Origin: Endomicrobiales bacterium
Lineage (GTDB): Bacteria; Elusimicrobiota; Endomicrobiia; Endomicrobiales; CAWCFT01
Direction: 5' to 3'
DNA: 64,000 nucleotides
Assembly: GCA_963794945.1 (NCBI GenBank)
Contig: CAWCFT010000001.1
Location: 224,001 to 288,000, forward strand
The notes under the pieces: model-generated
Databases searched by the model: none
What the model was told of the DNA's origin: nothing
What the model saw: the letters and a program-made list of their open reading frames with translations, nothing else
Position numbers and translations under genes: made by a program
In this document: positions 1 to 64,000 of the stretch, piece by piece
How the letters are laid out: the number at the start of each line of letters is the position of its first letter
Numbering within the stretch: position 1 is the stretch's first letter

Positions 1-3000
1 AGTGTCGCTAAACTTAAGCGTTGTTTTCGGCATGAATTTCAGCGTGGTAACATCCATTGGTGTGCCGTTCGCAGAATACTGTTCATTTTTGTATGAATAT
101 ATGTCGGTATTATAAGTTAACCTGTCTCCTAAAAAGCTGCCCCTGGCGCTTATTTTTGACGTGGTAAATCCGCTTCCGGGCTGATTCTGCTGGTCAAAAG
201 TAGAAGACTGAATAAAATGCCTGTTACCTAGAGCATCGGACTGCCCAGTCATATTCGTAGTTATCTGTTGCTCTAATAAATTATTATTGTTATTCCAATG
301 AAATGTGCTGTTCTTATCCATTACATCGGAAGCCGCATAACCTGCCAGACTTGGTGTTACCTGGTTTGTTCCATTAAAACTGCCGTCTAAATTCGGCAGG
401 GTTCCGGAATCGGAAGATAAATGATCATGCAGCGGGTTAAGCTGGAGTGCAGGGTACAAAACATTCAGCATATTTACACTTAGATTAGCGCTGCCATTGA
501 CAACTTTAAGCATTTCTGACGCGCCGGGCATGTATAGCTTAAGGTCTGATTTGCCGGAAGGCGGGCCGGTATTCTGATATGTGAAAATAAAGTTCCCATT
601 GGAAATTCCGGCGCTTTTCAGCTTGATATTATTTTCCGGTTCATTCTCTCCTTTCTCGCGCTTGGCCACGTTCGCCATAAGCACGTCCCTGGCATCGGTT
701 TTTTGTTTGATCATAAGATTTATTTCTTCTATTTTTTTGTTCATCTCTTTGCGCACTTTTTCCGTACCGTGAGGATGGAGTACGTCTTTCATTTTACCGC
801 TAAGCGACATAAAATCCATAAATCCCGCATAAAACAAGCTTGCCGGGTTTACTCCCGCAGGCACCACTATCTTTGTGCCTTCGCTTATCTTGCCGGATTT
901 TTCCGCGGGCAAGAGTATTTGATCTCTTATCTCGGTTAAATACGTAATTTCACTTTCAAGGTTCTTAATATTTGACGATTCTTTTGAAGCGTTCGATTCC
1001 TGCGGCTGGTTGTCAACTAACTTTCCCGGCTCTTCACCCTGAAAGAAGGCCAGCTTTAGGCTTACACTGTTCGATTCAGAAGTTCCAGCATCAGTAAGCC
1101 TTTTAAGGTCATTTTTAGCAAGAGCAATATTTAGCTGATAATCCAGGCTGCTCTTATCCGCCAAGTAGGCGTTTTTCAGGTTCCGTATAGAGTGCAATAG
1201 GTCGGCCCTCAAAATATCCGCGGCAAGTTTCTGCTTCTGCTCTTCGATCTTCTGATTAAGCTCCGCGCCATACTTGGTGAGCAGTTTATCGGCATTACCC
1301 TTGATAATGAAGGTTACAGCCTGCATATTCGGCAGCGATACTTCCAACTTCACTTGAAGGCCTGATTTCGCTTTTGTTATCTGGGAAGTTATCAGCTTGT
1401 CCGCGAGTTCGTTCCTCTGGTTGTTAAGCGTATGCTTAAGGCTTTCATCAACAAAAGCAGAAATGCTCGCCTCTTCGTCTTCCGGTTTTGCCGCTGATGT
1501 AATGTTTATATCTATATTTTTGACCACATTGTCGGTTATTCCTTTTTCACGTATGTATCCCTGTATGATCTCTCTTTGCTTAAGCGCCTGCTTGTAAAGC
1601 GCCTGCATGTCCGCATTATCCTGCATGGCTTTCACGTCAAGTTTTTCTATTTCGGAGATTATCGTATTGATGTCATTAAAATGATGGATTAGGTCAAGTG
1701 AATTCTCTTTCAAGTTCAGTTCCATCAAGTCTTTGGTAAGCAGCGCGATATTCCTGTTCTCCCTTCTTTCCGGATTATACAGGTCGGCTTCAACGGCAAG
1801 CCCCAGCGAAGGTTTTAAACCCTGGTGGCTGTACAAGAAATTCGGCCCGAAGGACAATGAAGAGATTGGCAGGCGCGACACAAGCCCGCCGGATTTCTTT
1901 ATAACTGGTTCCATGTTCCCATCGTATTTGACACCGTTCTTATCGAATATTTTCTTCATCGCAAAACCGATTTCTTCGTGTTTGATTGCGTCATTTAGAG
2001 AATAAAACGCTTCTTTTAGTTCAGCCATAACTTTTTGCGAGGTTTTTTCATCAGTATTCGCCATATTCAATAACATCATGGTCCTTGAGAGCTCGTATTC
2101 CTTAAAGTTCAACATCTCCAGGCTTCCGCGAATGCCGTCCATGCGCGTTTCCAATTCATTATTGAACCATTTTCCGATGTCTTCCGGGCCTTCATATTCT
2201 TCTGCCGGAATAGAGTTTTTTGATCCGCTTCTGTATATTTTATTGTTATCTTGAACCTTCCCTGAAGGCATAAACTCCTTATGGCTGCCGTCTATCTGCC
2301 TGTTATCTTCCGGTACAAGCATCTGCTTCTGAGGCTGGTTATTGTTCTGTTCTTGAACCTGAATTTCTTTCTGTTCTTGAATTCTGGTATTTTTCTGGTT
2401 TTGCAATGTTAATAGCGCTGCGCTAAACCAGTGCGCGCGCTCATCGTCACTCAACAATTTATTTTTTTGCGCTTTATATTCCCTGTAAAGCATGTCGACA
2501 GTATCTTTATTGAGTGTCACAAGCGTTATCAGGCAGCTGTCAGGTAATCCCGGGAACCTTGAACGCTCTCCTTCAACCCTTTGCCTGAATTCTTCACTGT
2601 TCTTCATCTGCTGTTTGGCAATTTCTTTGGCTATCTTAATGGAATCAATTAAATTACCCGGGATAACCTTGATCTTTTGGCCGGTAACAGAATCCGTCTT
2701 GTAATACCCGTTGGAATTGACGTGAAGAACGTTCGGCACATTGGTAGCGGCAAAACAAATGTCTCCAGCGACCGGTATATTGTAAGTGGCCTGGCTAAAA
2801 TCCCTGACCATGCTGCCGAACGCGCCGAGCATGCCGCCGAACCCGCCCTGATCGGGCGAAACGGCGAACCTGCCCAGCAGGTCATTCGGCCCATAGAGGC
2901 GTATGCCGTCGCCGGCTATGGGGTGGTCGGGGTTCGCGCCTTCGATCAGTTGCCCCAGCTGCTCAAAGACATGTATATTTACCTTGTGGAACAAAGAAAC

Positions 3001-6000
3001 GACCCAGGAAATAGCTTTGTCAAAAAAGCCTAACTGCATCAATACTATAGATATTTCCGTGTTTACGAACCACATGCTGAACCAGCCGGAGGGAAGCCTT
3101 TTCCAGAATTGTGAATTCCCGAATACATCTTTTCGGGAGGCGAGCCTCGCATCTTTTATGGACTGGTCAATGTCTGTCGGTGTTATTATCGGAGGTGTGT
3201 TCTGGTCAATATTGCCGAGAAGGGTTCTGATCTGTTGCTTCTGCACGACACTTGCCTGTATAAACCTGTTTGACTGCCACCGTTTTTTTCCGTCGTGCTC
3301 CATTATGGCGTTAATAATGCCGATAGCCTGAGGGCTGACATTTCCCCTTGCTTTCTGCGCTTCAAGGTAAGCGATTATAGTTGCACCGTCCCACGACCAC
3401 GGCACGAAATTATCGTTGATATCGGAAAACCCATGGGCCGTCCGCAGATTTCTGCTTTCAACTTCCTGCTGCGTCACGGAAGCAGCCGGGATATAATTAA
3501 TGGCCGTTTCTTTGCCATTTTTAACAACCTCCATGTAGCGCTCTTCAAGAGGCAGGTTAAAGAATTCACTATTAAGCAGATTAGCCTTAGCGCTGCGAGT
3601 AGCCCGCGAAAAGCTTCTGACAAAAACAGTTATCAGCGGGCTTAGTATCGCTTGAACTGCAAACCCTTTATAAAGAGTTGACAAAATCGGAATCATCTGC
3701 ATTTTCGCTGCAAGGCCCGGTATAACACCAAGGATATTCATCCCCATCATGGGAACACCAAGATACATCGAAAGCAGATATAGCCCAAGAAGAACAGCCG
3801 GTATCACGGCCATCCTGAAAATATGCCATCCGCGGGCGGTTAGCAAGCCCTGTTTTTCTCCCTTATCGGGCGCCCATTTTACCGCCGCGTAGATATATAC
3901 TGCCGCAAGAATCGGTATGAAGAACAAAGGATTAGACGCAACCAGCGCCAGTATGCTACCTGTTATAAAGGTTGTCACAACAAAGAGATTCGCCCTTTCT
4001 TTAAAGAACCTGAAATGCGCTGCGATAAGCGTTATTTCAAGCACGGGCCTGAGCGTTTCAGCTATCTGCCGCGCGAACATTTTAATTCTGCCTGAAAATG
4101 TTGTTCTTAACTGCTCCTGCTCGCGAAGCTGGTCTACGATAGTCCTGGATATCTCCTGCTGGGAAAGGTAAACTTCCTTGTTCCTGCCCAGCCAGTGGTA
4201 CCTCAAAGCGCTGTCGAGATGTCTTAGGTAAAAACCTCTGAAAAGATGTAAAGCGAACCTTCCTGATACCATGTAAAGCACAGCCGCGCCTGATGATTTT
4301 ATATTAAGCCTGCCCTTATGTATCAAGTCATTCTTTATATTTCTCCACATATCCCCAAAATTCATTTTTTCAATTTCTTCACCGTAATTTTTTTTGGTGT
4401 AGTATGCCTGGTTAAGCTGTTCCAGCCTCTGGTAAACAAGCCACCAGTTTGTTCCGTTTTTACCTCCGGCAAGAAGTTTATCTGCATCGCCGCCCTGAGT
4501 TTGAATAGATTGTCTTACATATTCCTCTCCGCCATATTTCCTGAAAACACGTTCTTTTATTGTTTCGTTTAAAGCTGTTTTCCCGGATATTATTTCATCG
4601 GCCTGGCTTTCCTGCTTGGGTGAGTTAACAGCGCCCCCTCCGGCCGAAGCAGGGGGATTCAAGGCCGAAGTGTTAAACCATGATCCTATCTTTTCAATTA
4701 GTTTTCCTGCCTTATAATCTATCCTGCCGGAATGCCGCAGTTCGGGCATTGCTGACAATGCCGTATTGTAGCCCTTGTTAAATTGTAAAAGCGCGGCGAC
4801 GGAATCCTTTGCGGAACCTGGGTCCACAACGAAAGATTCCGCATAATCGAGGCCATTATCAGGATAGATCCTTTTCAATATTTCCTGAAGTTGAACACGT
4901 TCACGCACTTCAGATTTTAAATAGCAATCTACCGCGGTGCCTGGAAATCCAAGAAATATGCCTAGAATGGAATCACTGATATTTTCGTATTTGTCTGTTC
5001 TTGCTTTACCTGTTGCGAATAGATTGTTAAGCTCGTCAATCTCAAACCCGATTATGTACTGAGAAATAAGCCCGTCTATCTGCTGTTTGTTCATAAAACC
5101 GGACCCCAAACCAAATGGCGCAGTCATTCCCGCTTGCCTGAATTGATCAGCTAGAAAATCTCTATTTTCAGTGAAAACCTTGTTTATTGATTCGATATTG
5201 TAAATATACAGCTCATATTTCCCGGAATAATTGCCGCTCTTTCTTTCCGAAATACATACACCTACCCCAAGTTTTTCAAAAAGTATTTTTGCGTCTTCAC
5301 TTTCATATAGTTTTTTAACGGCCTTCGTTATGATGCCGTAATATCCGGGCTTACCTCCGCCAAATACTGATGCACGAGCCGCACGGCCTTTTACATAATT
5401 CAGTCCTGAAACATTTAACGTTTTTGCGGTGATCAATTCTTCAAGAAGGGATAAAGATCTAGTATCGAGGCTCCTCAATCTTGCGGCCCTTTCCGCGTCT
5501 TCCGTGTTTTTTCCCCTACCTATCATGGACTTTAATTCCTGTATGCCACGTTCGCCGAGAGCGGCAAGAACTTTGTTTACATTTCCTTCTACGGCCACCC
5601 TTTTTGTCTTACCACTGCTCCAGTTTTCCCTAGCCTTTTTACGCAGCCACCTTACAAACCCGTACGCAACAGCCGCCGCTCCTGCCGTGATCAATACTAT
5701 AACTCCGGCGCTCATCATGCCGTAAGATTGTTGCTGCATAATTGCCGCTGTGCCGGCGTGGGCAAGCATAGGCGAAAGGAATATCAGCCCTAAAGACATG
5801 AATAATCTTAATATGCCGGGCATTTTACTATTCCGTGTAAAATCGTAAGAAATACTAGTTTTATTTATATCTATCGTGTAAATATTTTTACCCGTAGACA
5901 CATTGTAAATACCAGGCTCTTTTGTGGTCACTATCTCCACGCGGCCCGAAATGTTATTCGCCTTCATCCAGGCATTGATCTCTTCCTCGATATCTCGTAT

Positions 6001-7674
6001 TGAAAGCTTTTGAGCAGCAGCCCGCCTGGCCCACGCGCCTATCATAATATCTACTGCATCCCGCGGCATCCCGACGTCCAGAAGCACTGGAGCGAAGAAT
6101 GAGTTAACGAACCTGTTCACATTAAGCGTTCCGCTGAAAGTCTCACGGTAAATGCTGTTATCGTATGCAGTGGTTATCGCGGGCATCAAAGTGATGTTAG
6201 AAATAGCTTCTCTATCGAAATACTGAGTAACATCCGAATGGAAACCTCCAGTTACCATGATAATGATATTCTTGTATTGCGCGAGCTTGTCAGCGCTGCA
6301 AAGCTGGTCGGGAGGCTGCTGGGGTAAAGGCCCGGTGTAAGTTTTACCGATATATTCTCTTGCAGCGTTATAAAATATTGAGTTTCTTTCCTTATTTGCA
6401 TCATAAAAACCAAATAATTCATTTTCATGTTCTGTGAGGTAAGATAAAACATCGTTTAATTCGGTGTCATCAATATATTTCTTTAATGTCGCCTTGAATT
6501 TAGAATTATTGCATTTTAAGTACTCGTAATCCTGTGACCCAAGTTTGAGCTGACAGAAATCACCCAGATATTCGTCCATTTCCGACAAAAATAGCATTTC
6601 TTTGTCCAGCAAAGTATCTGCGTGCTTTTCAAGCGCCCTCCGCAGGAAAGCCTTTTCTTCATACAGAAAAGATACTGGATTGATAGAATTTGTTAAACGG
6701 ATATAATCGAGAAATTTGTCAAGGTTCGGGTACGCACGCATGTATGGAGTGTACAACCTGGAAAGTTCTGAAAGTGCCAGATAGTATTCATTTTTGTGCT
6801 CTTTATTTCCTGACAGGGCCACGAGCTTTTCATATGCCCCGAAAGGAGCCTGAGTCTTCAATTCCTCCACATATGCCCTGTGTTCCATGTCAAGCTTGTA
6901 ATAGTTGATAGTTTCATTTACCTGCCTCAGCCTTAGGTACCTTTCGAGGTGCGGGTAACTATGCAGTGAAATGCCGCTTTCGTAGCTCAGCCGTTCAATT
7001 TCCCTATAGTAGGACTGAGGAGCGCCTTCTCTGCTGTTATCAATATATCTTTCATATTTTTTGATCTTCCCGGAAAGATAGTTCTCTTTGAGCTCCCCAA
7101 CCCATTTATGGATCTTCCCGACTTGCCTGCCGTATTCATCCTGAGATGAAAGTATTGAGTTGATCCTCTTTAGATTCTCGTTATATATGTCCCATTTTTC
7201 AAGCCCGAAAAGAATATTATTATTTCGCGTAACGGCGTAGTATTCGGCCCCGGAGATCAGCCCGTTATGGAGCAATCCGTCAAGCAGATATTTCTTCGTG
7301 CCGTTTCCGGGCAATGAGGAAAGAAAGCTTGTATCAACATGGCCCTGCGGTGCTCCTTCTGTAAGTATCGCGGAGACTTTATAGTGGTTGTCTAAATACT
7401 CAATAATGCCGAAGATGTTTTTCTGTACTTCGGGATCGCAGTGCAGGTCTTGAACACAAACTACCAGCGTGTCAGTGTGATACAGCTGTGAATCGATGAC
7501 TTTACCTAATTCATTAGGCACAGGAGATCGGTCTATCACACGTGAAAGCCGGGACGCTGCGGTGTTGTTATCAAGCAGTATCTCCACGCCTTTTAGCGGC
7601 TCGCAAAGCACAAATGAAAAAGCAAACGCGCTAAGTGTTATAAGTGTGACATAGTATTGAATTTTTTTGATCAT
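1..7674 (-). CDS. Giant multi-domain membrane/secreted protein, 5' part (>2558 aa, continues past position 1)
   Basis: ATG at 7674 (MIKKIQYYVTLITLSAFAFSFVLC, signal-like). Manual translation stays open to position 1 (...PMDVTTLKFMPKTTLKFSDT). N-terminal motifs VQDLHC / TEGA / SGAEY / ERN / VTGGFH, and several internal hydrophobic segments. Absent from the ORF track because there is no stop in the window. Confidence 0.92.
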   Translation of the reverse strand, partial: MIKKIQYYVTLITLSAFAFSFVLCEPLKGVEILLDNNTAASRLSRVIDRSPVPNELGKVIDSQLYHTDTLVVCVQDLHCDPEVQKNIFGIIEYLDNHYKVSAILTEGAPQGHVDTSFLSSLPGNGTKKYLLDGLLHNGLISGAEYYAVTRNNNILFGLEKWDIYNENLKRINSILSSQDEYGRQVGKIHKWVGELKENYLSGKIKKYERYIDNSREGAPQSYYREIERLSYESGISLHSYPHLERYLRLRQVNETINYYKLDMEHRAYVEELKTQAPFGAYEKLVALSGNKEHKNEYYLALSELSRLYTPYMRAYPNLDKFLDYIRLTNSINPVSFLYEEKAFLRRALEKHADTLLDKEMLFLSEMDEYLGDFCQLKLGSQDYEYLKCNNSKFKATLKKYIDDTELNDVLSYLTEHENELFGFYDANKERNSIFYNAAREYIGKTYTGPLPQQPPDQLCSADKLAQYKNIIIMVTGGFHSDVTQYFDREAISNITLMPAITTAYDNSIYRETFSGTLNVNRFVNSFFAPVLLDVGMPRDAVDIMIGAWARRAAAQKLSIRDIEEEINAWMKANNISGRVEIVTTKEPGIYNVSTGKNIYTIDINKTSISYDFTRNSKMPGILRLFMSLGLIFLSPMLAHAGTAAIMQQQSYGMMSAGVIVLITAGAAAVAYGFVRWLRKKARENWSSGKTKRVAVEGNVNKVLAALGERGIQELKSMIGRGKNTEDAERAARLRSLDTRSLSLLEELITAKTLNVSGLNYVKGRAARASVFGGGKPGYYGIITKAVKKLYESEDAKILFEKLGVGVCISERKSGNYSGKYELYIYNIESINKVFTENRDFLADQFRQAGMTAPFGLGSGFMNKQQIDGLISQYIIGFEIDELNNLFATGKARTDKYENISDSILGIFLGFPGTAVDCYLKSEVRERVQLQEILKRIYPDNGLDYAESFVVDPGSAKDSVAALLQFNKGYNTALSAMPELRHSGRIDYKAGKLIEKIGSWFNTSALNPPASAGGGAVNSPKQESQADEIISGKTALNETIKERVFRKYGGEEYVRQSIQTQGGDADKLLAGGKNGTNWWLVYQRLEQLNQAYYTKKNYGEEIEKMNFGDMWRNIKNDLIHKGRLNIKSSGAAVLYMVSGRFALHLFRGFYLRHLDSALRYHWLGRNKEVYLSQQEISRTIVDQLREQEQLRTTFSGRIKMFARQIAETLRPVLEITLIAAHFRFFKERANLFVVTTFITGSILALVASNPLFFIPILAAVYIYAAVKWAPDKGEKQGLLTARGWHIFRMAVIPAVLLGLYLLSMYLGVPMMGMNILGVIPGLAAKMQMIPILSTLYKGFAVQAILSPLITVFVRSFSRATRSAKANLLNSEFFNLPLEERYMEVVKNGKETAINYIPAASVTQQEVESRNLRTAHGFSDINDNFVPWSWDGATIIAYLEAQKARGNVSPQAIGIINAIMEHDGKKRWQSNRFIQASVVQKQQIRTLLGNIDQNTPPIITPTDIDQSIKDARLASRKDVFGNSQFWKRLPSGWFSMWFVNTEISIVLMQLGFFDKAISWVVSLFHKVNIHVFEQLGQLIEGANPDHPIAGDGIRLYGPNDLLGRFAVSPDQGGFGGMLGAFGSMVRDFSQATYNIPVAGDICFAATNVPNVLHVNSNGYYKTDSVTGQKIKVIPGNLIDSIKIAKEIAKQQMKNSEEFRQRVEGERSRFPGLPDSCLITLVTLNKDTVDMLYREYKAQKNKLLSDDERAHWFSAALLTLQNQKNTRIQEQKEIQVQEQNNNQPQKQMLVPEDNRQIDGSHKEFMPSGKVQDNNKIYRSGSKNSIPAEEYEGPEDIGKWFNNELETRMDGIRGSLEMLNFKEYELSRTMMLLNMANTDEKTSQKVMAELKEAFYSLNDAIKHEEIGFAMKKIFDKNGVKYDGNMEPVIKKSGGLVSRLPISSLSFGPNFLYSHQGLKPSLGLAVEADLYNPERRENRNIALLTKDLMELNLKENSLDLIHHFNDINTIISEIEKLDVKAMQDNADMQALYKQALKQREIIQGYIREKGITDNVVKNIDINITSAAKPEDEEASISAFVDESLKHTLNNQRNELADKLITSQITKAKSGLQVKLEVSLPNMQAVTFIIKGNADKLLTKYGAELNQKIEEQKQKLAADILRADLLHSIRNLKNAYLADKSSLDYQLNIALAKNDLKRLTDAGTSESNSVSLKLAFFQGEEPGKLVDNQPQESNASKESSNIKNLESEITYLTEIRDQILLPAEKSGKISEGTKIVVPAGVNPASLFYAGFMDFMSLSGKMKDVLHPHGTEKVRKEMNKKIEEINLMIKQKTDARDVLMANVAKREKGENEPENNIKLKSAGISNGNFIFTYQNTGPPSGKSDLKLYMPGASEMLKVVNGSANLSVNMLNVLYPALQLNPLHDHLSSDSGTLPNLDGSFNGTNQVTPSLAGYAASDVMDKNSTFHWNNNNNLLEQQITTNMTGQSDALGNRHFIQSSTFDQQNQPGSGFTTSKISARGSFLGDRLTYNTDIYSYKNEQYSANGTPMDVTTLKFMPKTTLKFSDT

Positions 7675-7732
7675 AAATTGCCGTCTTTGGATACTATATG
7701 CCTTGATTTTCACGGGGTGGCTGCGGTCTCTA

Positions 7733-7882
7733 TTATTGCCGTTTCTTACCTGTACTGACCGATCTTATAACGGCAAACACTTCTGGTATGCGTTTCCTGC
7801 GGCGTCTTGAGAAAATGCCGGTTCTCTTTAGATAGTTGCCAATAATCGTCAGCATCTGGCAATACATAATATTTTTAATCAT
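7733..7882 (-). CDS. Small basic protein (49 aa) upstream of the giant gene
   Basis: GAGAGGTG RBS before ATG at 7882. Sequence MIKNIMYCQMLTIIGNYLKRTGIFSRRRRKRIPEVFAVIRSVSTGKKRQ. Lies just downstream of the predicted promoter. Confidence 0.45.
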   Translation of the reverse strand: MIKNIMYCQMLTIIGNYLKRTGIFSRRRRKRIPEVFAVIRSVSTGKKRQ

Positions 7883-7907
7883 TAATACACCTCTCATGCT
7901 CAATAAG

Positions 7908-7961
7908 AATATACCCAAAATCGATTAAGCGTATATAAAGATAATGTTAATATTCCGTTAA
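7908..7961 (-). promoter_or_regulatory. Pho-box-like tandem operator plus -10 for the giant-gene unit
   Basis: Minus strand TTAACG-N5-TTAACA-N5-TTTATA-N5-TTAATC-N9-TATATT. Confidence 0.65.
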
Positions 7962-7980
7962 TTCAGCCGACGGAATAACT

Positions 7981-8033
7981 TTACCAAGATTTAACAAAAC
8001 ATTAATACCATATTAATTAAAAAACTATACTAT
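7981..8033 (+). promoter_or_regulatory. Pho-box-like tandem operator plus -10 for olsBA
   Basis: TTACCA-N4-TTAACA-N5-TTAATA-N5-TTAATT-N9-TACTAT (an overlapping TATACT lies at 8026). Confidence 0.6.
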
Positions 8034-8076
8034 GTACCCAAGAACATGCGGAGTATCTATAAGGAGAAGAACAAAC

Positions 8077-9060
8077 ATGACAAATTCAGTGCTCATCAAA
8101 CAGCAGCCTTTCCCAAAGTTTCCCGATGCTTTCAACACCGGCCCAGTTCTTACAAAACCATATAGGCTGGCGTTCAATGTTTTTCATCCCAAGATCCGGC
8201 TCTGCCTCCACAAAGGTAGATATACAGTCAAGACGGTTTCTGAGCCCGCTGAACTGGAAAAAGTCCTTCAACTCCGCCACGAAGTATTTTGCATAGAAAA
8301 GGCTGGAAGAACACCCTACATAGGCATCGATTGGGACCGGTTTGATCTTATCTGCGACCATCTTATGGTGATCGACAGGCTTTCATCTAAAATAGTGGGG
8401 ACCTATCGTCTAAACTCATCTCTATTTACAAAAAACTTTTACTCCGCTAAGGAATTTAATATCGATAACATAATCAAACTGCCAGGCACAAAACTCGAAC
8501 TCGGGAGAGCGTGCATTCACAAGGAATTCAGGAATGGCATTATGATCGCTCTGTTGTGGCGAGGTATCTGCGAATACATGAAAATGACCGGCACAAAATA
8601 CCTTTTTGGTTGTTCCAGTGTTGACACAACTGACCATGAAGAGATCAACAATATCTATAACTATTTCCTTGTAAATCACTATAGCCAGGACAACCTGAGA
8701 GTATTTCCTAAAATTAAATATACGGCTATAAACCGGAACCTTATGCGTGGTCACATTCTTTCAAATGACGGGACTATCAACCGGGTGCATCAATATTCCA
8801 CAGATATACACAATAGCCTTGAACACCTGAAAAACAATGCCGGTAAAGGATGTTCAACAAAAGACCGTGAACAAAGTAATTCGGCTTCATCTTCTTCCAA
8901 TAACGACATAGCTATCCCGCCTCTTATAAAGGCGTATTTAAGGGCTGGAGCCGTTATTTGCGGCGAACCGGCGCTCGACAGTTATTTCCGCTGCACTGAT
9001 TTCTTTACGTTTCTGGATGTTGAACTCATGAATAAATCGATTGAGAGGAGGTTCTCATGA
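8077..9060 (+). CDS. olsB: GNAT-family N-acyltransferase, OlsB-like (amino-lipid/ornithine-lipid synthesis)
   Basis: Motifs LRHEVF, DRFDLICDHL, VGTYRL, ELGRACIH, FGCSS, PPLIKAYLRAGA, PALD..F...DF. AAGGAG RBS before ATG at 8077. Confidence 0.8.
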   Translation: MTNSVLIKQQPFPKFPDAFNTGPVLTKPYRLAFNVFHPKIRLCLHKGRYTVKTVSEPAELEKVLQLRHEVFCIEKAGRTPYIGIDWDRFDLICDHLMVIDRLSSKIVGTYRLNSSLFTKNFYSAKEFNIDNIIKLPGTKLELGRACIHKEFRNGIMIALLWRGICEYMKMTGTKYLFGCSSVDTTDHEEINNIYNYFLVNHYSQDNLRVFPKIKYTAINRNLMRGHILSNDGTINRVHQYSTDIHNSLEHLKNNAGKGCSTKDREQSNSASSSSNNDIAIPPLIKAYLRAGAVICGEPALDSYFRCTDFFTFLDVELMNKSIERRFS

Positions 9061-9881
9061 TGCGTATTGCGAAGATGCTTTTTGCGGGCTTGCTAATTGT
9101 TACCTACAGCCTTATTTCACTTATAGGGTCCGCGTTTCTGTTCAACAACCGCGCCCGCACGGTATTTTTAACAAAAACAACTTCATTTTTCTGCAATACG
9201 CTTTTAGCAGTGCTTGACATCACCGCTGTAGCATTGCACTCGCCTTTATGGCGGCAGGACAAGCCGTATCTGGTAGTGTCCAATCACTTATCTTATCTTG
9301 ATATTATTGCCATAGCGTCCACAATGCCGGCCGTTTTTGTGTCCAGCATGGAAATACGCGCGGCGGCCTTCCTGGGTTTCATCGCACGCTGCGGCGGAAC
9401 GATATTCATTGAGAGAAGAAAGAAAATGAAGAATTTGAAACGGGAGATCAGAACAATAACTGAAACACTGAAGCAAGGGCTTAATGTCGTGATATTTCCC
9501 GAAGGGACTTCTTCTAACGGTACAGGAGTTCTTCCTTTTAAGAGATCTCTAATGGAAACTGCGTTTCAATCCAACAGCGACGTTCTGCCTGTCTGCCTTA
9601 TGTATTCCCATGATAGCGAGAAGTTGTCCGGCCCGAGCAAAGAGTCCGTGTTCTGGTACGGAGATATGAAATTTTTTTCTCATTTTTTCAATCTTTTTAA
9701 ACAATCAAAGCTGGTAATAACACTGCAGATCATGGAACCGCTCAGGATTGACGCTTACGCTGACAGGAATTCTCTCACGGAAGACGCCTATCTTTCAATA
9801 GCGGCCGCTTACAACTGGCAGAAACCTTATGCTTACGAAAATGACCTGATAAACCCTATGGACCTGTCATTCGAAAGATAG
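9057..9881 (+). CDS. olsA: PlsC/OlsA-family lysolipid acyltransferase
   Basis: NHLSYLD and FPEGT motifs; overlaps the olsB stop (ATGA). Confidence 0.8.
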   Translation: MMRIAKMLFAGLLIVTYSLISLIGSAFLFNNRARTVFLTKTTSFFCNTLLAVLDITAVALHSPLWRQDKPYLVVSNHLSYLDIIAIASTMPAVFVSSMEIRAAAFLGFIARCGGTIFIERRKKMKNLKREIRTITETLKQGLNVVIFPEGTSSNGTGVLPFKRSLMETAFQSNSDVLPVCLMYSHDSEKLSGPSKESVFWYGDMKFFSHFFNLFKQSKLVITLQIMEPLRIDAYADRNSLTEDAYLSIAAAYNWQKPYAYENDLINPMDLSFER

Positions 9882-9900
9882 ATCTATATCCGGCAAATAC

Positions 9901-9954
9901 TTAACAGATAATTAACATAATATTTATCCAGCCTTAATCTGGAATATGTATTAT
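9901..9954 (+). promoter_or_regulatory. Pho-box-like tandem operator plus -10 for the glycosyltransferase
   Basis: TTAACA-N5-TTAACA-N5-TTTATC-N5-TTAATC-N9-TATTAT. Confidence 0.65.
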
Positions 9955-9985
9955 TTTGTTCAAATCTGCCTTAAGGAGCAGCGCA

Positions 9986-11140
9986 TTGTTATATGTTTGC
10001 GAAACAGCAATGGGGTTCTCACTATTTGTCTACCTGGTCTATTTGTTTTTTACCACATATTTTAAAAACCCCGTAAAACACGTTGTGTATACTGACAAGA
10101 GTTACCCCAAAGTCAGCATTCTGAAACCATTGAAATATATCGACAATGATTTTGAAGATAATCTCCTGAGTTTCATCACACTTGATTATCCGGACTACGA
10201 GATACTACTTGGAATGGACAATTGCAGTATTGAAACAATAGATAAACTAAAACTTATATGTTCTAAATATCCAAACAATATTGTTAAGCTCATCGCAAAG
10301 AAGGGCTTCTCAAGAAGTAATCCAAAAATAGAAACTCTATCCGTCCTCGAAAGTTATGCCTCCGGAAGCCTTTACTGGGTGTCCGATTCCAACACAAGGG
10401 TCGGCAAAGATACACTCAAAATGCTGGTAAACGAATACCTTACAAATAAGTCAAAACTCATTTACTCCCCCATCTTCGGCACGGGCAGCAAAACCGCTGC
10501 CAGCGTCATGGAAAACTCTTACCTGAACCTTTTTGTTTCGGGAAGCATATTAACCGGCAATATTACAGCTAAACAGCATATAATAGTCGGCAAGTCCATG
10601 CTTATTGAAAGGAATGCTCTTGAAAAATTCGGCGGGTTCTCTTATTTTGGAAAGTATTTGGCTGAGGACTTCATGATAGGCAAGGAATTTTTGGAGAGAG
10701 GCATGTCAGTGTCAAGTAATTTTACTTGGATCACGAACTATGTTTCAAACTCTTCAATACCGAGTTTTGCGGCAAGGATGGCAAGATGGGCCAAGTTGCG
10801 GTTCCATCTCAACCCGCTAATTTACTGTTTAGAAATACTTACCAACCCCATAGGGCTGGGACTGATCTCTATTATGATGCTTGGCAAGGAAGCTCTACCA
10901 GCTGCATTATGCACAGCGTGCGCAAAAATTTTGATCGAGTACGCCAGCATGCTGATAATGAATCCGGCTGACGCCAGGAAACTCTGGATACTCTTATCTT
11001 TTCCTTTCGTTATATTGTTTAGAGATGCTATCTTGTTCTTCTATGTATACTTTATTCCCTTCATTTCGTATACAGTGTCCTGGGGAAACAGAACTATGAC
11101 CATTGGAAAGTACAGCATAATTAACGAAGCACGAGCTTAA
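9986..11140 (+). CDS. GT2/GT21 ceramide-glucosyltransferase-like (HpnI-like) membrane glycosyltransferase
   Basis: VSILKP, NPK, DS, GKSM, LAEDF and RxxRW motifs; C-terminal TM helices. AAGGAG RBS then TTG at 9986. Confidence 0.8.
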   Translation: MLYVCETAMGFSLFVYLVYLFFTTYFKNPVKHVVYTDKSYPKVSILKPLKYIDNDFEDNLLSFITLDYPDYEILLGMDNCSIETIDKLKLICSKYPNNIVKLIAKKGFSRSNPKIETLSVLESYASGSLYWVSDSNTRVGKDTLKMLVNEYLTNKSKLIYSPIFGTGSKTAASVMENSYLNLFVSGSILTGNITAKQHIIVGKSMLIERNALEKFGGFSYFGKYLAEDFMIGKEFLERGMSVSSNFTWITNYVSNSSIPSFAARMARWAKLRFHLNPLIYCLEILTNPIGLGLISIMMLGKEALPAALCTACAKILIEYASMLIMNPADARKLWILLSFPFVILFRDAILFFYVYFIPFISYTVSWGNRTMTIGKYSIINEARA

Positions 11141-11153
11141 CAATCGCAGTAAT

Positions 11154-11672
11154 CTACAAATTCATCCAGTTCCAGGTTTTTGATTCTTCTTCCTCAAGCC
11201 AGTCCCCCGTGCCTGTCAGGTAGGAATAAACGTTTGCAATTGCCGAGATATGTTCGCTTTCCTGTTTAAGTATCCACTTAAAGAACGACTTTTCCGCTTC
11301 CGTTTTTGCGTTCTTGAGGAAGTTGTCGTAGGTCTCATAGCCCTTCCGCTCCATGTCCATCGCCAGCTCGTAGCCTTCGATACCCTCTTTGTTCTCTTTG
11401 AGTTTAGCCTTGCCAAGCTTTTTAAAGAAATCCTTCAACACCGTTTCGATCGAAGGAGCGTCAATGGGCTTTAGTGTGAAATCCTCTTTAGAACCAAATC
11501 CGCTGTACGTCTCGTCGGCCTTTCTCGCATGCTCTATCTCCTCGCCACCCAGCGAATAGAACAACTTTTTGCCGAGCGGGTTGTCCGTTTTAGCGGCAAG
11601 CTCCATGTACATGTCCACGCCCTTTTTCTCAAAATCCAGCACGAATTTCAACGCGTCGTTTTTCTTTTCCAT
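11154..11672 (-). CDS. Ferritin-like/rubrerythrin-family protein
   Basis: Two E...Y...ExxH half-sites (EEIEH, QESEH). Confidence 0.8.
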   Translation of the reverse strand: MEKKNDALKFVLDFEKKGVDMYMELAAKTDNPLGKKLFYSLGGEEIEHARKADETYSGFGSKEDFTLKPIDAPSIETVLKDFFKKLGKAKLKENKEGIEGYELAMDMERKGYETYDNFLKNAKTEAEKSFFKWILKQESEHISAIANVYSYLTGTGDWLEEEESKTWNWMNL

Positions 11673-11688
11673 GACAACCTCCTAGACT

Positions 11689-11765
11689 AATTCAAAATTG
11701 AAAATTATAATATTATAAAATTCAACCCTCAAATCTTCAATCTTTAATCTTTAGATCTTCCAATT
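11689..11765. repeat. 7-bp-periodic repeat (AATCTTT family) overlapping the cusA 3' end
   Basis: aaatcttcaatctttaatctttagatcttccaat; related to 50495-50575. Confidence 0.5.
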
Positions 11766-14700
11766 TATCTTGTTTCTTCTTCCACAAAAAATATACCGCG
11801 GGATAGACCAGCAGTTCCATAAGGAATGACGTAAATATCCCGCCAACCATCGGCGCTGCAATGCGTTTCATGACATCCGCGCCTATCTCGTGCGACTGCG
11901 CCCACATGATCGGCAGAAGCCCGATGAAGAGTACTGCCGCTGTCATAAGTTTTGGGCGTATCCTTTTTACGGCCCCGTGCCACACGGCGGCCTTAAGGTC
12001 GTCAATGGTCCTTAGAAGGCCGTTCTTTGCCGCCTCGTCGTGCGATAGGTCAAGGTATAACAGCATAAAAATACCCGTCTCAGCGTCAACACCGAGCAGC
12101 GCTATGATACCCGACCACACGCCTATCGAAAGGTTATAGCCAAGAAGCAGAAGTATCCACACCGCGCCTATGAGCGAGAACGGCACCGCCAACAGTATGA
12201 TAAAGGTTTTCGTATAAGACCTTGTGCTTAAGTAAAGCAGTATGAATATAATGAACAGCGTCAGCGGCACTACCACCTTCATGCGCTCTTTGACACGTTC
12301 CATGAACTCGAACTGGCCGCTGAACTCAATGGAATAACCGGGTGGAAGCGCGACCTCTTTTGATATCATTTTTTTCGCGTCCTCAACATAACTGCCAAGG
12401 TCCCTGCCCGCGACATCGACGTAGACATAGCCCGTTAGCCTGCCGTTCTCGTCCCTTATCATGCCGGGTCCTGTCTCGGTTTTGATATCCGCGATCTCGT
12501 AAAGCGGTATCTGAGCGCCTGACGGTGTAGCTATGTATACCCTCTTTATCTTTTCTATGTCGTTCCTAAGTTCTCTTGGATAGCGGACGTTGACCGGGAA
12601 CCGTTCCCTGCCCTCGACGGTCTGGGTAACGTTCTCTCCTCCGATGGCCGCCATTATGTTATTGCCCACGTCTTCTACGGACAACCCGTACCTCGCTATA
12701 GCTTCCCTGTTGAGGTTAAAATTGACGAAGTAGCCTCCGGCGGTACGCTCGGCGAACGCGCTCCTTGTGCCTTTTACCATCGAGAGATGAGACTCGATCT
12801 CTTTGCCTATTTTTTCAACCACAGCAAGGTCGTCACCATATATCTTTATACCGACCGGGGTCCTGATACCGGTCGAGAGCATGTCTATCCTGCCTTTTAT
12901 CGGCATGGTCCATGCGTTAACTACACCCGGCAGCTTGAGCTTGGCGTCCATTTCGGAAATGAGCTCGTCCCAGCTTATCCTGTCCGGCCAGAACATTTCT
13001 CAGTGGGCCTGACATGAAATCAGGCATAAAGCTGTACCACCTGTCCTTCCGGCGCCACTCGTTCTGCGGCTTAAGAACTATCGTCGTCTCCATCATTGAC
13101 AGCGGCGCGGGATCGGTCGACGTTTCCGCCCTTCCCGCTTTTCCAAATACTGTCAGCACCTCAGGGAACGACTTTAGCAGTTTGTCCTGCGCCGTAAGCA
13201 GTTCCTGGGCCTGTGAGATGGAAATTCCCGGCAGTGTCGTGGGCATGTAAAGTATTGAGCCCTCGTTAAGCGGCGGCATGAACTCTTTGCCCAGCATAAA
13301 AAAAGCTGGAATAGTAAGGATGAAAGCGAGGATCGCCACCGCTATGACCTTATAAGGATGCTTCAGTACCGCATCTACAACAGGCCCGTATATCTTGAAA
13401 AGGAAGCTCGATATCGGGTGTTTGTCTTCCGAATGTATCTTGCCCACTAGTATAATGTTCGTAATCGAGGCTAGCCACTTTGGCTTGAAATCGTAATTTT
13501 TGAGGCGCGTAAAAAGCATCCTTATGGCCGGATCGAGCGTTATGGCGAGCCCCGCCGCAAAGAGCATTGCGAAATTTTTAGTGAATGCCAGCGGTTTGAA
13601 AAGCCTGCCTTCTATCCCCTCGAGCGAGAATATAGGTATGAACGCTACGGCTATAACTATAAGCGAAAAGAACGAAGGCCTTGCGACTTCCTTTATGGCT
13701 TTCAGGAGGATTTCTTTGTAGTCGCCTTTCTGGCCGCTCTCCTGCCAGAGCGCAAGCTCCTTATGCGCGTTTTCAACAACAACGATCGCGGCGTCCACCA
13801 TAGCGCCTATAGCGATGGCTATGCCTCCAAGCGACATAACGTTAGACGTTAGTTTCATGTAATACATAGGTATAAAAGCGAAAAGAACCGCGATGGGAAG
13901 GGTAATTATGGGTATAACTGCCGAAGGAAAATGCAGGAGGAATATGAGTATGACAAGTGAAACGACCAGCATTTCTTCAATAAGTTTTTTGCGGAGCGTG
14001 GCGATAGCCCTGTTTATGAGTTCGGAACGGTCGTAAACAGTAACTACCTTGACCCCGTCAGGCAGTTTTACTTGAGCTAGCCTTTCCTTTACACGTTCAA
14101 TAGTGTTCAAGGCGTTTTCGTTATAGCGCATTACCACTATCCCGCCAACCACTTCCCCGTTGCCGTTGAGTTCGGACACCCCCCTTCTTATATCCGGCCC
14201 AAGCTCTACCGCGGCGACATTCTTTACCTTAACCGGGACGCCGTTAACTACTTTAAGCACAGCCTGCTCTATGTCTTCCTTTTTATTGATGTAGCCCTTC
14301 ACCGTAAGCATATACTCGGTGCCGGAAAACTCTATAACCCTCGCGCCCACCTCCTGGTTAGAGCTCTTTACCGCGCTAACCACCGCCGAGATCGGTATCT
14401 TATACTGCTGGAGGGCCACGGGGTTAACAATAACCTGGTACTGTTTGATGTAGCCCCCTATAGAAGCTACCTCGGCCACGCCTTTGACCAACTGTAGGGC
14501 GTATTTCAGGTGCCAGTCCTGGAACGTGCGGAGCTCGTCAAGTGTGTGCTTGCCCGACTGGTCAACAAGTGCGTATTGGTATATCCAGCCGACGCCTGTC
14601 GCGTCCGGGCCCAGTTCTACTTTTGCGTCCTGCGGCATCTGCTGGTTGACCTTAGAAAGGTATTCAATCACCCGGGAGCGGGCCCAGTAAACGTCAGTGC

Positions 14701-14995
14701 CGTCCTCAAAAATAACGTAGACGTATGAGAAACCATAATCCGAAAAGGCTCGTATGTCTTTTACTTTCGGAGCGCCAAGGAGCGCGGAAACGATAGGATA
14801 TGTTACCTGATCCTCGATAACCCGCGGAGGCCGGTCCCACTTGGTATAGATGATAACCTGAGTGTCGGTAAGGTCGGGTATAGCATCAAGCGGTATATTC
14901 TTTATAGCCCAGACCAACCAGGCGATCATAGCCGCGACGCCCAGGAACACGAACGCCTTATTCTTAGCCGACCATTCAATGATTTTTTCGATCAT
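11737..14995 (-). CDS. cusA: CusA/CzcA heavy-metal RND permease (one +1 frameshift near 12997)
   Basis: DAIPDLTDTQVII, GAMVDAAIV, RIRPKLMT. ORFs 12917-14995 and 11737-12996 join if one base is removed. Confidence 0.92.
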
Positions 14996-15031
14996 TTTGT
15001 TAACCTAATTCTTCTGTGTTATTGCTGAAAA

Positions 15032-16271
15032 CTATTTTTTACCACCCATATCCATACCTTTCATGCCGTTCATTGCGCCACTACCCTGATTTTCCGGGGC
15101 AGCGAAGCTGGCTCTCCGAATCCAGCATAAAATTGCCTTCAGTCACTACAAGGTCGCCCTTCTTTAAACCGCTTGTTATCTCAACATAATCGTCGCCTGC
15201 AAAACCTGTCTTGACATCACGCGGTTCATATTCTCCGTTGCCGTAGTCAATGTACACTACCTTTCTTAATCCAGTGTCGATGACCGCTGTTTTAGGCACC
15301 GCAAGGGCCGAGCCATGCGAGGTTTTTAAATCGATATTCGCGAACATTTCAATTTTCAAAAGGTTACCAGTGTTATCCGCAAGTATCCTTGCCCTGGCCG
15401 AACGCGTCTCCGGGTTTATCGCCGGCTCGATGTAAATTACTTTGCCGTGGAACTTTACGTTTGGAAAGGCATCTACCACCGCAGTTACTTTTTTGCCGGG
15501 CTTGATAGACTCCAGGTCACCCTCGTAAATATCAGCGAACATCCAGGCTTTGTCTCCGGGGTATAGCAAAGTATTGTCAGGTTTACCCTGCTGCTCCAGT
15601 TCTTTAATAGCGTTATCGGTGTATCCGAGAAGCGAGAGGCGGAATTTCGTGGCATCAATTATCCTGCTTATCGAGCTTGAGTTCTTGTAGCTGAGAAGGT
15701 ATTCCTGCTGGGCAACGTAAAGGTCGTTGTCGTAAGCCACTTTCGCAGGCAGGCGGACAGTTTTGTTTATTTGTTCAAAGCGCGCGGGCTGGCTTTTGAG
15801 CCCGAGCAGTTTAACCTTGGCCGGTTCAACCGTTATCCTGCCGCTTTCTTTTTTGTAAACTGGCACAAGGTCCATACTGCATATCGGGCACTTGCCCGGG
15901 CCGTTCTCTTTTACCTGCGGGTGCATGGGGCAGGTCCAATAAGCAATTTCTTTACCGCCGGCATTTTTCCCCATGCCATTCATTTCCGGCGCTGGGCTGA
16001 TAGCGTTGTTCCCGGCAAGCAAACCGAGCTTCTTTTTGAAGTCGACAGAGCATTCCGGACAGCAAAGAAAATAGGTTTTACCCTTGTAATCCACGGCCTT
16101 TGTATCCTTGCTTACGTTGAACACATTGTTAGTGACCGGGCATATCGCCTGCATGCCTATTTCTGTTGCCCTGGCGGGGCGCAGTTTATATTCTCCTGAC
16201 TTGGAACAGGCTGCTGAAACCAGAAAGAGAATAACTCCGAAAATTATTGCCTTGGAATAATAGCGTCCCAT
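15032..16271 (-). CDS. cusB: CusB-like RND adaptor with YHS-like and CPMH heavy-metal-binding domains (probable +1 frameshift near 15100 before a Met-rich tail)
   Basis: CPVT..YFLCCPEC; WTCPMHP..CPICSMDL; MFP core. The alternative frame gives the tail GAMNGMKGMDMGGKK*. Confidence 0.85.
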
Positions 16272-16301
16272 TTATTTCTCCAGTTTTTTCTTTTTTATAT
16301 T

Positions 16302-16562
16302 CTAACGCATTGATTTAATAAGTTCAAATAGCTGCGGCCCTTTTATTACCGCGATCACGGCGAGCACTATTATATACAATGACCCTAGAGCTATCGCCGC
16401 ATAAGCTAAATTCCTGCCTCCGGTCTGCCTTTCTTCTATCTCCCTTAAGGCAAGCGAACCGAACACTATGGCTATTACGGCTTTTTCGAGGCCAAACAGC
16501 TGAACAAACGAGCAAACCCCTACCGTGAATGCCGCGACTGCCAATCTTGATCTTGTGTTCAT
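16302..16562 (-). CDS. Small membrane protein (DUF4190-like)
   Basis: MNTRSRLAVAAF...ALREI...GRNLAYAAIALG; ATG at 16562 immediately after the anti-sigma stop. Confidence 0.7.
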   Translation of the reverse strand: MNTRSRLAVAAFTVGVCSFVQLFGLEKAVIAIVFGSLALREIEERQTGGRNLAYAAIALGSLYIIVLAVIAVIKGPQLFELIKSMR

Positions 16563-16563
16563 T

Positions 16564-17070
16564 TTATTTCCTCTCTTTGCAGTTGCATTGCGCGCCGGGC
16601 TTGTCCTTACAACACTCGCAAAGCCTGTTCGCGCACCTATCACAGAATTTTGAGAAATTAGCCGGGCCGAATAGTCCGTCTTTCGTATAACCGGCAAGGG
16701 TACTTTTTGCTATTTCTGATATGCTGGCGCCATAAATGGCCGGCGATACCAGCGAGAACAAAGAGAATATAACCAGTAAAAAAGAAATACCGATCGGCAC
16801 AGGCGTCCATTTAAATACCGGCAAGAAAGGCCTCTGTTCCTGGGTATCGTAAGTTCTTGCCTTTGCCCAAAATTCCGCTCGGAACCTGGGTGATATCCTT
16901 ATAAATATTGATTGTTTTTTCAACAGGTTGTGCTGTTCAGTAAGCGCAGAGAGTTGTTCCCTGCAACCCGGACACTTATCCAGATGCTCTTCCAGGGTCG
17001 CATTTTCCCCAGGCGTCAACTCTGAGTCCATATAAGCGGAAAGCTTTTTCGATACGGTATTGCAGTTCAT
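16564..17070 (-). CDS. zf-HC2 anti-sigma factor with TM helix and Cys-rich C-terminus
   Basis: C...LSAYMD.EL...HLDKCPGC; TM segment; CDRCANRLCECCKDKPGAQCNC. Confidence 0.85.
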   Translation of the reverse strand: MNCNTVSKKLSAYMDSELTPGENATLEEHLDKCPGCREQLSALTEQHNLLKKQSIFIRISPRFRAEFWAKARTYDTQEQRPFLPVFKWTPVPIGISFLLVIFSLFSLVSPAIYGASISEIAKSTLAGYTKDGLFGPANFSKFCDRCANRLCECCKDKPGAQCNCKERK

Positions 17071-17087
17071 GTTTCACCTCTACTATA

Positions 17088-17115
17088 TTAAACGACAAAA
17101 GGCAGGAAAACTTGC
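17088..17115 (-). promoter_or_regulatory. Possible ECF-type promoter for the anti-sigma/cus operon
   Basis: Minus strand GCAAGT-N15-CGTTTAA, upstream of a GAGGTG RBS. Confidence 0.3.
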
Positions 17116-17245
17116 GGTGTGTTCACTGTTATATTACAAATGCCTATCGATATCTTATACAAATATCGTGCTATTTTTACAACTATATACTTCGGCTGAC
17201 GGCTGGCTTATTTCTACCGGAAAGTGGTTGTGGAAGGCTGGCCAG

Positions 17246-17386
17246 TTAAAATAGGATTCCCCTGCATCCGCCGCAATGCACACAATTGGCGCACCTGATC
17301 CTTTTTACGGGCTTTACGAAGTCATATTTACTGTTCCGTTTGAACGCTTTTTTAGGTATTTTTTTTGATGTTTTTTTCTTTTTCAT
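17246..17386 (-). CDS. 46-aa Lys-rich peptide with a CxxCxxCxxC motif
   Basis: MKKKKTSKKIPKKAFKRNSKYDFVKPVKRIRCANCVHCGGCRGILF*. Starts 1 nt after the sigma stop with a GGAG RBS; shorter than any ORF in the track. Confidence 0.65.
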   Translation of the reverse strand: MKKKKTSKKIPKKAFKRNSKYDFVKPVKRIRCANCVHCGGCRGILF

Positions 17387-17387
17387 T

Positions 17388-17972
17388 TCACACTCCGGAT
17401 TTAAGTGTTTTGGCAAGATTTTGCCTCGCCCGAAATATCAGAGACTCGACGGATGCTAAGGAACAGCCGAGTATTTCAGCTATTTCTGCATACGACTTGT
17501 CTTCATACACTTTCAAAGTTATAGCGAGCCGCTGGTTGTCCGGCAGTTTTGAAAGCCCAGCATTCACAAGTTCTTTTTCCGCAGAGCTTTCAGCCGCCGT
17601 CTCCGGGGCTACCGAATGTACGTCTTCAACTTCAATATTTTTACCCTCGCCGTCATTTTCACGGGCACTAACGGGTTTTGCGCCCCATATAGCGTTGTGT
17701 TTTCTTTTCTTTAGATGATCGAGCGAAAGGTTTGAGGCTATTCGGTACAGCCATGTAGAGAACTTAGCGGATGGGACGTACGATTTAGCCGACTTATAAA
17801 CCCTTAAGAATACTTCCTGCGCGACATCTTCGGCTTCCCGTGCATCGTGAGTGAAGCGGTAAACATAATTGATAATTGGGCCTTCATATTTTGCAAGCAG
17901 GGCATTAAAAGCGTTTTCATCGCCGTTTTTAAAGGCTGCCATCATCTCCGCGTTTGCATCTTTTGGTATCAT
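17388..17972 (-). CDS. ECF RNA polymerase sigma factor
   Basis: AEDVAQEVFLR, FSTWLYRIASN, SYAEIAEILG, VESLIFRAR. Confidence 0.93.
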   Translation of the reverse strand: MIPKDANAEMMAAFKNGDENAFNALLAKYEGPIINYVYRFTHDAREAEDVAQEVFLRVYKSAKSYVPSAKFSTWLYRIASNLSLDHLKKRKHNAIWGAKPVSARENDGEGKNIEVEDVHSVAPETAAESSAEKELVNAGLSKLPDNQRLAITLKVYEDKSYAEIAEILGCSLASVESLIFRARQNLAKTLKSGV

Positions 17973-19727
17973 CTATGCCTTAGTGTGTTTTTCTATCAAT
18001 ATGTAATACGGCCCGAATGGGCATTCCACATCATAGTTTTGCCGTATGAATTCGTCAAGAACTCTGACCCCTGAGCTTACGGAACTCTCGTTTGGCTCGC
18101 TTATGAGCGGGTTCTCCTTGAGCACGATCTTTGTATCTTTTTGTTGCTGCAGCTCCCTGATTATCTCCGATTGCGCTTCCAGAGTCGTGACTACGCCGGG
18201 ATGCAGTTCGTGATATCTTGTCGCGCAGTTATACCCGGCGAAGAAGTAGATCAATACGTTATTAACGCTTAAGATGTCGTGCCGCATACTTCCGATAAAT
18301 AGCTTTTGGGTTTTAGGCGTTTGGCTCTCCAGATAATTAACTGTTAAGTACATATTTTTTTCCGCTCCGAACGGGACCACTATACCTTTTGCCTGAGGAA
18401 ACAGAGATCCACAAAAACCTTCTGGCGTCCCGAATGTCGGAAGCAAGGAGCTTGTTTTTATATTAAAAGCGCACAGCGTGACTACGACCAATACAGCCGG
18501 CACAATCCATATATAGGGAATACTTTTCTTCCCTTGCCAGGACACCCTGACAGCCATTATTAGAGCGGTAATGAACAAAATGAAAATCGGGACATTAAAA
18601 AATGGCCTATAAAACCCTTCCGCCCCGTATTTTAAGAACGATATTCCTAATGTTACGTTAGCGATAAGTATCAAAACAGCCGCACATTGTAAGAATATGT
18701 CCGGCTCTTCTAATGCCGAGGCTGAAAGGAAAACTGAAAGAATAACGCAAACCGCCACCGTCAAGAACATATGGGCATTATCTGCCCTTGTCTTTGATTC
18801 TAAAAACAACATCATGCCCAAAGCCATGAACATAAGCGATATTTTATCAGTTGAAGAAATATTTTTTAACCTGTCCCTCAACGCTTTCCGCGACTGTACA
18901 ACTACCGTCAATATGAATACCAACACTGGATAATAGAACGGGAATGCGTCAAACGAGATATTAAAAGCAGGGAAAGGTAGTCGCCTGAAGTCCGGGAATA
19001 TTTCTAGAGGAAAACGCACAAATTGATCAAGCAATTCTTTTATCGGTACGTTCCACATAAAATACAGCCCGGCCGGCAATACAAAACATATCATACCAAG
19101 AATATATATTTTGTTCCTGCTTAGGCCATTTTTAGGATCTTCTATAAACAGATAGGCTATTGTCGCGATAGCTGCTGCCAGCCCAAACTCATGTTTAAAC
19201 AAGATAGTGCACCCGGCTAAAATTCCGGCAACGAACAGATTATTCTTGCGAATGACAAACCCGGGGCCAATGATAACATTAACTGATAATAGATAGAACA
19301 ATCCTGCTGTCGTGAACGCCATTCCGTACACCGGCCCGCAGAACCCGAATGACAAAGCGATGAGCGCCGCCACAGCAAGCGCGTACTGCCACTTCATAAC
19401 TTTTTTTGTCAAGAACCAGACTATTAAAGGGAACAGGAACACGACAACTCCGCCATAGACCCTTTGCACCAGTAGATTTTCACCGAATGCCCTGAACAAC
19501 AGGGCCTCGAGATAGAAATTCCCCGGAGCGTAGCATGTCCAGAAATCCCTGTAGGGCATCTCGCCATGGAGCACCCTGCTTGCACCGAACGCGGCGATAC
19601 CGTCGTCGTAAATATTATAGCCTATATTATAATTGGAATAGATAAAACACAAGTTGAAGATTAGAAAGGACGATATCAGGATAGTTTTAGTATTGAATAG
19701 TGTTAGAAGACCTCTAAATCTTTCCAC
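17973..19727 (-). CDS. Multi-pass GT-C fold (ArnT/PMT-like) membrane glycosyltransferase
   Basis: YDDG...GEMPYRDFW...PG, many TM helices, soluble C-terminal domain. Confidence 0.65.
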   Translation of the reverse strand: MERFRGLLTLFNTKTILISSFLIFNLCFIYSNYNIGYNIYDDGIAAFGASRVLHGEMPYRDFWTCYAPGNFYLEALLFRAFGENLLVQRVYGGVVVFLFPLIVWFLTKKVMKWQYALAVAALIALSFGFCGPVYGMAFTTAGLFYLLSVNVIIGPGFVIRKNNLFVAGILAGCTILFKHEFGLAAAIATIAYLFIEDPKNGLSRNKIYILGMICFVLPAGLYFMWNVPIKELLDQFVRFPLEIFPDFRRLPFPAFNISFDAFPFYYPVLVFILTVVVQSRKALRDRLKNISSTDKISLMFMALGMMLFLESKTRADNAHMFLTVAVCVILSVFLSASALEEPDIFLQCAAVLILIANVTLGISFLKYGAEGFYRPFFNVPIFILFITALIMAVRVSWQGKKSIPYIWIVPAVLVVVTLCAFNIKTSSLLPTFGTPEGFCGSLFPQAKGIVVPFGAEKNMYLTVNYLESQTPKTQKLFIGSMRHDILSVNNVLIYFFAGYNCATRYHELHPGVVTTLEAQSEIIRELQQQKDTKIVLKENPLISEPNESSVSSGVRVLDEFIRQNYDVECPFGPYYILIEKHTKA

Positions 19728-19748
19728 GGCACCTCACGGCCAGGTTTG

Positions 19749-20706
19749 TCATAACCCAATCTCGGAAATGATCTTACTTAATGCGTCTGCGGATTTTTTC
19801 AACGACTGTTCTTCTTTCTCGTTGAGACCTATCTTCATTACTTCCCGGATGCCTTTACTGTTTACAACAGCGGGAAGACTGAGATATATATCGTTTATGC
19901 CTAAATAGTCCTTTACAAGAGACGAAACGGGAAGAATGGCGTTCTCATCATGCAGTATCGCCTGTGTTATTCTAGCCGCCGCGAGTCCGATCCCGTAAGA
20001 GGTCTCGCCCTTCAATTCTATTATCTTGTATGCCGAATCCCTCACGTTAGTAAATATACTTTCCAGTATAGGCCCGTGCTCACAGCCGTTCCTGTTCTTG
20101 CACACTAGACAGTAGTCGCTAAACAGCACACCGCCTATCATAGCCCGGCTCCACACCGGAAACTCGCTGTCGCCGTGCTCGCCGAGTATGTAAGCGTGGA
20201 TGTTGTGCGGGTCTATCATGCAGTGATTTGCAAGCTCATGGCGGAACCTGGCGGAATCAAGCACGGTTCCGGAACCGATAACTTCGCTGGCTGGCTTACC
20301 GGATAATTTATAGGCGACATAGGTCAGAATATCAACAGGGTTAGAAACAACAAGAAGAATGGCCTCAGGCGCGTATTTAACTATGTTCTGGAATTATCTT
20401 CTTGAATATCGCCGCGTTATCCTTAACTAGATCAACCCTCGACTGCCCGGGTTTCTGTTTCGATCCGGCCGTGATAACAACTATATCAGAACCAGCGGTA
20501 TCGGCGTAACCGCCGGCGAATATTTCAACCGGTGAAACAAAAGGAGCGCCGTGAGCTAGGTCCATAGCTTCGCCCTCGGCTTTATTCGTGTCCCTGTCGA
20601 TCAACACTATCTGCCTGGCTAGCCCTCTTATCACAAGTGCATAGGCATAGCGCATTCCTACATTACCGCAGCCTATTATAGATATTTTAGGTTTTAGATT
20701 TTGCAT
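19749..20706 (-). CDS. ldh: L-lactate dehydrogenase (+1 frameshift near 20385)
   Basis: GCGNVG, AGSKQKPGQSR, SNPVD, LDSARFR, GEHGDS. Confidence 0.9.
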
Positions 20707-20770
20707 AAATGTCCTTGTATGCCTTTATTATTTTACGGTGGGATTGCAAACGGGATAGTCGCGGGTCAGG

Positions 20771-21962
20771 TCAGATAATGAATTTTCCCATCTCTTCTTT
20801 GAGCATGCCGGCTTTACCTTCCAGCGTTCTCGCCCCGGAAGCTATCTCTGTGATCGACGAAAGCTGTTCTTCTGAACCAGCGGTGATCTCTTCAGCCGAC
20901 GCGGCGGTTTCTTCTGATATCGCGGCTATCTGTTCTACTTCACGGTGTATGCCTTTTATGGCAGTTACTATATCCGAGTAACCGCTGCTTAATTTTTCTG
21001 TAAGGTTAACTACTAACCTTGCTTCTTTAAGTGAATTCTCGGAAGAATCAGAAACATTGGCTGTATCTGATTGTATTTCCTTGATGATATTAGTGATCTT
21101 ACCAACAGAAACCCCGGATGATTCGGCAAGTTTCCTTACCTCGTCTGCCACAACAGCGAAACCGCGCCCCGCCTCGCCTGCTCTAGCAGCCTCGATCGCG
21201 GCATTGAGTGCCAGCAGGTTTGTTCTGGTCGGCTATTTTAGAAATAAGGTTCAGTATCTCAGTTATTTCCAAAGATCTTGTATTGAGTTTTGAAACCGAA
21301 TGCCCCGTAATTTCCATGGTTTTCTGTACGGCGCTGAATTTCTCCATCACCTGAACTATGTTAGCAGTAGCTGAATCCGCTACTGAACTCGCGTTCTGCA
21401 CAAGGCTGGATATTCCTGAGGCGCTCTTTGCGATTTGATTCGTAGCCGACGCTATCTGCTGAATAGAATTCTGCACTTGCGTCATGGTTTCTCTAACCTG
21501 CTTTGTGTTGTCAGCCATCTGGCTGGCCGCGTCGCTTGTAGTTCCGGAAAGATTATTAACATTCCCTATGAGGCTTTTTAAATTATTCGCCATTTTAATA
21601 AATGCGTTCACAAGCAGGTCGTTCTCACTTCTGGCGGTAAGCTTTATCGATAGATTGCCCGATGCGATCTTGTCAGCTGTTTCAGAGAGGTTACGCATGC
21701 TGTTTATCAGATCGTTGGTTATCTTGCCCAGCTGGTCAAGCAGGTCATCACCTGTAACTTCATTGGCGTAGGTTTTAAGGTCTCCTAGGCTGATCTGTTT
21801 TAGAAGATTAAAATGTTCAGTGAGGGCCAACGCCATCATCATCGTGCTGTTGTGCAGTGAATCATTGGTTTCTTCTATAGCCTTTAATTTATCTTCTAGT
21901 TCTCTTACTTTTTTAGCAGATGAAAATATGTTCGTAATTTTTTCAAGGATTTGTTTTAGCAA
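20771..21962 (-). CDS. Soluble methyl-accepting chemotaxis protein (tandem HAMP + MA; +1 frameshift near 21223)
   Basis: IADQ[T][33 protein letters not shown] spans the frameshift; no TM segment. Confidence 0.85.
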
Positions 21963-21989
21963 TTTTATTTCTCCTTGTAATATTAAGCA

Positions 21990-22214
21990 TCAAAACTGTA
22001 TTTGAGCGCGAAATTTACCGCCGCCTTCGTCACGGCAGAAAAGAAGTGTTTTTTTCGTGCGGTCGCACCACATCTGTACATCTTTCGAGAACGTTGTGCA
22101 ATCGGCAAGAACTTCCAGTACGTCTCCGGGTTTAAGCTGGGGGGCTGTTGAAGTGATCTTAAGAATAGGTTGAGGGCACTTGAGCCCGTTTGCGTTGAGC
22201 GTGACGGTTGCCAT
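21990..22214 (-). CDS. tusA: TusA/SirA-family sulfur carrier
   Basis: GLKCPQP motif, 74 aa. Confidence 0.85.
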   Translation of the reverse strand: MATVTLNANGLKCPQPILKITSTAPQLKPGDVLEVLADCTTFSKDVQMWCDRTKKTLLFCRDEGGGKFRAQIQF

Positions 22215-22298
22215 TTTTATTGCCTCCTGTAAAAAGAAACCTACGCTAGAATAAGTCTATCAATTTATATATATTTTTGCAAATATTACAAGTTGCTT

Positions 22299-22754
22299 TT
22301 ACCCCAAAACAAACAGTTTTTCTTCTTTTATAATATCCCGCGCTATCCCGGGTATTTTTTCGATTATTTCGAGGCTTACCGTTTCTCCAAATTCCACCTG
22401 GTTTTTTATTTCAACACCGTAAACTGATATTTCCTTAGGCATTTTCTGCCCTGCAAGTTCGGCGAATTCTATCGCCTCGAAAAGCCCCATGCCGTGAGTA
22501 GACTGTAAATGAGACTTAAAATTCTCCTGCCGTTCCACGCGGAAGCATTCCCCCTGCTTGAATTTTCCGGTCGTTATGCTGTCAACTATAACGACTTTAT
22601 CGAATCCATTCAGCAGATCTATCAGCCTCCATCCGCCGTAAGACGTTTCGGCAACGCTGATCTTTGCGCCAGAACCGCTGCTTGAGAACACGCTGTGTAT
22701 TTCCCTCGCGACGAGTACTCCAGCCGCGTCATCGCAAAGCACGGTGTTTCCCAT
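22299..22754 (-). CDS. Hydrogenase maturation protease (true start probably ~22784)
   Basis: KILILGMGNTVLCDDAAG, VDS, STH. Confidence 0.88.
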   Translation of the reverse strand: MGNTVLCDDAAGVLVAREIHSVFSSSGSGAKISVAETSYGGWRLIDLLNGFDKVVIVDSITTGKFKQGECFRVERQENFKSHLQSTHGMGLFEAIEFAELAGQKMPKEISVYGVEIKNQVEFGETVSLEIIEKIPGIARDIIKEEKLFVLG

Positions 22755-22783
22755 ACCGAGTATTAGTATTTTTTTGTCCGTAA

Positions 22784-24247
22784 TTAATCCCTTCGTATAG
22801 TCCGCACGACCTCACCCTGCCGGGTCTTTACGCTCACTATAAGCGGCGTGCTGCCCGCAAGCGAGTGTGTCGCGCAGGACATACATGGGTCGTAAGCGCG
22901 AAAAGCCATTTCTACCATATTGAGAAGCCCGTTCGTTACTTTTCCGGCTTTTATAAACGCACCAGCCGCTTTCGCTATGGAAATATTCATTGCGGGGTTA
23001 TTGAAAACCGTCGCGACTATAAGGTTCGCCTTCTTTACTATACCGTTATTGTCAGTCTTGTAATGATGTATAAGAGTGCCTCTGGGGGCTTCGACTATCC
23101 CTACACCTTCTTCGGGAGTCTTATCAGGTATAACGCTCACCTTGTCAGAGGTTATCTCGGGGTCTAATGAAAGTTCCAGAAGGCGTTCGGACGCGTAAAG
23201 CAGCTCCACAAGCCTAGCCCAGTGGAACCCCAAGGTGTTATGTACCGGCTTTACGCCGAACGTTGAATACATTTTTTCGTACTCGGCCTGAGCGAGCGGC
23301 GTCGCCATGCCGTCCGCGGCATTAAGCCTCGCAAGCGGCGCGACCCTGACGTGGCTGCGCGAATTTTTCGGAGACAGCCCCTGCCATCCGTTTTTCTTGA
23401 GGTAAGGGAACTTCATGTAGCTCCAGGGTTCCACGTGTTCGGCGATATGGTTGAGGTAGTCTTTGGCCTGGAATTTTGCCGTTTCCTTGCCTTCCCAGTC
23501 AACCACCCGCAAATCACCGTCATAAAAATTAACTTTATTGTTGCTATCTACTGTTCCCATATAGCTGGTTTCGATAAAGTATTTATCTTTTGCCAGGATG
23601 AGTTCAAGATAGCTTTTGTTTTTAAGCACCAGGTCATCGAAAAGTTTGAGCGAAAATTTCGCGAACTCAACGCAGGACCGGGCCTTGTTCTCTATCTGTT
23701 TTCTCTCGTCCTCGTTTATTGACTTTGAGCACCCGCCGGGCAGTGCGCACACCGGGTATATCGCCCTTCCTCCGATCATGGCCTGTATATCTTGTGCATA
23801 GGCTCTGTGCTTGATAACCTCTTTGCCTATATCAAGACCGACTTTTGCAACGACTCCGAGTATATTCCGCTCCGAAGCCGGCGCGTCGGGCCCCATAACA
23901 AAATCTGGAGCTGCAAGCGCGTAAAAGTGGGCTATGTGCGAATGTATGATATGCGCATTGTAAAAGAGTTCCCTGAGTTTTTTTGCAGCCGGCGGAAGTA
24001 CAGCCTTGTATACTGCGTCCGCAGCCTTTGCCGAAGCGAGATGGTGCGCTTCCGGGCAAACGCCGCAGATCTTAGCCGTTATGCGTGGCAGCTCTTCGAC
24101 AGGCCTGCCCTCGCAGAATTTTTCGAAGCCGCGCAGTTCGGGTATCTGAAGATAGGCGTTCTGAACGTCGCCCGCGTCGTTGAGGAATATCTCGATCTTG
24201 CCGTGACCCTCCAGCCTGGTTATAGGGTCTATAGTTATTCGTTTCAT
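22784..24247 (-). CDS. mvhA: Group 3c [NiFe]-hydrogenase large subunit
   Basis: TRLEGHG, RGFE, ICGVCPEAH, EAPRG, DPCMSCATH plus C-terminal extension. Confidence 0.93.
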   Translation of the reverse strand: MKRITIDPITRLEGHGKIEIFLNDAGDVQNAYLQIPELRGFEKFCEGRPVEELPRITAKICGVCPEAHHLASAKAADAVYKAVLPPAAKKLRELFYNAHIIHSHIAHFYALAAPDFVMGPDAPASERNILGVVAKVGLDIGKEVIKHRAYAQDIQAMIGGRAIYPVCALPGGCSKSINEDERKQIENKARSCVEFAKFSLKLFDDLVLKNKSYLELILAKDKYFIETSYMGTVDSNNKVNFYDGDLRVVDWEGKETAKFQAKDYLNHIAEHVEPWSYMKFPYLKKNGWQGLSPKNSRSHVRVAPLARLNAADGMATPLAQAEYEKMYSTFGVKPVHNTLGFHWARLVELLYASERLLELSLDPEITSDKVSVIPDKTPEEGVGIVEAPRGTLIHHYKTDNNGIVKKANLIVATVFNNPAMNISIAKAAGAFIKAGKVTNGLLNMVEMAFRAYDPCMSCATHSLAGSTPLIVSVKTRQGEVVRTIRRD

Positions 24248-25216
24248 TATTTGTCTTCCTTTGGTTTCGGGCTCATGAGGGATTTTCCAACGCTAAACTG
24301 GTAAAATGTTCCCGCCGGATCTTGTATGTCTCGAGATTATCTTCTCTATCTCGGCCTCATCGTTAGAATCTATCAGGGAGGCGGCCGCGCTTATCATCTT
24401 CGCTCCCTGGTCCCGCACGCCTGGAGGCGCGCCGTAACAACCTCGGCATGGGATATTAACTTCTATGCACTTTGCACGACACCCCGCCCTGGTAGCCGGG
24501 CCCTGACATATAACGCCCTGCTCCAGAAGACAATTTATCTTATCCGGAACGATCTCGTGCGGCCTGTAGAATTTCTTTATGCTTTTTTCGTTCTTCCTTA
24601 TCCTGGGGCACTCTTCACAAAGTATCTTTTCTTCGCCTATTACGGTTCCCACCGGAGGAAGTTCATCTTTAATTACCGCCATAACGGCTTTCTCGACCCA
24701 CTCGGAGGTAGGCGGACAACCGGGAAGATAATAATCTATTTTTATGATCTCGTCCAGCGGATAAACTTTGTTGAAAAGGCGAGGCAGCCCGATCATTCCT
24801 TCTGGCATTTCAGTTTCCGGTTCTGGCCGGACATTTCCTGGGTTAACAGTGGACTCGGTCGTTTCGTAAACCCGTTTCTTCAGGCTTTCCAGAGTGAACA
24901 TATTAGCGAGCCCAGGCACACCTCCGGTGCACGCACAGGCGCCGAAGGATACGACAACTTTTGATTTTGCCCTCAAAAGCTTCGCTATGTGTTCGGCTTC
25001 CGAGTTTCTTATGCCGCCATTGAAAAAGCAGGCGTCTATAGTGCCGTCGGCTAAAGCCTCTATGTCCTTATACTTGCCGTCGAGTACAAGCGGCCAGAGG
25101 AGTATATCTGCTGCTGCCGCTATATCAAGTATCTTCTCGTTCGTGTCGAGTACTGTCATCTCGCAGCCGCCGCAGGAGGCTCCCCAGTAAAACGCGAATT
25201 TTAGTTTATCTGCCAT
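24247..25216 (-). CDS. mvhG: Group 3c hydrogenase small subunit (+1 frameshift near 24330)
   Basis: SCGGC, GACA, PGCPP, CEECP, CQGPAT, PCRGC. Confidence 0.9.
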
Positions 25217-25631
25217 TATCAGATCCCTCTATTTTTACTGGCCCGAGTTTTCTGAGCCCTTCAACGAAATCAGTGGTAACTTTTGAGAATTTTTCCCCTT
25301 CGCTCGCAGAGACCCAGTCCAGTTTAAAACGTTCTTTTTCTATTCCGAACTGCGCGAGAAGTTTTTCGAACAACTTCATTCTGCGAAGAGCTTTATAGTT
25401 GCCTTCCTTATAGTGACAGTCGCCTGGATGACAGCCAAGGACCATTACTCCGTCAGCGCCTTCCCTGAAAGCCTTGAGCACGGACTGCGGGTCCACACGT
25501 CCGGAACACATAACTTTTACAACTGTGAGATTGGCAGGTACGTCTAGGTGCCTGCCTCCCGCAGAATCGGCTCCAGCGTAGCTGCACCAGTTACACAAGA
25601 AACTTATTACTTTAGGTTCAAAATCAGTCAT
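25206..25631 (-). CDS. mvhD: Hydrogenase [2Fe-2S] subunit D
   Basis: FLCNWCSYAGAD, MCSGRV, GCHPGDCHY. Confidence 0.93.
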   Translation of the reverse strand: MTDFEPKVISFLCNWCSYAGADSAGGRHLDVPANLTVVKVMCSGRVDPQSVLKAFREGADGVMVLGCHPGDCHYKEGNYKALRRMKLFEKLLAQFGIEKERFKLDWVSASEGEKFSKVTTDFVEGLRKLGPVKIEGSDNGR

Positions 25632-27565
25632 TGAGAAGCCCCTCGATCTCGGCAAATATCTCTTCTTCGGTGAAATTCTTGTTTGATATCGCGCCCGCCG
25701 GACACGCCGCTACGCAGACCCCGCATCCCTTGCAGAGTATTTCGTTTATCGATGATGTTTTCTTGGCTTCGTCAAAAGATATCGCCTGGAACGGGCAAAG
25801 AGCAACACACGTTCTGCATGCCCCGCAGAGGTTTTCGTTCACTTTTGACGTCTCGGCCTCCAGCTCCATTTTCTCACCCGGCACTACTTTACTTAGGGCG
25901 TTGCCTGCCGCCGCTTGCGCCTGGAGGACCGACTGCGGTATATCTTTTGGCCCGGCGGCGCATCCGGCAATGTAGATGCCTTCGGTCAGGGTCTTTGCCG
26001 GCGCCATTCTATCGTGCTCTGCGATGAAGAAACCATTCGGGTCCCGCTTTATGCCCAGCACATTGGCCAGTTTAGCCGCGTCTTCTCCGGGAACTATAGC
26101 CGGGCAGAGTACCACCATCTCGGCGGAAAAAGCCCCACCAGCATGGACCATATAAACCCTGCCATTTCGCTCTTTAACGAGAAGCTCGTTGGGGTTCTTA
26201 ACCCTTATAACCTCTACGCTTTCTTGCATGACCTTGTCATGGAACTCCTGGTAGCCCTTGCCGCCCAGACACCAATCGGAAACTATGCTTGTCAGCTTTA
26301 CACCCATCCCAAGCTGCTTGCGAGCCAGGTATTCGAATTTTAAAGTATAGGCACAACAGAACACCACTGCAGTATTCTTTGTAGTTTTTGTCCCTGCTGC
26401 CGGCACAGTGCACAAAGATGATCGAGTCAGGAGCCTTCCCTTTTTTGGTAAGTATTTTTCCCTCTGTAGGGCCGCTTGAGCTTATCATCCTTTCGAACTG
26501 CTGGCTATCATAAATTTCGGTCGAATCGGCTGGGCATATCTTAAGTTTTGAAATATCGTATAGACCCGACCCGGTCGCGACAACTATCGCTCCCGCTTCA
26601 ACTCTCAACTGCTCGTCCTTTTGATCGTAGTCGACGGCATCAAACGGACACGCTTCCTTGCACTTGGTGCACTGTTCGCCCTTGAACCTCAGGCAATTAT
26701 CGCGATCGATCACCGGCACGTTCGGCAGCCGGCCCGCGTAAGCCGTATATACCGCATGCCTTTCTGATAGGCCCGCGTTGTGTTCATTCTTGACCTTTAT
26801 AGGGCATGCATCGTAACAGGCCCCGCAGCCAATGCATTTTTCAGAATCTATTAGTCTTGCTTTTTTTGATATCTGAACTTCAAAGTTCCCAAAAAACCCT
26901 TTGACGTTTTCAACTTCGCTGTTGGAAAAAAGTGTTATGTTCTCATGATGGAGCACCTCGTCCATCTTGGGTTCGAGCATGCAGGGAGCGCACTCGAGGT
27001 TAGGAAAAACGTCTTCATAGGAAACCACTTTCCCGCCTATCCAGGGAGACTTCTCAACAAGATAGACCCTACGGTTCTTCTGGGCTAGAAGAAGAGCCGC
27101 GGCCATGCCCGCGACGCCGGCGCCGATAACCGCAAAGTCTTTTTTGCATTCTATTTCGTTCTTGTTAAGCGGCTGCTGGAGTTTAACTCTTTTAATTGCG
27201 GCTGCAAGCTGGTAGAGGGCTTTCTTTGTGGCGAGATTTTTATCTTTAGTGACCCAGGCTATCTGTTCGCGGATGTTTGCTATTGAGAGAAGGTAGGGGT
27301 TTAGTCCGGAGGACTCAAGCACTTTTCGGAAAGTCTGCTCGTGCTGTTTTGGCGAGCACGCCGCTATAACAACACGAGTGATATTATTTTCTTTAATGGA
27401 TTTTTCAAGTTCTTTGCGTCCATCTTCCGAGCACCAGAGCTTGTGGATTTTTACTTCCACAATATCCGGGGTTTTCTGCGCGAGTTCTGAAAGCTTTGCG
27501 GTATCGACAACTTCCGATATGTTAGTGCCGCAGTCGCATATAAATACCCCAACCTTTTCAGCCAT
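25624..27565 (-). CDS. hdrA: Heterodisulfide reductase subunit A (+1 frameshift near 26363)
   Basis: GVFICDCGTNI, ACSPKQHE, NIREQ, GAGVAG, CAGSRD..YCS, GPKDIPQSV, ferredoxin motifs. Confidence 0.92.
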
Positions 27566-27594
27566 TAGGCCTCCAGTAGCAACTAACCTGATGT

Positions 27595-27825
27595 TTATCT
27601 TATTCCAGAGATATTATCATCAGGCTTTTCAGGGATGATCACCCATCCCACCACATACGTAACGATTACCGGCACTAAGGCGGTAGCAAGACATAAAAAA
27701 ACAAGCATCAGCCTGATAAGCGTCGGATCGATATTCACAATCTCTCCGATACCACCGCAGATGCCTGCTATCTTTCTATCCGCCCGTGAGCGGTATATCT
27801 TCTTCACGCCTATAGTATACAACAT
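27595..27825 (-). CDS. PspC-domain protein (start may be an internal GTG)
   Basis: KKIYRSRADRKIAGICGGIGE...DPTLIR...YVVGWVIIP. Confidence 0.85.
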   Translation of the reverse strand: MLYTIGVKKIYRSRADRKIAGICGGIGEIVNIDPTLIRLMLVFLCLATALVPVIVTYVVGWVIIPEKPDDNISGIR

Positions 27826-27927
27826 TTTCGAAATTAATCAAATATATTTTAATAATTATATTACATGAAAAACCAATTCGTTTCCAACTTGGCAGATGCT
27901 GAGGCTTTACAGTTCTTTAAAACAAAC

Positions 27928-27984
27928 TTGTTTGCCAACCCACCCCGTTTCCGCAGCCGGAATAAGTGGTGGGTTGGCAAACAA
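27928..27984. repeat. Perfect 17-bp inverted repeat with an inner hairpin
   Basis: ttgtttgccaacccacc ... ggtgggttggcaaacaa. Confidence 0.8.
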
Positions 27985-28009
27985 AAAACCCCCGACTAAT
28001 AATCAGGGG
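27983..28009 (-). terminator. Probable intrinsic terminator of cspA
   Basis: Minus strand CCCCTGATTATTAGTCGGGGG followed by TTTTTT. Confidence 0.6.
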
Positions 28010-28039
28010 CTCTTGTTAATTTCAACGACTATAAAGAAG

Positions 28040-28246
28040 TTACTTTACTTTCCTTATGTTGGCTGCTTTAGGTCCTTTGTCTGAATCGGTTACGTCGAAC
28101 TCGACGGCCTCACCTTCAGCCAAAGTTTTGAAGCCTTCCGACTGTATCGCTGAAAAATGAGCGAAAACGTCACCGCTGCCGTCATCCTTCGAGATAAAGC
28201 CATAGCCTTTCTGGTCATTGAACCATTTAACTTTGCCTGTTACCAT
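28040..28246 (-). CDS. cspA: Cold-shock protein
   Basis: [23 protein letters not shown]. Confidence 0.95.
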
Positions 28247-28337
28247 TACTTACTTCACCCGCCTTTTTTCTTCCGGCATTACTCTGTGTATTTGCCGGCA
28301 TGTCTTTCCCGCTCATAAAACCTACGAGCGGATTTTT

Positions 28338-28366
28338 AGTATACGTAATATGAACGCATTTGTCAA
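28338..28366 (-). promoter_or_regulatory. sigma70 promoter of cspA
   Basis: TTGACA-N17-TATACT. Confidence 0.7.
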
Positions 28367-28369
28367 GCA

Positions 28370-29749
<1,380 letters not shown>

Positions 29750-29765
<16 letters not shown>

Positions 29766-30592
29766 ATGCAATCCGCCTTATGTTTTTCCAGTGATGCCTT
29801 TTCTTCCTGTTTGAATAAATTGAGCCTGGCCATCAGTTCGTCCCAGTTGATCTGGTGAGCGTCAAATTCAGGGCCATCTACGCAGGCAAAGCGTGTCTTG
29901 CCGCCTATACTTACTCTGCACGCGCCGCACATTCCAGTTCCATCAACCATTATTGGGTTAAGCGAAACGACAGTTTTGATGCTATATTTTGCCGTAAGCG
30001 CCGCAACAGCCTTCATCATCGGCACCGGGCCTATGGCATATACCGCGTCTATATGGACCTGCCTGGAGATCAGCTCAGCCAGCGCGTCGGTCACGAACCC
30101 TTTTTTGCCATAAGAACCGTCATCGGTCATTACTATTACGTCATCACAAGCATTTTTCAATTCTTCTTCCAGAATAATAAGTTCTTTGCTCCTGGCGCCT
30201 ATAATACCCAGGACTTTGTTGCCGGCTTCTTTGAAACCTTTAGCTACCGGGATTATCTCCGCGGCCCCCACTCCGCCTGCGATCATGCATACTGTACCCA
30301 GCTTTTCAATTCTGGTCGGGTGGCCAAGGGGCCCAACCATATCGAGTATGCTTTCCCCGGCATTTAGCAGTGAGAGCGCCGATGTAGTCTTGCCTATTTC
30401 CTGGGCAATTATGGTGATTGTTCCGGAGCCAGCATCGAAATCAGCGACTGTAAGCGGTATCCTTTCGCCTTTTTCGTCGATCCTCAGGATAACGAACTGT
30501 CCTGGTTTGGCATTATTTGCAATTCTCGGAGCATTGACTACAAACCTTGTTATTCCCTTCGCAAGCTGATCTTTAGAGATTATCTTATACAT
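29750..30592 (-). CDS. nfnA: NfnA small subunit
   Basis: PGQFVILR..ERIPLT, GPLG, MVDGTGMCGACRV, CVDGPEFD. Confidence 0.92.
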
Positions 30593-30629
30593 TGCGTTTC
30601 CTAGTATATATTATTTATTCGTGCCGGAA

Positions 30630-30658
30630 ATTATATCCCATAAAAGCATTTTTGTCAA
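30630..30658 (-). promoter_or_regulatory. sigma70 promoter of nfnAB
   Basis: TTGACA-N17-TATAAT. Confidence 0.75.
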
Positions 30659-30769
30659 GAATCCTTATCGATAAAACGGCAAGTAAATAAAATATTTGAA
30701 AAATGGCGATTAGTTTTGTATAATACTGCTTCGGCAACAATTCCAAATACAGAAAGAGTCTTAAAAAAA

Positions 30770-30843
30770 GGGCCCGTAGCTCAGTTGGTTAGAGCAGTCG
30801 ACTCATAATCGACGGGTCGTAGGTTCAAGTCCTACCGGGCCCA
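30770..30843 (+). tRNA. tRNA with CAU anticodon, most likely tRNA-Ile2 (lysidine)
   Basis: Cloverleaf GGGCCCG...CGGGCCC-A, anticodon arm GTCGA-CTCATAA-TCGAC; resembles ileX; upstream TATAAT. Confidence 0.88.
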
Positions 30844-30966
30844 ATCTTCCTACCTGAAATAAAAAATCAAATCCTACTACTGATTATGCCGTGCCCTGTT
30901 TTTTATTTGATTGTCTAAAAAGGCGGGAAAGCTATTTTTTTGAAGTATGTTGTTGGCGCCGTTTCG

Positions 30967-32478
30967 CTATTTTGCCCAAAGCTCGTTTTTGTAAAGATAA
31001 TAGACTTTTCTCGGCTGGCGAACGAACGGCTACCTGTTCCGTCACCCTGTCCGCACATTCCCATCCATTCGTCCTGGAATGAACCATCGTTAGTCTGGCC
31101 GGGCCAAGCCCCAATATCGGTGTCGTGAACGTTCTGGAGCCCCGCAGAGCCACCACTTATCCAGCCAGCAAAATATCACCCCGCCCAGAGAGTTGCCAGC
31201 TCCAGGGCCGCCAAACGAATTTTTTTCAATATCTTTCCAGGCCCTCTTGTGGTAAAGCGCCTGAAAATCTTCATCCTCTTCCCTCTTTTTGAGGTTATAG
31301 GCGTCGCAACCGTATTCTGTGATCAGTACCGGCCTGTCAAAATAATATTTGATCCTGTTCCACAGGGTCCCGAACCCGAAAGGCCCGGCATAAGAGTTCA
31401 TTCCTATAATATCTATTTCCTGCGCGAATTTTTTGTAGTAGGGTATCATCTTCATTGACCCGTTACACACTGCTACCGGATGGTCCTTATCTATAGACTT
31501 TATCATCCTGCAGGCTTCTCCGATAAAAGAAGCGTAGGCTTCGGGATTTACACTGGCGTTAGTATTGTTGTAAGTTGAATTTTCGTAGTTGCCTATTACA
31601 TCGTTCTCGTTGCCCAGCATCCACATAAGCACGTAAGGTTCATCTTTAAAATCATTCACCATTTTTTTAAGCTCTTCGAACATATGTTTCCTCTGTTTCC
31701 TGTCTGCATAATTTGTGCCGGCCTTCCATTCCGCTCCGCTTCCGACGGCATAAGCCCCGATGAAATTTCCCATTATGACATATATTCCGTAATTCCTGTA
31801 TAGGTCCCTGAGCAATTGTTTGTTAACACCGGTCGGATGGTATATCCTGATGACATTGCAGCCCATCTCGTTTAATAGTTTAAAATCTCCCACGACTTTT
31901 TCATCTGGATCGCGGATGTTGTTCTTATTTGCATCTATGAACGAATCGTACGGCCCATCGATCTTTCCATTGTGGTTTATATCGCTTTCCATCCATTCAT
32001 TCGGGTTCTTGGGGCGTACACCCACCCTGTCAGGCGAGTATTCCATTCCATGAATAAAGAAGGGCCTGCCATCAACGAGGAGACGCCAGTGGCCGTTGGA
32101 ATATTTTACTATGCACACCCTGCCGTGGCACGACCTTTGTATCTCGTATGGTTGTTCTTCGGGTTTTGTTGCTGTTGCAGTTGATTCAGATACGGTAGGT
32201 TGTAGCGGCAACACTTCAGCCGGGGTCGAAACTTGGTTAGAAAAGGAATCAGTACTTGAGATAATTTGTGTATCGTTTATATGAACGGCAGGCTGCTGGG
32301 ATGTGAATCCGTTTGATGTTGATACCACAACTGGAAGAGAAGCAGCGCCTGAAATATTCTGAGAATCGCTTACAGGTGCAGCGGGATTATCTGCTGCCGA
32401 TTCCGGCTCTCTACCTGAAACTATTCCGCACGCGACCACAAGCGGCAGTATCAGAAACGGGATAAATCTTATTTTCAT
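30967..32478 (-). CDS. Secreted GH2-like TIM-barrel protein (compensating frameshifts near 31130 and 31030)
   Basis: WMLGNE and ITEYG catalytic-like motifs. The C-terminus aligns with the neighbouring paralog only across the two frameshifts (...RQPRKVYYLYKNELWAK*). Confidence 0.75.
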
Positions 32479-34448
32479 TTATATTTTTCCCACAGCTTCA
32501 TCAAGTCGAAATAGGCCGGCCTCAGCTGGCGCTCGAATGGGCTGTGTTTGCCATTGCCCTGAGAGGTTATGCCAAGCCACTCTTCGTAGCTCCAACCGTC
32601 AAGGAACGGAGCGCCGAACTGCGGCACCGTATCGTGCTGGTATGGTTTAAGGTTCTTGTACATTTCACTTCTCTTGGCGTACCATTCCTTTTTTTGCCGC
32701 TGGATCTTTAGCGGAAGGTCTGAATTCGCTTTCCACCACTCGTCTACCCATTCAAAAAGTATTCCGCCAAGGGCGTTACCGCTGCCTCGGCCCGCAAAAT
32801 TGTCTTCGATATCAAGCCAGTTGCCTCTGAGATATTCAGCCTGCCCCTGCTCGGCTTTCTCCAGGCTCCAGTCTGGATGATAAGCGGAACACCCGTACTC
32901 GGTTACCAGCACCGGCCTGTCGAAAACCCTCGCCACATCCCTCCACAGAGAGCCGAACCCCTGCGCGCCGCGGTAAGCATTTGCGCCGAAAACATCAAGT
33001 TCGGGAGCGTTCTTCGCACAAATGTCTAAAAACAGCGTGTCCCCGTTGCATATAGAGACCGGCCTTTTTTGAGGGTCAAGCGATTTTATAAGTTTTGCGG
33101 CCTCGTTTACGAACTTGTAGTACGCCTCAGGCTGTATCTTGGTGCGGCATCCTGACCCGCACGACTCGCCCTCTTTCCCGGGCTCCGCGTAATTATTCTC
33201 GTTGCCAAGCACCCACATGAGCACGTACGGCTCATCTTTATATTCCTCTACCATCTTGCGGACCTGCTCAAGCATGTTCTTTATATGCGTTGGATTCGTG
33301 TAATCAGTGCCGTTATACCAGTCGGCGCCGGAACCTATTGCGTACATGCCTATCGGGTCGCCTACAAGGTACATAAAACCAAAATTCTCATAGCCTTCTT
33401 TTAAAAGCTGTTTATTCAGGCCGATGTGGTCATAAAGCCTTATTGTATTGACGCCCATATCCTTCATTAACTTAAAATCGCCAACCGGTGGTTCGTCCTT
33501 ATCCTGCTTGTCGTTCCTGTTCTTATCTACCCAGCTGTCATATGCAGCATCGTTCTTGCCGTTCTTGTTCTCATCTGCATACATCCAATCCCGGTGAACG
33601 TTTAGCGTGTGGTTATCCGGGCTTAAACCAACCTTGTTCGGCATGTACGCTATCCCACGTATGTAATATGGTTTCCCGTCAACTGTAAGCTGCCAGCTGT
33701 CGTTATCGTACTTGAGAAGTTTTACTTTTCCCTCACCCACCACTTTTACAACCGTGCTTTTGGACATGTCAGCAGGCGGCTCCGCTACATCTTCCGGCTT
33801 GACGCTCATGATCCTGCCGGGGTTAACCGTAAAAATATCGTTTTTCAGGTCATCGTCGAATGAATTATCGATTATAACGGACGCGCCTTCAAGCTTCATA
33901 CCCAGATCGGGGTTCTGCCTGCAGAGGTAATTGACCTTGTCCATCGCCACCGAACCGATGTACCACGGTGTGCCCCAGTAAGTGATACCGTGCGACCGCG
34001 GAAAAAAAACCAATATATCATAATAAGCCTTTATAGCCTGTTTGATAAGCCCTGCTTTTTCCAGCGCCACTGCGGCGTTATAAAGTTTTGGCCCCGGGTC
34101 TTCCGCGACTTCAGCCCATTTATAGAAATTCGCCTGATAATCGTCTGTATCGGTGAAGTCCCATTGACTTCCTATTAGTTTTCCCGAATTCTTGAAATTT
34201 AAATAGGCCGGGTCCTTCAGCACTGATTTCGTGTTCGGGAATATACCTTCGCCTACTGCCTGCGCGAGCCCTGCGCCATCGGTTATAGCGTATTTGTAGT
34301 TTGTTGTGCCGGCTTTCAGGAACTTGCCGTACTTTTCATAGTCGACGATATCTTCGGTGCCTGGATCGGCAAGCTCGAATAAAGCGGCATTCGCGGAAAT
34401 GAACGGAAAAACGGCAAACATTAAAAAAACAAATAGTTTTTTATCCAT
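32475..34448 (-). CDS. Secreted GH2-like TIM-barrel protein with an N-terminal TPR-like region
   Basis: Signal peptide (ANA), WVLGNE, VTEYG, DEWWK. Confidence 0.8.
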   Translation of the reverse strand: MDKKLFVFLMFAVFPFISANAALFELADPGTEDIVDYEKYGKFLKAGTTNYKYAITDGAGLAQAVGEGIFPNTKSVLKDPAYLNFKNSGKLIGSQWDFTDTDDYQANFYKWAEVAEDPGPKLYNAAVALEKAGLIKQAIKAYYDILVFFPRSHGITYWGTPWYIGSVAMDKVNYLCRQNPDLGMKLEGASVIIDNSFDDDLKNDIFTVNPGRIMSVKPEDVAEPPADMSKSTVVKVVGEGKVKLLKYDNDSWQLTVDGKPYYIRGIAYMPNKVGLSPDNHTLNVHRDWMYADENKNGKNDAAYDSWVDKNRNDKQDKDEPPVGDFKLMKDMGVNTIRLYDHIGLNKQLLKEGYENFGFMYLVGDPIGMYAIGSGADWYNGTDYTNPTHIKNMLEQVRKMVEEYKDEPYVLMWVLGNENNYAEPGKEGESCGSGCRTKIQPEAYYKFVNEAAKLIKSLDPQKRPVSICNGDTLFLDICAKNAPELDVFGANAYRGAQGFGSLWRDVARVFDRPVLVTEYGCSAYHPDWSLEKAEQGQAEYLRGNWLDIEDNFAGRGSGNALGGILFEWVDEWWKANSDLPLKIQRQKKEWYAKRSEMYKNLKPYQHDTVPQFGAPFLDGWSYEEWLGITSQGNGKHSPFERQLRPAYFDLMKLWEKYK

Positions 34449-34477
34449 GATCCTCTCTTATTTTAGCCTATAATATA

Positions 34478-34733
34478 AAAAAATCAAGCAACAAATATCA
34501 AAATTTAGACCGTTGAAAAAGTCATCAACGGTCTTGATTGCAATGATTATTAACCGCGATTACAGCGATTATAAGTTTTTAAATCACTGTAATCTTTGTT
34601 TTTAATCGCTGTAATCAGAGATTATTGGGGGTTTTTCAATAATCTCAAATTTTGTCTTTCGCCTTCGGCGCATTATTTAAAATAATCCGCTCAGGTGATA
34701 AAAATAAATTTGATTTTGGTTGTTTGATTTTTG
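34478..34733. repeat. TCAAA-family inverted repeat element, interrupted by a MITE-like insert
   Basis: aaaaaatcaagcaacaaatatcaaaattt ... aaatttgattttggttgtttgattttt. Confidence 0.55.
34506..34646. mobile_element. Candidate MITE (141 bp)
   Basis: Imperfect TIRs TAGACCGTTGAAAAA / GAGATTATTGAAAAA (rc), flanked by an AAATT direct repeat; internal GATTACAG inverted repeats. Confidence 0.45.
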
Positions 34734-34752
34734 TATTACCTTTTATTGAACA

Positions 34753-34824
34753 TGGGTAGTGCAGGGTTTGAACCTGCGACCCTTCGCGTGTAAGGCGAAT
34801 GCTCTGCCGCTGAGCTAACTACCC
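34753..34824 (-). tRNA. tRNA-Val(UAC)
   Basis: GGGTAGT...TTCGC-CTTACAC-GCGAA...ACTACCC-A. Confidence 0.95.
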
Positions 34825-34868
34825 GATATGAAATATTCTTTGGATTATACTTTATTTGTAGCTGGAAA

Positions 34869-35828
34869 TCAATTTGAACCAGCGTTAACAGCCTTCGCTC
34901 TCTTCTTTCTGTTCTTTATCTTGTTGCTTATATGCTCGCTGAAATACCGGGAGAACATATGCGTGCCGGAGCTTGCGGCCACAAAGAACATGTCTTCAGT
35001 CTCTTCAGGGTTGAGCGCGGCGTTTATAGAATCCAATCCCGGGTTGCATATCGGGCCTGGCGGAAGGCCGAAGCATCTGTAAGTATTGTACGGAGAGTTT
35101 ACCTTTATGTCCTTGTAGCTCAGCCTGGGCTTGTGGCCTCCCAGCGCATATTGGACAGTAGCGCATGATTCCAGGTACCAGCCTTTTTTTAGCCTGTTGT
35201 AAAAAACCCCTGCGATCTTAGCCTTCTCTCTTTTTACCACAGCCTCTTTTTCGATTATAGAAGCCAGCGTCAATATCTTCTTTTCCCCCATCTTGAGCTC
35301 GTCGGCCCGTTCCTGCATTTTGGGAGTAAAGTTCTTGTCGAACTCTTTAAGCATTTTATCTATCACTACTTGTTCCGGCAGGTTCCTGTCGAAATAATAC
35401 GTGTCGGGGAACAGATGACCCTCGAGCTGTTTTTCCCTGACAATATTGAGAAAACGGTCCTTATTTACGATACCCTTGGCCGAAAGCGCATCGGCTACCT
35501 CAACCGCTGTGAACCCTTCAGGGATCGTTACCCTCTGGTACGCCCCCCTGCCGGCACTGATCATTCTTATTATTCCGAATATACTGGAACGGGCCGGAAT
35601 TAGGTAAGTCCCGGCCTTTAACTGCCTAGATTTGCCAAATACCTTTACAACGGCTCTGAACACAGTTCTTGAAGCAATGGCATTGGCGCTGTAAAGCGAT
35701 TCGGCTATCTGTTTCGCTGATGAATTTTCGTTAATTACTATGGTTGCTGGCTTAGAAGGCAGGCTTATCCACCACGAAATCAGCAGAGCGAACACTGCTA
35801 TAAATATCAATCCGATGATCTTTTTCAT
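34869..35828 (-). CDS. mltG: Endolytic transglycosylase MltG
   Basis: TIPEG, EGHLFPDTY, ASIIEKE, SPYNTY, GLPPGPICNPG. Confidence 0.93.
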   Translation of the reverse strand: MKKIIGLIFIAVFALLISWWISLPSKPATIVINENSSAKQIAESLYSANAIASRTVFRAVVKVFGKSRQLKAGTYLIPARSSIFGIIRMISAGRGAYQRVTIPEGFTAVEVADALSAKGIVNKDRFLNIVREKQLEGHLFPDTYYFDRNLPEQVVIDKMLKEFDKNFTPKMQERADELKMGEKKILTLASIIEKEAVVKREKAKIAGVFYNRLKKGWYLESCATVQYALGGHKPRLSYKDIKVNSPYNTYRCFGLPPGPICNPGLDSINAALNPEETEDMFFVAASSGTHMFSRYFSEHISNKIKNRKKRAKAVNAGSN

Positions 35829-36325
35829 TTATGTTTTAGCCAGAGGTCATTAAGTTCTTTATCGATTTTTTCTGTTTCGGGAGCGTCAAGTTTGCCATCA
35901 TCACAGGGTTGTTCGAGTTTATTTTCAGGCAATATCCTATTGATAAATTCTTCAACACCCATGAATCCTGCGCCAGTACCGCCTAAGAGACGCCTTATCC
36001 CCTTATCGTTTGTTACAACGACTATATCTGCTGGATTTTCCACATTCAAAACAAGCTCTTCGATGCGTGTGTCTGCGGTTTTTCCTTCACTGAAGAGCAC
36101 TTTAATCCCGTGATACAAAGTGGCCGAAGCGCTTGACGCCAGCATCGGCGCGCTCTCGGGGCCGTCAAAAACCACTGTGATATTTTTCCTTCCCTTTGAA
36201 CTACCAAGGAATTGCCGGAGCAGCTCCAGTAGGAAATTCCTCTGGTTCTGAAGAGGCCCTTTTGCGATCAGCCTGTCCGGGCCGGATTTGATTATATTGT
36301 AACCATCTAAAACGTAGTGAACCAT
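35825..36325 (-). CDS. NYN/YacP-like PIN-domain protein
   Basis: LDGYN, VVFDG, TADTRI, VVTND. Confidence 0.85.
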   Translation of the reverse strand: MVHYVLDGYNIIKSGPDRLIAKGPLQNQRNFLLELLRQFLGSSKGRKNITVVFDGPESAPMLASSASATLYHGIKVLFSEGKTADTRIEELVLNVENPADIVVVTNDKGIRRLLGGTGAGFMGVEEFINRILPENKLEQPCDDGKLDAPETEKIDKELNDLWLKHK

Positions 36326-36330
36326 TTTTT

Positions 36331-36750
36331 TCAGCCCTTTACTGAATCCAGGTAAGACTGCAGAATCAGCGCCGCCGCTACTTTATCACGCAGGCCTTTT
36401 CTTTTTTCGCGCGAGAAGTCCGCCTCTTCCTCAAGTATTCTGTTCGCCTGCAGGGTGGTAAGCCTCTCATCTATGAACTTTATATCTATATTGAACTTTT
36501 CCTGCAATTTATTAGCAAAAGACCTGACATCTTCCGTAAGCACTCCCGAAGAACCGTCCATATTGAGCGGGTCACCCACAACGATAAGCGAAATGTCCTG
36601 TTCTTTTATTATGCGCCCAAGCTCTACGAAAGTTTTTTCGTTCGATTCCCTGTTGATCACTGTGAGCGGGCAGGCGGTTATCCCCATGACGTCAGAAAGC
36701 GCGAGCCCGATCCTTCTGCTCCCGAAATCTACTCCTAACACCCTAGGCAT
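36331..36750 (-). CDS. ruvX: YqgF/RuvX nuclease
   Basis: LGVDFGSRRIGLA, DERLTT, AAALILQSYL. Confidence 0.93.
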   Translation of the reverse strand: MPRVLGVDFGSRRIGLALSDVMGITACPLTVINRESNEKTFVELGRIIKEQDISLIVVGDPLNMDGSSGVLTEDVRSFANKLQEKFNIDIKFIDERLTTLQANRILEEEADFSREKRKGLRDKVAAALILQSYLDSVKG

Positions 36751-36766
36751 TTGATATTCCTTCTGG

Positions 36767-37499
36767 TTATTTCAGCCATACGTACTGTTTTAGAGGCTCG
36801 CTTGATCTTAATTGTTCAACGGTTACGAACTGGTAGCCGCGCTCCCTTAGCGATCTTATTATTGCCGGGAGAGCAGCTATAGTCGGAGACGCGGCCGGAG
36901 TGCATAAGAACGACACCGCCGTCACTCGCTTGCTCCAACACCCTTTTAATGATTATATCCGGGTTTTCTTCTTCGTGATCCTTAGGGAAAACAAACCAAA
37001 GCACCATTGCCTGCCCCATCGAATCAGCTATCATTTTCACTCTTTCGTTATACTGGCCGCCAGGCGGACGGTAAAAAAGGCATTTCTTGCCTGAGATATC
37101 TTCAATGACCGAGCGGGCCATGCCCAATTCTTTTTCTATCCCTTCATCTGAAAGTTTGGTAAGGTTCTTGTGCAGGAAACCGTGCACCTCAAGCTCATGG
37201 CCCGCCACTGAAAGCTCTTCGATAAGCTGCGGGTATTCCATCGCCATCCTTCCGACTATAAAAAATGTCGCATGTACTTTATTCTCGGCAAGCACATCGA
37301 TCAGTTTGTCGGTATAATAAGGGTGCGGGCCGTCATCGAAAGTTAGCGCTATCTTGTGAGGGTACCTTGGGTTTTGAAAAGCAAAATCCTGAACGAAGTC
37401 TTTTGAAGAAACAACTATGCTGCCGGTAAGAAGAAGTACAATGAATGCAACTATTATCTCGTAACGGTAAATTACGAGATGGAAATCGATTTTAAGCAT
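36767..37499 (-). CDS. Polysaccharide deacetylase (CE4; +1 frameshift near 36888)
   Basis: ALTFDDGP, HGFLH, RPPGG, LMH; the tail (RGYQFVTV) lies in the next frame. Confidence 0.85.
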
Positions 37500-38035
37500 A
37501 TGTATTCGGCGCCTTTGGGATCGAGATTGCTCTGCATTATATCAATGCTTTTAACAGTGAAACTGCCAACCTTTCTGGGGCTCGGCACAAGCTGACGTTT
37601 TGTTATTGTGCCCACACCATGCTCCGCCCGGACCCTTCCGAGTGTAAGGTGAGGAGAGAAGGGCCTCGTTTCTTTTGCGATCCCAAGCCCAAGGCTCAAG
37701 AGTTTATCTTCTATAGCCTGCGCGAGTTTAGCAAGCGTTTCCCTTCCGCCATCGATGTCTACCCGAACAACCCTGGGGTGCGCGTCGTTAGGAAAATCAC
37801 CTGAAACTGAAAACGATACATCAAATGGCTTGAAGGGTTTCGTGCTCTCCTCTATCGCCTCCGTTATCTCTGCGACATAATCTTTCTGTACTTCACCGAG
37901 AAACTTCAGCGTTATATGAAGTTTATCTGCCGCTACCCATTTTACGCTTTCGATAGAATGTTTCAGGTGTTCCTGTATTTCCGTTATACCGGTTTTTAAT
38001 TCATCCGGGATATTTACCGCCACAAATAAACGCAT
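37472..38035 (-). CDS. thpR: RNA 2',3'-cyclic phosphodiesterase
   Basis: MRLFVA, HITL, PHLTLGR. Confidence 0.92.
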   Translation of the reverse strand: MRLFVAVNIPDELKTGITEIQEHLKHSIESVKWVAADKLHITLKFLGEVQKDYVAEITEAIEESTKPFKPFDVSFSVSGDFPNDAHPRVVRVDIDGGRETLAKLAQAIEDKLLSLGLGIAKETRPFSPHLTLGRVRAEHGVGTITKRQLVPSPRKVGSFTVKSIDIMQSNLDPKGAEYICLKSISIS

Positions 38036-38049
38036 AAATTACCTCTTTA

Positions 38050-38230
38050 AATTTCAAAAATCAAATGTCAAATATCAAAATTAAGGTTAACAACTTAAAT
38101 AAAAACTAGAAGGTTATCTGCACTAGTTTTGTCTATCTTTGAATCTATTTTTTATTCTTAATTTGTCATTTTGATCTTTAATGTTTTCCGCCAAAGGCGG
38201 ATCTGCCTTTGGCATGAGATATTTGACTTT
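38050..38230. repeat. TCAAA-family 7-bp-periodic inverted repeat plus CCGCCAAAGGCGG palindrome, overlapping the cinA 3' end
   Basis: aaatcaaatgtcaaatatcaaa is identical at 48996; ccgccaaaggcggatctgcctttggc. Confidence 0.6.
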
Positions 38231-39506
38231 TTTGCCCCGCAAGAAGCACCCGGCGCAGTAAATCCAGTGCGTAGTTAGTGGCCCTTTCTCTAACTTCGGC
38301 CCGTGAACCCGGCCATTCGGAACGGTAGACTCTCGTCTCCTCCGGACCAGCCATCCCGATGAAGACAAGCCCGACGGGTTTCTCTGCGGTTCCGCCTGAC
38401 GGGCCGGCAACACCTGTTATGGAGACGGCGAAATCAGCGCCTGAGACTTTCTTTGCGCCCAGCGCCATCTCGGACGCCGTTTGTTCGCTCACGGCCCCGA
38501 AAGACTTTAATGTGTCTTCGCTCACCCCCAACTGCCTCATTTTCGACTTGTTGGAGTAAGTGACGAACCCTTCCTGGAAGTAGAATGAACTTCCCGGGAC
38601 TGATGTTAATTTCTGGGAAAGCAAACCACCAGTGCACGATTCGGCAACCACCAGGGTGCTCTTATTTTTCATGAGCAAACCGCCCGCAACGCTTTCCAGA
38701 GTGGCCTTGCCCTCGCCAAATATATTGTCGCCGAGGGCTTCATAGAACTCATTCTTTATGTTATGTATCATCTCGTCTACAAGCATCTCGTCTTTGCCTG
38801 AAACAGTGGCCTTTATGTCCAGCACCATCTGGTGCGCGAGGATCGTAAAAGACACGTCGCCGGAGTCAAGCCTGCGTTCGGCATCTATAATATGTTTTAT
38901 TTTTTCATCGGCCACAGATTCTCCGAGCCCGCAAACGTGCAGGGTAAATGATTTCTTTATAATGGTTTCGTACTTTTTCAGGTAAGGGAATACTTCCTTA
39001 TCGAACATGGACTGCATTTCCCGTGGCGGGCCCGGCAGCAGGAATATGTAAACGTTGGATGATTTATTTTCTTTGCCTTCTTTTTTTAGTACCAGAAGTT
39101 GACCCGGAGCAGTGCCCATAGGGTTCGGAAGTATCTTGGCCCCATCAATAACGTACGCCTGACGCTCGTTGTTCTTGGGCATATCTATGCCCCTCTTTAC
39201 GAACATCGCCGCTATCGCGCTAAGAGCCTCCCGGTTAAGCACAAGTTTTTTGCCGGCCACTTTCGCGACGGCTTCCCTTGTTATATCGTCAAATGTCGGC
39301 CCAAGGCCGCCGGTAATAATAATTACTGCGCTGCGTTTGATCGCGGTATCGAGAGCGCTTTCCATGTGTGCCGGGGTATCCCCGACCGTAACGATATACT
39401 CAAGCGATAACCCCAGCGTGCTGAGCCTCTCGCCGATGTAGCCCGCGTTCGTATTGAGTTTACCTTCAAGCAGTTCAGTGCCGACGCAAATCAGTTCTGT
39501 GTTCAT
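38178..39506 (-). CDS. cinA: Competence/damage-inducible protein CinA (NMN deamidase fusion)
   Basis: GTELL, GGLGPTFDDIT, GTAPG, AESCTGG, GAVS, GVAGP. Confidence 0.93.
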   Translation of the reverse strand: MNTELICVGTELLEGKLNTNAGYIGERLSTLGLSLEYIVTVGDTPAHMESALDTAIKRSAVIIITGGLGPTFDDITREAVAKVAGKKLVLNREALSAIAAMFVKRGIDMPKNNERQAYVIDGAKILPNPMGTAPGQLLVLKKEGKENKSSNVYIFLLPGPPREMQSMFDKEVFPYLKKYETIIKKSFTLHVCGLGESVADEKIKHIIDAERRLDSGDVSFTILAHQMVLDIKATVSGKDEMLVDEMIHNIKNEFYEALGDNIFGEGKATLESVAGGLLMKNKSTLVVAESCTGGLLSQKLTSVPGSSFYFQEGFVTYSNKSKMRQLGVSEDTLKSFGAVSEQTASEMALGAKKVSGADFAVSITGVAGPSGGTAEKPVGLVFIGMAGPEETRVYRSEWPGSRAEVRERATNYALDLLRRVLLAGQKSQISHAKGRSAFGGKH

Positions 39507-39519
39507 GTTAACCTCTAGT

Positions 39520-39655
39520 CGTAAGCTATAAGCTGTAAGAAAAATCATAACAACAATTCATATGTCTTCTCTAAAAGCTTGTAGCTTATAGCCTGCAGCT
39601 GCCGTTTGTTTTGTCTTGCCTGCTTACAGCTTATAACTTATAGCGTACAGCTGCC
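39520..39655. repeat. AGCTTAT-family 7-bp-periodic inverted repeat
   Basis: Reverse complement GGCAGCTGTACGCTATAAGTTATAAGCTGTAAGCAGGCAAGAC matches the copy at 47038 with 5 mismatches in 43 nt. Confidence 0.7.
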
Positions 39656-39656
39656 T

Positions 39657-39956
39657 TTAGTGGTAAAACCCTATTTTCTTTTCAGCCTCTGTCTGGACGT
39701 TCGCCTTGATCTCTCCGAACTTTGCTTCGTATTTCGCGATATTTTCTTTCAGCGCGGCTAAAAACCTTTTCGCGTGGGCCGGCGATGTTATCACCCGCGA
39801 CCTGACTTTCGCGCGCGGAGCCTGCGGCTGAATGAAAAGGAAATCCAGTATGAACTCGCTGTCAGAATGGGCGATCATGGCCAGGTTAGAGTATGAACCC
39901 TGGGCTGTCAGTTCATCGATCTCGATCTGTATCTCGGGTTTTTTAATTTCTTCCAT
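39657..39956 (-). CDS. DUF3467 family protein
   Basis: GSYSNLAMIAHS..EFILDF, SRVITSPAHAKR. Confidence 0.85.
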   Translation of the reverse strand: MEEIKKPEIQIEIDELTAQGSYSNLAMIAHSDSEFILDFLFIQPQAPRAKVRSRVITSPAHAKRFLAALKENIAKYEAKFGEIKANVQTEAEKKIGFYH

Positions 39957-39971
39957 GTTTTAACTCCTCCT

Positions 39972-40067
39972 AAGTTAAGTGATAATGGCTAAGGGTTAAG
40001 TAGTAAGCAAAACCTCAAAACTTTCAGGGTCTTATGCCGTTCACTTATCCCTTACCGCTTACCCCTT
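39972..40067. repeat. TAAGTGG/CTTACCC-family 7-bp-periodic inverted repeat
   Basis: taagggttaagtagtaag ... cttatcccttaccgcttacccctt; related to 57773-57852. Confidence 0.55.
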
Positions 40068-40068
40068 G

Positions 40069-41142
40069 CTATAATCCTATAGCTTTCAAAATTTCCTTTA
40101 TGTCCGCTTTTACAGCCTGCGGTTTCGCGGCGCAGGCAATGGCCCTGTCAGGGTCTTTGAGCCCGTGGCCGGTGAGTATACAGACAACCTGTATCTCTTT
40201 GGCGTTCGCTATATCTTTAAAATAACCCTTTCTCGCATACTTTATGAGCCCCGCGATAGACGCGGCCGAACCCGGCTCGCAGAACACGCCCTCAACCGCG
40301 GCGACCAGCTTGTAGGCTTCCAAAATATCGTCGTCCGATACCATGTCTATAACGCCGTGCGATTCATCCCTGGCGGCCTCTGCCTGTTTCCATGACGCCG
40401 GATTGCCTATGCGGATGGCGGTAGCGAGCGTCTCGGGCTTTTCTATTGGGTGGCCGCGGACAATAGGCGCTGAACCTTCAGCCTGGAAACCCATCATTTT
40501 AGGTAGCGGATACTTTTTACCGTCAAGTTTATTGTATTGCTTGTATCCCGCCCAGTAAGCCGTTATATTTCCGGCATTACCGACCGGCATGAACTGAAAA
40601 TCCGGCGCCTTGTCTAGGTCATCGCATATCTCGAAAGCTCCGCTCTTCTGGCCTTCTATGCGGAAAGGGTTGACCGAATTGACCAAAGTCAGCGGGTATT
40701 TTTCGCTAAGCTCCCTGACAAGTGTAAGCGCAACGTCAAAATTGCCGTCAACACTTAACACCTGCGCACCATGCATTACGGCCTGCGAAAGTTTGCCCAA
40801 AGCTATTTTGCCTTCCGGAATAAGCACCACGCACTTAAGGCCCGCCCGCGCGGAATAAGCTGCCGCATACGCCGAAGTATTACCGGTCGAAGCGCAAACA
40901 ACCGCTTTTGACCCGGCTTCCACGGCCTTTGAAACAGCCATCGTCATTCCGCGGTCTTTGAACGAGCCGGTCGGGTTAAGCCCTTCATATTTAAAAAATA
41001 TCTTTCCGGGAAAACCAATTTTACCGGCAAGGTTAACAGCGGGTATCAGCGGCGTGTTGCCCTCAAGAAGCGTTATGACCGGAGTCTTGTCCGTGACTGG
41101 CAGATATTTCCTGTAACGTTCAATAATTCCTTTGTATGCCAT
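40069..41142 (-). CDS. thrC: Threonine synthase
   Basis: NPTGSFKDRGM, ASTGNTS, PVGNAGN, TGHGLKD. Confidence 0.95.
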   Translation of the reverse strand: MAYKGIIERYRKYLPVTDKTPVITLLEGNTPLIPAVNLAGKIGFPGKIFFKYEGLNPTGSFKDRGMTMAVSKAVEAGSKAVVCASTGNTSAYAAAYSARAGLKCVVLIPEGKIALGKLSQAVMHGAQVLSVDGNFDVALTLVRELSEKYPLTLVNSVNPFRIEGQKSGAFEICDDLDKAPDFQFMPVGNAGNITAYWAGYKQYNKLDGKKYPLPKMMGFQAEGSAPIVRGHPIEKPETLATAIRIGNPASWKQAEAARDESHGVIDMVSDDDILEAYKLVAAVEGVFCEPGSAASIAGLIKYARKGYFKDIANAKEIQVVCILTGHGLKDPDRAIACAAKPQAVKADIKEILKAIGL

Positions 41143-41167
41143 GTGGTTTTCCTCTCTTTTCCAGTTT

Positions 41168-41281
41168 TATCAAATATCAAAAATCAAATGTTAAAATTTC
41201 TGTGTCCGCCACAGCGAACGATTTAAATAACTCACTTAAAGTTGTGGATATATTTTTAATCTTTGATATTTGATATTTGAT
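41168..41281. repeat. TCAAA-family 7-bp-periodic inverted repeat overlapping the radical SAM gene 3' end
   Basis: tatcaaatatcaaaaatcaaatg ... tttgatatttgatatttgat. Confidence 0.6.
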
Positions 41282-42077
41282 CTTGCTCTACAACTATCCA
41301 CTGCGATTCTATGGGACAATAATCCTTCTCGCATGGCTGAGCAGCTTCGCAAAGCCTGAAATCCGGGTCGTCTATCCTTCCTACCGAACCGTTTGAATAC
41401 TGGCTGCACCTGTCAACTTTACCGTCGAAACGGATGACCGCGTAGTCCTTTCCCGCGCGGCACTGTTTGCCTTTTGGCGAAATATTCTGAAGCTGGTAGT
41501 TTATCTTATCATTACTCTTATAGGGGCTGATCTCTTCGATGATCTTCTTTTCTTTCTCCGAGTTGAGCGTAAACCCGTCGCCGCGCAAAGGCAGCGGTAT
41601 AAGGTTTATCTCCTGTTCCTTCAGCCTCGCGCTTCGCTCCGGCATTTCTTCTATCTGGGAAGGATGTGCGACATAATATATCTGTTTGTCCGAGAGATAA
41701 TCTCTCGCCTTCACGCACTTACCAAAGAAGACTTCAAAGTCCGAGAAGCTCGGATGAAATGTAGCCGATATCCTGAGCTCGCCAGGCTTGAAAAAAGGCG
41801 TTAATTCTTCAACGTCCCACGATAGGTTTGTGCAGATGTCGGGAACGTGCTTTTTAGCAAGCATCTTTATTAATTCATAGAACCGAGGATAAACCGAAGG
41901 CTCGCCGCCGGACACGAATATCCTGCAGCCGCCGTACATGTTATATATTCTATCCCAAACTTTTTCCCACTCAGCCGGCGAAAGTATCAAATCCTTTTCA
42001 GGATGGTCTTTCCATACGCCGCAATAGGGGCAAGCGTAATTACACCTGTGACAAAGATCCCAGCCAAAAGTCGTCAT
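41256..42077 (-). CDS. Radical SAM protein with C-terminal SPASM/twitch-like Cys cluster
   Basis: CNYACPYC, SGGEP, CRAG...DGKVDRC...C...C. Confidence 0.85.
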   Translation of the reverse strand: MTTFGWDLCHRCNYACPYCGVWKDHPEKDLILSPAEWEKVWDRIYNMYGGCRIFVSGGEPSVYPRFYELIKMLAKKHVPDICTNLSWDVEELTPFFKPGELRISATFHPSFSDFEVFFGKCVKARDYLSDKQIYYVAHPSQIEEMPERSARLKEQEINLIPLPLRGDGFTLNSEKEKKIIEEISPYKSNDKINYQLQNISPKGKQCRAGKDYAVIRFDGKVDRCSQYSNGSVGRIDDPDFRLCEAAQPCEKDYCPIESQWIVVEQDQISNIKD

Positions 42078-42147
42078 TGACGGTAAAAACTCCCACGCTA
42101 AATTTGTTCGTTTATTTTAGCTATTTAGAGGGTGGAAGTCAAACTGC

Positions 42148-42177
42148 TTGACAGGGGCCGCATATATTCTGTAAAAT
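42148..42177 (+). promoter_or_regulatory. sigma70 promoter
   Basis: TTGACA-N18-TAAAAT. Confidence 0.55.
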
Positions 42178-42230
42178 GAACAACAATCTTAAAGAATTAA
42201 ATGTAGTTTTTTCGGAGAAATAATAATTTC

Positions 42231-43595
42231 ATGAAAGACATCACACGTAAATCCGTTTTCTTTTTCATATCGTTCCTGGCTGTCAGCGGTGTCGCTCTCA
42301 TCGGCAGCGGGTTGATCTTCAGCTCCGGCAAATCGGTCCATGCCAAGGAAGCTCCAGCCGTTATCCCACAATCAGTTTCTGTCTCAACCCAAACAGTTGT
42401 CGCCGTGCACCTCAAACCGAAATACGTAAGAGGCGTGCACCTAACATCATGGGTGGCGGGATCACAGAAACTACGCCAGCCGCTTGAAAAGCTTGTCGAA
42501 GAAACCGAGATAAATACGTTTGTTATAGATATCAAAGAGTACGAGGGCGAGGTCTACCTGCCGGGCTACAAAAAAGCCGACGAGTATAAATGTTTCACGA
42601 ACGCCATACCGGACGCTCAAAAATACATAGCCGAGCTTAAAAAGAAGAACATTTACCTCATCGCAAGAATAGTAACTTTCAAAGATAACCAACTGCCCAA
42701 AAGAAGGCCTGACCTCGCCGTTAAAGATGTGAACGGCGGCTTATGGAAAGACCGTGCCGGCCTCACCTGGCTGGACCCGTACAACAAAGAGAACTGGGAT
42801 TACAATATAGGCCTTGCCGAACACGCCGTAAAGATGGGCTTTGACGAGATACAGTTCGACTATGTCAGGTTCCCTTCAGACGGGAACATGAAAAATTGCC
42901 GGTATATCCAGCCTCACTCTTCCGTTACGGCTTCGGCAGCGATCGTTAACTTCCTCGAGGCAGCTCACAAGAGGCTAAAACCCCTCGGCGTCAACATAGG
43001 AATAGATGTTTTCGGGCTCACCACAACAGTAACTGGCGACATGGGCATAGGGCAGAAAATAGTGGAGATGACCAGGTGGGCGGACTTTGTGAGCCCAATG
43101 GTTTATCCCTCCCACTATGCCAAAGGCGAGTACGGAATACCCGACCCCAACAAAGCGCCGTATCACACGGTTTATCTCTCGCTCGAGAGTGCGAAAAGAA
43201 GGATACCTGTTTCAAAGATAAGGCCGTACCTGCAGGATTTTTCGCTAGGAGTTCACTATGGTTCGAAAGAGCTTCTTGAGCAGATACAAGCGTGCTACGA
43301 TAACGATGTAGCGGAATGGCTTTTGTGGAACCCTAGATGCGTTTACACTAGGCAGGCTTTTAAGTCGAAGGAATTTTCGGGGGTTTACGAAAAGAAACCG
43401 TTACCATCATATATACATCCAAGGAAGGCTCCTAACACAGTAGAGCTATCAACTGCTTCCGTTTTAGGAGTCGAAATATCATCGGCGGCGCTGAAAGACA
43501 CGCTAACCAAAGAATCAACTACAGCTTTTTTGGTTCCGCAGATACCGGCAGCAGATATCAAACCGTCAACTTCAACAACCGGCGCGGCCAAATAA
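42231..43595 (+). CDS. Putative glycoside hydrolase (DUF4015-like), membrane-anchored or secreted
   Basis: VIDIK, IARIVTFKD, GFDEIQFDYVRFP, SPMVYPSHY, RPYLQDF. Confidence 0.8.
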   Translation: MKDITRKSVFFFISFLAVSGVALIGSGLIFSSGKSVHAKEAPAVIPQSVSVSTQTVVAVHLKPKYVRGVHLTSWVAGSQKLRQPLEKLVEETEINTFVIDIKEYEGEVYLPGYKKADEYKCFTNAIPDAQKYIAELKKKNIYLIARIVTFKDNQLPKRRPDLAVKDVNGGLWKDRAGLTWLDPYNKENWDYNIGLAEHAVKMGFDEIQFDYVRFPSDGNMKNCRYIQPHSSVTASAAIVNFLEAAHKRLKPLGVNIGIDVFGLTTTVTGDMGIGQKIVEMTRWADFVSPMVYPSHYAKGEYGIPDPNKAPYHTVYLSLESAKRRIPVSKIRPYLQDFSLGVHYGSKELLEQIQACYDNDVAEWLLWNPRCVYTRQAFKSKEFSGVYEKKPLPSYIHPRKAPNTVELSTASVLGVEISSAALKDTLTKESTTAFLVPQIPAADIKPSTSTTGAAK

Positions 43596-43603
43596 AGAGC
43601 TCA

Positions 43604-44149
43604 TCATTGCTTGACCAACAACACCTTTAGCAGCCCAATACTTTCAACTTTAAAACCTTTTGTACTTGCCAGTCCCAAAAAATCTTCAAAATCTTTGTCG
43701 GAAACATGCCCTTTAGGTTCGCTGAAATACAATTTTGCGCCTTTTTTCATGGCCGCGTATATTTCCGTGAGCAAACGGTCTTTATCAGGAACTTCGTGGG
43801 CCACGGCGAAAAGAAGCACGAAATCGAACGTACCGTCAAGGTCATGTATATTTAGCGAACTGGCTGTACACTGGCGCGGTTGGATCCTTCCCAACAACCC
43901 CGCTTTTAAAGCTCTTCTCGAAAGGCCGGACAGCATTTTTTCCTGCAGGTCAACGCAGACGACTTTTCCCGTTTCCCCTGTCATACGCGCCAGCGGCAGG
44001 CTGAAATAGCCCATGCCGCTGCCGATATCAAGTACGTTCATGCCTTCCCTTATATAAGGCTTGAACATTTTATCCGGATCGTTCAAAAACTTCCTTAACG
44101 GGCTAACAAGCCAGTAACCCAGCCACCAGGGACAAACGCGTTCGGCCAC
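43604..44149 (-). CDS. Class I SAM-dependent methyltransferase
   Basis: VLDIGSGMGYF, VDLQ. Confidence 0.88.
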   Translation of the reverse strand: MAERVCPWWLGYWLVSPLRKFLNDPDKMFKPYIREGMNVLDIGSGMGYFSLPLARMTGETGKVVCVDLQEKMLSGLSRRALKAGLLGRIQPRQCTASSLNIHDLDGTFDFVLLFAVAHEVPDKDRLLTEIYAAMKKGAKLYFSEPKGHVSDKDFEDFLGLASTKGFKVESIGLLKVLLVKQ

Positions 44150-44176
44150 TTGAAACTCCTTATATATATGTATGAG

Positions 44177-44806
44177 CTATGCGGCCGGTGTTTGGTTCAT
44201 GGCCCTGATATGCCTGCGGATATACCAAAACGCACAGGCTAAAATGATGATACCTATCGCGGCATCGAACTTATGAAAATATACCCTGAGCGAATCCCAA
44301 TTCTCGCCCATTTTCACTCCTATCCAGGTGAGCAGAAGGCTCCATATATATGAACCGATAAAAGTGTAAGCTATGAAAGTTGACATCTTCATTTTAGAGA
44401 CGCCTGCCGGGAAAGCTATAAAAGTCCTTATTACTGGAAGCAGCCTCGCGGCAAATACAGTGATATTGCCCCAACGAGCGAACCAGCGGTCTGCCATGTC
44501 GAGGTCGTGGTGCGATATTAGGATGTATTTCCCATATTTTACTATCCATGCCCTGCCGCCCCACGCCCCTGCGTAATAGGCTACTATGGAACCCAGCACG
44601 CAGCCTATGGCGCCCATGAGCGCGACAAACCATATATTAAAGTGACCGGTAGCGACAAGGTACCCTGAAAACGGAAGAATAACTTCAGAGGGGAGCGGTA
44701 TACACGCGCTTTCTATGGCCATCAAGAGGGCAACGCCCGCGTAACCCATTGAATTGATAACACCTATAATGAACGCCGAAAGATAACCCAGACAATGCTC
44801 TACCAT
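44177..44806 (-). CDS. dedA: DedA family membrane protein
   Basis: IESACIPLPSE, RLLPVIRTFIAFPAG. Confidence 0.92.
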   Translation of the reverse strand: MVEHCLGYLSAFIIGVINSMGYAGVALLMAIESACIPLPSEVILPFSGYLVATGHFNIWFVALMGAIGCVLGSIVAYYAGAWGGRAWIVKYGKYILISHHDLDMADRWFARWGNITVFAARLLPVIRTFIAFPAGVSKMKMSTFIAYTFIGSYIWSLLLTWIGVKMGENWDSLRVYFHKFDAAIGIIILACAFWYIRRHIRAMNQTPAA

Positions 44807-44849
44807 TGAAGCTCCTTTATAGCAAATTGCAATTTTGATAAGCTTTCAT

Positions 44850-44878
44850 ATTTTAATACAACCGTCCGTATTTGTCAA
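44850..44878 (-). promoter_or_regulatory. sigma70 promoter of dedA; the -35 lies in the left terminal repeat of the structured element
   Basis: TTGACA-N17-TAAAAT. Confidence 0.65.
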
Positions 44879-45293
44879 ATGGGTCGCTCGGGATTGATTT
44901 TTAAAAAGACGGCGGGTATCGCAACCCGCCTTGACTTTGGCGGCTCCAGTAAGCAAAAGTTGCCGCCAAAACACTTTTTATAAAATCAATCCGTCGCTCC
45001 GCGGGTGAGCAAACACAAATCCTTTATCAGTCAAGGATTCGTGTCTGACTACTACACTTAAGAGACTTTCTAAATGCCCTTGGCGTAGACACCCCCGAGT
45101 TCTGACTGAAAAAGAACGCTGGGGGTGCTCACCCACCGAGCGCGGATAAAGTTTTCAAAAATGCCTCATGGCCGCGACTTTACATGCACAAGCGGCCGTG
45201 TGGAGCGGAGGAAGTGTGGAACGCCCCGTCTTTTTAAAAACTTTATCTGCGCGACCTCTTTTTGAAAATTATTTCGAGCGCCATTTGACAAAT
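44870..45293. other. Structured non-coding element: two diverged ~170-nt units in inverted orientation, bounded by a terminal inverted repeat
   Basis: Units 44882-45049 and rc(45085-45256) share GGTCGC, TTTTTAAAAAGACGG, CGCTC..GGGTGAGCA, a TCAGTC loop and GTGTCT, with covarying stems. Ends are ATTTGTCAAATGG / CCATTTGACAAAT. Confidence 0.75.
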
Positions 45294-45313
45294 GAAAAAT
45301 AATTTCTTATAAT
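45285..45313 (+). promoter_or_regulatory. Consensus sigma70 promoter of the hydrogenase operon
   Basis: TTGACA-N17-TATAAT. Confidence 0.8.
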
Positions 45314-45371
45314 CTTCAAACAATTTATTTACCTGCTCCTTAAAACACTTAAAGAGTTTGATTTTGGGTTT

Positions 45372-45437
45372 GCGGTCCGCAGGCTTGGCAAGGTTTACAA
45401 AACCCTGCAAGTTCGAAGGATCGGGACTTTTTTGTTT
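45372..45437 (+). promoter_or_regulatory. Candidate cis-regulatory RNA in the 5' UTR (possibly Na+/DUF1646-like riboswitch)
   Basis: GGCTTG-[GCAAGGTTT aca AAACCCTGC]-AAGT..GATCGGGAC followed by a U-tract; the family resemblance is from recall only. Confidence 0.3.
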
Positions 45438-45594
45438 ACCCGGTACCCCGCATCAATATCGCGCGGGCCATAAAAGCAAGGCACACTCAGGCAATTACAC
45501 TCCTCAGAACACGCCTTGAAACATCCGAAGACAAAATTTTAGGCAGCATTTTTAACGGACTACTTGGGCCGTTTTTATTTTTGCACATAACACT

Positions 45595-47035
45595 ATGAAC
45601 ATGAAACTTCTTATCATACTCACGATCTTCGTTCCGGTCCTTGGCGCTTTCATACTGCCTCTGGTGGGTTCAATATCTGAACGCCTCAGGAATGTTTCGG
45701 CTCTTGTCTTTGTGCTTACCTCACTTATATGTTCCTTTATAATGATACCATCAGTACTTTCCGGTCAAATAACAACCATTACACTCACACTGCCCATGGG
45801 ATTTAACTTCGTCCTCACGGCCGACATGCTGGCGGTTTTTATGGCGATAGTCTCTTCGCTCATCGGATCTATTATCGTCCTCTACTCTTTTGACTATATA
45901 AGCCACTACGAAAACCGCAACGAATACTATTTAATGGTAGTGCTCTTCCTTGGCTCCATGATGGGCATAGTTTTTTCGGCTAACCTTATATTCCTCTATT
46001 TGTTCTGGGAAATAACAGCCATAGCGTCTTGGAGGCTTATCGGTTTCTTCAGGGAAAAGAACTATGTACTCAAGGCAGATAAATCGTTCCTTGTGACCGC
46101 CTTCGGCGCGTTCATGATGCTTCTTGGTTTTATACTTGTTTACCAGCAGACAGGCTCTTTCGACCTTGCAGCCATTAAGGCCGTAATGAAGGTAAGCCCC
46201 TTGAGCAGTTTGGCCGTTGGCCTGATACTCTTCGGCATACTGTCCAAGTCCGCCACGCTTCCTTTCCACACATGGCTGCCGGACGCAGGCGTAGCGCCTT
46301 CACCCGTTACCGCCCTTCTTCACGCGGCCGTGCTTGTCAAGATAGGTGTTTACGTTTATGCGAGGCTTTTCATCTGCACTTTCTCTATTAACCCCATATG
46401 GCATAACGTCGTACCCATAATCGCCGGCTCAAGCGCGCTTGTATCAGCCGGAGCTGCGCTCATTGAAACAGAACATAAAAAGAATTATCGCTTATTCGAC
46501 TGTAAGCCAGATAGGCTTCATATTCCTCGGCCTTTCAGTTGGCGGAGAAATAGGCGTTGCAGGCGGGCTCCTATACATATTAATGCATGGCATAGCCAAA
46601 GGCGGCCTTTTCCTTTGTGCGGGCATTGTTGAACAGAAGACGCACATTAAGGATATAACCAAACTCGGCGGGCTAATATATACCATGCCGGTCACTGCCG
46701 TATCTTTCCTGTTATGCGCTTTCTCTGTTATGGGCATTCCCCCTTTCGGCGGCTTCTGGAGCAAATATATGGTAATAACAGGAGCGGTCTCCGCAAGACA
46801 GTTCACTATAGCGTCTGTTTTCATCGTGGGCGCTTTTTTAACGCTTATATATCTTTTTAGATTGTTCATGATGGTCTTCCTGGGTGAAGAAAAAGCCTCC
46901 AACCCAAGGGAAGGTTCAGTAACGATGGTTTCAAGCGTGGCCGCACTGGCGTTCATATCGCTTTTAGCCGGCGTGTTCATAAACTATATTGCCGGCCCGG
47001 TGCAGTTGACAGTGAAACAGATGTTGGGAATATAA
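45595..47035 (+). CDS. Antiporter-like subunit (MrpA/D, NuoL/M-like; +1 frameshift near 46472)
   Basis: FWE, KSATLPFHTWLPDA, KRIIAYSTVSQ, HGIAKG, PPFGGFWSK. Confidence 0.88.
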
Positions 47036-47037
47036 AC

Positions 47038-47128
47038 GGCAGCTGTAAGCTATAAGTTTTAAGATATAAGCAGGCAAAACTTTGATTAAAAGACTTTTCT
47101 TACAGCTTACAACTTAAAGCTTATAACT
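47038..47128. repeat. AGCTTAT-family repeat, second copy, inside the operon
   Basis: ggcagctgtaagctataag ... cttacagcttacaacttaaagcttataac. Confidence 0.7.
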
Positions 47129-47151
47129 GGTTTTAACACTGGTATTAAACA

Positions 47152-48975
47152 ATGGACATATTACTATACCCAATCATTATTCCGACGATAACGGGCCTTT
47201 TGTGCCTGCTGGTGCCTAAGAACGTCAAAGGCGTCAAGGAAGCTCTTGTGCTTATAGGAGCGACCCTTAACCTGCTCCTCTGCGTTTTCCTTTTCGATAA
47301 AGAGCTTACGTTCCTTACTCCCTGGGGCGGGTTTGGTTTCGACTTTTCCTTAAGGCTATTTCACTTCAGCTCTTTCATAATGCTGGCAGCAGCAGGATTT
47401 ACGTTCCTTATAGTCCTTTACTCAACAGTGTTCATGTCCGGCAAAAAGTTCGCGAGCCAATTCTTCTCATATATGCTTATCTCGACCGCGATGGTCAATG
47501 GCGCCGTGCTTGCCGACAACCTTGTGGTCATGCTGTTTTTCTGGGAAGGCCTCTTAGGAACACTCTTCGGCCTCATAATACTTGGACGCAAGGAAGCCTA
47601 CAAGACAGCTATAAAAGCTTTCGTGATCGCCGGTATAACCGACCTCTGCATGATGCTGGGCATCGCGCTTACTTATCACATATCTGGAACTTTCGCAATA
47701 TCTAAGATATCAATCCCCCTTACACTCGGCGGGAGCTTTGCTTTCGTGCTTCTCATGATCGGCGCCATATCTAAAGCGGGCTCGATGCCTTTCCACAGCT
47801 GGATACCGGACGCGGCCGTAGACGCCCCGCTTCCCTTCATGGCATTTCTGCCTGCATCACTTGAAAAACTGTTGGGCATTTACTTGCTCGCGAGGATATC
47901 GCTTGATATGTTCCAGTTCACTGCGGGCTCGACCGTCAGCATGATAATGATGATAGTCGGTGCAACGACAATTCTACTCGCCGTAATGATGGCGCTTATA
48001 CAGAAAGATTTTAAACGGCTTCTATCATATCACGCAATAAGCCAGGTCGGCTACATGATCCTCGGCATAGGCACGGCGCTTCCCGTTGGCATTGTCGGTG
48101 GACTCTTCCATATGATAAACCACGCCATGTACAAGAGCTGCCTGTTCCTTACCGGAGGATCGGTTGAAAAACAGGCCGGCACAACTGACTTGAAACAGCT
48201 CGGCGGCATAGGCAGATATATGCCGGTGACATTTATATGCTTTATAATAGCGGCGGCCTCGATCTCCGGCGTCCCGCCTTTTAACGGATTTTTCTCAAAA
48301 GAGCTCGTCTATGACGGCGCGTTAGAACGCCACTGGATATTCTACGCGGCGGCTCTCCTGGGCTCGTTCCTGACGGCGGCGTCATTTTTGAAGCTCGGCC
48401 ACGCGGCCTTCCTTGGCCCCGTGAAAGAAGAGAACAAGAACGTAAAAGAAGCTCCCTGGCAGATGCTTATTCCTATGATAACAATAGCCGCTTTCTGCGT
48501 GTTGTTCGGAGTTTATAACTATCTTCCTTTAAACAAACTGATACAACCCATTCTCGGCGCTAGGCTTGAAGGCCACAATTTCGCCGGCTTCAATGTAAAC
48601 ATATTCCTTGTGCTCGGCACGCTTGTAGCTTTGACACTAGCGTTGATAAACCACCTTATAGGTGTAAAACGCTCTGGCTCCGGCCTTGGCGCTTCAGACC
48701 ACATTCATTATGCGCCGGTTCTTGGCGCCATTTATGACAAAGCGGAAAAACGTTGCTTCGATCCTTATGACTTAGGCCTGATGCTCGTTGCAGGAGTCGC
48801 AAAAACAGCATTCTTTGTTGACAGATCCATAGACTGGATATACGAAGGCTTTACGGTTACAACCGCATACGTTTCTTCATGGGCGGTAAAATCTTTGCGC
48901 GGTTCAAGCTATGCGATATTCATAGCCTGGTCGCTTGTAGGTGCGGCAACTGTAGTAGTGATACTTTTTCATTAG
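47152..48975 (+). CDS. Antiporter-like subunit (NuoL-like, long form)
   Basis: KAGSMPFHSWIPDA, KRLLSYHAISQ, HAMYKS, PPFNGFFSK. Confidence 0.88.
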   Translation: MDILLYPIIIPTITGLLCLLVPKNVKGVKEALVLIGATLNLLLCVFLFDKELTFLTPWGGFGFDFSLRLFHFSSFIMLAAAGFTFLIVLYSTVFMSGKKFASQFFSYMLISTAMVNGAVLADNLVVMLFFWEGLLGTLFGLIILGRKEAYKTAIKAFVIAGITDLCMMLGIALTYHISGTFAISKISIPLTLGGSFAFVLLMIGAISKAGSMPFHSWIPDAAVDAPLPFMAFLPASLEKLLGIYLLARISLDMFQFTAGSTVSMIMMIVGATTILLAVMMALIQKDFKRLLSYHAISQVGYMILGIGTALPVGIVGGLFHMINHAMYKSCLFLTGGSVEKQAGTTDLKQLGGIGRYMPVTFICFIIAAASISGVPPFNGFFSKELVYDGALERHWIFYAAALLGSFLTAASFLKLGHAAFLGPVKEENKNVKEAPWQMLIPMITIAAFCVLFGVYNYLPLNKLIQPILGARLEGHNFAGFNVNIFLVLGTLVALTLALINHLIGVKRSGSGLGASDHIHYAPVLGAIYDKAEKRCFDPYDLGLMLVAGVAKTAFFVDRSIDWIYEGFTVTTAYVSSWAVKSLRGSSYAIFIAWSLVGAATVVVILFH

Positions 48976-48995
48976 TTTTATTTGTTTGTTCTATG

Positions 48996-49052
48996 AAATC
49001 AAATGTCAAATATCAAAGATCAAAATTTTGATTTTTAATTTTTAATTCTTGA
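48996..49052. repeat. TCAAA-family repeat inside the operon
   Basis: aaatcaaatgtcaaatatcaaagatcaaaa ttttgatttttaatttttaattcttgattt. Confidence 0.6.
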
Positions 49053-49065
49053 TTTGGAGGTTTTC

Positions 49066-50490
49066 TTGGCCTGGCTGTTCGTTTTTATTCCCATTCTAGC
49101 CGTAATGTTCCTCAACCTTCCCTTCGGGCAGGGTTTTAGGAAATTTGCGCTTCCGGCGTCCATAGCGCTTGCCGTCGCGCAGGTTTTTTTCATACTGGTG
49201 CCGCCGCAGTGCACGCTCGCGTTCGGCGCCTGCCCGCTTTGCCCTTTCATTTTCCGCTCGCTTGACCCGCTCGGCAAAATAATGATGCTCTCAATAGGCA
49301 TAGTAGCTTTCACCGCCATTATAACCGGCTGGCACCTGACCGAGTCCGAGAACAGGAAATTCGATTTCGCTAACCTCATAATATTGTCTATGGGCGGAAT
49401 GAACGGCATAATACTCTCCGGAGACCTCTTCACACTCTACGTTTTCCTTGAGGTTGTTTCGGTGGCGTCTTTCATACTCATATCTATGGACAAGAACAAG
49501 GCCTCGCTAGAAGGCGCTTTTAAATACATTATGCTTTCGGCTGTGGCGACTATTCTTATGCTTTCCTCAATAGCGCTCGTTGTAATGCTTACCGGCGGAA
49601 CGTCTTTTGAGAGCGCGGCCCTTGTCATGAAACAGGGTTTGCATATGCCTTTGGGAATACTCGCCGCTGGCCTTTTCCTTACAGGACTTCTTATCAAAGG
49701 CGGAGTTGTCCCGTTCCACGGCTGGCTTCCAGACGCGTATATGTCGGCACCGGCAGGTGTCTCTATATTCCTTGCAGGCATAGTAACCAAGACAAGCGGT
49801 ATTTATACAATAATTAAACTTACGTCGGCGGTCATAGGGTTCACCGGCCCGCTTCAGACAGTGCTTCTTGTTTTCGGCGCCCTTTCGGCAGTGGCAGGGG
49901 CGCTTGCGGCGCTTTCGCAAAAGAATTTCAAGAGGATGCTTGCGTATTCGAGCATCAGCCAGATGGGATATATCCTAATGGGAGTTGGAGCGGCAAACCC
50001 GATAGCGCTTGTGGGTGCGGCGTTCCATTTGTTCAACCATTCGATATTCAAGACCCAGCTTTTCGTTAACTCGGCTGCCGTAGAAAAGAGCACTGGCACT
50101 GTAGATATGGACAAGCTCGGCGGCCTCTCAGAAAAGATGCCTGTTACAGGAGCGACGTCGCTTGTGGCATTTCTTTCTACAGCCGGCATACCGCCTCTGG
50201 CCGGCTTCTGGAGCAAACTTCTCATAATAATCGGACTTTGGATGGCGGGATATAAGGTTTACGCGCTAATAGCAGTTCTCGTGAGCGTTGTCACACTTGC
50301 CTACCTGCTTTCGATGCAGAGACGGGTATTCTTCGGCAAGATATCATCCGAGCTTTCGCACATCAAGGAAGCCGGTATTGCACTGACACTACCCGCTGTA
50401 ATTCTTACTCTTATTACCATAGGCGCAGGCATATTCTTCCCGTTCGTGTTTGAAAAACTGATAATGCCGGTAAAAGCTCTATTAGGTTAA
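49066..50490 (+). CDS. Antiporter-like subunit (MrpD/NuoN-like)
   Basis: GGAGG RBS then TTG; EGAFKY, PFHGWLPDAY, KRMLAYSSISQ. Confidence 0.88.
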   Translation: MAWLFVFIPILAVMFLNLPFGQGFRKFALPASIALAVAQVFFILVPPQCTLAFGACPLCPFIFRSLDPLGKIMMLSIGIVAFTAIITGWHLTESENRKFDFANLIILSMGGMNGIILSGDLFTLYVFLEVVSVASFILISMDKNKASLEGAFKYIMLSAVATILMLSSIALVVMLTGGTSFESAALVMKQGLHMPLGILAAGLFLTGLLIKGGVVPFHGWLPDAYMSAPAGVSIFLAGIVTKTSGIYTIIKLTSAVIGFTGPLQTVLLVFGALSAVAGALAALSQKNFKRMLAYSSISQMGYILMGVGAANPIALVGAAFHLFNHSIFKTQLFVNSAAVEKSTGTVDMDKLGGLSEKMPVTGATSLVAFLSTAGIPPLAGFWSKLLIIIGLWMAGYKVYALIAVLVSVVTLAYLLSMQRRVFFGKISSELSHIKEAGIALTLPAVILTLITIGAGIFFPFVFEKLIMPVKALLG

Positions 50491-50494
50491 CACC

Positions 50495-50575
50495 AATTCA
50501 AGATTTAAGATTGGAAGATTAAAATATTTTTGGCCCAAGACAGTAATTTTAAATTTTTAATCTTTAATTTTTTAA
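50495..50575. repeat. AAGATTA/AATCTTT-family repeat inside the operon
   Basis: aagatttaagattggaagatt ... aatttttaatctttaatttttt. Confidence 0.5.
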
Positions 50576-50588
50576 TGAGACTCTAACT

Positions 50589-51098
50589 ATGAACATGTAC
50601 ACGCTTGATATCATTCTTCTTATAGCTTTAACAGCTGCCGCAGTCTGGACCGTGCTTCGCGGAAGCCTGCTAAGGGCCGTAATAGCACTGGCGCTTACAA
50701 GCATCGTGCTAACAGCTATCATTTTCAGGCTCGGCTCACCCATAGCAGCCGTGTTCGAGCTCTCTGTGTGCGCGGGCCTTATAACCGTAGTATTTATGAG
50801 CACCATAAGCCTTACCAAACCGCTTACTCATATGGAAACACTTGAATATACAAAGAGCAGGATAAAAAGGTTCTGGCTGCTGCCGGTTATTATTATAATT
50901 GCCGGTTTGGGCCTTGTTTTCGTGACCATACCGTTCAACTTCAATATACCTGTAGCCGTAAGTACAGAAAGCTTCAGAAACGTGCTCTGGCAGGAAAGGC
51001 GCTTTGACCTTATAGGCCAGATACTTATAATACTCGCCGGAGTTTTCGGCGTTGTGGTTCTTTTTAAGCACCACTCAAAAGACGAACCCGAGGAATAG
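50589..51098 (+). CDS. NuoJ-like membrane subunit
   Basis: Hydrophobic; AAVFELSVCAGL, RRFDLIGQ. Confidence 0.75.
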   Translation: MNMYTLDIILLIALTAAAVWTVLRGSLLRAVIALALTSIVLTAIIFRLGSPIAAVFELSVCAGLITVVFMSTISLTKPLTHMETLEYTKSRIKRFWLLPVIIIIAGLGLVFVTIPFNFNIPVAVSTESFRNVLWQERRFDLIGQILIILAGVFGVVVLFKHHSKDEPEE

Positions 51099-51103
51099 GA
51101 AAA

Positions 51104-51425
51104 ATGACTGCAGAACAACGCTCAACTATTAAGGCTATATATAGTATTTCTCCCACTGATATTCATTGCTGGGTTCTACTGCATTGTCACAACAAGGAAC
51201 CTCATCCGCGCCCTCTTGGGCCTTGAGATACTGACAAAAGCCGTCACTCTTATGCTTGCGCTTGCCGGATTCCTCACAGGCAAAACGGCTCTTTCGCAGG
51301 CGCTCATCATAACGCTGATAGTCGTCGAGGTTGTTGTTATAGCCATCGCGGCAGGCGTCGTGCTGAACATTTTCAAGCATTACAACTCGCTTGACACAAG
51401 AAACATCAGGACGCTGAAAGGATAA
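51104..51425 (+). CDS. NuoK/MrpC-like subunit (+1 frameshift near 51119)
   Basis: GFYCIVTTRNLIRALLGLEI...QALIITLIVVEVVV. Confidence 0.8.
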
Positions 51426-51431
51426 TCTACA

Positions 51432-51764
51432 ATGGCAAAATGGTTTTTACTTCCTCCAGTAACTTTTATAGTGGTGCTAGTTATAAACACCCTGCTTTCT
51501 AAGCTGTCAAAAGGCCTGGCTTACAAGGATGACAGCGTACCCGGTGGAAAATATAAATCTTACGCCTGCGGAGAGAACGTTGACTCCCCCAGGGTTCAGC
51601 CAGGCTATGAGCAGTTTTTCCCCTTCGCCTTCTTTTTTACTATAATGCATGTAGTGGCCCTTGTTATAGCCACAGCACCGGTGCATTCGTTGCGCGCGGC
51701 TTTAATTGCAGCACTATTCATAATGGCTGCCATAAGCGGACTTTTTATACTGTTTCGGAAGTAG
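51432..51764 (+). CDS. NuoA-like subunit
   Basis: KYKSYACGE loop between TM helices. Confidence 0.75.
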   Translation: MAKWFLLPPVTFIVVLVINTLLSKLSKGLAYKDDSVPGGKYKSYACGENVDSPRVQPGYEQFFPFAFFFTIMHVVALVIATAPVHSLRAALIAALFIMAAISGLFILFRK

Positions 51765-51773
51765 GATCAAGTT

Positions 51774-52238
51774 ATGATAAAACTAGCTGAAAAAATAGTC
51801 ACTTGGGCAAGGACAAAGTCCCCCTGGATAATACATTTTAACACCGGCGCCTGCAACGCCTGTGATATAGAGATTGTAGCCGCGCTCACGCCGCGTTACG
51901 ATGTTGAACGCTTCGGCGTGGTAATTAAAGGGACTCCTCGGCATGCTGACGTACTTATATGTTCCGGCCCCTTGACCAAACAGCAAAACGACAGGCTGGT
52001 AAGGATATATGAGCAGATGCCTGCTCCCAAGTTCGTTGTCGCGGTAGGCACATGCGCCTGCTCGGGTGGCGTGTTTCACGACTGCTATGGAGTACTCGGC
52101 GGTATAAATTCCGCTATACCAGTCTCGGCTTACATACCCGGATGCCCGGCGAGCCCAGAGGCAATAATAGACGGCGTAGTAAAGCTTCTTTCAAGCCTGG
52201 ATCCGAAAGATGAGAAACCGGCAGAGGTGCAAAAATGA
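51774..52238 (+). CDS. Group 4 hydrogenase small subunit (NuoB-like)
   Basis: ACNACDIE, PRHAD, GTCACSGG, PGCP. Confidence 0.9.
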   Translation: MIKLAEKIVTWARTKSPWIIHFNTGACNACDIEIVAALTPRYDVERFGVVIKGTPRHADVLICSGPLTKQQNDRLVRIYEQMPAPKFVVAVGTCACSGGVFHDCYGVLGGINSAIPVSAYIPGCPASPEAIIDGVVKLLSSLDPKDEKPAEVQK

Positions 52239-52693
52239 ACGAGCAAGAAGTTCTACAAAAATTATACGGCAAATTCAGCTATCTTGACGGCAAGGGCAGA
52301 GTCGCCCGCGCAAGGCGCATATTCTGCGACGTCCCGAACGCGAATTTCAGGGAAGTAATTAACTACACAATAAATGAGCTCGGTTTTTCGATACTCACGA
52401 CAATGACAGGCGTTGACGACGGCGAGACTTTAGGTTTCATATACCATTTTGCTTCTTTCAACGGCATGATGCTAAACCTTAAGATAAGCGCGCCCAAAGA
52501 CAATCCTGTAATTAAAACAGTTACAGACCTTTTTCCCTCGGCTGAGATGTACGAGCGCGAAGTCATAGACCTGCTCGGCGCAAAAGTAGAAGGTTTAAAG
52601 CCCGGCAGGCGCTATCCGCTGCACGAGACATGGCCTGCAGGTGAACATCCTTTAAGAAAAGACTGGACATATAACAAACCGGCTGAAAAATAG
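52235..52693 (+). CDS. NuoC-like subunit
   Basis: AEMYEREVIDLLG, HPLRKDW. Confidence 0.88.
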   Translation: MNEQEVLQKLYGKFSYLDGKGRVARARRIFCDVPNANFREVINYTINELGFSILTTMTGVDDGETLGFIYHFASFNGMMLNLKISAPKDNPVIKTVTDLFPSAEMYEREVIDLLGAKVEGLKPGRRYPLHETWPAGEHPLRKDWTYNKPAEK

Positions 52694-52745
52694 ACGCACG
52701 TTTGATGCCAAACCGTATTAAAAACGGTTCTGGAGGTAAAAAATT

Positions 52746-53960
52746 ATGGGTAAAGTAACTATTCCGATAGGCCCGCAGCATCCCGCTCTTAAAGAGCCGG
52801 AGAGTTTCGCGGTAACGCTTGACGGCGAAAAGATAGTAAGCATGGTAGCGAACCTCGGTTACAACCATCGCGGTGTTGAAAAGGCCTGCGAAGGCAGGAC
52901 ATATACTCAGGCGCTCTATCTTATAGAGCGCATCTGCGGCATCTGTTCACACACGCATTCCACATGTTTCATACAAGCCGTTGAAGAGATAGCGGCGCTT
53001 GAAGTGCCCAAAAGAGGGCTTTATATACGAACGATAATTGCTGAGCTCGAACGCATGCACAGCCACCTCCTTTGGCTCGGCGTCGCTGGCCACGAGATCG
53101 GGTTTGACACGCTGCTCATGTATTCCTGGCGCGACAGGGAAGCCGTCATGGACCTTCTTGCCCTTCTTACAGGCAACAGGGTGCATTACGGGATGAATGT
53201 CCTTGGCGGATCTAAGCGCGATATTTCCCCCGACCAGGCAAAAGAGATCCTTAGAGTAATGGACGTTCTTGAAGAACGCACGAAATACTATATACAGGTT
53301 GCCACTGAAGAAGTGACGCTTATAGAGCGCCTTTCCAAAGTAGGGACGCTGTCCCACGATGACGCTGTGAAACTCGGCGCCGTAGGGCCCACTAGCCGCG
53401 CGTCAAACGTTGACCGCGACACGCGTCGCGACGACCCTTACGCGGCTTACGCGGACGTAACTTTCAAGGTAATCACTGACAACCATAACGATGTCTACGG
53501 AAGAACGCTTGTCCGCGTGGGCGAACTTATGGAGTCTTACAACATAGTCCGCCAGCTAGTTAAGAACCTGCCCGAAGGCCCGATATCGGTCAAGGCACCC
53601 ATGAAGGTCGGCCCCGGCGAAGCCGTAAGCCGCTACGAAGCGCCCAGAGGCGAAGATGTACATTATGTCAAAGCTAACGGCACCAACAAGCCCGAGCGCG
53701 TGAAAGTGCGCGCCCCGACACTTGCCAACGTTCAGGCAGTGGCCAAGATGCTAGAGAACGGCTACCTTGCAGATATACCTATAGTTATTGCCGCCATCGA
53801 CCCGTGCTTCTCGTGCACCGACCGCACAACGTTCGCCATAAAGAACCCGGACGGCAAACTCACAGGATCCATAGACTGGAGAGCACTTCGCGATTACAGC
53901 ATAAAATGGCACAAGAACAACGGCATAGATTTTTCCAAGATGAGGTCTAAACTAAAATAA
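52746..53960 (+). CDS. Group 4 [NiFe]-hydrogenase large subunit
   Basis: GPQHP, HRGVEK, ERICGICSHTH (L1), DPCFSCTDR (L2) plus C-terminal extension. Confidence 0.92.
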   Translation: MGKVTIPIGPQHPALKEPESFAVTLDGEKIVSMVANLGYNHRGVEKACEGRTYTQALYLIERICGICSHTHSTCFIQAVEEIAALEVPKRGLYIRTIIAELERMHSHLLWLGVAGHEIGFDTLLMYSWRDREAVMDLLALLTGNRVHYGMNVLGGSKRDISPDQAKEILRVMDVLEERTKYYIQVATEEVTLIERLSKVGTLSHDDAVKLGAVGPTSRASNVDRDTRRDDPYAAYADVTFKVITDNHNDVYGRTLVRVGELMESYNIVRQLVKNLPEGPISVKAPMKVGPGEAVSRYEAPRGEDVHYVKANGTNKPERVKVRAPTLANVQAVAKMLENGYLADIPIVIAAIDPCFSCTDRTTFAIKNPDGKLTGSIDWRALRDYSIKWHKNNGIDFSKMRSKLK

Positions 53961-54898
53961 TGGCTAAAATAATGTTTTACATCCTGATATTTCCGGGTTT
54001 TCTTTTCCTCAGCCTCGCAGGCGTAGCGGTGGAATACATCGACAGGATACTTTACGCCCGCTTCCAGAACAGGCAGGGCCCCCCGTGGTTCCAGCCGGTG
54101 GCGGACTTTATAAAGCTGCTAGCGAAAGAAAGCATAATACCTGAAGAAGCTGAGCCGAAGCTTTTCTCGGCGCTGCCGGTAGTCGCGCTCGCCGCAGTTA
54201 TAACGGCTATATTCTATATTCCGATGTGGAAGTCGCAGGCGCTTTTCTCTTTTGAAGGAGACCTTGTGGTAGTTATATACCTTCTTACTTTGCCTACGAT
54301 CACGTTCTTCCTTGCTGGTTGGACCTCAACCTCACTTTATTCTATGATAGGCTCGGTAAGGACACTTACGCAGCTTTTTGCTTACGAAGTGCCTCTCTTC
54401 ATGGGAGTGCTTGCGCCAACTATACTTGCCGAGACATGGTCAATAACCGGCCTTTCCAAATATTACGGCCTCCACCCGTGGTACATATTGTTCAATATAC
54501 CGGGTTTCGTGGTCTCTCTTATAGCCATACAGGGCAAGCTTGAAAAGGTGCCCTTCGATATACCTGAAGCCGAGACTGAGATAGTCGGCGGCACGTTCAC
54601 CGAGTATTCCGGCCGCCTCCTCGCTTATTTCCGTATGGCGATAGATATAGAGATGGTAGTCTGCGCGTCATCTGCTTTCAGCCATATTTTTCCCCTACTT
54701 CATGGACATGAACCCATTCGCGGGCCTTACGTTATACCTTGTTAAAGTCCTCTGCATGATATTCCTTTTCGCGCTTATTCGCTCGCTTTTCGCGCGCTTA
54801 AGAATAGACCAGATGGTGAGTTCTGCTGGAAATACCTTGCCCCCTTAGCGCTTTTCCAGCTGGCTCTTAATTTTGTTCTTAAAGGCTTATTGAAATGA
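53960..54898 (+). CDS. NuoH-like membrane subunit (compensating frameshifts near 54670 and 54820)
   Basis: RQGPP, DFIKLLAKE, PFDIPEAETE, EYSG; RLRIDQ lies in the downstream frame. Confidence 0.85.
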
Positions 54899-55344
54899 TA
54901 AAACCAGGCGCGATGCTAAGAGAAGTACTGAACCATGTCTTAAGAAAACCGGCCACGGAGAACTATCCGTTCGTAAAACCGAGAAGTGCGATAAGTTCCG
55001 TGCCCAGATAAAATTCCTGCCGGAACGGTGTATAGGCTGTAAGTTCTGTATGAGGGACTGCCCTTCTGCCGCCATTACCATAAATAAAATAGCAGACAAA
55101 CAGTTCGAATGCGTTATCGATAACGCCAAATGCATATTACTGCGCCCAGTGTGTTCTTATATGCCCCAAGCAGGCGCTTGAGAGCACGAAATTCTTTGAA
55201 CTTGCCCAGCTTACAAAAGGGCCCCTAAAGGTGACCTATGCCGCAGAAAAGAAAGCCCCAACCGAAGAAAAAGCAGCCCCTCAAGCGTCAACAAACAGCA
55301 CCGAAGGTGCTGGACCTCAAAAAAGCGCTGAAAAACAGCCTTAA
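54895..55344 (+). CDS. NuoI-like 2x[4Fe-4S] subunit (two compensating frameshifts)
   Basis: KPATENYPF; CIGCKFCMRDCP; C..CAQCVLICP read across frames; absent from the ORF track. Confidence 0.8.
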
Positions 55345-55783
55345 AGGCGCTAAAAATGTAGCCATACTCGGCGTTGGCTCTGAACTCAGGGGCGACGACA
55401 TAGCAGGTATGGTAGCGGCCGAAATAATCCTTAAAGCCAACCACAAAAATATCCATGTATTCCTGGGAGCTACCGCACCCGAGAACTTCACTGGCGAAAT
55501 AAAAAAGTGCAAACCCACACACCTTTTCATAATCGATGCCGCGGACACATCTTCAAAACCAGGAACCATAGACCTTATCGACCCGGATATTGTTGGTGGA
55601 GTATCTTTCTCTACGCACATGATGCCGCTCAAAATCATGGTAGACTACCTGCTTCAATCCATCAAATGCAAGGTCATGATAATCGGCATCCAACCAAAAG
55701 TATTGAAATTCGGTAGCGAACCTTCCAAAGAAGCGATAACCTCGGCGAAAGAAGTTGCTAAAACCATTCTAGAAATACTTTAA
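55238..55783 (+). CDS. hycI: HycI-like hydrogenase maturation protease (start may be GTG ~55307)
   Basis: LGVGSELRGDD, APEN, IDAAD, STH, GIQP. Confidence 0.88.
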   Translation: MPQKRKPQPKKKQPLKRQQTAPKVLDLKKALKNSLKGAKNVAILGVGSELRGDDIAGMVAAEIILKANHKNIHVFLGATAPENFTGEIKKCKPTHLFIIDAADTSSKPGTIDLIDPDIVGGVSFSTHMMPLKIMVDYLLQSIKCKVMIIGIQPKVLKFGSEPSKEAITSAKEVAKTILEIL

Positions 55784-55806
55784 GATTGCCTGACACCACT
55801 AAAAAT

Positions 55807-55843
55807 AAAACCGCCACACCCTACAACAGGCTCTGGCGGTTTT
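55807..55843. terminator. Bidirectional intrinsic terminator
   Basis: aaaaccgcca...tggcggtttt between convergent genes. Confidence 0.7.
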
Positions 55844-55868
55844 TATATTAAATTCTTATTAAACTGCT

Positions 55869-56522
55869 TTATTTCTGAACGGCAACTTCAATCTGTCTCT
55901 GACCGCGCACCAATTCTAAACCCAGTATCAGACAACCGACCAAAAGTATGGTTATACCGCTTATCGCGACAGCAACAGACAGCATTGGCCCGAAGCCGTA
56001 TATAACAGCTCCAGCAAATACAAGTATCCCGCCAATTTTTGGAAATTCCTTTGAACGGATAAGAGCTATACAAAATAATATGATACCAATAAATATTGTA
56101 GCGCTTGCAGCCGTCTGGAACATGGCAACAAGAGTATTATTAATGATGATACGATCATCGAGAAGCGTCTTGAAATTTTGGTTTGAAGCTATTATAGGAT
56201 ATATGAATATCTCCCACGTGACTTTACACGCCTGAATGATGTACGCTATTTCCACAAATATATACCCTAGTAACCCCGTTATTCCCGCTTCTTTATAAAG
56301 CCTTGAATAAACTGCGGCAAAACCAAATATCATGAACAATACGCCAACATACGCGGTTACTGCTGTCCATATCCAGTTTGCGTTAAGCACCGCCAATGTG
56401 AAAGTGCGGCGTATCTCAGCTACCGGCAACAGCGTGGAGAAACAAATCGAATAGATAGTTAACAAAAGTGAACCTATGATAAGCGCTATGCCACCGATTT
56501 TTTGAAGCGTTGACAGTTTCAT
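55869..56522 (-). CDS. Hypothetical multi-pass membrane protein
   Basis: About 6 hydrophobic segments; GGAGG RBS. Confidence 0.7.
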   Translation of the reverse strand: MKLSTLQKIGGIALIIGSLLLTIYSICFSTLLPVAEIRRTFTLAVLNANWIWTAVTAYVGVLFMIFGFAAVYSRLYKEAGITGLLGYIFVEIAYIIQACKVTWEIFIYPIIASNQNFKTLLDDRIIINNTLVAMFQTAASATIFIGIILFCIALIRSKEFPKIGGILVFAGAVIYGFGPMLSVAVAISGITILLVGCLILGLELVRGQRQIEVAVQK

Positions 56523-56551
56523 GTAACTGCCTCCTATAATTGTATGTTTTC

Positions 56552-56974
56552 TTATCTGCTAACATTAAAATCCTCTGACTTAAAATCGCAGTAATATCGG
56601 CCATTCTTAGCCGTAAACTTCAGCACGCAGTAGTCGGGATCTGTTACTCCTTTTGAATAGTACATTTCATCGCCGTTTTGCCATATCATCTTCTTAGATT
56701 TGATGTCGCGCAGGACTTTCATCCTGCCTATGAGCATTACACCTCTAAAAAACCTTTTATCGTAAAAATACACACAAGCCTTGCCATTTGCTTTATACTG
56801 GCCAACCCTCATTGAAGATGTATTGGTTGTAAAATATAGATTCTCAATGCCTTCCCTTTTTCTTGGAGGAAGCATCGCTTTAGTGTTGGGAAACCCCATT
56901 TTATCTACAGAACTGATTATCGACACGTTCGCATTATCGATGATGTTTCCTATGGTTTTTACCGGATCTCTCAT
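56552..56974 (-). CDS. Pyridoxamine-5'-phosphate oxidase-like / general stress protein
   Basis: GFPNTKAM, YFTTNTSS, DPDYCVLKF. Confidence 0.8.
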   Translation of the reverse strand: MRDPVKTIGNIIDNANVSIISSVDKMGFPNTKAMLPPRKREGIENLYFTTNTSSMRVGQYKANGKACVYFYDKRFFRGVMLIGRMKVLRDIKSKKMIWQNGDEMYYSKGVTDPDYCVLKFTAKNGRYYCDFKSEDFNVSR

Positions 56975-56985
56975 AATTTAACCTT

Positions 56986-57753
56986 CTATTTTACGCCCCA
57001 AAACCGCTGGAGCTGCACGAGAACACTTGTATCCGATAGTTTTTCCCTTGCATCCTTAAGCCAGACATGAATCTTGTAAGGCGCGGCGCTGCCGGACTTC
57101 TTGCCGGGCGTCGCGGGCTGCAGTACAAAAGGTATCTTGGGTGAAATCTCAGAAATTATCTTTATAGCCTTGCCTATCTCCTCATCTTTTGTTTTATCGG
57201 TAAGGACAAGCTTTACAAAGGCTTTGTCTTTTGCGGCCTTGAGAAATTCTTTGTGTTCTTGCCAGTACTCTGTTTTCGAAGCCGATGGGAGCTTAATATC
57301 CATGGAAACAACGTCTACCCATTTTTTTACCTGTTCATACGCTTCGGGAATTGTGCCGTTGGTTTCAAGATAGACGTCCAATTTAAGTTTCTTTATTTCC
57401 GGGAGGAGTTTAGTGAGAAAATTAGGGTAAAGGAGCGGCTCGCCTCCGGTAAGTGAAACTGTTTTAGGTATCGAGCCTTCTCCGCCTGAAAGGCGTTTTG
57501 AAGAAAATTCCTTTATCCTCGCTATTATTGTCTCTATGGAAAAATATTTTTGGTTCTCGTCAAGCGACTGGTTCTCCGGAGTGTCGCAGTAATCGCACCT
57601 CAGGTTGCAGCCCACGAAACGAACGAATATCTGCGGCTGGCCCGTGTATATGCCTTCTCCCTGGTATGAAGCGAATATCTCTGAAACAGGAGCTTTCAGG
57701 CTCACTTTCCCAACAGGCGATGTTTTTCTCTTTTGCTTTGATGTCTGTTTCAT
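56986..57753 (-). CDS. queE: 7-carboxy-7-deazaguanine synthase
   Basis: EIFASYQGEG, GCNLRCDYCDT, TGGEP, ETNG. Confidence 0.92.
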   Translation of the reverse strand: MKQTSKQKRKTSPVGKVSLKAPVSEIFASYQGEGIYTGQPQIFVRFVGCNLRCDYCDTPENQSLDENQKYFSIETIIARIKEFSSKRLSGGEGSIPKTVSLTGGEPLLYPNFLTKLLPEIKKLKLDVYLETNGTIPEAYEQVKKWVDVVSMDIKLPSASKTEYWQEHKEFLKAAKDKAFVKLVLTDKTKDEEIGKAIKIISEISPKIPFVLQPATPGKKSGSAAPYKIHVWLKDAREKLSDTSVLVQLQRFWGVK

Positions 57754-57772
57754 AGTTAACATTCTCCTTGTC

Positions 57773-57852
57773 TCAGTGGTAAGCGTTAAGTGGTAAGTGA
57801 AAGTCAAAGGATTTTAAAAATTGATTTATTACTTACCCCTTAGCCCTAACCA
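57773..57852. repeat. TAAGTGG/CTTACCC-family repeat
   Basis: gtggtaagcgttaagtggtaagtg ... acttaccccttagccctaaccac. Confidence 0.55.
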
Positions 57853-58508
57853 CGTATCCCTGCTTCTAAGAATCCTTTTGCCCTGAACCTGCAGGAATCG
57901 CAGACCCCGCAAGGGGCCCGACCGCCTGCGTAGCACGACCAGGTCATGTCGAAAGGCACACCGAGCTTAGTGCCCAGCCTTACAATCTCTGATTTATCCA
58001 GCCTTATAAGCGGCGCCTGCACCATTATTTTTGTGCCCAGCGCCTTTAAAAGCCTATTCCAGGCTATATAATAGTCCGGACGGCAATCCGGATAGCCTGA
58101 GTAATCAACGGCATTTGCTCCGATAAATATTGTCTCCGCGCCCAGGGTCTCGGCGTACGAAAGGGCAAATGAAAGAAAAACCGTGTTCCTGCCCGGCACA
58201 TACGTCGAAGGCAATGAACTTAAAATCGGCGCCCTGCCGGCATTATCCGGCAAGTTCTTATTGTCAGGTATCTTTTTATTGGTATCCGTAAGCGAACTTC
58301 CGCTCCAGGGAAGAGCTATTTTCACTGTTTGGTATTTGCATCCTGTCTTTTTAGCTATGCGTATGGCAGAATTTAACTCTTTCCTGTGCCTCTGGCCGTA
58401 ATCGAACAGAAGGCAGGCGCATTTGTATCCCTGCTTTAACGCGTAGTAAAGCACGGTGGATGAATCCAGGCCGCCTGAAAGAAGTACGACTGCTTTTTTA
58501 TTTTTCAT
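57846..58508 (-). CDS. queC: 7-cyano-7-deazaguanine synthase
   Basis: SGGLDS, YGQRH, YVPGRN, GYPDCR, CGVCDSC. Confidence 0.95.
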   Translation of the reverse strand: MKNKKAVVLLSGGLDSSTVLYYALKQGYKCACLLFDYGQRHRKELNSAIRIAKKTGCKYQTVKIALPWSGSSLTDTNKKIPDNKNLPDNAGRAPILSSLPSTYVPGRNTVFLSFALSYAETLGAETIFIGANAVDYSGYPDCRPDYYIAWNRLLKALGTKIMVQAPLIRLDKSEIVRLGTKLGVPFDMTWSCYAGGRAPCGVCDSCRFRAKGFLEAGIRG

Positions 58509-58538
58509 AGCTTATTTTGGCCACGATAATTCTCCAAA

Positions 58539-58907
58539 CTAGTTAGATACAGCCGCTGATGAGGTGTCACTTTCCCAAACTTCCACTTCAAACGTCTTAA
58601 CGCCTTTCGGCAGCTGCTTTGAAAGTTGTCTAAATATGTATTCAGCAATATTTTCCGCAGTCGGGTTAGTTTTATTGAACGGCGGGGTTTCATTCAGGTA
58701 GCTGTGGTCAAGCTTCGCTATAACCATATCGAGCAAATCCTTTATATCCGTAAAATCCATTGCCATGCCGGTCTTATCGAGCTTGTTCGAGACCAGCGAG
58801 GCTTTAATTTTCCAATTGTGCCCATGCAGTTTTTCACACTTGCCTTTATACCCTCTCAGCGCGTGAGCCGCCGAAAAACCTCTTATCACAGAAACTTTAT
58901 ACTTCAT
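58539..58907 (-). CDS. queD: 6-carboxytetrahydropterin synthase
   Basis: FSAAH, CEKLHGHN, LDH, NPTAE. Confidence 0.93.
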   Translation of the reverse strand: MKYKVSVIRGFSAAHALRGYKGKCEKLHGHNWKIKASLVSNKLDKTGMAMDFTDIKDLLDMVIAKLDHSYLNETPPFNKTNPTAENIAEYIFRQLSKQLPKGVKTFEVEVWESDTSSAAVSN

Positions 58908-59725
58908 AGTGCTACCTTCCTTACTGGTTTTATGTTTCGGCCAAGAAAACGGCAGGCTATCTCGGTAAATTTCTGCGGAATATCGCTTACGAAATACTGG
59001 TATCTGCCTTTCATCTTTGAATTGTTAGATAGATCCAGGGTGGCAAGCGTGTGTTTGACTTCCATTGCGGCGGTCTCGGCGGAATCTATAAGGCGTATGT
59101 GTTTTCCGGCCGCGGACTGGATGATATTTTTGATAAGCGGGTAATGTGTGCAGCCGAGGACTATCGTGTCTATCCCGTTTTTTAGCACCGGTTTGATATA
59201 TTCTTCTGCGACCTCTTTGGTTACTCTGTGACCAAGCCATCCTTCTTCCACTAGAGGCACGAAAAGCGGGCAGGCCTTGCCGAATACCTTTGCCTTTTTA
59301 TTAAGTCTCTTTATGGCTTTTGCGTAAGACGAACTGCGGATCGTGCCCTCGGTGCCCAGCACGGCTATTTTTCCGTTCCTGGTAACGGAAAGAGCTGCTT
59401 TTGCACCGGGTGCGATAACCTCTATTATTGGAACATTGAAATTTCTCTTCAATGAGGCCAGAGCCACCGCCGAGGCCGTGTTGCAGGCGATGACTATCAT
59501 CTTCACTTTCTTAGAAAGAAGAAAAGATGCTATATCCATGGAATACTTTGTCACCACTTCACTCGATTTTGAGCCATACGGCACGTGGGCCGTGTCCCCG
59601 AAATAAATTACGTTCTCGTTCGGAAGAACTTTGATGATCTCAGCCATGACCGTTAGCCCGCCGAGTCCCGAGTCGAACACACCTACAGGCAATTTTGAAG
59701 AGTTCAGTGCCTTACCTTTTTGCAT
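58904..59725 (-). CDS. murI: Glutamate racemase
   Basis: FDSGLGG, PYG, ACNTAS, LGCTHY. Confidence 0.95.
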   Translation of the reverse strand: MQKGKALNSSKLPVGVFDSGLGGLTVMAEIIKVLPNENVIYFGDTAHVPYGSKSSEVVTKYSMDIASFLLSKKVKMIVIACNTASAVALASLKRNFNVPIIEVIAPGAKAALSVTRNGKIAVLGTEGTIRSSSYAKAIKRLNKKAKVFGKACPLFVPLVEEGWLGHRVTKEVAEEYIKPVLKNGIDTIVLGCTHYPLIKNIIQSAAGKHIRLIDSAETAAMEVKHTLATLDLSNNSKMKGRYQYFVSDIPQKFTEIACRFLGRNIKPVRKVAL

Positions 59726-61361
59726 TCGCGCTCTCCTGCCTCAGATCATATTTTTTTATTCCTTCAAATATTGAATCCGCTATATATTCCTGGAATTTCT
59801 TTGTTCTTAACTTGGCCTCTTCGCCGTAGTTTGAAAGAAAGGCGCACTCAACCAGTACCGCCGGCATGGCAGCACCCCTGAGAACGAAGAAACCAGCCTG
59901 CTTGACCCCTCTGTTCTCGATCTTGAGCCTGTGCGACGCTTCAACAGCAATCATACTGCAAAGCTCTGAAGAATCGTTAATGAACTCGTTGACAGTCATG
60001 GACCATAGCAGTTCCTGTAGTTTTGCGCGTTTCTTGTTGGGACTGCCTTCAAGGCGAACGACCGAGTTTTCAAGCACGGCCGTGGCCGCGGCATCTGAAT
60101 CCGAGGCTGTTTCTGACAAGAAATATATCTCAAAACCGCTGACGTTCTTGTCCATATTTGCGTTACAGTGCACGGCTATGAACATATCGGCTTTGTGTTC
60201 GTTGGCGAAACTCGTGCGTTCTACAAGTGGTATAAACGTATCGTCCGTCCTGGTCAGAAGAACGTTGTACTGGCCATCTTCTTCGAACAATCTTTTAAGC
60301 TCAAATACTATGGCAAGGTTAATATCTTTTTCTTTGGTGCCGTTTTGTCCTATCGCCCCGGGATCATCGCCACCGTGTCCGGCATCCAGTATGAGAAGCT
60401 TTTTCTTTTTGGAGGTTTTTTTAGCAAGAGTACAAACACTTACCGAAGATGCCGAGACCTTAAAAAGCCCTGTCCCAGCCGACGGTGTTGTCGCACGTAT
60501 TTCCGCATCTGCAACTGCAGCCGTTGAAACGCCTGTTTCAATAAGTTCGCCGGAAGAAATAACTACTTCCAGCGGGGCGGTGTCCGATACCGATTTTTCT
60601 GCAACAACAGTTTTTGGAATAGACATGACAAGCTTTTTTGAAGCCTTGTCGTATTTACTTTCAATAGCCCCAGCACCAGAATCAAGCTTAATTATAATCT
60701 CGGCGCTCCTGCCGGCATTTCTGGTCTCGAACCCCTTTACTATACCGTCATTTATGTTAATTTTCTCTTCATTAAGTCTTCCCTTTATGACAGTGACCGA
60801 CATCTCACCCTTTTTGATTTGTTTGCAATTATACGAAAGGTCTTCGGTAAACTCGACAACGATCTGAGCGGAACACTGCGATGAATAGAAACGAGGTGGA
60901 TTGATATTGATCTTTCTCTCTATGGTAAGGAAACCTGAATTCGGGTTATACTGCGAGACTGCACCGGAAAAACCCGCGAAATCGTTGGATAGTACAAAAG
61001 AAGCTGGGATATATAACTCTCCCGAAACAAGCCGGGAAGGTATGCTCAAACGCTTTTTTTGCCCATCCAGCAACACCCTTGTGCTTTTGACATAAATATC
61101 AATGCGGCGGTTATTCATCAGCAGGGCCACTTTACCCGTAACAGGATGATATACGAGGCTTGAGCCGTAAGCCTGAGCGACATCCCTCACTGCGAAATAG
61201 TCGTCTCCGGAAAGATTGGCATAATGGATAGGTTTTTTTACCTCCCCATCAAATATCGCCTGCACCTTCTTTACGCTGCCTTGCCCAAACAAACCAACTT
61301 GACAAGGCACAGCGATCAGCACCAAGAAGAGCATCACTAATATATGCCTAAAATGTTTCAT
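59712..61361 (-). CDS. N-acetylmuramoyl-L-alanine amidase (Amidase_3)
   Basis: LDAGHGGDDPG, EK, VHCNA, PAVLVE; signal peptide. Confidence 0.9.
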   Translation of the reverse strand: MKHFRHILVMLFLVLIAVPCQVGLFGQGSVKKVQAIFDGEVKKPIHYANLSGDDYFAVRDVAQAYGSSLVYHPVTGKVALLMNNRRIDIYVKSTRVLLDGQKKRLSIPSRLVSGELYIPASFVLSNDFAGFSGAVSQYNPNSGFLTIERKININPPRFYSSQCSAQIVVEFTEDLSYNCKQIKKGEMSVTVIKGRLNEEKININDGIVKGFETRNAGRSAEIIIKLDSGAGAIESKYDKASKKLVMSIPKTVVAEKSVSDTAPLEVVISSGELIETGVSTAAVADAEIRATTPSAGTGLFKVSASSVSVCTLAKKTSKKKKLLILDAGHGGDDPGAIGQNGTKEKDINLAIVFELKRLFEEDGQYNVLLTRTDDTFIPLVERTSFANEHKADMFIAVHCNANMDKNVSGFEIYFLSETASDSDAAATAVLENSVVRLEGSPNKKRAKLQELLWSMTVNEFINDSSELCSMIAVEASHRLKIENRGVKQAGFFVLRGAAMPAVLVECAFLSNYGEEAKLRTKKFQEYIADSIFEGIKKYDLRQESANAKR

Positions 61362-61389
61362 TTTTGTTTTCTTATGTCTTTTTCAAATC

Positions 61390-61421
61390 AAGTTTGGCAA
61401 AGCCAATGCTTTGCCAAACTT
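61390..61421. terminator. 14-bp hairpin directly 3' of ssrA
   Basis: aagtttggcaaagc caat gctttgccaaactt. Confidence 0.55.
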
Positions 61422-61422
61422 A

Positions 61423-61769
61423 TGGAGGTGGCCGGAATCGAACCGGCGTCCGAAAGCGTCTAGGCCAGGTTCCTACAGGCTTAACAGGAAATTGTTCTCG
61501 CCGCTAAGCTGCCTTCCTGCAGGACCGCTTAACAGCCAGCTCCGTTATAGTTTCATCAAGCAACGACGGAACAAGCCTTGCCTGACTAACCTGCTCTTGA
61601 CGTTCGCTCCCTTTAGCAGGTGTCAAAGGGCGGACGCTTACCGCAATTAAGCGGCGAGGGCTAATGTATTATTAGCTTTTATTGTTTGACCGATTTTTAG
61701 CCGAGCCTTCGGTCAACTCGGGCCTGCCACCTGTTCCTCGTTCACTCCCGTCGAGACCTGTTCACCCCC
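61423..61769 (-). ncRNA. ssrA: tmRNA, tag ANNTLALAA
   Basis: 5' GGGGGTG..CTCGAC; 3' GGTTCGATTCCGGCCACCTCCA; internal GCT AAT AAT ACA TTA GCC CTC GCC GCT TAA. Confidence 0.95.
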
Positions 61770-61992
61770 ACATGTCGCGTCCGCCCTGGCGGACTTATCT
61801 TCGCTACAGCTCAGATTGTTCCGGCTCGAATTGAATAAACAGCTCGCCGGAACGCTCCCGGAGGGAAACGCAGTTTCACTTCCGCGCTCAGGAAAGGAGC
61901 TGAACTCCTTTCCTTCACTGAACCCCTCCCATAGGATATACTATCTAACACAGCTGACAACGCGCGGCTGTCATCCCATCCTAATCAAAATC

Positions 61993-62445
61993 CTATTTTC
62001 GTCTATTACTAAAGAACTTTTGGATTATTGTACGGCACTTCGGCTCGAGCACTCCACCGGTGGCTTTGATATGATGATTGAACTTCTTGTTGCTTAAGAT
62101 ATTTATCACGAAGCCGCAGGCGCCGGATTTGGTGTCGTAGGCGCCGAAGACTAGTTCTGATATCCTGGCCCAGATAAGGGCACCGGCACACATAGGGCAC
62201 GGTTCGACGGTCACGTAAAGTTTACACCCGTCAAGGCGGTAGTTATTAAGTTTTTTCCCCGCGTTCCTGATCGCTACGATCTCTGCGTGGGCTGAAGGGT
62301 CATTTGAGGTAATGCTCTTGTTGTGTCCACGGGCTATTATCTTATCGTTAAGTGTAATTACTGCCCCTACCGGTACTTCTCCAAATTTTTGCGCCTTCTT
62401 CGCTTCTTTGATGGCTTCACTTAAAAAATATTCTTTTGTTTGCAT
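61993..62445 (-). CDS. tadA: tRNA adenosine(34) deaminase
   Basis: EVPVGA, HAE, EPCPMC. Confidence 0.95.
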   Translation of the reverse strand: MQTKEYFLSEAIKEAKKAQKFGEVPVGAVITLNDKIIARGHNKSITSNDPSAHAEIVAIRNAGKKLNNYRLDGCKLYVTVEPCPMCAGALIWARISELVFGAYDTKSGACGFVINILSNKKFNHHIKATGGVLEPKCRTIIQKFFSNRRK

Positions 62446-62747
62446 GAATTGAATGAACCTACAGTAAAACTTACTACAAAAACAAGCTGAAATAATAATA
62501 ATTATCGCTAAAAATACGCTCTAAAAGCAGCCTTTGGCACATTTAGTATTTATAAGATTATACTTAAAATTCTACAGGAAATCAATTTGGAAAGAGTGCA
62601 GATTGAATAATGAATTAGAAGATGCTTATAGATAAAATACTGTTTTTCCGCTAACGTCGTTTTATCGTCAACAAAAAGGCCCACGGTAAGCGCTAGCTTA
62701 CCCTGAGTCCATAAATTTCTCACTGATAGAATTCTGTTTGGTTAAGC

Positions 62748-62821
62748 TGGCTGCCCTGTCAGGATTTGAACCTGAAACGAACGCTCCAGAGGCGTTTGTG
62801 TTACCGTTACACCACAGGGCA
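62748..62821 (-). tRNA. tRNA-Gln(CUG)
   Basis: TGCCCTG...AACGC-CTCTGGA-GCGTT...CAGGGCA-G-CCA. Confidence 0.95.
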
Positions 62822-62862
62822 ATTAGTCTAAAAACAACTGTAACAAATATTATTGAGACCGT

Positions 62863-63159
62863 TCAATTAACTTTAGGTTTCTCTTCAGCTTTATTTACTT
62901 CATCCGCGTAATTGAGCTGCAGATCGGATATCGTGTTCCCGATAAGCTTCTCTTCTTCTGCGGAAAGGTTGCCTTTTGTCTTATCGCGGATCATGACAAG
63001 CAACTCAATGGTTATATTTGCGTTGGCTACCTCTTTTTCAATTTTGCCACTCACAGGGTTAGGGACCTTGCCAAGTTGCTGCCAGGCCGCCGAAGCAAGC
63101 ATCATTACAAGACTTATAAAATGAGGGTTTAGATTCTTTTCATCCATTGTTTTCACCAT
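62863..63159 (-). CDS. DUF1844 family protein
   Basis: AWQQLGKVPNP, KTKGNLS.EE, LQLNY. Confidence 0.85.
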   Translation of the reverse strand: MVKTMDEKNLNPHFISLVMMLASAAWQQLGKVPNPVSGKIEKEVANANITIELLVMIRDKTKGNLSAEEEKLIGNTISDLQLNYADEVNKAEEKPKVN

Positions 63160-63185
63160 TTATGAATTTATACTTGATTTTACAA

Positions 63186-64000
63186 TTAAAAGTTATGCTT
63201 TAAGCACTCGTTTATGCGCTGAACTACCTTTTCCCTTCCCATTATCTCCATCATATGAAAAAGGCTGGGCCCGGTCGTTCTGCCCGAAACCGCAACCCTA
63301 ATGGGATGAAAAATCTGGCCTGGCTTTACACCCTTTTCTGCCGCGAGGTCTCTAGCATACTTTTCAAGGGCAGTAGATGAAAAATCCTGCTGGTTTTTCA
63401 ACCGCGCGGCGCTTTCTTCAAGTACCATCTTCGCGGTATCCGCCTTGAGGGTTTTCCCCAAGGCTTCTGCGGTATATTCTACACTATCATTGAAGAAAAA
63501 GTCAATAAGGCCCGGAACTTCTTTCAATAACTTGAACTTTTCATGCTCCATTTCTATCACTTTTCCGGCGAGATTTTTATCCCAGTTCTTTATCTTCTCT
63601 AAATTACCTGTATCTTCAGCCCATTTAAAGAATACTCCTCCGAGCGCGGCAGGATCTATCTTCCGCAAGTACTCACCGTTCATCCATTCGAGCTTCTTTG
63701 GGTCGAATACCGCAGGGTTCTTAGCGCAGCGCTCGATCGAGAATTTGGCTATCAGGTCGTTTATATCGAAGAGCTGCTGGCTGTCTTCTGTTGACCAGCC
63801 GAGCAAGGCAAGGTAATTTATCAGCGCCCCGGGAAGAAACCCTTCGTTCCTGTATTCAAGCACGGACGTGTGACCGTGCCTTTTCGAAAGCCGCGAACCA
63901 TCGGCACCAAGTATCATTGAGATGTGCGCAAAGACAGGGGTTTGCCAGCCTAACGCATTATAAATGTTAACCTGTTTGGGCGTGTTAGAAAGATGATCAT
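63186..64000 (-). CDS. gltX: Glutamate--tRNA ligase, 3' part
   Basis: [14 protein letters not shown] (KMSKS-equivalent), [17 protein letters not shown]. Confidence 0.95.

Follow-up and report, generated by a model that had tools for sequence, protein, structure and literature searches.

The locus analyzed here raises the question of why the gene for a giant protein should be preceded by an array of direct repeats like those before the putative lipid genes beside it, and what this array implies for the function of the protein. In the window, meaning the whole 64,000-nucleotide stretch of DNA that was analyzed, an earlier note had described three promoters, each with four hexamers at about 11-bp phase followed by 9 nucleotides and a -10 element. 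It had proposed that the giant protein belongs to a phosphate-starvation regulon and scavenges phosphorus, possibly from other cells. The features at this locus are as follows.

1..7674, minus strand: 5' part of the giant gene, with the start at ATG 7674 or GTG 7713
6094..7530, minus strand: N-terminal domain of the family, with QDLH...EG...GGFH motifs, preceded by a signal-like hydrophobic segment, from alignment A2
7733..7882, minus strand: basic small ORF of 49 aa with an RBS, between the promoter and the giant gene, from its translation
7908..7913, minus strand: putative -10 element of the giant gene, TATATT, 9 nt past the fourth hexamer
7923..7961, minus strand: putative Pho box of the giant gene, made up of four hexamers in 11-bp phase, from sequence and matrix score
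7980..8018, plus strand: putative Pho box of olsB-olsA, divergent from the giant box (25.0 bits, rank 6)
8026-8031, plus strand: alternative ols -10 element, TATACT, at a 7-nt gap
8028..8033, plus strand: candidate ols -10 element, TACTAT, at a 9-nt gap
8077..9060, plus strand: olsB-like GNAT N-acyltransferase, for ornithine or other amino-lipid synthesis (NF052554, 114.8 bits against a cut-off of 350; PF13444)
9057..9881, plus strand: olsA-like O-acyltransferase (NF052552, 112.8 bits against a cut-off of 300; PF01553)
9901..9939, plus strand: putative Pho box of the glycosyltransferase (GT) gene (33.6 bits, rank 1)
9949..9954, plus strand: putative -10 element of the GT gene, TATTAT
9986..11140, plus strand: GT21/HpnI-like membrane glycosyltransferase, with a TTG start after AAGGAG (PF13506; TIGR03472, 145.8 bits against a cut-off of 310)

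All three arrays are present, and the described geometry is borne out by the sequence for two of them. The giant array reads TTAACG-5-TTAACA-5-TTTATA-5-TTAATC on the minus strand from 7961, followed after 9 nt by TATATT, and the GT array reads TTAACA-5-TTAACA-5-TTTATC-5-TTAATC on the plus strand from 9901, followed after 9 nt by TATTAT. The first ols unit required correction, as TTACCA at 7981 stands only 10 bp before the next hexamer and the unit in strict 11-bp phase is TTTACC at 7980. An element resembling TAT-n-n-T is found at an equal distance from the box in the orthologues of the giant gene.

Sites were scored with a matrix whose training set was 15 pst/porin promoters, taken from 13 genomes other than this one. 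Because the pattern used to find these promoter sites had itself been seeded on the hexamers of the earlier note, this matrix is independent in its sequences and not in its seed. In the 2.9-Mb genome, the foreign-trained matrix placed the GT site first, the giant site second (32.6 bits), a porin-pst site third (C8:50972, 31.4 bits) and the olsB site sixth. A site of at least 17.5 bits within 350 nt upstream was found for 9 of 2,461 ORFs, with the three window genes at ranks 1, 2 and 6. The hexamers are AT-rich and the intergenic DNA is about 58% AT, which could suggest chance matches; the probability of this explanation is negligible and the controls refute it. As to the frequency of the motif in random DNA, on which the earlier note had made its reading depend, eight sites reach at least 24 bits in the genome compared to 0.05 per shuffle in forty dinucleotide shuffles of 360 kb of intergenic DNA (top single score 25.8). 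Reversed-pattern controls gave 0-2 matches per genome, and conservation is specific to the hexamers, with a majority frequency of 0.93 in hexamer columns versus 0.56 in spacer columns among 11 promoters of giant orthologues.

The other genes preceded by the array point to its identity. The genome scan that the earlier note had suggested placed matches upstream of a porin-pstSCAB-phoU operon adjoining phoBR, of ppx-ppk and of a PHP-GT4 gene; no strong array was found at a second pstS (C1:157049). The best NCBIfam matches of the regulator beside pstSCAB-phoU are to PhoB/PhoR, the PhoB candidate (G000:C8:52721-53401) matching TIGR02154 best (237.8 bits, below the cut-off of 296.2), and the gene for a PhoR-like kinase lies directly upstream of porin-pstSCAB-phoU. 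Of 17 relatives examined, 15 have the same array before porin/pstS, none having been found in G017 and G023, and the lineage consensus is TTAACA-N5-TTAACA-N5-TTTATN-N5-TTAAYN. These positions and the ranks obtained with the foreign matrix indicate that the motif is most likely the Pho box of the lineage.

In the Pho regulon, 11-nt direct repeats precede pst, ppk/ppx and lipid-remodeling genes (accessible part of PMC4415409). The lineage is similar in its 11-bp repeats at pst, ppx-ppk and lipid genes and in the OmpR-family regulator and kinase encoded beside pstSCAB-phoU, but its consensus is of the TTAACA type, unlike the CTGTCAT boxes of E. coli or the GTTCACC boxes of Streptomyces, and, unlike known Pho regulons, the regulon here comprises few genes, one for a multi-thousand-residue membrane protein among them. 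The Bacillus PhoP box consists of TT(A/T/C)ACA repeats, a consensus for which our literature search found no confirming publication. The closest published box that was found is the cyanobacterial SphR box, CTTAACCT (PMC1906773, available portion). The SphR and Bacillus boxes share with the present one the TTAAC core, the 11-bp period and at least three repeats upstream of the -10 element, whereas the present putative box belongs to another phylum and consistently has TTTAT as its third unit.

Conservation upstream of orthologous giants, a check named in the earlier note, was found to support the inclusion of the giant gene. Twelve of the 16 PhoB-bearing genomes with upstream DNA, from six families, have a box at the giant gene itself or a boxed operon. 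Weak giant sites were found in four PhoB-bearing genomes (G104, 14.5; G025, 14.3; G027, 13.6; G106, 12.4), which hold perfect-pattern arrays elsewhere, at pst genes where these were located. In G011 the order is phoBR-box-porin-pstSCAB-phoU-box-olsB-olsA-giant-box-ppk. The giant gene follows the pst operon and diverges from a boxed ppx in G003, and lies between phoR and porin-pst in G024; in G087 just two matches occur genome-wide at one mismatch, at the giant and at the porin after phoR. Among 149 further giant loci a box was found in six, all from the orthologue group of the window giant; L315 was the sole new box, and there the ols box is also conserved in a matching divergent layout (26.0 bits). 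None of the 76 among these loci that are negative for the module described below has the box. In the orthologue trees, two groups (12 and 6 rows, the larger one cut from full proteins and not from alignments) meet at an open node, and a single origin is not proven.

This conservation also bears on the possibility that the ols genes are the real target and the giant gene a bystander, with an array that is no more than the ols operator read on the reverse strand. The self-complementarity of TTAA, the distance of 19 nt between the two arrays and reverse-strand echoes of arrays with scores of up to 14.8 bits speak for it; however, the giant gene has its own array and its own -10 element, and the array is kept without an adjacent ols gene in G003, G007, G013, G016, G024, G087, G088, G090 and G100, which contradicts this explanation and makes it highly improbable. 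The box is absent at the giant in six of six genus g17 genomes without a PhoB match, and this absence counts as one event because all belong to one genus. The g17 giants persist without PhoB, and the protein therefore appears to be useful outside Pho control.

Most other giant paralogues have no PhoB-type box, and many have a TTCACA-type array. This sister array, TT(T/C)ACA-N5-TT(C/T)ACA, precedes 20 of 78 other giant genes, so similar boxes serve other signals, and the genome encodes two further OmpR-type regulators, one of which might bind the giant array in response to a signal other than phosphate. We consider this very unlikely, since the pst matrix gives the giant site 32.6 and the sister matrix 9.8, and since the TTAAC-type array accompanies phoBR-pst from genome to genome, with few or no matches where PhoB was not detected (zero matches genome-wide in G014, which has no PhoB orthologue; one exact match in five genomes of g17, the one lineage in which giant boxes are gone). 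A GTAAC-type array, present before three distant giants and in 15 of 401 genomes of the phylum, was also considered as a Pho box. At 28 loci examined the genes downstream of it are mixed and include one giant, with no match to the pst queries among them; it is therefore not shown to be one.

With the same array at pst genes and the box kept upstream of orthologous giants, membership of the giant gene in the phosphate-starvation regulon is well supported by comparison, in line with the earlier note. The broader conclusion identifies the arrays as PhoB operators and counts the giant gene as a conserved regulon member in this Elusimicrobiota order; with the functional reading given below included, it is probable. 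Control by PhoBR, with PhoB acting on the giant array, is very probable in view of the known PhoBR mechanism and the conservation. When phosphate is scarce, PhoR would phosphorylate PhoB, and two PhoB dimers would bind head to tail on the four repeats, which would stand in for the -35 region. Sigma-70 polymerase would then produce a transcript of the small ORF and the giant gene, and PhoB would activate olsBA, GT, porin-pstSCAB-phoU and ppx-ppk in the same manner. The 49-aa small ORF, which has no Pfam match, is conserved as a protein in L315 and to a looser degree in G013.

The neighboring genes probably serve phosphorus-free lipids. OlsB and OlsA are the best NCBIfam matches of the two acyltransferases, though below cut-off, and the glycine-lipid GlsB/GlsA families score far lower. 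The GT21/HpnI-like product is probably a glycolipid synthase. It falls below the TIGR03472 cut-off for the HpnI hopanoid glycosyltransferase, and no hopanoid synthesis is indicated, as squalene-hopene cyclase (PF13243) was not found in the 86%-complete genome; the acceptor is therefore uncertain. A box stands immediately before the GT homologues of G004 and G007, and GT homologues in G003 lie within a boxed operon; a metallophosphoesterase gene adjoins the GT in two relatives. No array was found within 1.5 kb of olsBA in G001. PhoB-controlled remodeling with ornithine lipids and glycolipids is known (PMC12971839, in the part available), and the olsBA-like, GT21 and PHP-GT4 genes under the box resemble it. 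Here, unlike that case, a giant gene is co-regulated, the enzymes are assigned from sub-cut-off matches and the lipids are predicted from genes.

The giant ORF encodes 6,744 aa (G000:C1:211479-231713), in which Pfam and NCBIfam detected no family. Past a frameshift lies a 1,198-aa GH77-like/GDE_C ORF (C1:207769-211365), for a total of about 7,980 aa; the two are fused in G003, G004 and G007, and the frame change, near G000:C1:211530, is spanned by an alignment with the linker of the fused G004 protein. The window giant is one conserved orthologue composed of the N-domain, a core of membrane hairpins (placed by a hydropathy scan) with sugar-nucleotidyltransferase-fold modules, and a GH77-like/debranching end. 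The model of the N-domain (pLDDT 87) matched ChaN best (2g5g; Z 9.4, rmsd 5.3, 178 aligned) and then EreC (Z 7.9), and a Foldseek search with it gave no match at E<=0.001; a ChaN/EreA-like fold with a helical insertion may be taken as a lead only. A scan with alignment A3 identified distant relatives of this domain in Omnitrophota-titled records, and contig scans with a single N-domain query identified none. The variable insert of about 3,700 aa has beta-rich and repeated parts, and for the beta-rich part (aa 2350-2900) a library of 1.8 billion yielded, apart from the part itself, one clear relative.

The fold of the module matched GDP-fucose pyrophosphorylase (9iis; Z 15.8, rmsd 3.8, 249 aligned; Foldseek E 4.6e-5). 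One such module lies at aa 5400-5760. A GGxGxR loop after strand 1, which we take to be the glycine-rich nucleotide-binding loop of sugar-1-phosphate nucleotidyltransferases (GFPP/GlgC/RmlA fold), is missing in 16 of 16 proteins scanned and in alignment A1. Because this catalytic loop is absent, the most likely role of the modules is the binding or sensing of NDP-sugars or sugar phosphates and not their synthesis. PDB sequence searches with the module and with a conserved insert region gave nothing useful. A NurA-like reading of the module (ESM Atlas 0.81) was contradicted by the fold search, and both this and a SprA/porin-like reading of the beta-rich part (ESM Atlas 0.82) lie below the lead threshold. 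At the end of the protein, PF06202 (194 bits) and PF02446 (40 bits, partial model 7-269/465) pass the Pfam cut-off, with matches also in G003 and G007. In an alignment read with presumed roles of the catalytic residues, the GH77/GDE_C end is, among the rows listed, decayed in members of family f10, where the GDE domain is degenerate or absent, and lost in G021, G022 and G025.

On this basis we tentatively suggest that the giant is an inner-membrane-threaded scaffold that routes sugar between alpha-glucan stores and a phosphorus-free envelope. An exported N-domain and a variable extracytoplasmic insert would be followed by two or three cytoplasmic sugar-nucleotidyltransferase-fold modules, each with a helical-hairpin anchor, and by alpha-glucan transferase/debranching domains. 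Such routing would serve glycolipids, amino lipids and surface glucan of the starvation envelope, and not prey digestion. Scavenging by contact, in which the outer insert would bind or breach cells or polymers and release phosphate compounds, is unlikely for a protein in which, as in its orthologues, Pfam found no phosphatase, nuclease, wall hydrolase or lytic domain, and whose insert is missing from most orthologues (2,300-3,700 aa) although the box is kept. Members of family f10 such as G087, G088, G090 and G100, for instance, have a short form of 3,100 aa. The beta-rich and repeated parts of the insert and a LysM domain in the G013 orthologue would accord with it, as would the phosphoesterase-type domains (PHP, PLD, calcineurin-like, metallo-beta-lactamase) of two other boxed giants on contig C6 of the same genome; HD, HAD and LOG domains, however, also occur in non-boxed giants. 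Pho regulons typically include scavenging enzymes (PMC4415409, accessible part), and a predation reading was published for Omnitrophota giants (10.1101/2023.11.21.568195, part available). Sugar-nucleotide and glucan handling in envelope remodeling fits the modules and GH77-like/debranching end of the window giant better, and scavenging better suits the two C6 giants. The regulon part of the earlier interpretation is thus supported, and scavenging from other cells is not supported for the window giant.

Giants of the Omnitrophota type are described with a signal peptide, many membrane helices, an undescribed N-terminal region and strings of sugar-enzyme-like domains, and very large genes were also noted in Elusimicrobiota (10.1101/2023.11.21.568195 and 10.64898/2026.06.07.730766, in the parts available). 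Archaeovorin-type giants combine HEAT repeats with wall-degrading domains (same portion of 10.1101/2023.11.21.568195), and in the 6,744 aa of the window giant no Pfam family was found, while its N-domain has the distant relatives in Omnitrophota-titled records. In these portions giant-protein roles are inferred from domain lists and neighboring genes, mostly as prey-wall effectors, with no inducing condition named; the window giant, in contrast, appears nutrient-regulated and has no detected wall-degrading domain. The word promoter is absent from the available main texts of both papers, as are PhoB, regulon and induc from that of 10.64898/2026.06.07.730766, and Pho-box regulation of giant genes was not reported in the literature searched. 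A conserved PhoB operator would give one giant protein a defined, testable inducing condition, making it searchable under low phosphate by proteomics, cryo-ET and metatranscriptomics, and the box points to nutrient physiology and not predation for this member. The present analysis also defines, for an order in which the literature searched describes neither, a Pho box and a compact Pho regulon. When phosphate is low, the Pseudomonas fluorescens adhesin LapA reportedly leaves the cell surface by way of c-di-GMP and LapD/LapG. Like LapA, the giant would be a very large envelope protein with a phosphate-dependent fate, but activation appears in this case to act directly on the gene, and its product is predicted to be an inner-membrane-threaded multidomain chain.

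Promoter motifs sort the giant paralogues into regulatory classes. One of the boxed C6 giants has a boxed, metallo-beta-lactamase-bearing sister in G004; a non-Pho giant (C4) likewise has a GH77/GDE end, and the module is present in two giants without a PhoB-type box (G003:C8 and G016:C162). It is conceivable, although somewhat short of likely, that Elusimicrobiota giants form a family of envelope machines on a shared export/N-domain chassis, whose tandem 11-bp operators allot paralogues to starvation signals. One old orthologue would be PhoB-induced, at least one lineage separately recruited to PhoB with phosphoesterase cargo, and many others placed under a sister regulator of the TTCACA type, which would act by way of a terminator and a small gene upstream. 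If so, giant proteins would be nutrient-specific inducible modules and not constitutive predation weapons. ORFs of about 165 aa before other giants were considered as NusG-type antiterminators and rejected, as they have no Pfam match.

For a site at a purple acid phosphatase (C1:106951) the seed matrix gave 17.1; with the foreign-trained matrix it was absent from the best 40 sites, and it was left as weak. High-scoring sites were also observed upstream of dnaE and nrdR and at C1:22340.

The three arrays that an earlier note had described as Pho-box-like, each consisting of four TTAACA-type hexamers at 11-bp phase followed by a -10, were found in the sequence at the places it described, with one correction to the first unit of the ols array. 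These arrays and the other window features considered here are as follows.

7961-7923, minus strand: array facing the giant gene
7980-8018, plus strand: array facing the olsB-like and olsA-like acyltransferase genes (ols), with the first unit corrected to TTTACC at 7980 in strict phase
9901-9939, plus strand: array facing the GT21/HpnI-like glycosyltransferase gene (GT)
7674, minus strand: probable ATG start of the giant gene (GTG at 7713 is an alternative), whose ORF is 6,744 aa long
7733-7882, minus strand: conserved arginine-rich small ORF of ~50 aa, after the Pho promoter and ahead of the giant's start (also at L315:9617-9772 and in L057 upstream of 13599)
11737-14995 and 19749-20706: frameshift-split cusA-like and lactate dehydrogenase genes
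11737-17972: CusA/CusB-type heavy-metal efflux genes, after an ECF sigma factor and a zinc-finger anti-sigma
22784-24247: NiFe hydrogenase large subunit

The window lies at C1:224001-288000 of G000, a 2.9-Mb genome that is 86% complete. In a fused orthologue from G004 (G003-G118 denote genomes of relatives), the linker aligns across the giant's frame change into a 1,198-aa ORF, which reads as the same gene in another frame. Because cusA, pstS and ppk are likewise split in this assembly, the frame break is probably a read error, and the split ordinary genes, including pstS on contig C8 and ppk on C9, are consistent with assembly indels throughout. The arginine-rich small ORF could be a leader, a chaperone or a translational coupler.

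In G000, a PhoB/PhoR-like pair lies directly 5' of porin-pstSCAB-phoU, with PhoB as the regulator's best match at a score below the cut-off, and the porin is preceded by a four-unit array. An array was also present 5' of porin or pstS in 15 of the 17 relatives whose pst loci were examined, and was not found at these loci in G017 and G023. A scoring matrix was built from 15 porin/pstS sites of 13 other genomes and none of G000; its independence is only partial because the training-site search was seeded with the hexamers of the earlier note. Genome-wide, the top three scores of this matrix went to GT (33.6 bits), the giant (32.6) and porin-pst (31.4), in that order, and olsB came sixth (25.0); eight sites of at least 24 bits were observed versus 0.05 in shuffled intergenic DNA. 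The porin-pst arrays and the ranks of the window sites both support the Pho-box claim, and judged from sequence the motif has the properties expected of this lineage's PhoB box.

Only nine of 2,461 ORFs had an upstream site reaching 17.5 bits, namely GT, giant, porin, dnaE, an unknown C17 gene, olsB, ppx-ppk and two further giants. The C17 gene belongs to a boxed two-gene operon encoding a 337-aa protein of unknown kind plus one that is M23-like (L005:7823-10524), homologues of which adjoin phoB in G012. Tenth comes a PHP-GT4 gene; its homologue in G004 is first in a boxed operon with olsBA. High-scoring sites of unexplained role occur before dnaE, before nrdR and at C1:22340. The dnaE-facing site overlaps a weaker array on the opposite strand that faces phoB, carries TATAAT and possibly reflects autoregulation; the overlapping pair lies between phoB and dnaE (L003:11815-11890; G000:C8:53815-53890). 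The nrdR site is a strong array lacking a good -10, ~420 nt 5' of nrdR and a ribonucleotide reductase/dCTP deaminase cluster (L002:9560-9620; G000:C6:61571-61607), and might link Pho to nucleotide synthesis. Also counting against completeness, no strong array was found upstream of the second pstS of G000, and purple acid phosphatase has just a weak site.

Conservation was examined through the N-domain of the giant, which occurs in seven G000 genes, three of them boxed. Among 97 loci of relatives, picked by score from a larger match list, upstream DNA was present in 94; nine scored at least 17.5 bits and the next-best 13.7. What sets the window giant apart is a repeated membrane module, which was detected in 28 of 122 genomes searched within the class, usually in a single gene, and only weakly outside the order (2 genomes among 301 of the phylum). 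Module-bearing orthologues in PhoB-bearing genomes gave box scores of 32.8 (G024), 32.6 (G000), 26.3 (G013), 25.6 (G090), 25.5 (G087, G088, G100), 25.2 (G003), 24.5 (G016) and 17.7 (G007, G022), and the G011 giant is transcribed downstream of boxed olsBA; weak sites were found in G104 (14.5), G025 (14.3), G027 (13.6) and G106 (12.4). The box was thus conserved before orthologous giants, a check proposed in the earlier note: 12 of 16 module-bearing orthologues in PhoB-bearing genomes with upstream DNA, from six families, have their own box or lie in a boxed operon, a count that leaves out G107 (13.6; no PhoB match, 74% complete) and G004, G091, G103, G112 and G118 (5' end missing or upstream not fetched). 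In six genomes of genus g17 without a PhoB match, a single lineage, the giants scored 8.2, 4.7, 2.7, 0.7, 0.7 and -2.6 bits.

Majority conservation across 12 giant promoters was 0.93 in hexamer columns and 0.56 in spacer columns, and in G087 the pattern matched only twice genome-wide, at the giant and at the porin after phoR. Of 156 loci collected later, 149 could be scored; they yielded six boxes, all within the window giant's orthologue group and five of them repeats of known boxes, with none at 76 module-negative loci. The only addition is L315, at 63% identity; there olsBA and the giant again point away from each other, each behind its own array. Linkage between giant and pho genes also recurs, independently of the box evidence: G011 has the row phoBR, pst, olsBA, giant, ppk; in G003 the giant comes after the pst operon, with ppx transcribed divergently; and in G024 it lies between phoR and porin. 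The feature at the window giant is real, and on comparative evidence the giant gene is very likely a member of the Pho regulon. Pho-boxed giants adjoin a glgC-like gene in G007 (L059-L060, G007:C28) and G016 (L058, G016:C55), and in G007 also a boxed GT21 gene and a metallophosphoesterase.

According to the portions of the sources consulted, Pho boxes (PMC4415409) and ornithine lipids under PhoB control (PMC12971839) are known, and the nearest published box found is SphR's CTTAACCT (PMC1906773). The main texts of two giant-protein preprints, supplements aside, lack 'promoter' (10.1101/2023.11.21.568195; 10.64898/2026.06.07.730766), and that of the 2026 preprint also lacks 'PhoB', 'regulon' and 'induc'. 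The accessible text of PMC11257099 does not mention 'giant' or 'PhoB', nor that of 10.1101/765248 'giant' or 'phosphate starvation'. Searches found no literature linking a giant protein with the Pho regulon, and those on a PhoB regulon in Elusimicrobiota gave unrelated papers only.

The mechanism of the giant is less certain than its regulon membership. A hydropathy scan of the window giant identified an N-terminal signal-like segment and ten further helices, and the N-domain model (pLDDT 87) resembles ChaN/EreA at a modest Z of 9.4. The core conserved in all orthologues runs from the N-domain through two or three modules to a GH77-like and GDE_C region. In a full module, a helical bundle and a membrane hairpin are joined to a sugar-nucleotidyltransferase-fold domain (GDP-fucose pyrophosphorylase, Z 15.8), whose glycine-rich loop was absent in 16 of 16 proteins scanned. 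A basic patch following helix 5019-5037 suggests that the modules are cytoplasmic. A 3,700-aa insert is common to the window giant, G011 and G004, and L315 matches over as much of it as its sequence covers.

The phosphorus-scavenging role previously proposed for the window giant finds no counterpart in its domains, as neither a phosphatase nor a nuclease domain was detected. On the basis of this and the core modules and GH77/GDE_C region, we tentatively favor a sugar-nucleotide/alpha-glucan scaffold or sensor for phosphorus-free envelope building and carbon storage, a reading that we hold with somewhat less than even confidence. However, the GH77/GDE_C end also occurs in a non-boxed giant, the GDE part has degenerated in family f10, and the module is present in two giants without a PhoB-type box. 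Phosphorus scavenging better suits two giants on contig C6, the best candidates for it, whose domains include PHP, PLD, calcineurin-like, LOG, metallo-beta-lactamase, HD and deaminase. These giants are divergent and frameshift-split (L004:6273-20000, L053, L054; G000:C6:123-176 kb). Their Pho-type arrays, located in the one intergenic region that they have in common, score 20.1 and 18.0 bits and are weaker than the window giant's box.

Upstream of four G000 giants there is instead an ORF of ~165 aa together with a terminator-like hairpin. Of 78 non-Pho giants, 20 had a sister array, TT(T/C)ACA-N5-TT(C/T)AC(A/G), upstream, mostly at 600-990 nt (reverse strand, 0; shuffles, 0.055). With the sister matrix the window giant site reaches 9.8, so the Pho-type and sister-array giants form distinct classes. 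The sister array stands before the ~165-aa membrane ORF and terminator preceding giants at G000:C4:363719, C18:16044 and C18:23656, and also 5' of other exported-protein genes (C8:22089, 22497). Distant giants (L382:2265, L386:9785, L393:3826, L409) are preceded by a four-unit TTAAC/GTAAC array, at most a candidate Pho box, that in family f26 precedes many exported proteins.

Follow-up and report, generated by a model that had tools for sequence, protein, structure and literature searches.

Several families of small structured repeats have been described in bacterial genomes. In a 2024 review of prokaryotic MITEs, in the sections that deal with them, the ERIC/IRU sequences of enterobacteria and vibrios are imperfect palindromes of about 125 bp confined to intergenic transcribed DNA, their copy number is very variable among related genomes with presence or absence at orthologous sites, and their orientation affects host mRNA (PMC10969869). 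The same sections present the Correia/NEMIS elements of Neisseria as small non-coding repeats that lie immediately upstream of genes, form stable hairpins in transcripts and are associated with sigma-70-type promoters (PMC10969869). Bacterial MITEs, which derive from insertion sequences and include the QMITEs of Coxiella and Chunjie, appear there as small, non-coding, multi-copy elements preferring AT-rich intergenic targets, with direct repeats that fade with age and some copies nested in one another or located in 3′ UTRs (PMC10969869).

Here we describe a family of repeats in Elusimicrobiota that, judged against what those sections report, resembles ERIC/IRU in its size of about 125 bp, intergenic location, variable copy number, filled and empty orthologous sites and apparent orientation effect; no transposase is known for either. 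Unlike ERIC/IRU, it does not fold into a simple hairpin: the fold branches at a three-way junction and carries a conserved tandem mismatch. It is also common to classes of a phylum, made at least one exact 10-bp duplication and abuts a -35 box in many of its copies. With Correia/NEMIS, as characterised in the same sections, it has in common that small hairpin-forming repeats lie by genes and sigma-70-type promoters. Correia elements have true terminal inverted repeats, promoters inside the repeat and a TA target duplication, whereas here the inverted repeat is sub-terminal and the conserved sequence does not include the -10 box. Our preferred reading, to which we give a probability of roughly 60%, is that the two units at the present locus are old, diverged copies of an undescribed, dispersed, non-coding and strongly folded repeat family of Elusimicrobiota, a MITE/ERIC-like element that has been partly co-opted as a promoter-boundary element.

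In the window, the whole 64,000-nucleotide stretch of DNA that was analysed, a dedA/VTT-type gene pointing left and an mrp/nuo-type operon pointing right are 790 bp apart, and units A and B lie tail-to-tail in the gap. The features of the locus are as follows.

44177..44806, minus strand: gene for a DedA/VTT-domain membrane protein (left neighbour), an open reading frame with Pfam VTT_dom at E=1.9e-22, served by the left promoter.
44850..44878, minus strand: left sigma-70-type promoter, -35 TTGACA at 44878-44873, 17-nt spacer, -10 TAAAAT at 44855-44850, 11/12 consensus positions.
44884-45044, plus strand: unit A, whole, from folding and alignment.
44884..45012, plus strand: unit A core, 142.8 bits with covariance model R1 (see below), comprising the TCGCTC motif, P1, P2, P3 and the 3′ TCGCTC.
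44891-44908 with 44974-44992, plus strand: unit A P1, predicted fold.
44911-44917 with 44924-44930, plus strand: unit A P2, GGCGGGT/ACCCGCC, predicted fold.
44936-44944 with 44962-44970, plus strand: unit A P3, TTTGGCGGC/GCCGCCAAA, predicted fold.
45013..45044, plus strand: unit A accessory hairpin with loop TATCAGTC, predicted fold.
45254-45081, minus strand: unit B, whole, from folding and alignment.
45125..45254, minus strand: unit B core, 90.4 bits with R1, the most divergent copy of the host genome.
45252-45231 with 45161-45140, minus strand: unit B P1, predicted fold.
45227-45222 with 45207-45202, minus strand: unit B P2, GGGGCG/CGCTCC, predicted fold.
45200-45192 with 45175-45167, minus strand: unit B P3, CACGGCCGC/GCGGCCATG, predicted fold.
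45081..45135, minus strand: unit B accessory hairpin with loop TTTTCAGTC, predicted fold.
45256..45282, minus strand: solo 5′-arm fragment of a further copy (motif and 5′ strand of P1 only), from sequence reading.
45285..45313, plus strand: right sigma-70-type promoter, -35 TTGACA at 45285-45290, 17-nt spacer, -10 TATAAT at 45308-45313, 12/12 consensus positions.
45595..47035, plus strand: first Mrp/Nuo-type antiporter subunit gene (right neighbour), Pfam Proton_antipo_M and Proton_antipo_N, in two overlapping frames.

In each unit a P1 of 18-22 bp is predicted to close a three-way junction with P2 and P3, and a separate hairpin follows whose loop contains UCAGUC. The original prediction had placed an inverted pair of structured units with ordered common motifs here, and both points hold: folding reproduced every stem that it listed, and when unit A was aligned with the reverse complement of unit B, the motifs followed the order that had been given, with a mean column identity of 76%. 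Both units fold more stably than all 200 of their dinucleotide shuffles (z = -5.8 for A and -3.5 for B).

The left promoter fires leftwards, away from unit A, with its -35 box 5 nt from the 5′ edge of the unit. The right promoter fires rightwards and adjoins the solo 5′-arm fragment, which lies between it and unit B; the Mrp/Nuo-type gene is about 275 nt downstream. With 44871-44910 as its partner, this fragment encloses a 425-bp block in an inverted repeat that is imperfect and about 40 nt long; the two ends of the block have 13 identical bases in common, -35 box included. A long hairpin between A and B was considered and dropped, as whole-region folds retain the stems within the units and pair only the outer arms. 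The one metatranscriptome match to a 2-kb stretch of the locus was a single 222-nt contig at 44203-44424, inside the dedA-like gene only, and two sister metatranscriptome runs had nothing matching.

We considered whether A and B are independent, convergently transcribed genes of a multi-copy trans-acting sRNA family. Stable folds, conserved loop nucleotides and several copies per genome would suit such genes, as would one copy in genome G008 that lies directly after a tRNA gene on the same strand. Nevertheless, a promoter scan found no promoter facing into either unit, both consensus promoters facing outwards, and a -35 box within 5 nt of a unit's 5′ edge leaves no room for an inward one. Moreover, the folded strand has no U-tract terminator after either unit, the two are just 35 nt apart, and half of the family lies inside operons, flush with stop codons. 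We thus regard sRNA genes as improbable, and the non-coding RNA half of the original prediction (a new non-coding RNA or mobile element) does not survive in the form of an independent gene.

In line with the original prediction, no known RNA family was recognised. Rfam 15 had no match in 44700-45700 at E<=10, and the whole window at gathering scores returned only a tmRNA and three tRNAs, all elsewhere in the window. For 14 loci of other members of the repeat family there was likewise no Rfam match at E<=0.1. Unit A had no blastn match in plasmid and phage collections, and a full-text literature search returned nothing on such repeats in Elusimicrobia.

The host genome, a 2.9-Mb draft, contains nine copies by BLAST and nhmmer: A, B and seven others on six contigs. 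All nine have nhmmer E-values of 1.3e-15 or less, and the next match is at E=0.033. The core of the family measures 122-134 nt (a three-way junction of about 125 nt, longer in copies with insertions) and contains no open reading frame. One copy (L6) is without the second hairpin and another (L8) carries insertions; a hairpin comparable to the accessory hairpin follows seven of the nine.

A covariance model built from eight host-genome copies (R1) matched 5 of 61 genomes of the host order, host genome included, and 13 of 151 genomes sampled across Elusimicrobiota. Rebuilt from 48 members (R2), the model matched 18 of the 151, giving the further homologues that the original prediction had proposed to look for. 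Ten of the 11 genomes of the taxonomic family f19 have R2 matches, at least 22 of them in each of five genomes, compared to none in the 44 genomes of f10 and the 45 of f20. Copies per genome range from 8 to at least 22, and all matches but one span the whole model. We also ran a strict three-motif pattern over 185,579 species genomes, which gave 87 stretches, 80 of them listed as loci and scored with R1: eight were true members, found in three records titled Elusimicrobia or Elusimicrobiota, and the other 72 were chance matches in other phyla. The family is accordingly restricted to Elusimicrobiota in the searches made, which beyond the phylum consisted of this one strict pattern.

The fold is maintained by compensatory change. 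In the RNAalifold consensus of eight host-genome copies, 20 of 37 predicted pairs show such changes, and among the 48 aligned members all 37 model pairs do, which bears out the claim that the stems diverge while their pairing is kept. Paired cells amount to 87.9% in the 48 members compared to 61.9% in shuffles (0 of 500 reach the observed value) and to 39-56% when the partners are slid out of register; as the alignment was fitted to the model structure, these counts lean towards structure, although the margin is large. Across copies, it is the fold and a few loop and junction nucleotides that are kept, not the stem sequences: ACG after P1, CUCC and AAGUCG in the P3 loop, and CGCUCG on both sides of the P1 base. 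This is the reverse of the fixed scaffold with variable guide loops that had been suggested. Nor do the flanking genes scanned include the adjacent recombinase or nuclease that guide-RNA systems such as the IS110 bridge RNA or the TnpB/IscB omega-RNA would have.

The chemistry of the pairs is unusual. The 1,691 paired cells include 27 G-U and 34 A-C combinations, so that G-U is not the commoner of the two; the lack of an excess of G-U over A-C is atypical of RNA under structural selection. Mismatches in the same cells comprise 154 pyrimidine-pyrimidine against 16 purine-purine combinations. The pyrimidine mismatches form a conserved tandem UC/UC flanked by G-C, which occurs at the P1 base, in P2 and in the second hairpin, and at the P1 base explains the apparent direct repeats TCGCTC. 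On the complementary strand the tandem mismatch reads CGAG/CGAG, the context of tandem G-A pairs. In 45 of the 48 copies the predicted fold of the reverse complement is the more stable one, the difference being 6.6 kcal/mol under RNA and 2.0 under DNA parameters. A branched fold with compensatory change and without the wobble signature prompts one to ask which nucleic acid selection acts on.

Next, we compared orthologous spacers in two f19 genera with several genomes each.

def-fmt: filled in G064 by a 137-bp insert bracketed by AAAAAATGAA, whose 10 bp are duplicated exactly; no insert in G081, G083 and G071, where the genes overlap (ATGA).
PSP1-metG: filled in G087, where the duplication is about 12 bp long; no insert in G083 and G081, where the genes overlap.
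panD-x: filled in G079 and G064, by different subfamilies; empty in G081 and G083.
plsY-gpsA: full copies in G083 and G079, with P1 differing by three double changes; an internal-deletion remnant in G064.
lptA-lptB: filled in G083 and G064; in G079 deleted between AAAAAT repeats.

Besides the exact 10-bp duplication, there are two approximate ones, of about 12 bp with one indel and of about 8 bp. The insertion junctions have 0-2 extra bases on the 5′ side and A-rich tails on the 3′ side. In other genomes, the same f19 spacers hold unrelated heptamer-repeat hairpins. Tandem arrays, whose periods are 137 and 141 nt, are found in G005 (C9) and in G071 (C3 and C61). A number of copies are located at the ends of contigs, others are nested in the arms of further copies, and solo arms also occur. 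Of 13 old copies of the host order, 12 have no target duplication that could be detected, and one reaches p<0.05. Insertion polymorphism, target duplication, arrays and remnants all support the other half of the original prediction, a mobile element. We also considered the accC-gmhA spacer as an ancient fixed site and rejected it, since only the host genome has a copy there among 30 loci scored in the host order, though G081, from another class, is filled as well.

By analogy with MITEs, in the features listed for them above, the element is small, non-coding and multi-copy, with AT-rich intergenic targets, fading direct repeats, nested copies and some copies in 3′ UTRs, and its insertion polymorphism is seen at def-fmt, PSP1-metG and panD-x. 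Unlike MITEs, it has no parent insertion sequence that we found and no terminal inverted repeats, and its 3′ end is imprecise. In the def-fmt insert, P1 begins 8 nt inside the 5′ end and stops about 24 nt inside the 3′ end, and the outermost 6-mers are direct and not inverted repeats; with an inverted repeat that is not terminal and a variable 3′ boundary, the classic definition of a MITE does not apply. Furthermore, covariation is as strong in the internal hairpins P2 and P3 as in the outer stem; transposase binding at the ends would not call for this.

We found no terminal inverted repeats common to a parent insertion sequence, no half-elements flanking an open reading frame among the model matches and no autonomous parent. 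The tabulation of neighbouring genes that had been proposed turned up no transposase, recombinase or reverse transcriptase beside the copies examined. The 8 open reading frames flanking the window pair and the 13 flanking the seven other host-genome copies, 4 of which have no Pfam match, include no recombinase, nuclease or reverse transcriptase. The neighbours of the nine host-genome copies are housekeeping genes.

The REP/REPIN-RAYT systems are a further parallel: they too comprise long-lived families of extragenic repeats that are structured and commonly arranged as inverted pairs, and their hairpin is likewise conserved with compensatory change. The units of the present family differ in being much larger and branched, in their target duplications and in lacking a conserved GTAG-type head. 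The GTAG near both inner ends, which had been read as recalling HUH/REP-type elements, is indeed there in A and B but in no other host-genome copy. Mobilisation by a Y1 (HUH) transposase or a RAYT acting on the element as single-stranded DNA would fit strict Watson-Crick pairing without wobble excess and a conserved tandem mismatch in three helices, both of which would suit folded DNA. Y1_Tnp genes occur in 17 of 18 element-positive compared to 60 of 133 negative genomes, a co-occurrence that is weak and suggestive only, as related genomes are not independent samples. On the other hand, the insertions come with target duplications, which to our knowledge IS200/IS605-type transposition does not make. 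None of 19 Y1 loci has the element nearby (E<0.01), and the Y1-like genes of G083 and G008 are flanked by a different family, a perfect hairpin starting GGGGACGGTTCT. Finally, orientation is unrelated to GC skew in the host genome, where four plus-strand and three minus-strand copies lie in negative-skew DNA. We consider a REP-like element of this kind quite unlikely.

The variable duplications of 8-12 bp, the 0-2 extra bases at the 5′ junction and the A-rich 3′ tails would also be compatible with a retron-like or SINE-like element, in which a reverse transcriptase makes DNA from a folded RNA and the insertion of this DNA leaves duplications of varying length and a tail rich in A. By analogy, a P1 that closes two hairpins and a conserved G after its 5′ arm may recall the layout of retron non-coding RNA. 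This reading is weakened by the profile of reverse transcriptases: of the 18 element-positive genomes only 5 have RVT_1, which was found neither in the host genome nor in the three genomes with the most copies (G064, G071 and G079), and no reverse transcriptase gene lies beside any copy examined. Retro-mobility is accordingly the least probable of the explanations that we weighed.

About half of the family lies inside operons. In 23 of 48 copies, an open reading frame of at least 100 codons on the same strand ends -1 to 37 nt (mostly 0-10 nt) before the element. All but two of these 23 upstream frames have a Pfam match, with accC, def, fusA, lptA and plsY among them; panD is also among the genes. 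Most of the copies that are flush with a stop codon are then followed by a gene on the same strand, for example fmt, lptB, gpsA, metG or gmhA, and direct reading shows a copy in the groES-groEL spacer too. Copies inside operons are all sense-oriented. Outside the host order, 15 of 21 copies come directly after a same-strand stop codon and none of the 21 is antisense between genes, and f19 copies end in an AAGGTG-like A-rich tail located 8-30 nt before the next start codon.

This arrangement could suit a cis-acting RNA element with a host function in mRNAs (intercistronic processing, stability or translational coupling), its mobility being incidental or long past. The orientation counts outside the host order, the f19 tails before start codons and a fold kept across classes all speak for it, and the conserved CUCC of the P3 loop could pair with the Shine-Dalgarno sequence. 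However, each orthologous site that was examined can do without the element, the sister spacers being empty or occupied by unrelated hairpin repeats; its neighbours are unrelated housekeeping genes; the window copies lie upstream of outward promoters, outside any predicted transcript; and the G-U and A-C counts given above are atypical of RNA under structural selection. We hold such a function to be possible and rather unlikely.

A second setting of the element is next to promoters. In the host order, 10 of 26 copies, A and B included, have a promoter match of at least 10/12 with the -35 box 3-7 nt from their 5′ edge, and these promoters are on the opposite strand and fire away from the element. 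Such a match is seen in 0.34% of 2,084 control windows and in none of 22 copies outside the host order; a further case was found among five additional copies. The genes served are unrelated (dedA-like, mrp, H+-PPase, rplM, icd/leuB-type and clpB-type). Where the flanking genes are co-directional, which is the case for only five copies, the order is always upstream gene, reverse-oriented element, promoter and next gene.

This order, with the element reversed, precedes rplM-rpsI in G000, G005 and G008, that is, in three families, with a different upstream gene in each and with widely different stems. Among 30 rplM loci scored, only those of the host genome and G083 have a copy, together with that of G064 by coordinates; the f19 copies before rplM (G083 and G064) are both sense-oriented. 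One fold across classes and an rplM site occupied in three families are unusual for purely selfish DNA, and such conservation leaves room for a host RNA function.

How much of the promoter belongs to the repeat can be judged from alignments. The sequence CCC(C)A-N-TTGACA next to the motif is common to host-genome copies, and A and L2 match for eight bases further, so in these copies the adjoining -35 box may be part of the repeat. Their -10 boxes do not align, which leaves the -10 outside the conserved sequence, and the promoter spacers cannot be aligned between copies except at the orthologous rplM sites. Homology between copies in the promoter region is limited to a 14-nt match of B with L4; the similarity between the promoters of L4 and L233 of G005 was rejected as repeat homology, as it reflects orthology of the rplM promoter.

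Under the preferred reading of a MITE/ERIC-like repeat, the family would spread, or would once have spread, as a small non-autonomous mobile element that lands in narrow, neutral intergenic gaps and duplicates about 8-12 bp of target. Landed copies would then decay into arrays, nested copies and remnants, and the survivors would mark the only neutral zones that such compact genomes offer: after stop codons, before ribosome-binding sites and upstream of -35 boxes. Lineage-specific additions such as the second hairpin would have been built on a three-way-junction core of about 125 nt. The effect of the element would depend on its orientation. One orientation is carried inside operons, directly after the upstream stop codon, and in f19 also provides the next gene with a Shine-Dalgarno-like tail; the other is found only at transcription-unit boundaries, with the 5′ edge 3-7 bp upstream of a -35 box. 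From the orientation rule and the conservation at rplM one may suspect more than neutrality. The analysis shows the family, its fold and covariation, its distribution, the insertion polymorphism and the adjacency to promoters, whereas the mechanism of mobility, the insulator role set out below and the strand or nucleic acid that folds in the cell are inferred.

The tail-to-tail pair of the window would put one boundary-oriented copy before each of the divergent promoters, that of the dedA-like gene and that of the mrp/nuo-like operon. The strand read towards the promoter is predicted to form the more stable branched hairpin, which in the host genome would end in the P2 stem and a U-tract: on the reverse strand of all nine host-genome copies the P2 complement is followed by GUCUUUU, with a 3-nt spacer before the U run, and a scan flagged that of unit A as terminator-like. 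Such a hairpin would stop or cap incoming transcripts ahead of the promoter and thus act as an insulator, and a tail-to-tail pair would shield both promoters. In divergent contexts there is no known transcript entering the element, which counts against this role. Outside the host genome the insulator idea is weak, the promoter-adjacent copies of G005 and G008 being without the U-tract.

In a bolder version, which we find tentative at best, the family would be a mobile, orientation-dependent boundary module, partly domesticated across the phylum, that shields strong promoters (rplM-rpsI, mrp and H+-PPase among them) and is read through in operons. Its transposition route would be of neither known type, as it combines target duplications like those of DDE elements with conserved internal tandem-mismatch hairpins like those of single-strand (HUH-type) substrates.

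The present work introduces a hitherto undescribed family of structured repeats in a phylum that is mostly uncultivated and has been little studied, and the covariance model now lets annotators avoid calling its copies sRNA genes or riboswitches. The repeated, tight juxtaposition with consensus promoters, including the rplM arrangement kept in three families, merits specialist attention. If the boundary role is true, the family would clearly exemplify the domestication of mobile DNA as a promoter insulator in bacteria. If it is false, the repeat would still be a marker of genome dynamics, pointing to insertion hot spots at stop/start overlaps in the streamlined genomes of Elusimicrobiota.

Within the window, a leader of ~275 nt (45314-45594) separates the 12/12 promoter, a sigma-70-type promoter firing rightwards, from the start codon of the mrp-type gene; it has no match in an Rfam search of positions 44700-45700 (E<=10). 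This first Proton_antipo_M (Mrp/Nuo-type) gene (45595-47035) is made up of two overlapping frames, 45595-46632 and 46439-47035, a split that is probably a single-base assembly error.

Three element copies of genome G008 (L023, L026 and L033) carry a further conserved module on their 3′ side, consisting of TGCGATG, a short hairpin and AAACCTGAACC, followed in two cases by a terminator-like hairpin. We describe this module as a lineage-specific add-on, comparable to the second hairpin that follows the core in most copies of G000, the genome under study. Another G008 copy (L028, contig C31) starts directly 3′ of a tRNA gene and has the same orientation as that gene; a second, 5′-truncated copy comes after it. 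In G006, two near-identical copies (L016 and L019, C15, 41339-43061) lie 1.5 kb apart, facing away from one another. The palindrome ATGTTTCACGTGAAACAT precedes each of them, and the end of a B12-binding/radical-SAM ORF is found next to one.

Not all structured repeats in these genomes belong to the element. Intercistronic spacers shared by genomes of the element-rich family f19 are occupied by species-specific hairpins:

groES-groEL spacer: L059, L061, L062
fusA-x spacer: L089, L090, L092
lptA-lptB spacer: L074, L076

One arm consists of tandem 7-11-nt repeats (for example CGCAGAT, CACGAAT or ACGCGAAAC) and the other of their complement. These hairpins are a second class of intergenic structured repeat, unrelated to the element.

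Also distinct from the element is a further repeat, whose long perfect hairpin is based on GGGGACGGTTCT...AGAACCGTCCCC; it is found at:

2021-2120: L218 (G083:C7)
2156-2227: L225 (G008:C36)
downstream of L010 (G005:C8)

Separately, G000 encodes three identical IS200/IS605-type Y1 transposases of 154 aa:

C2:132520
C8:42970
C11:110065

At C8:39976-40049, 3 kb from one of these genes, the element is represented by a solo, degenerate 5′ arm, which likewise abuts a promoter-like TGgTAAAAT.

The perfect hairpin adjoins Y1_Tnp-like genes (220-235 aa) in genomes from two classes of the phylum, and together they look like a REP/RAYT-type pairing in Elusimicrobiota.
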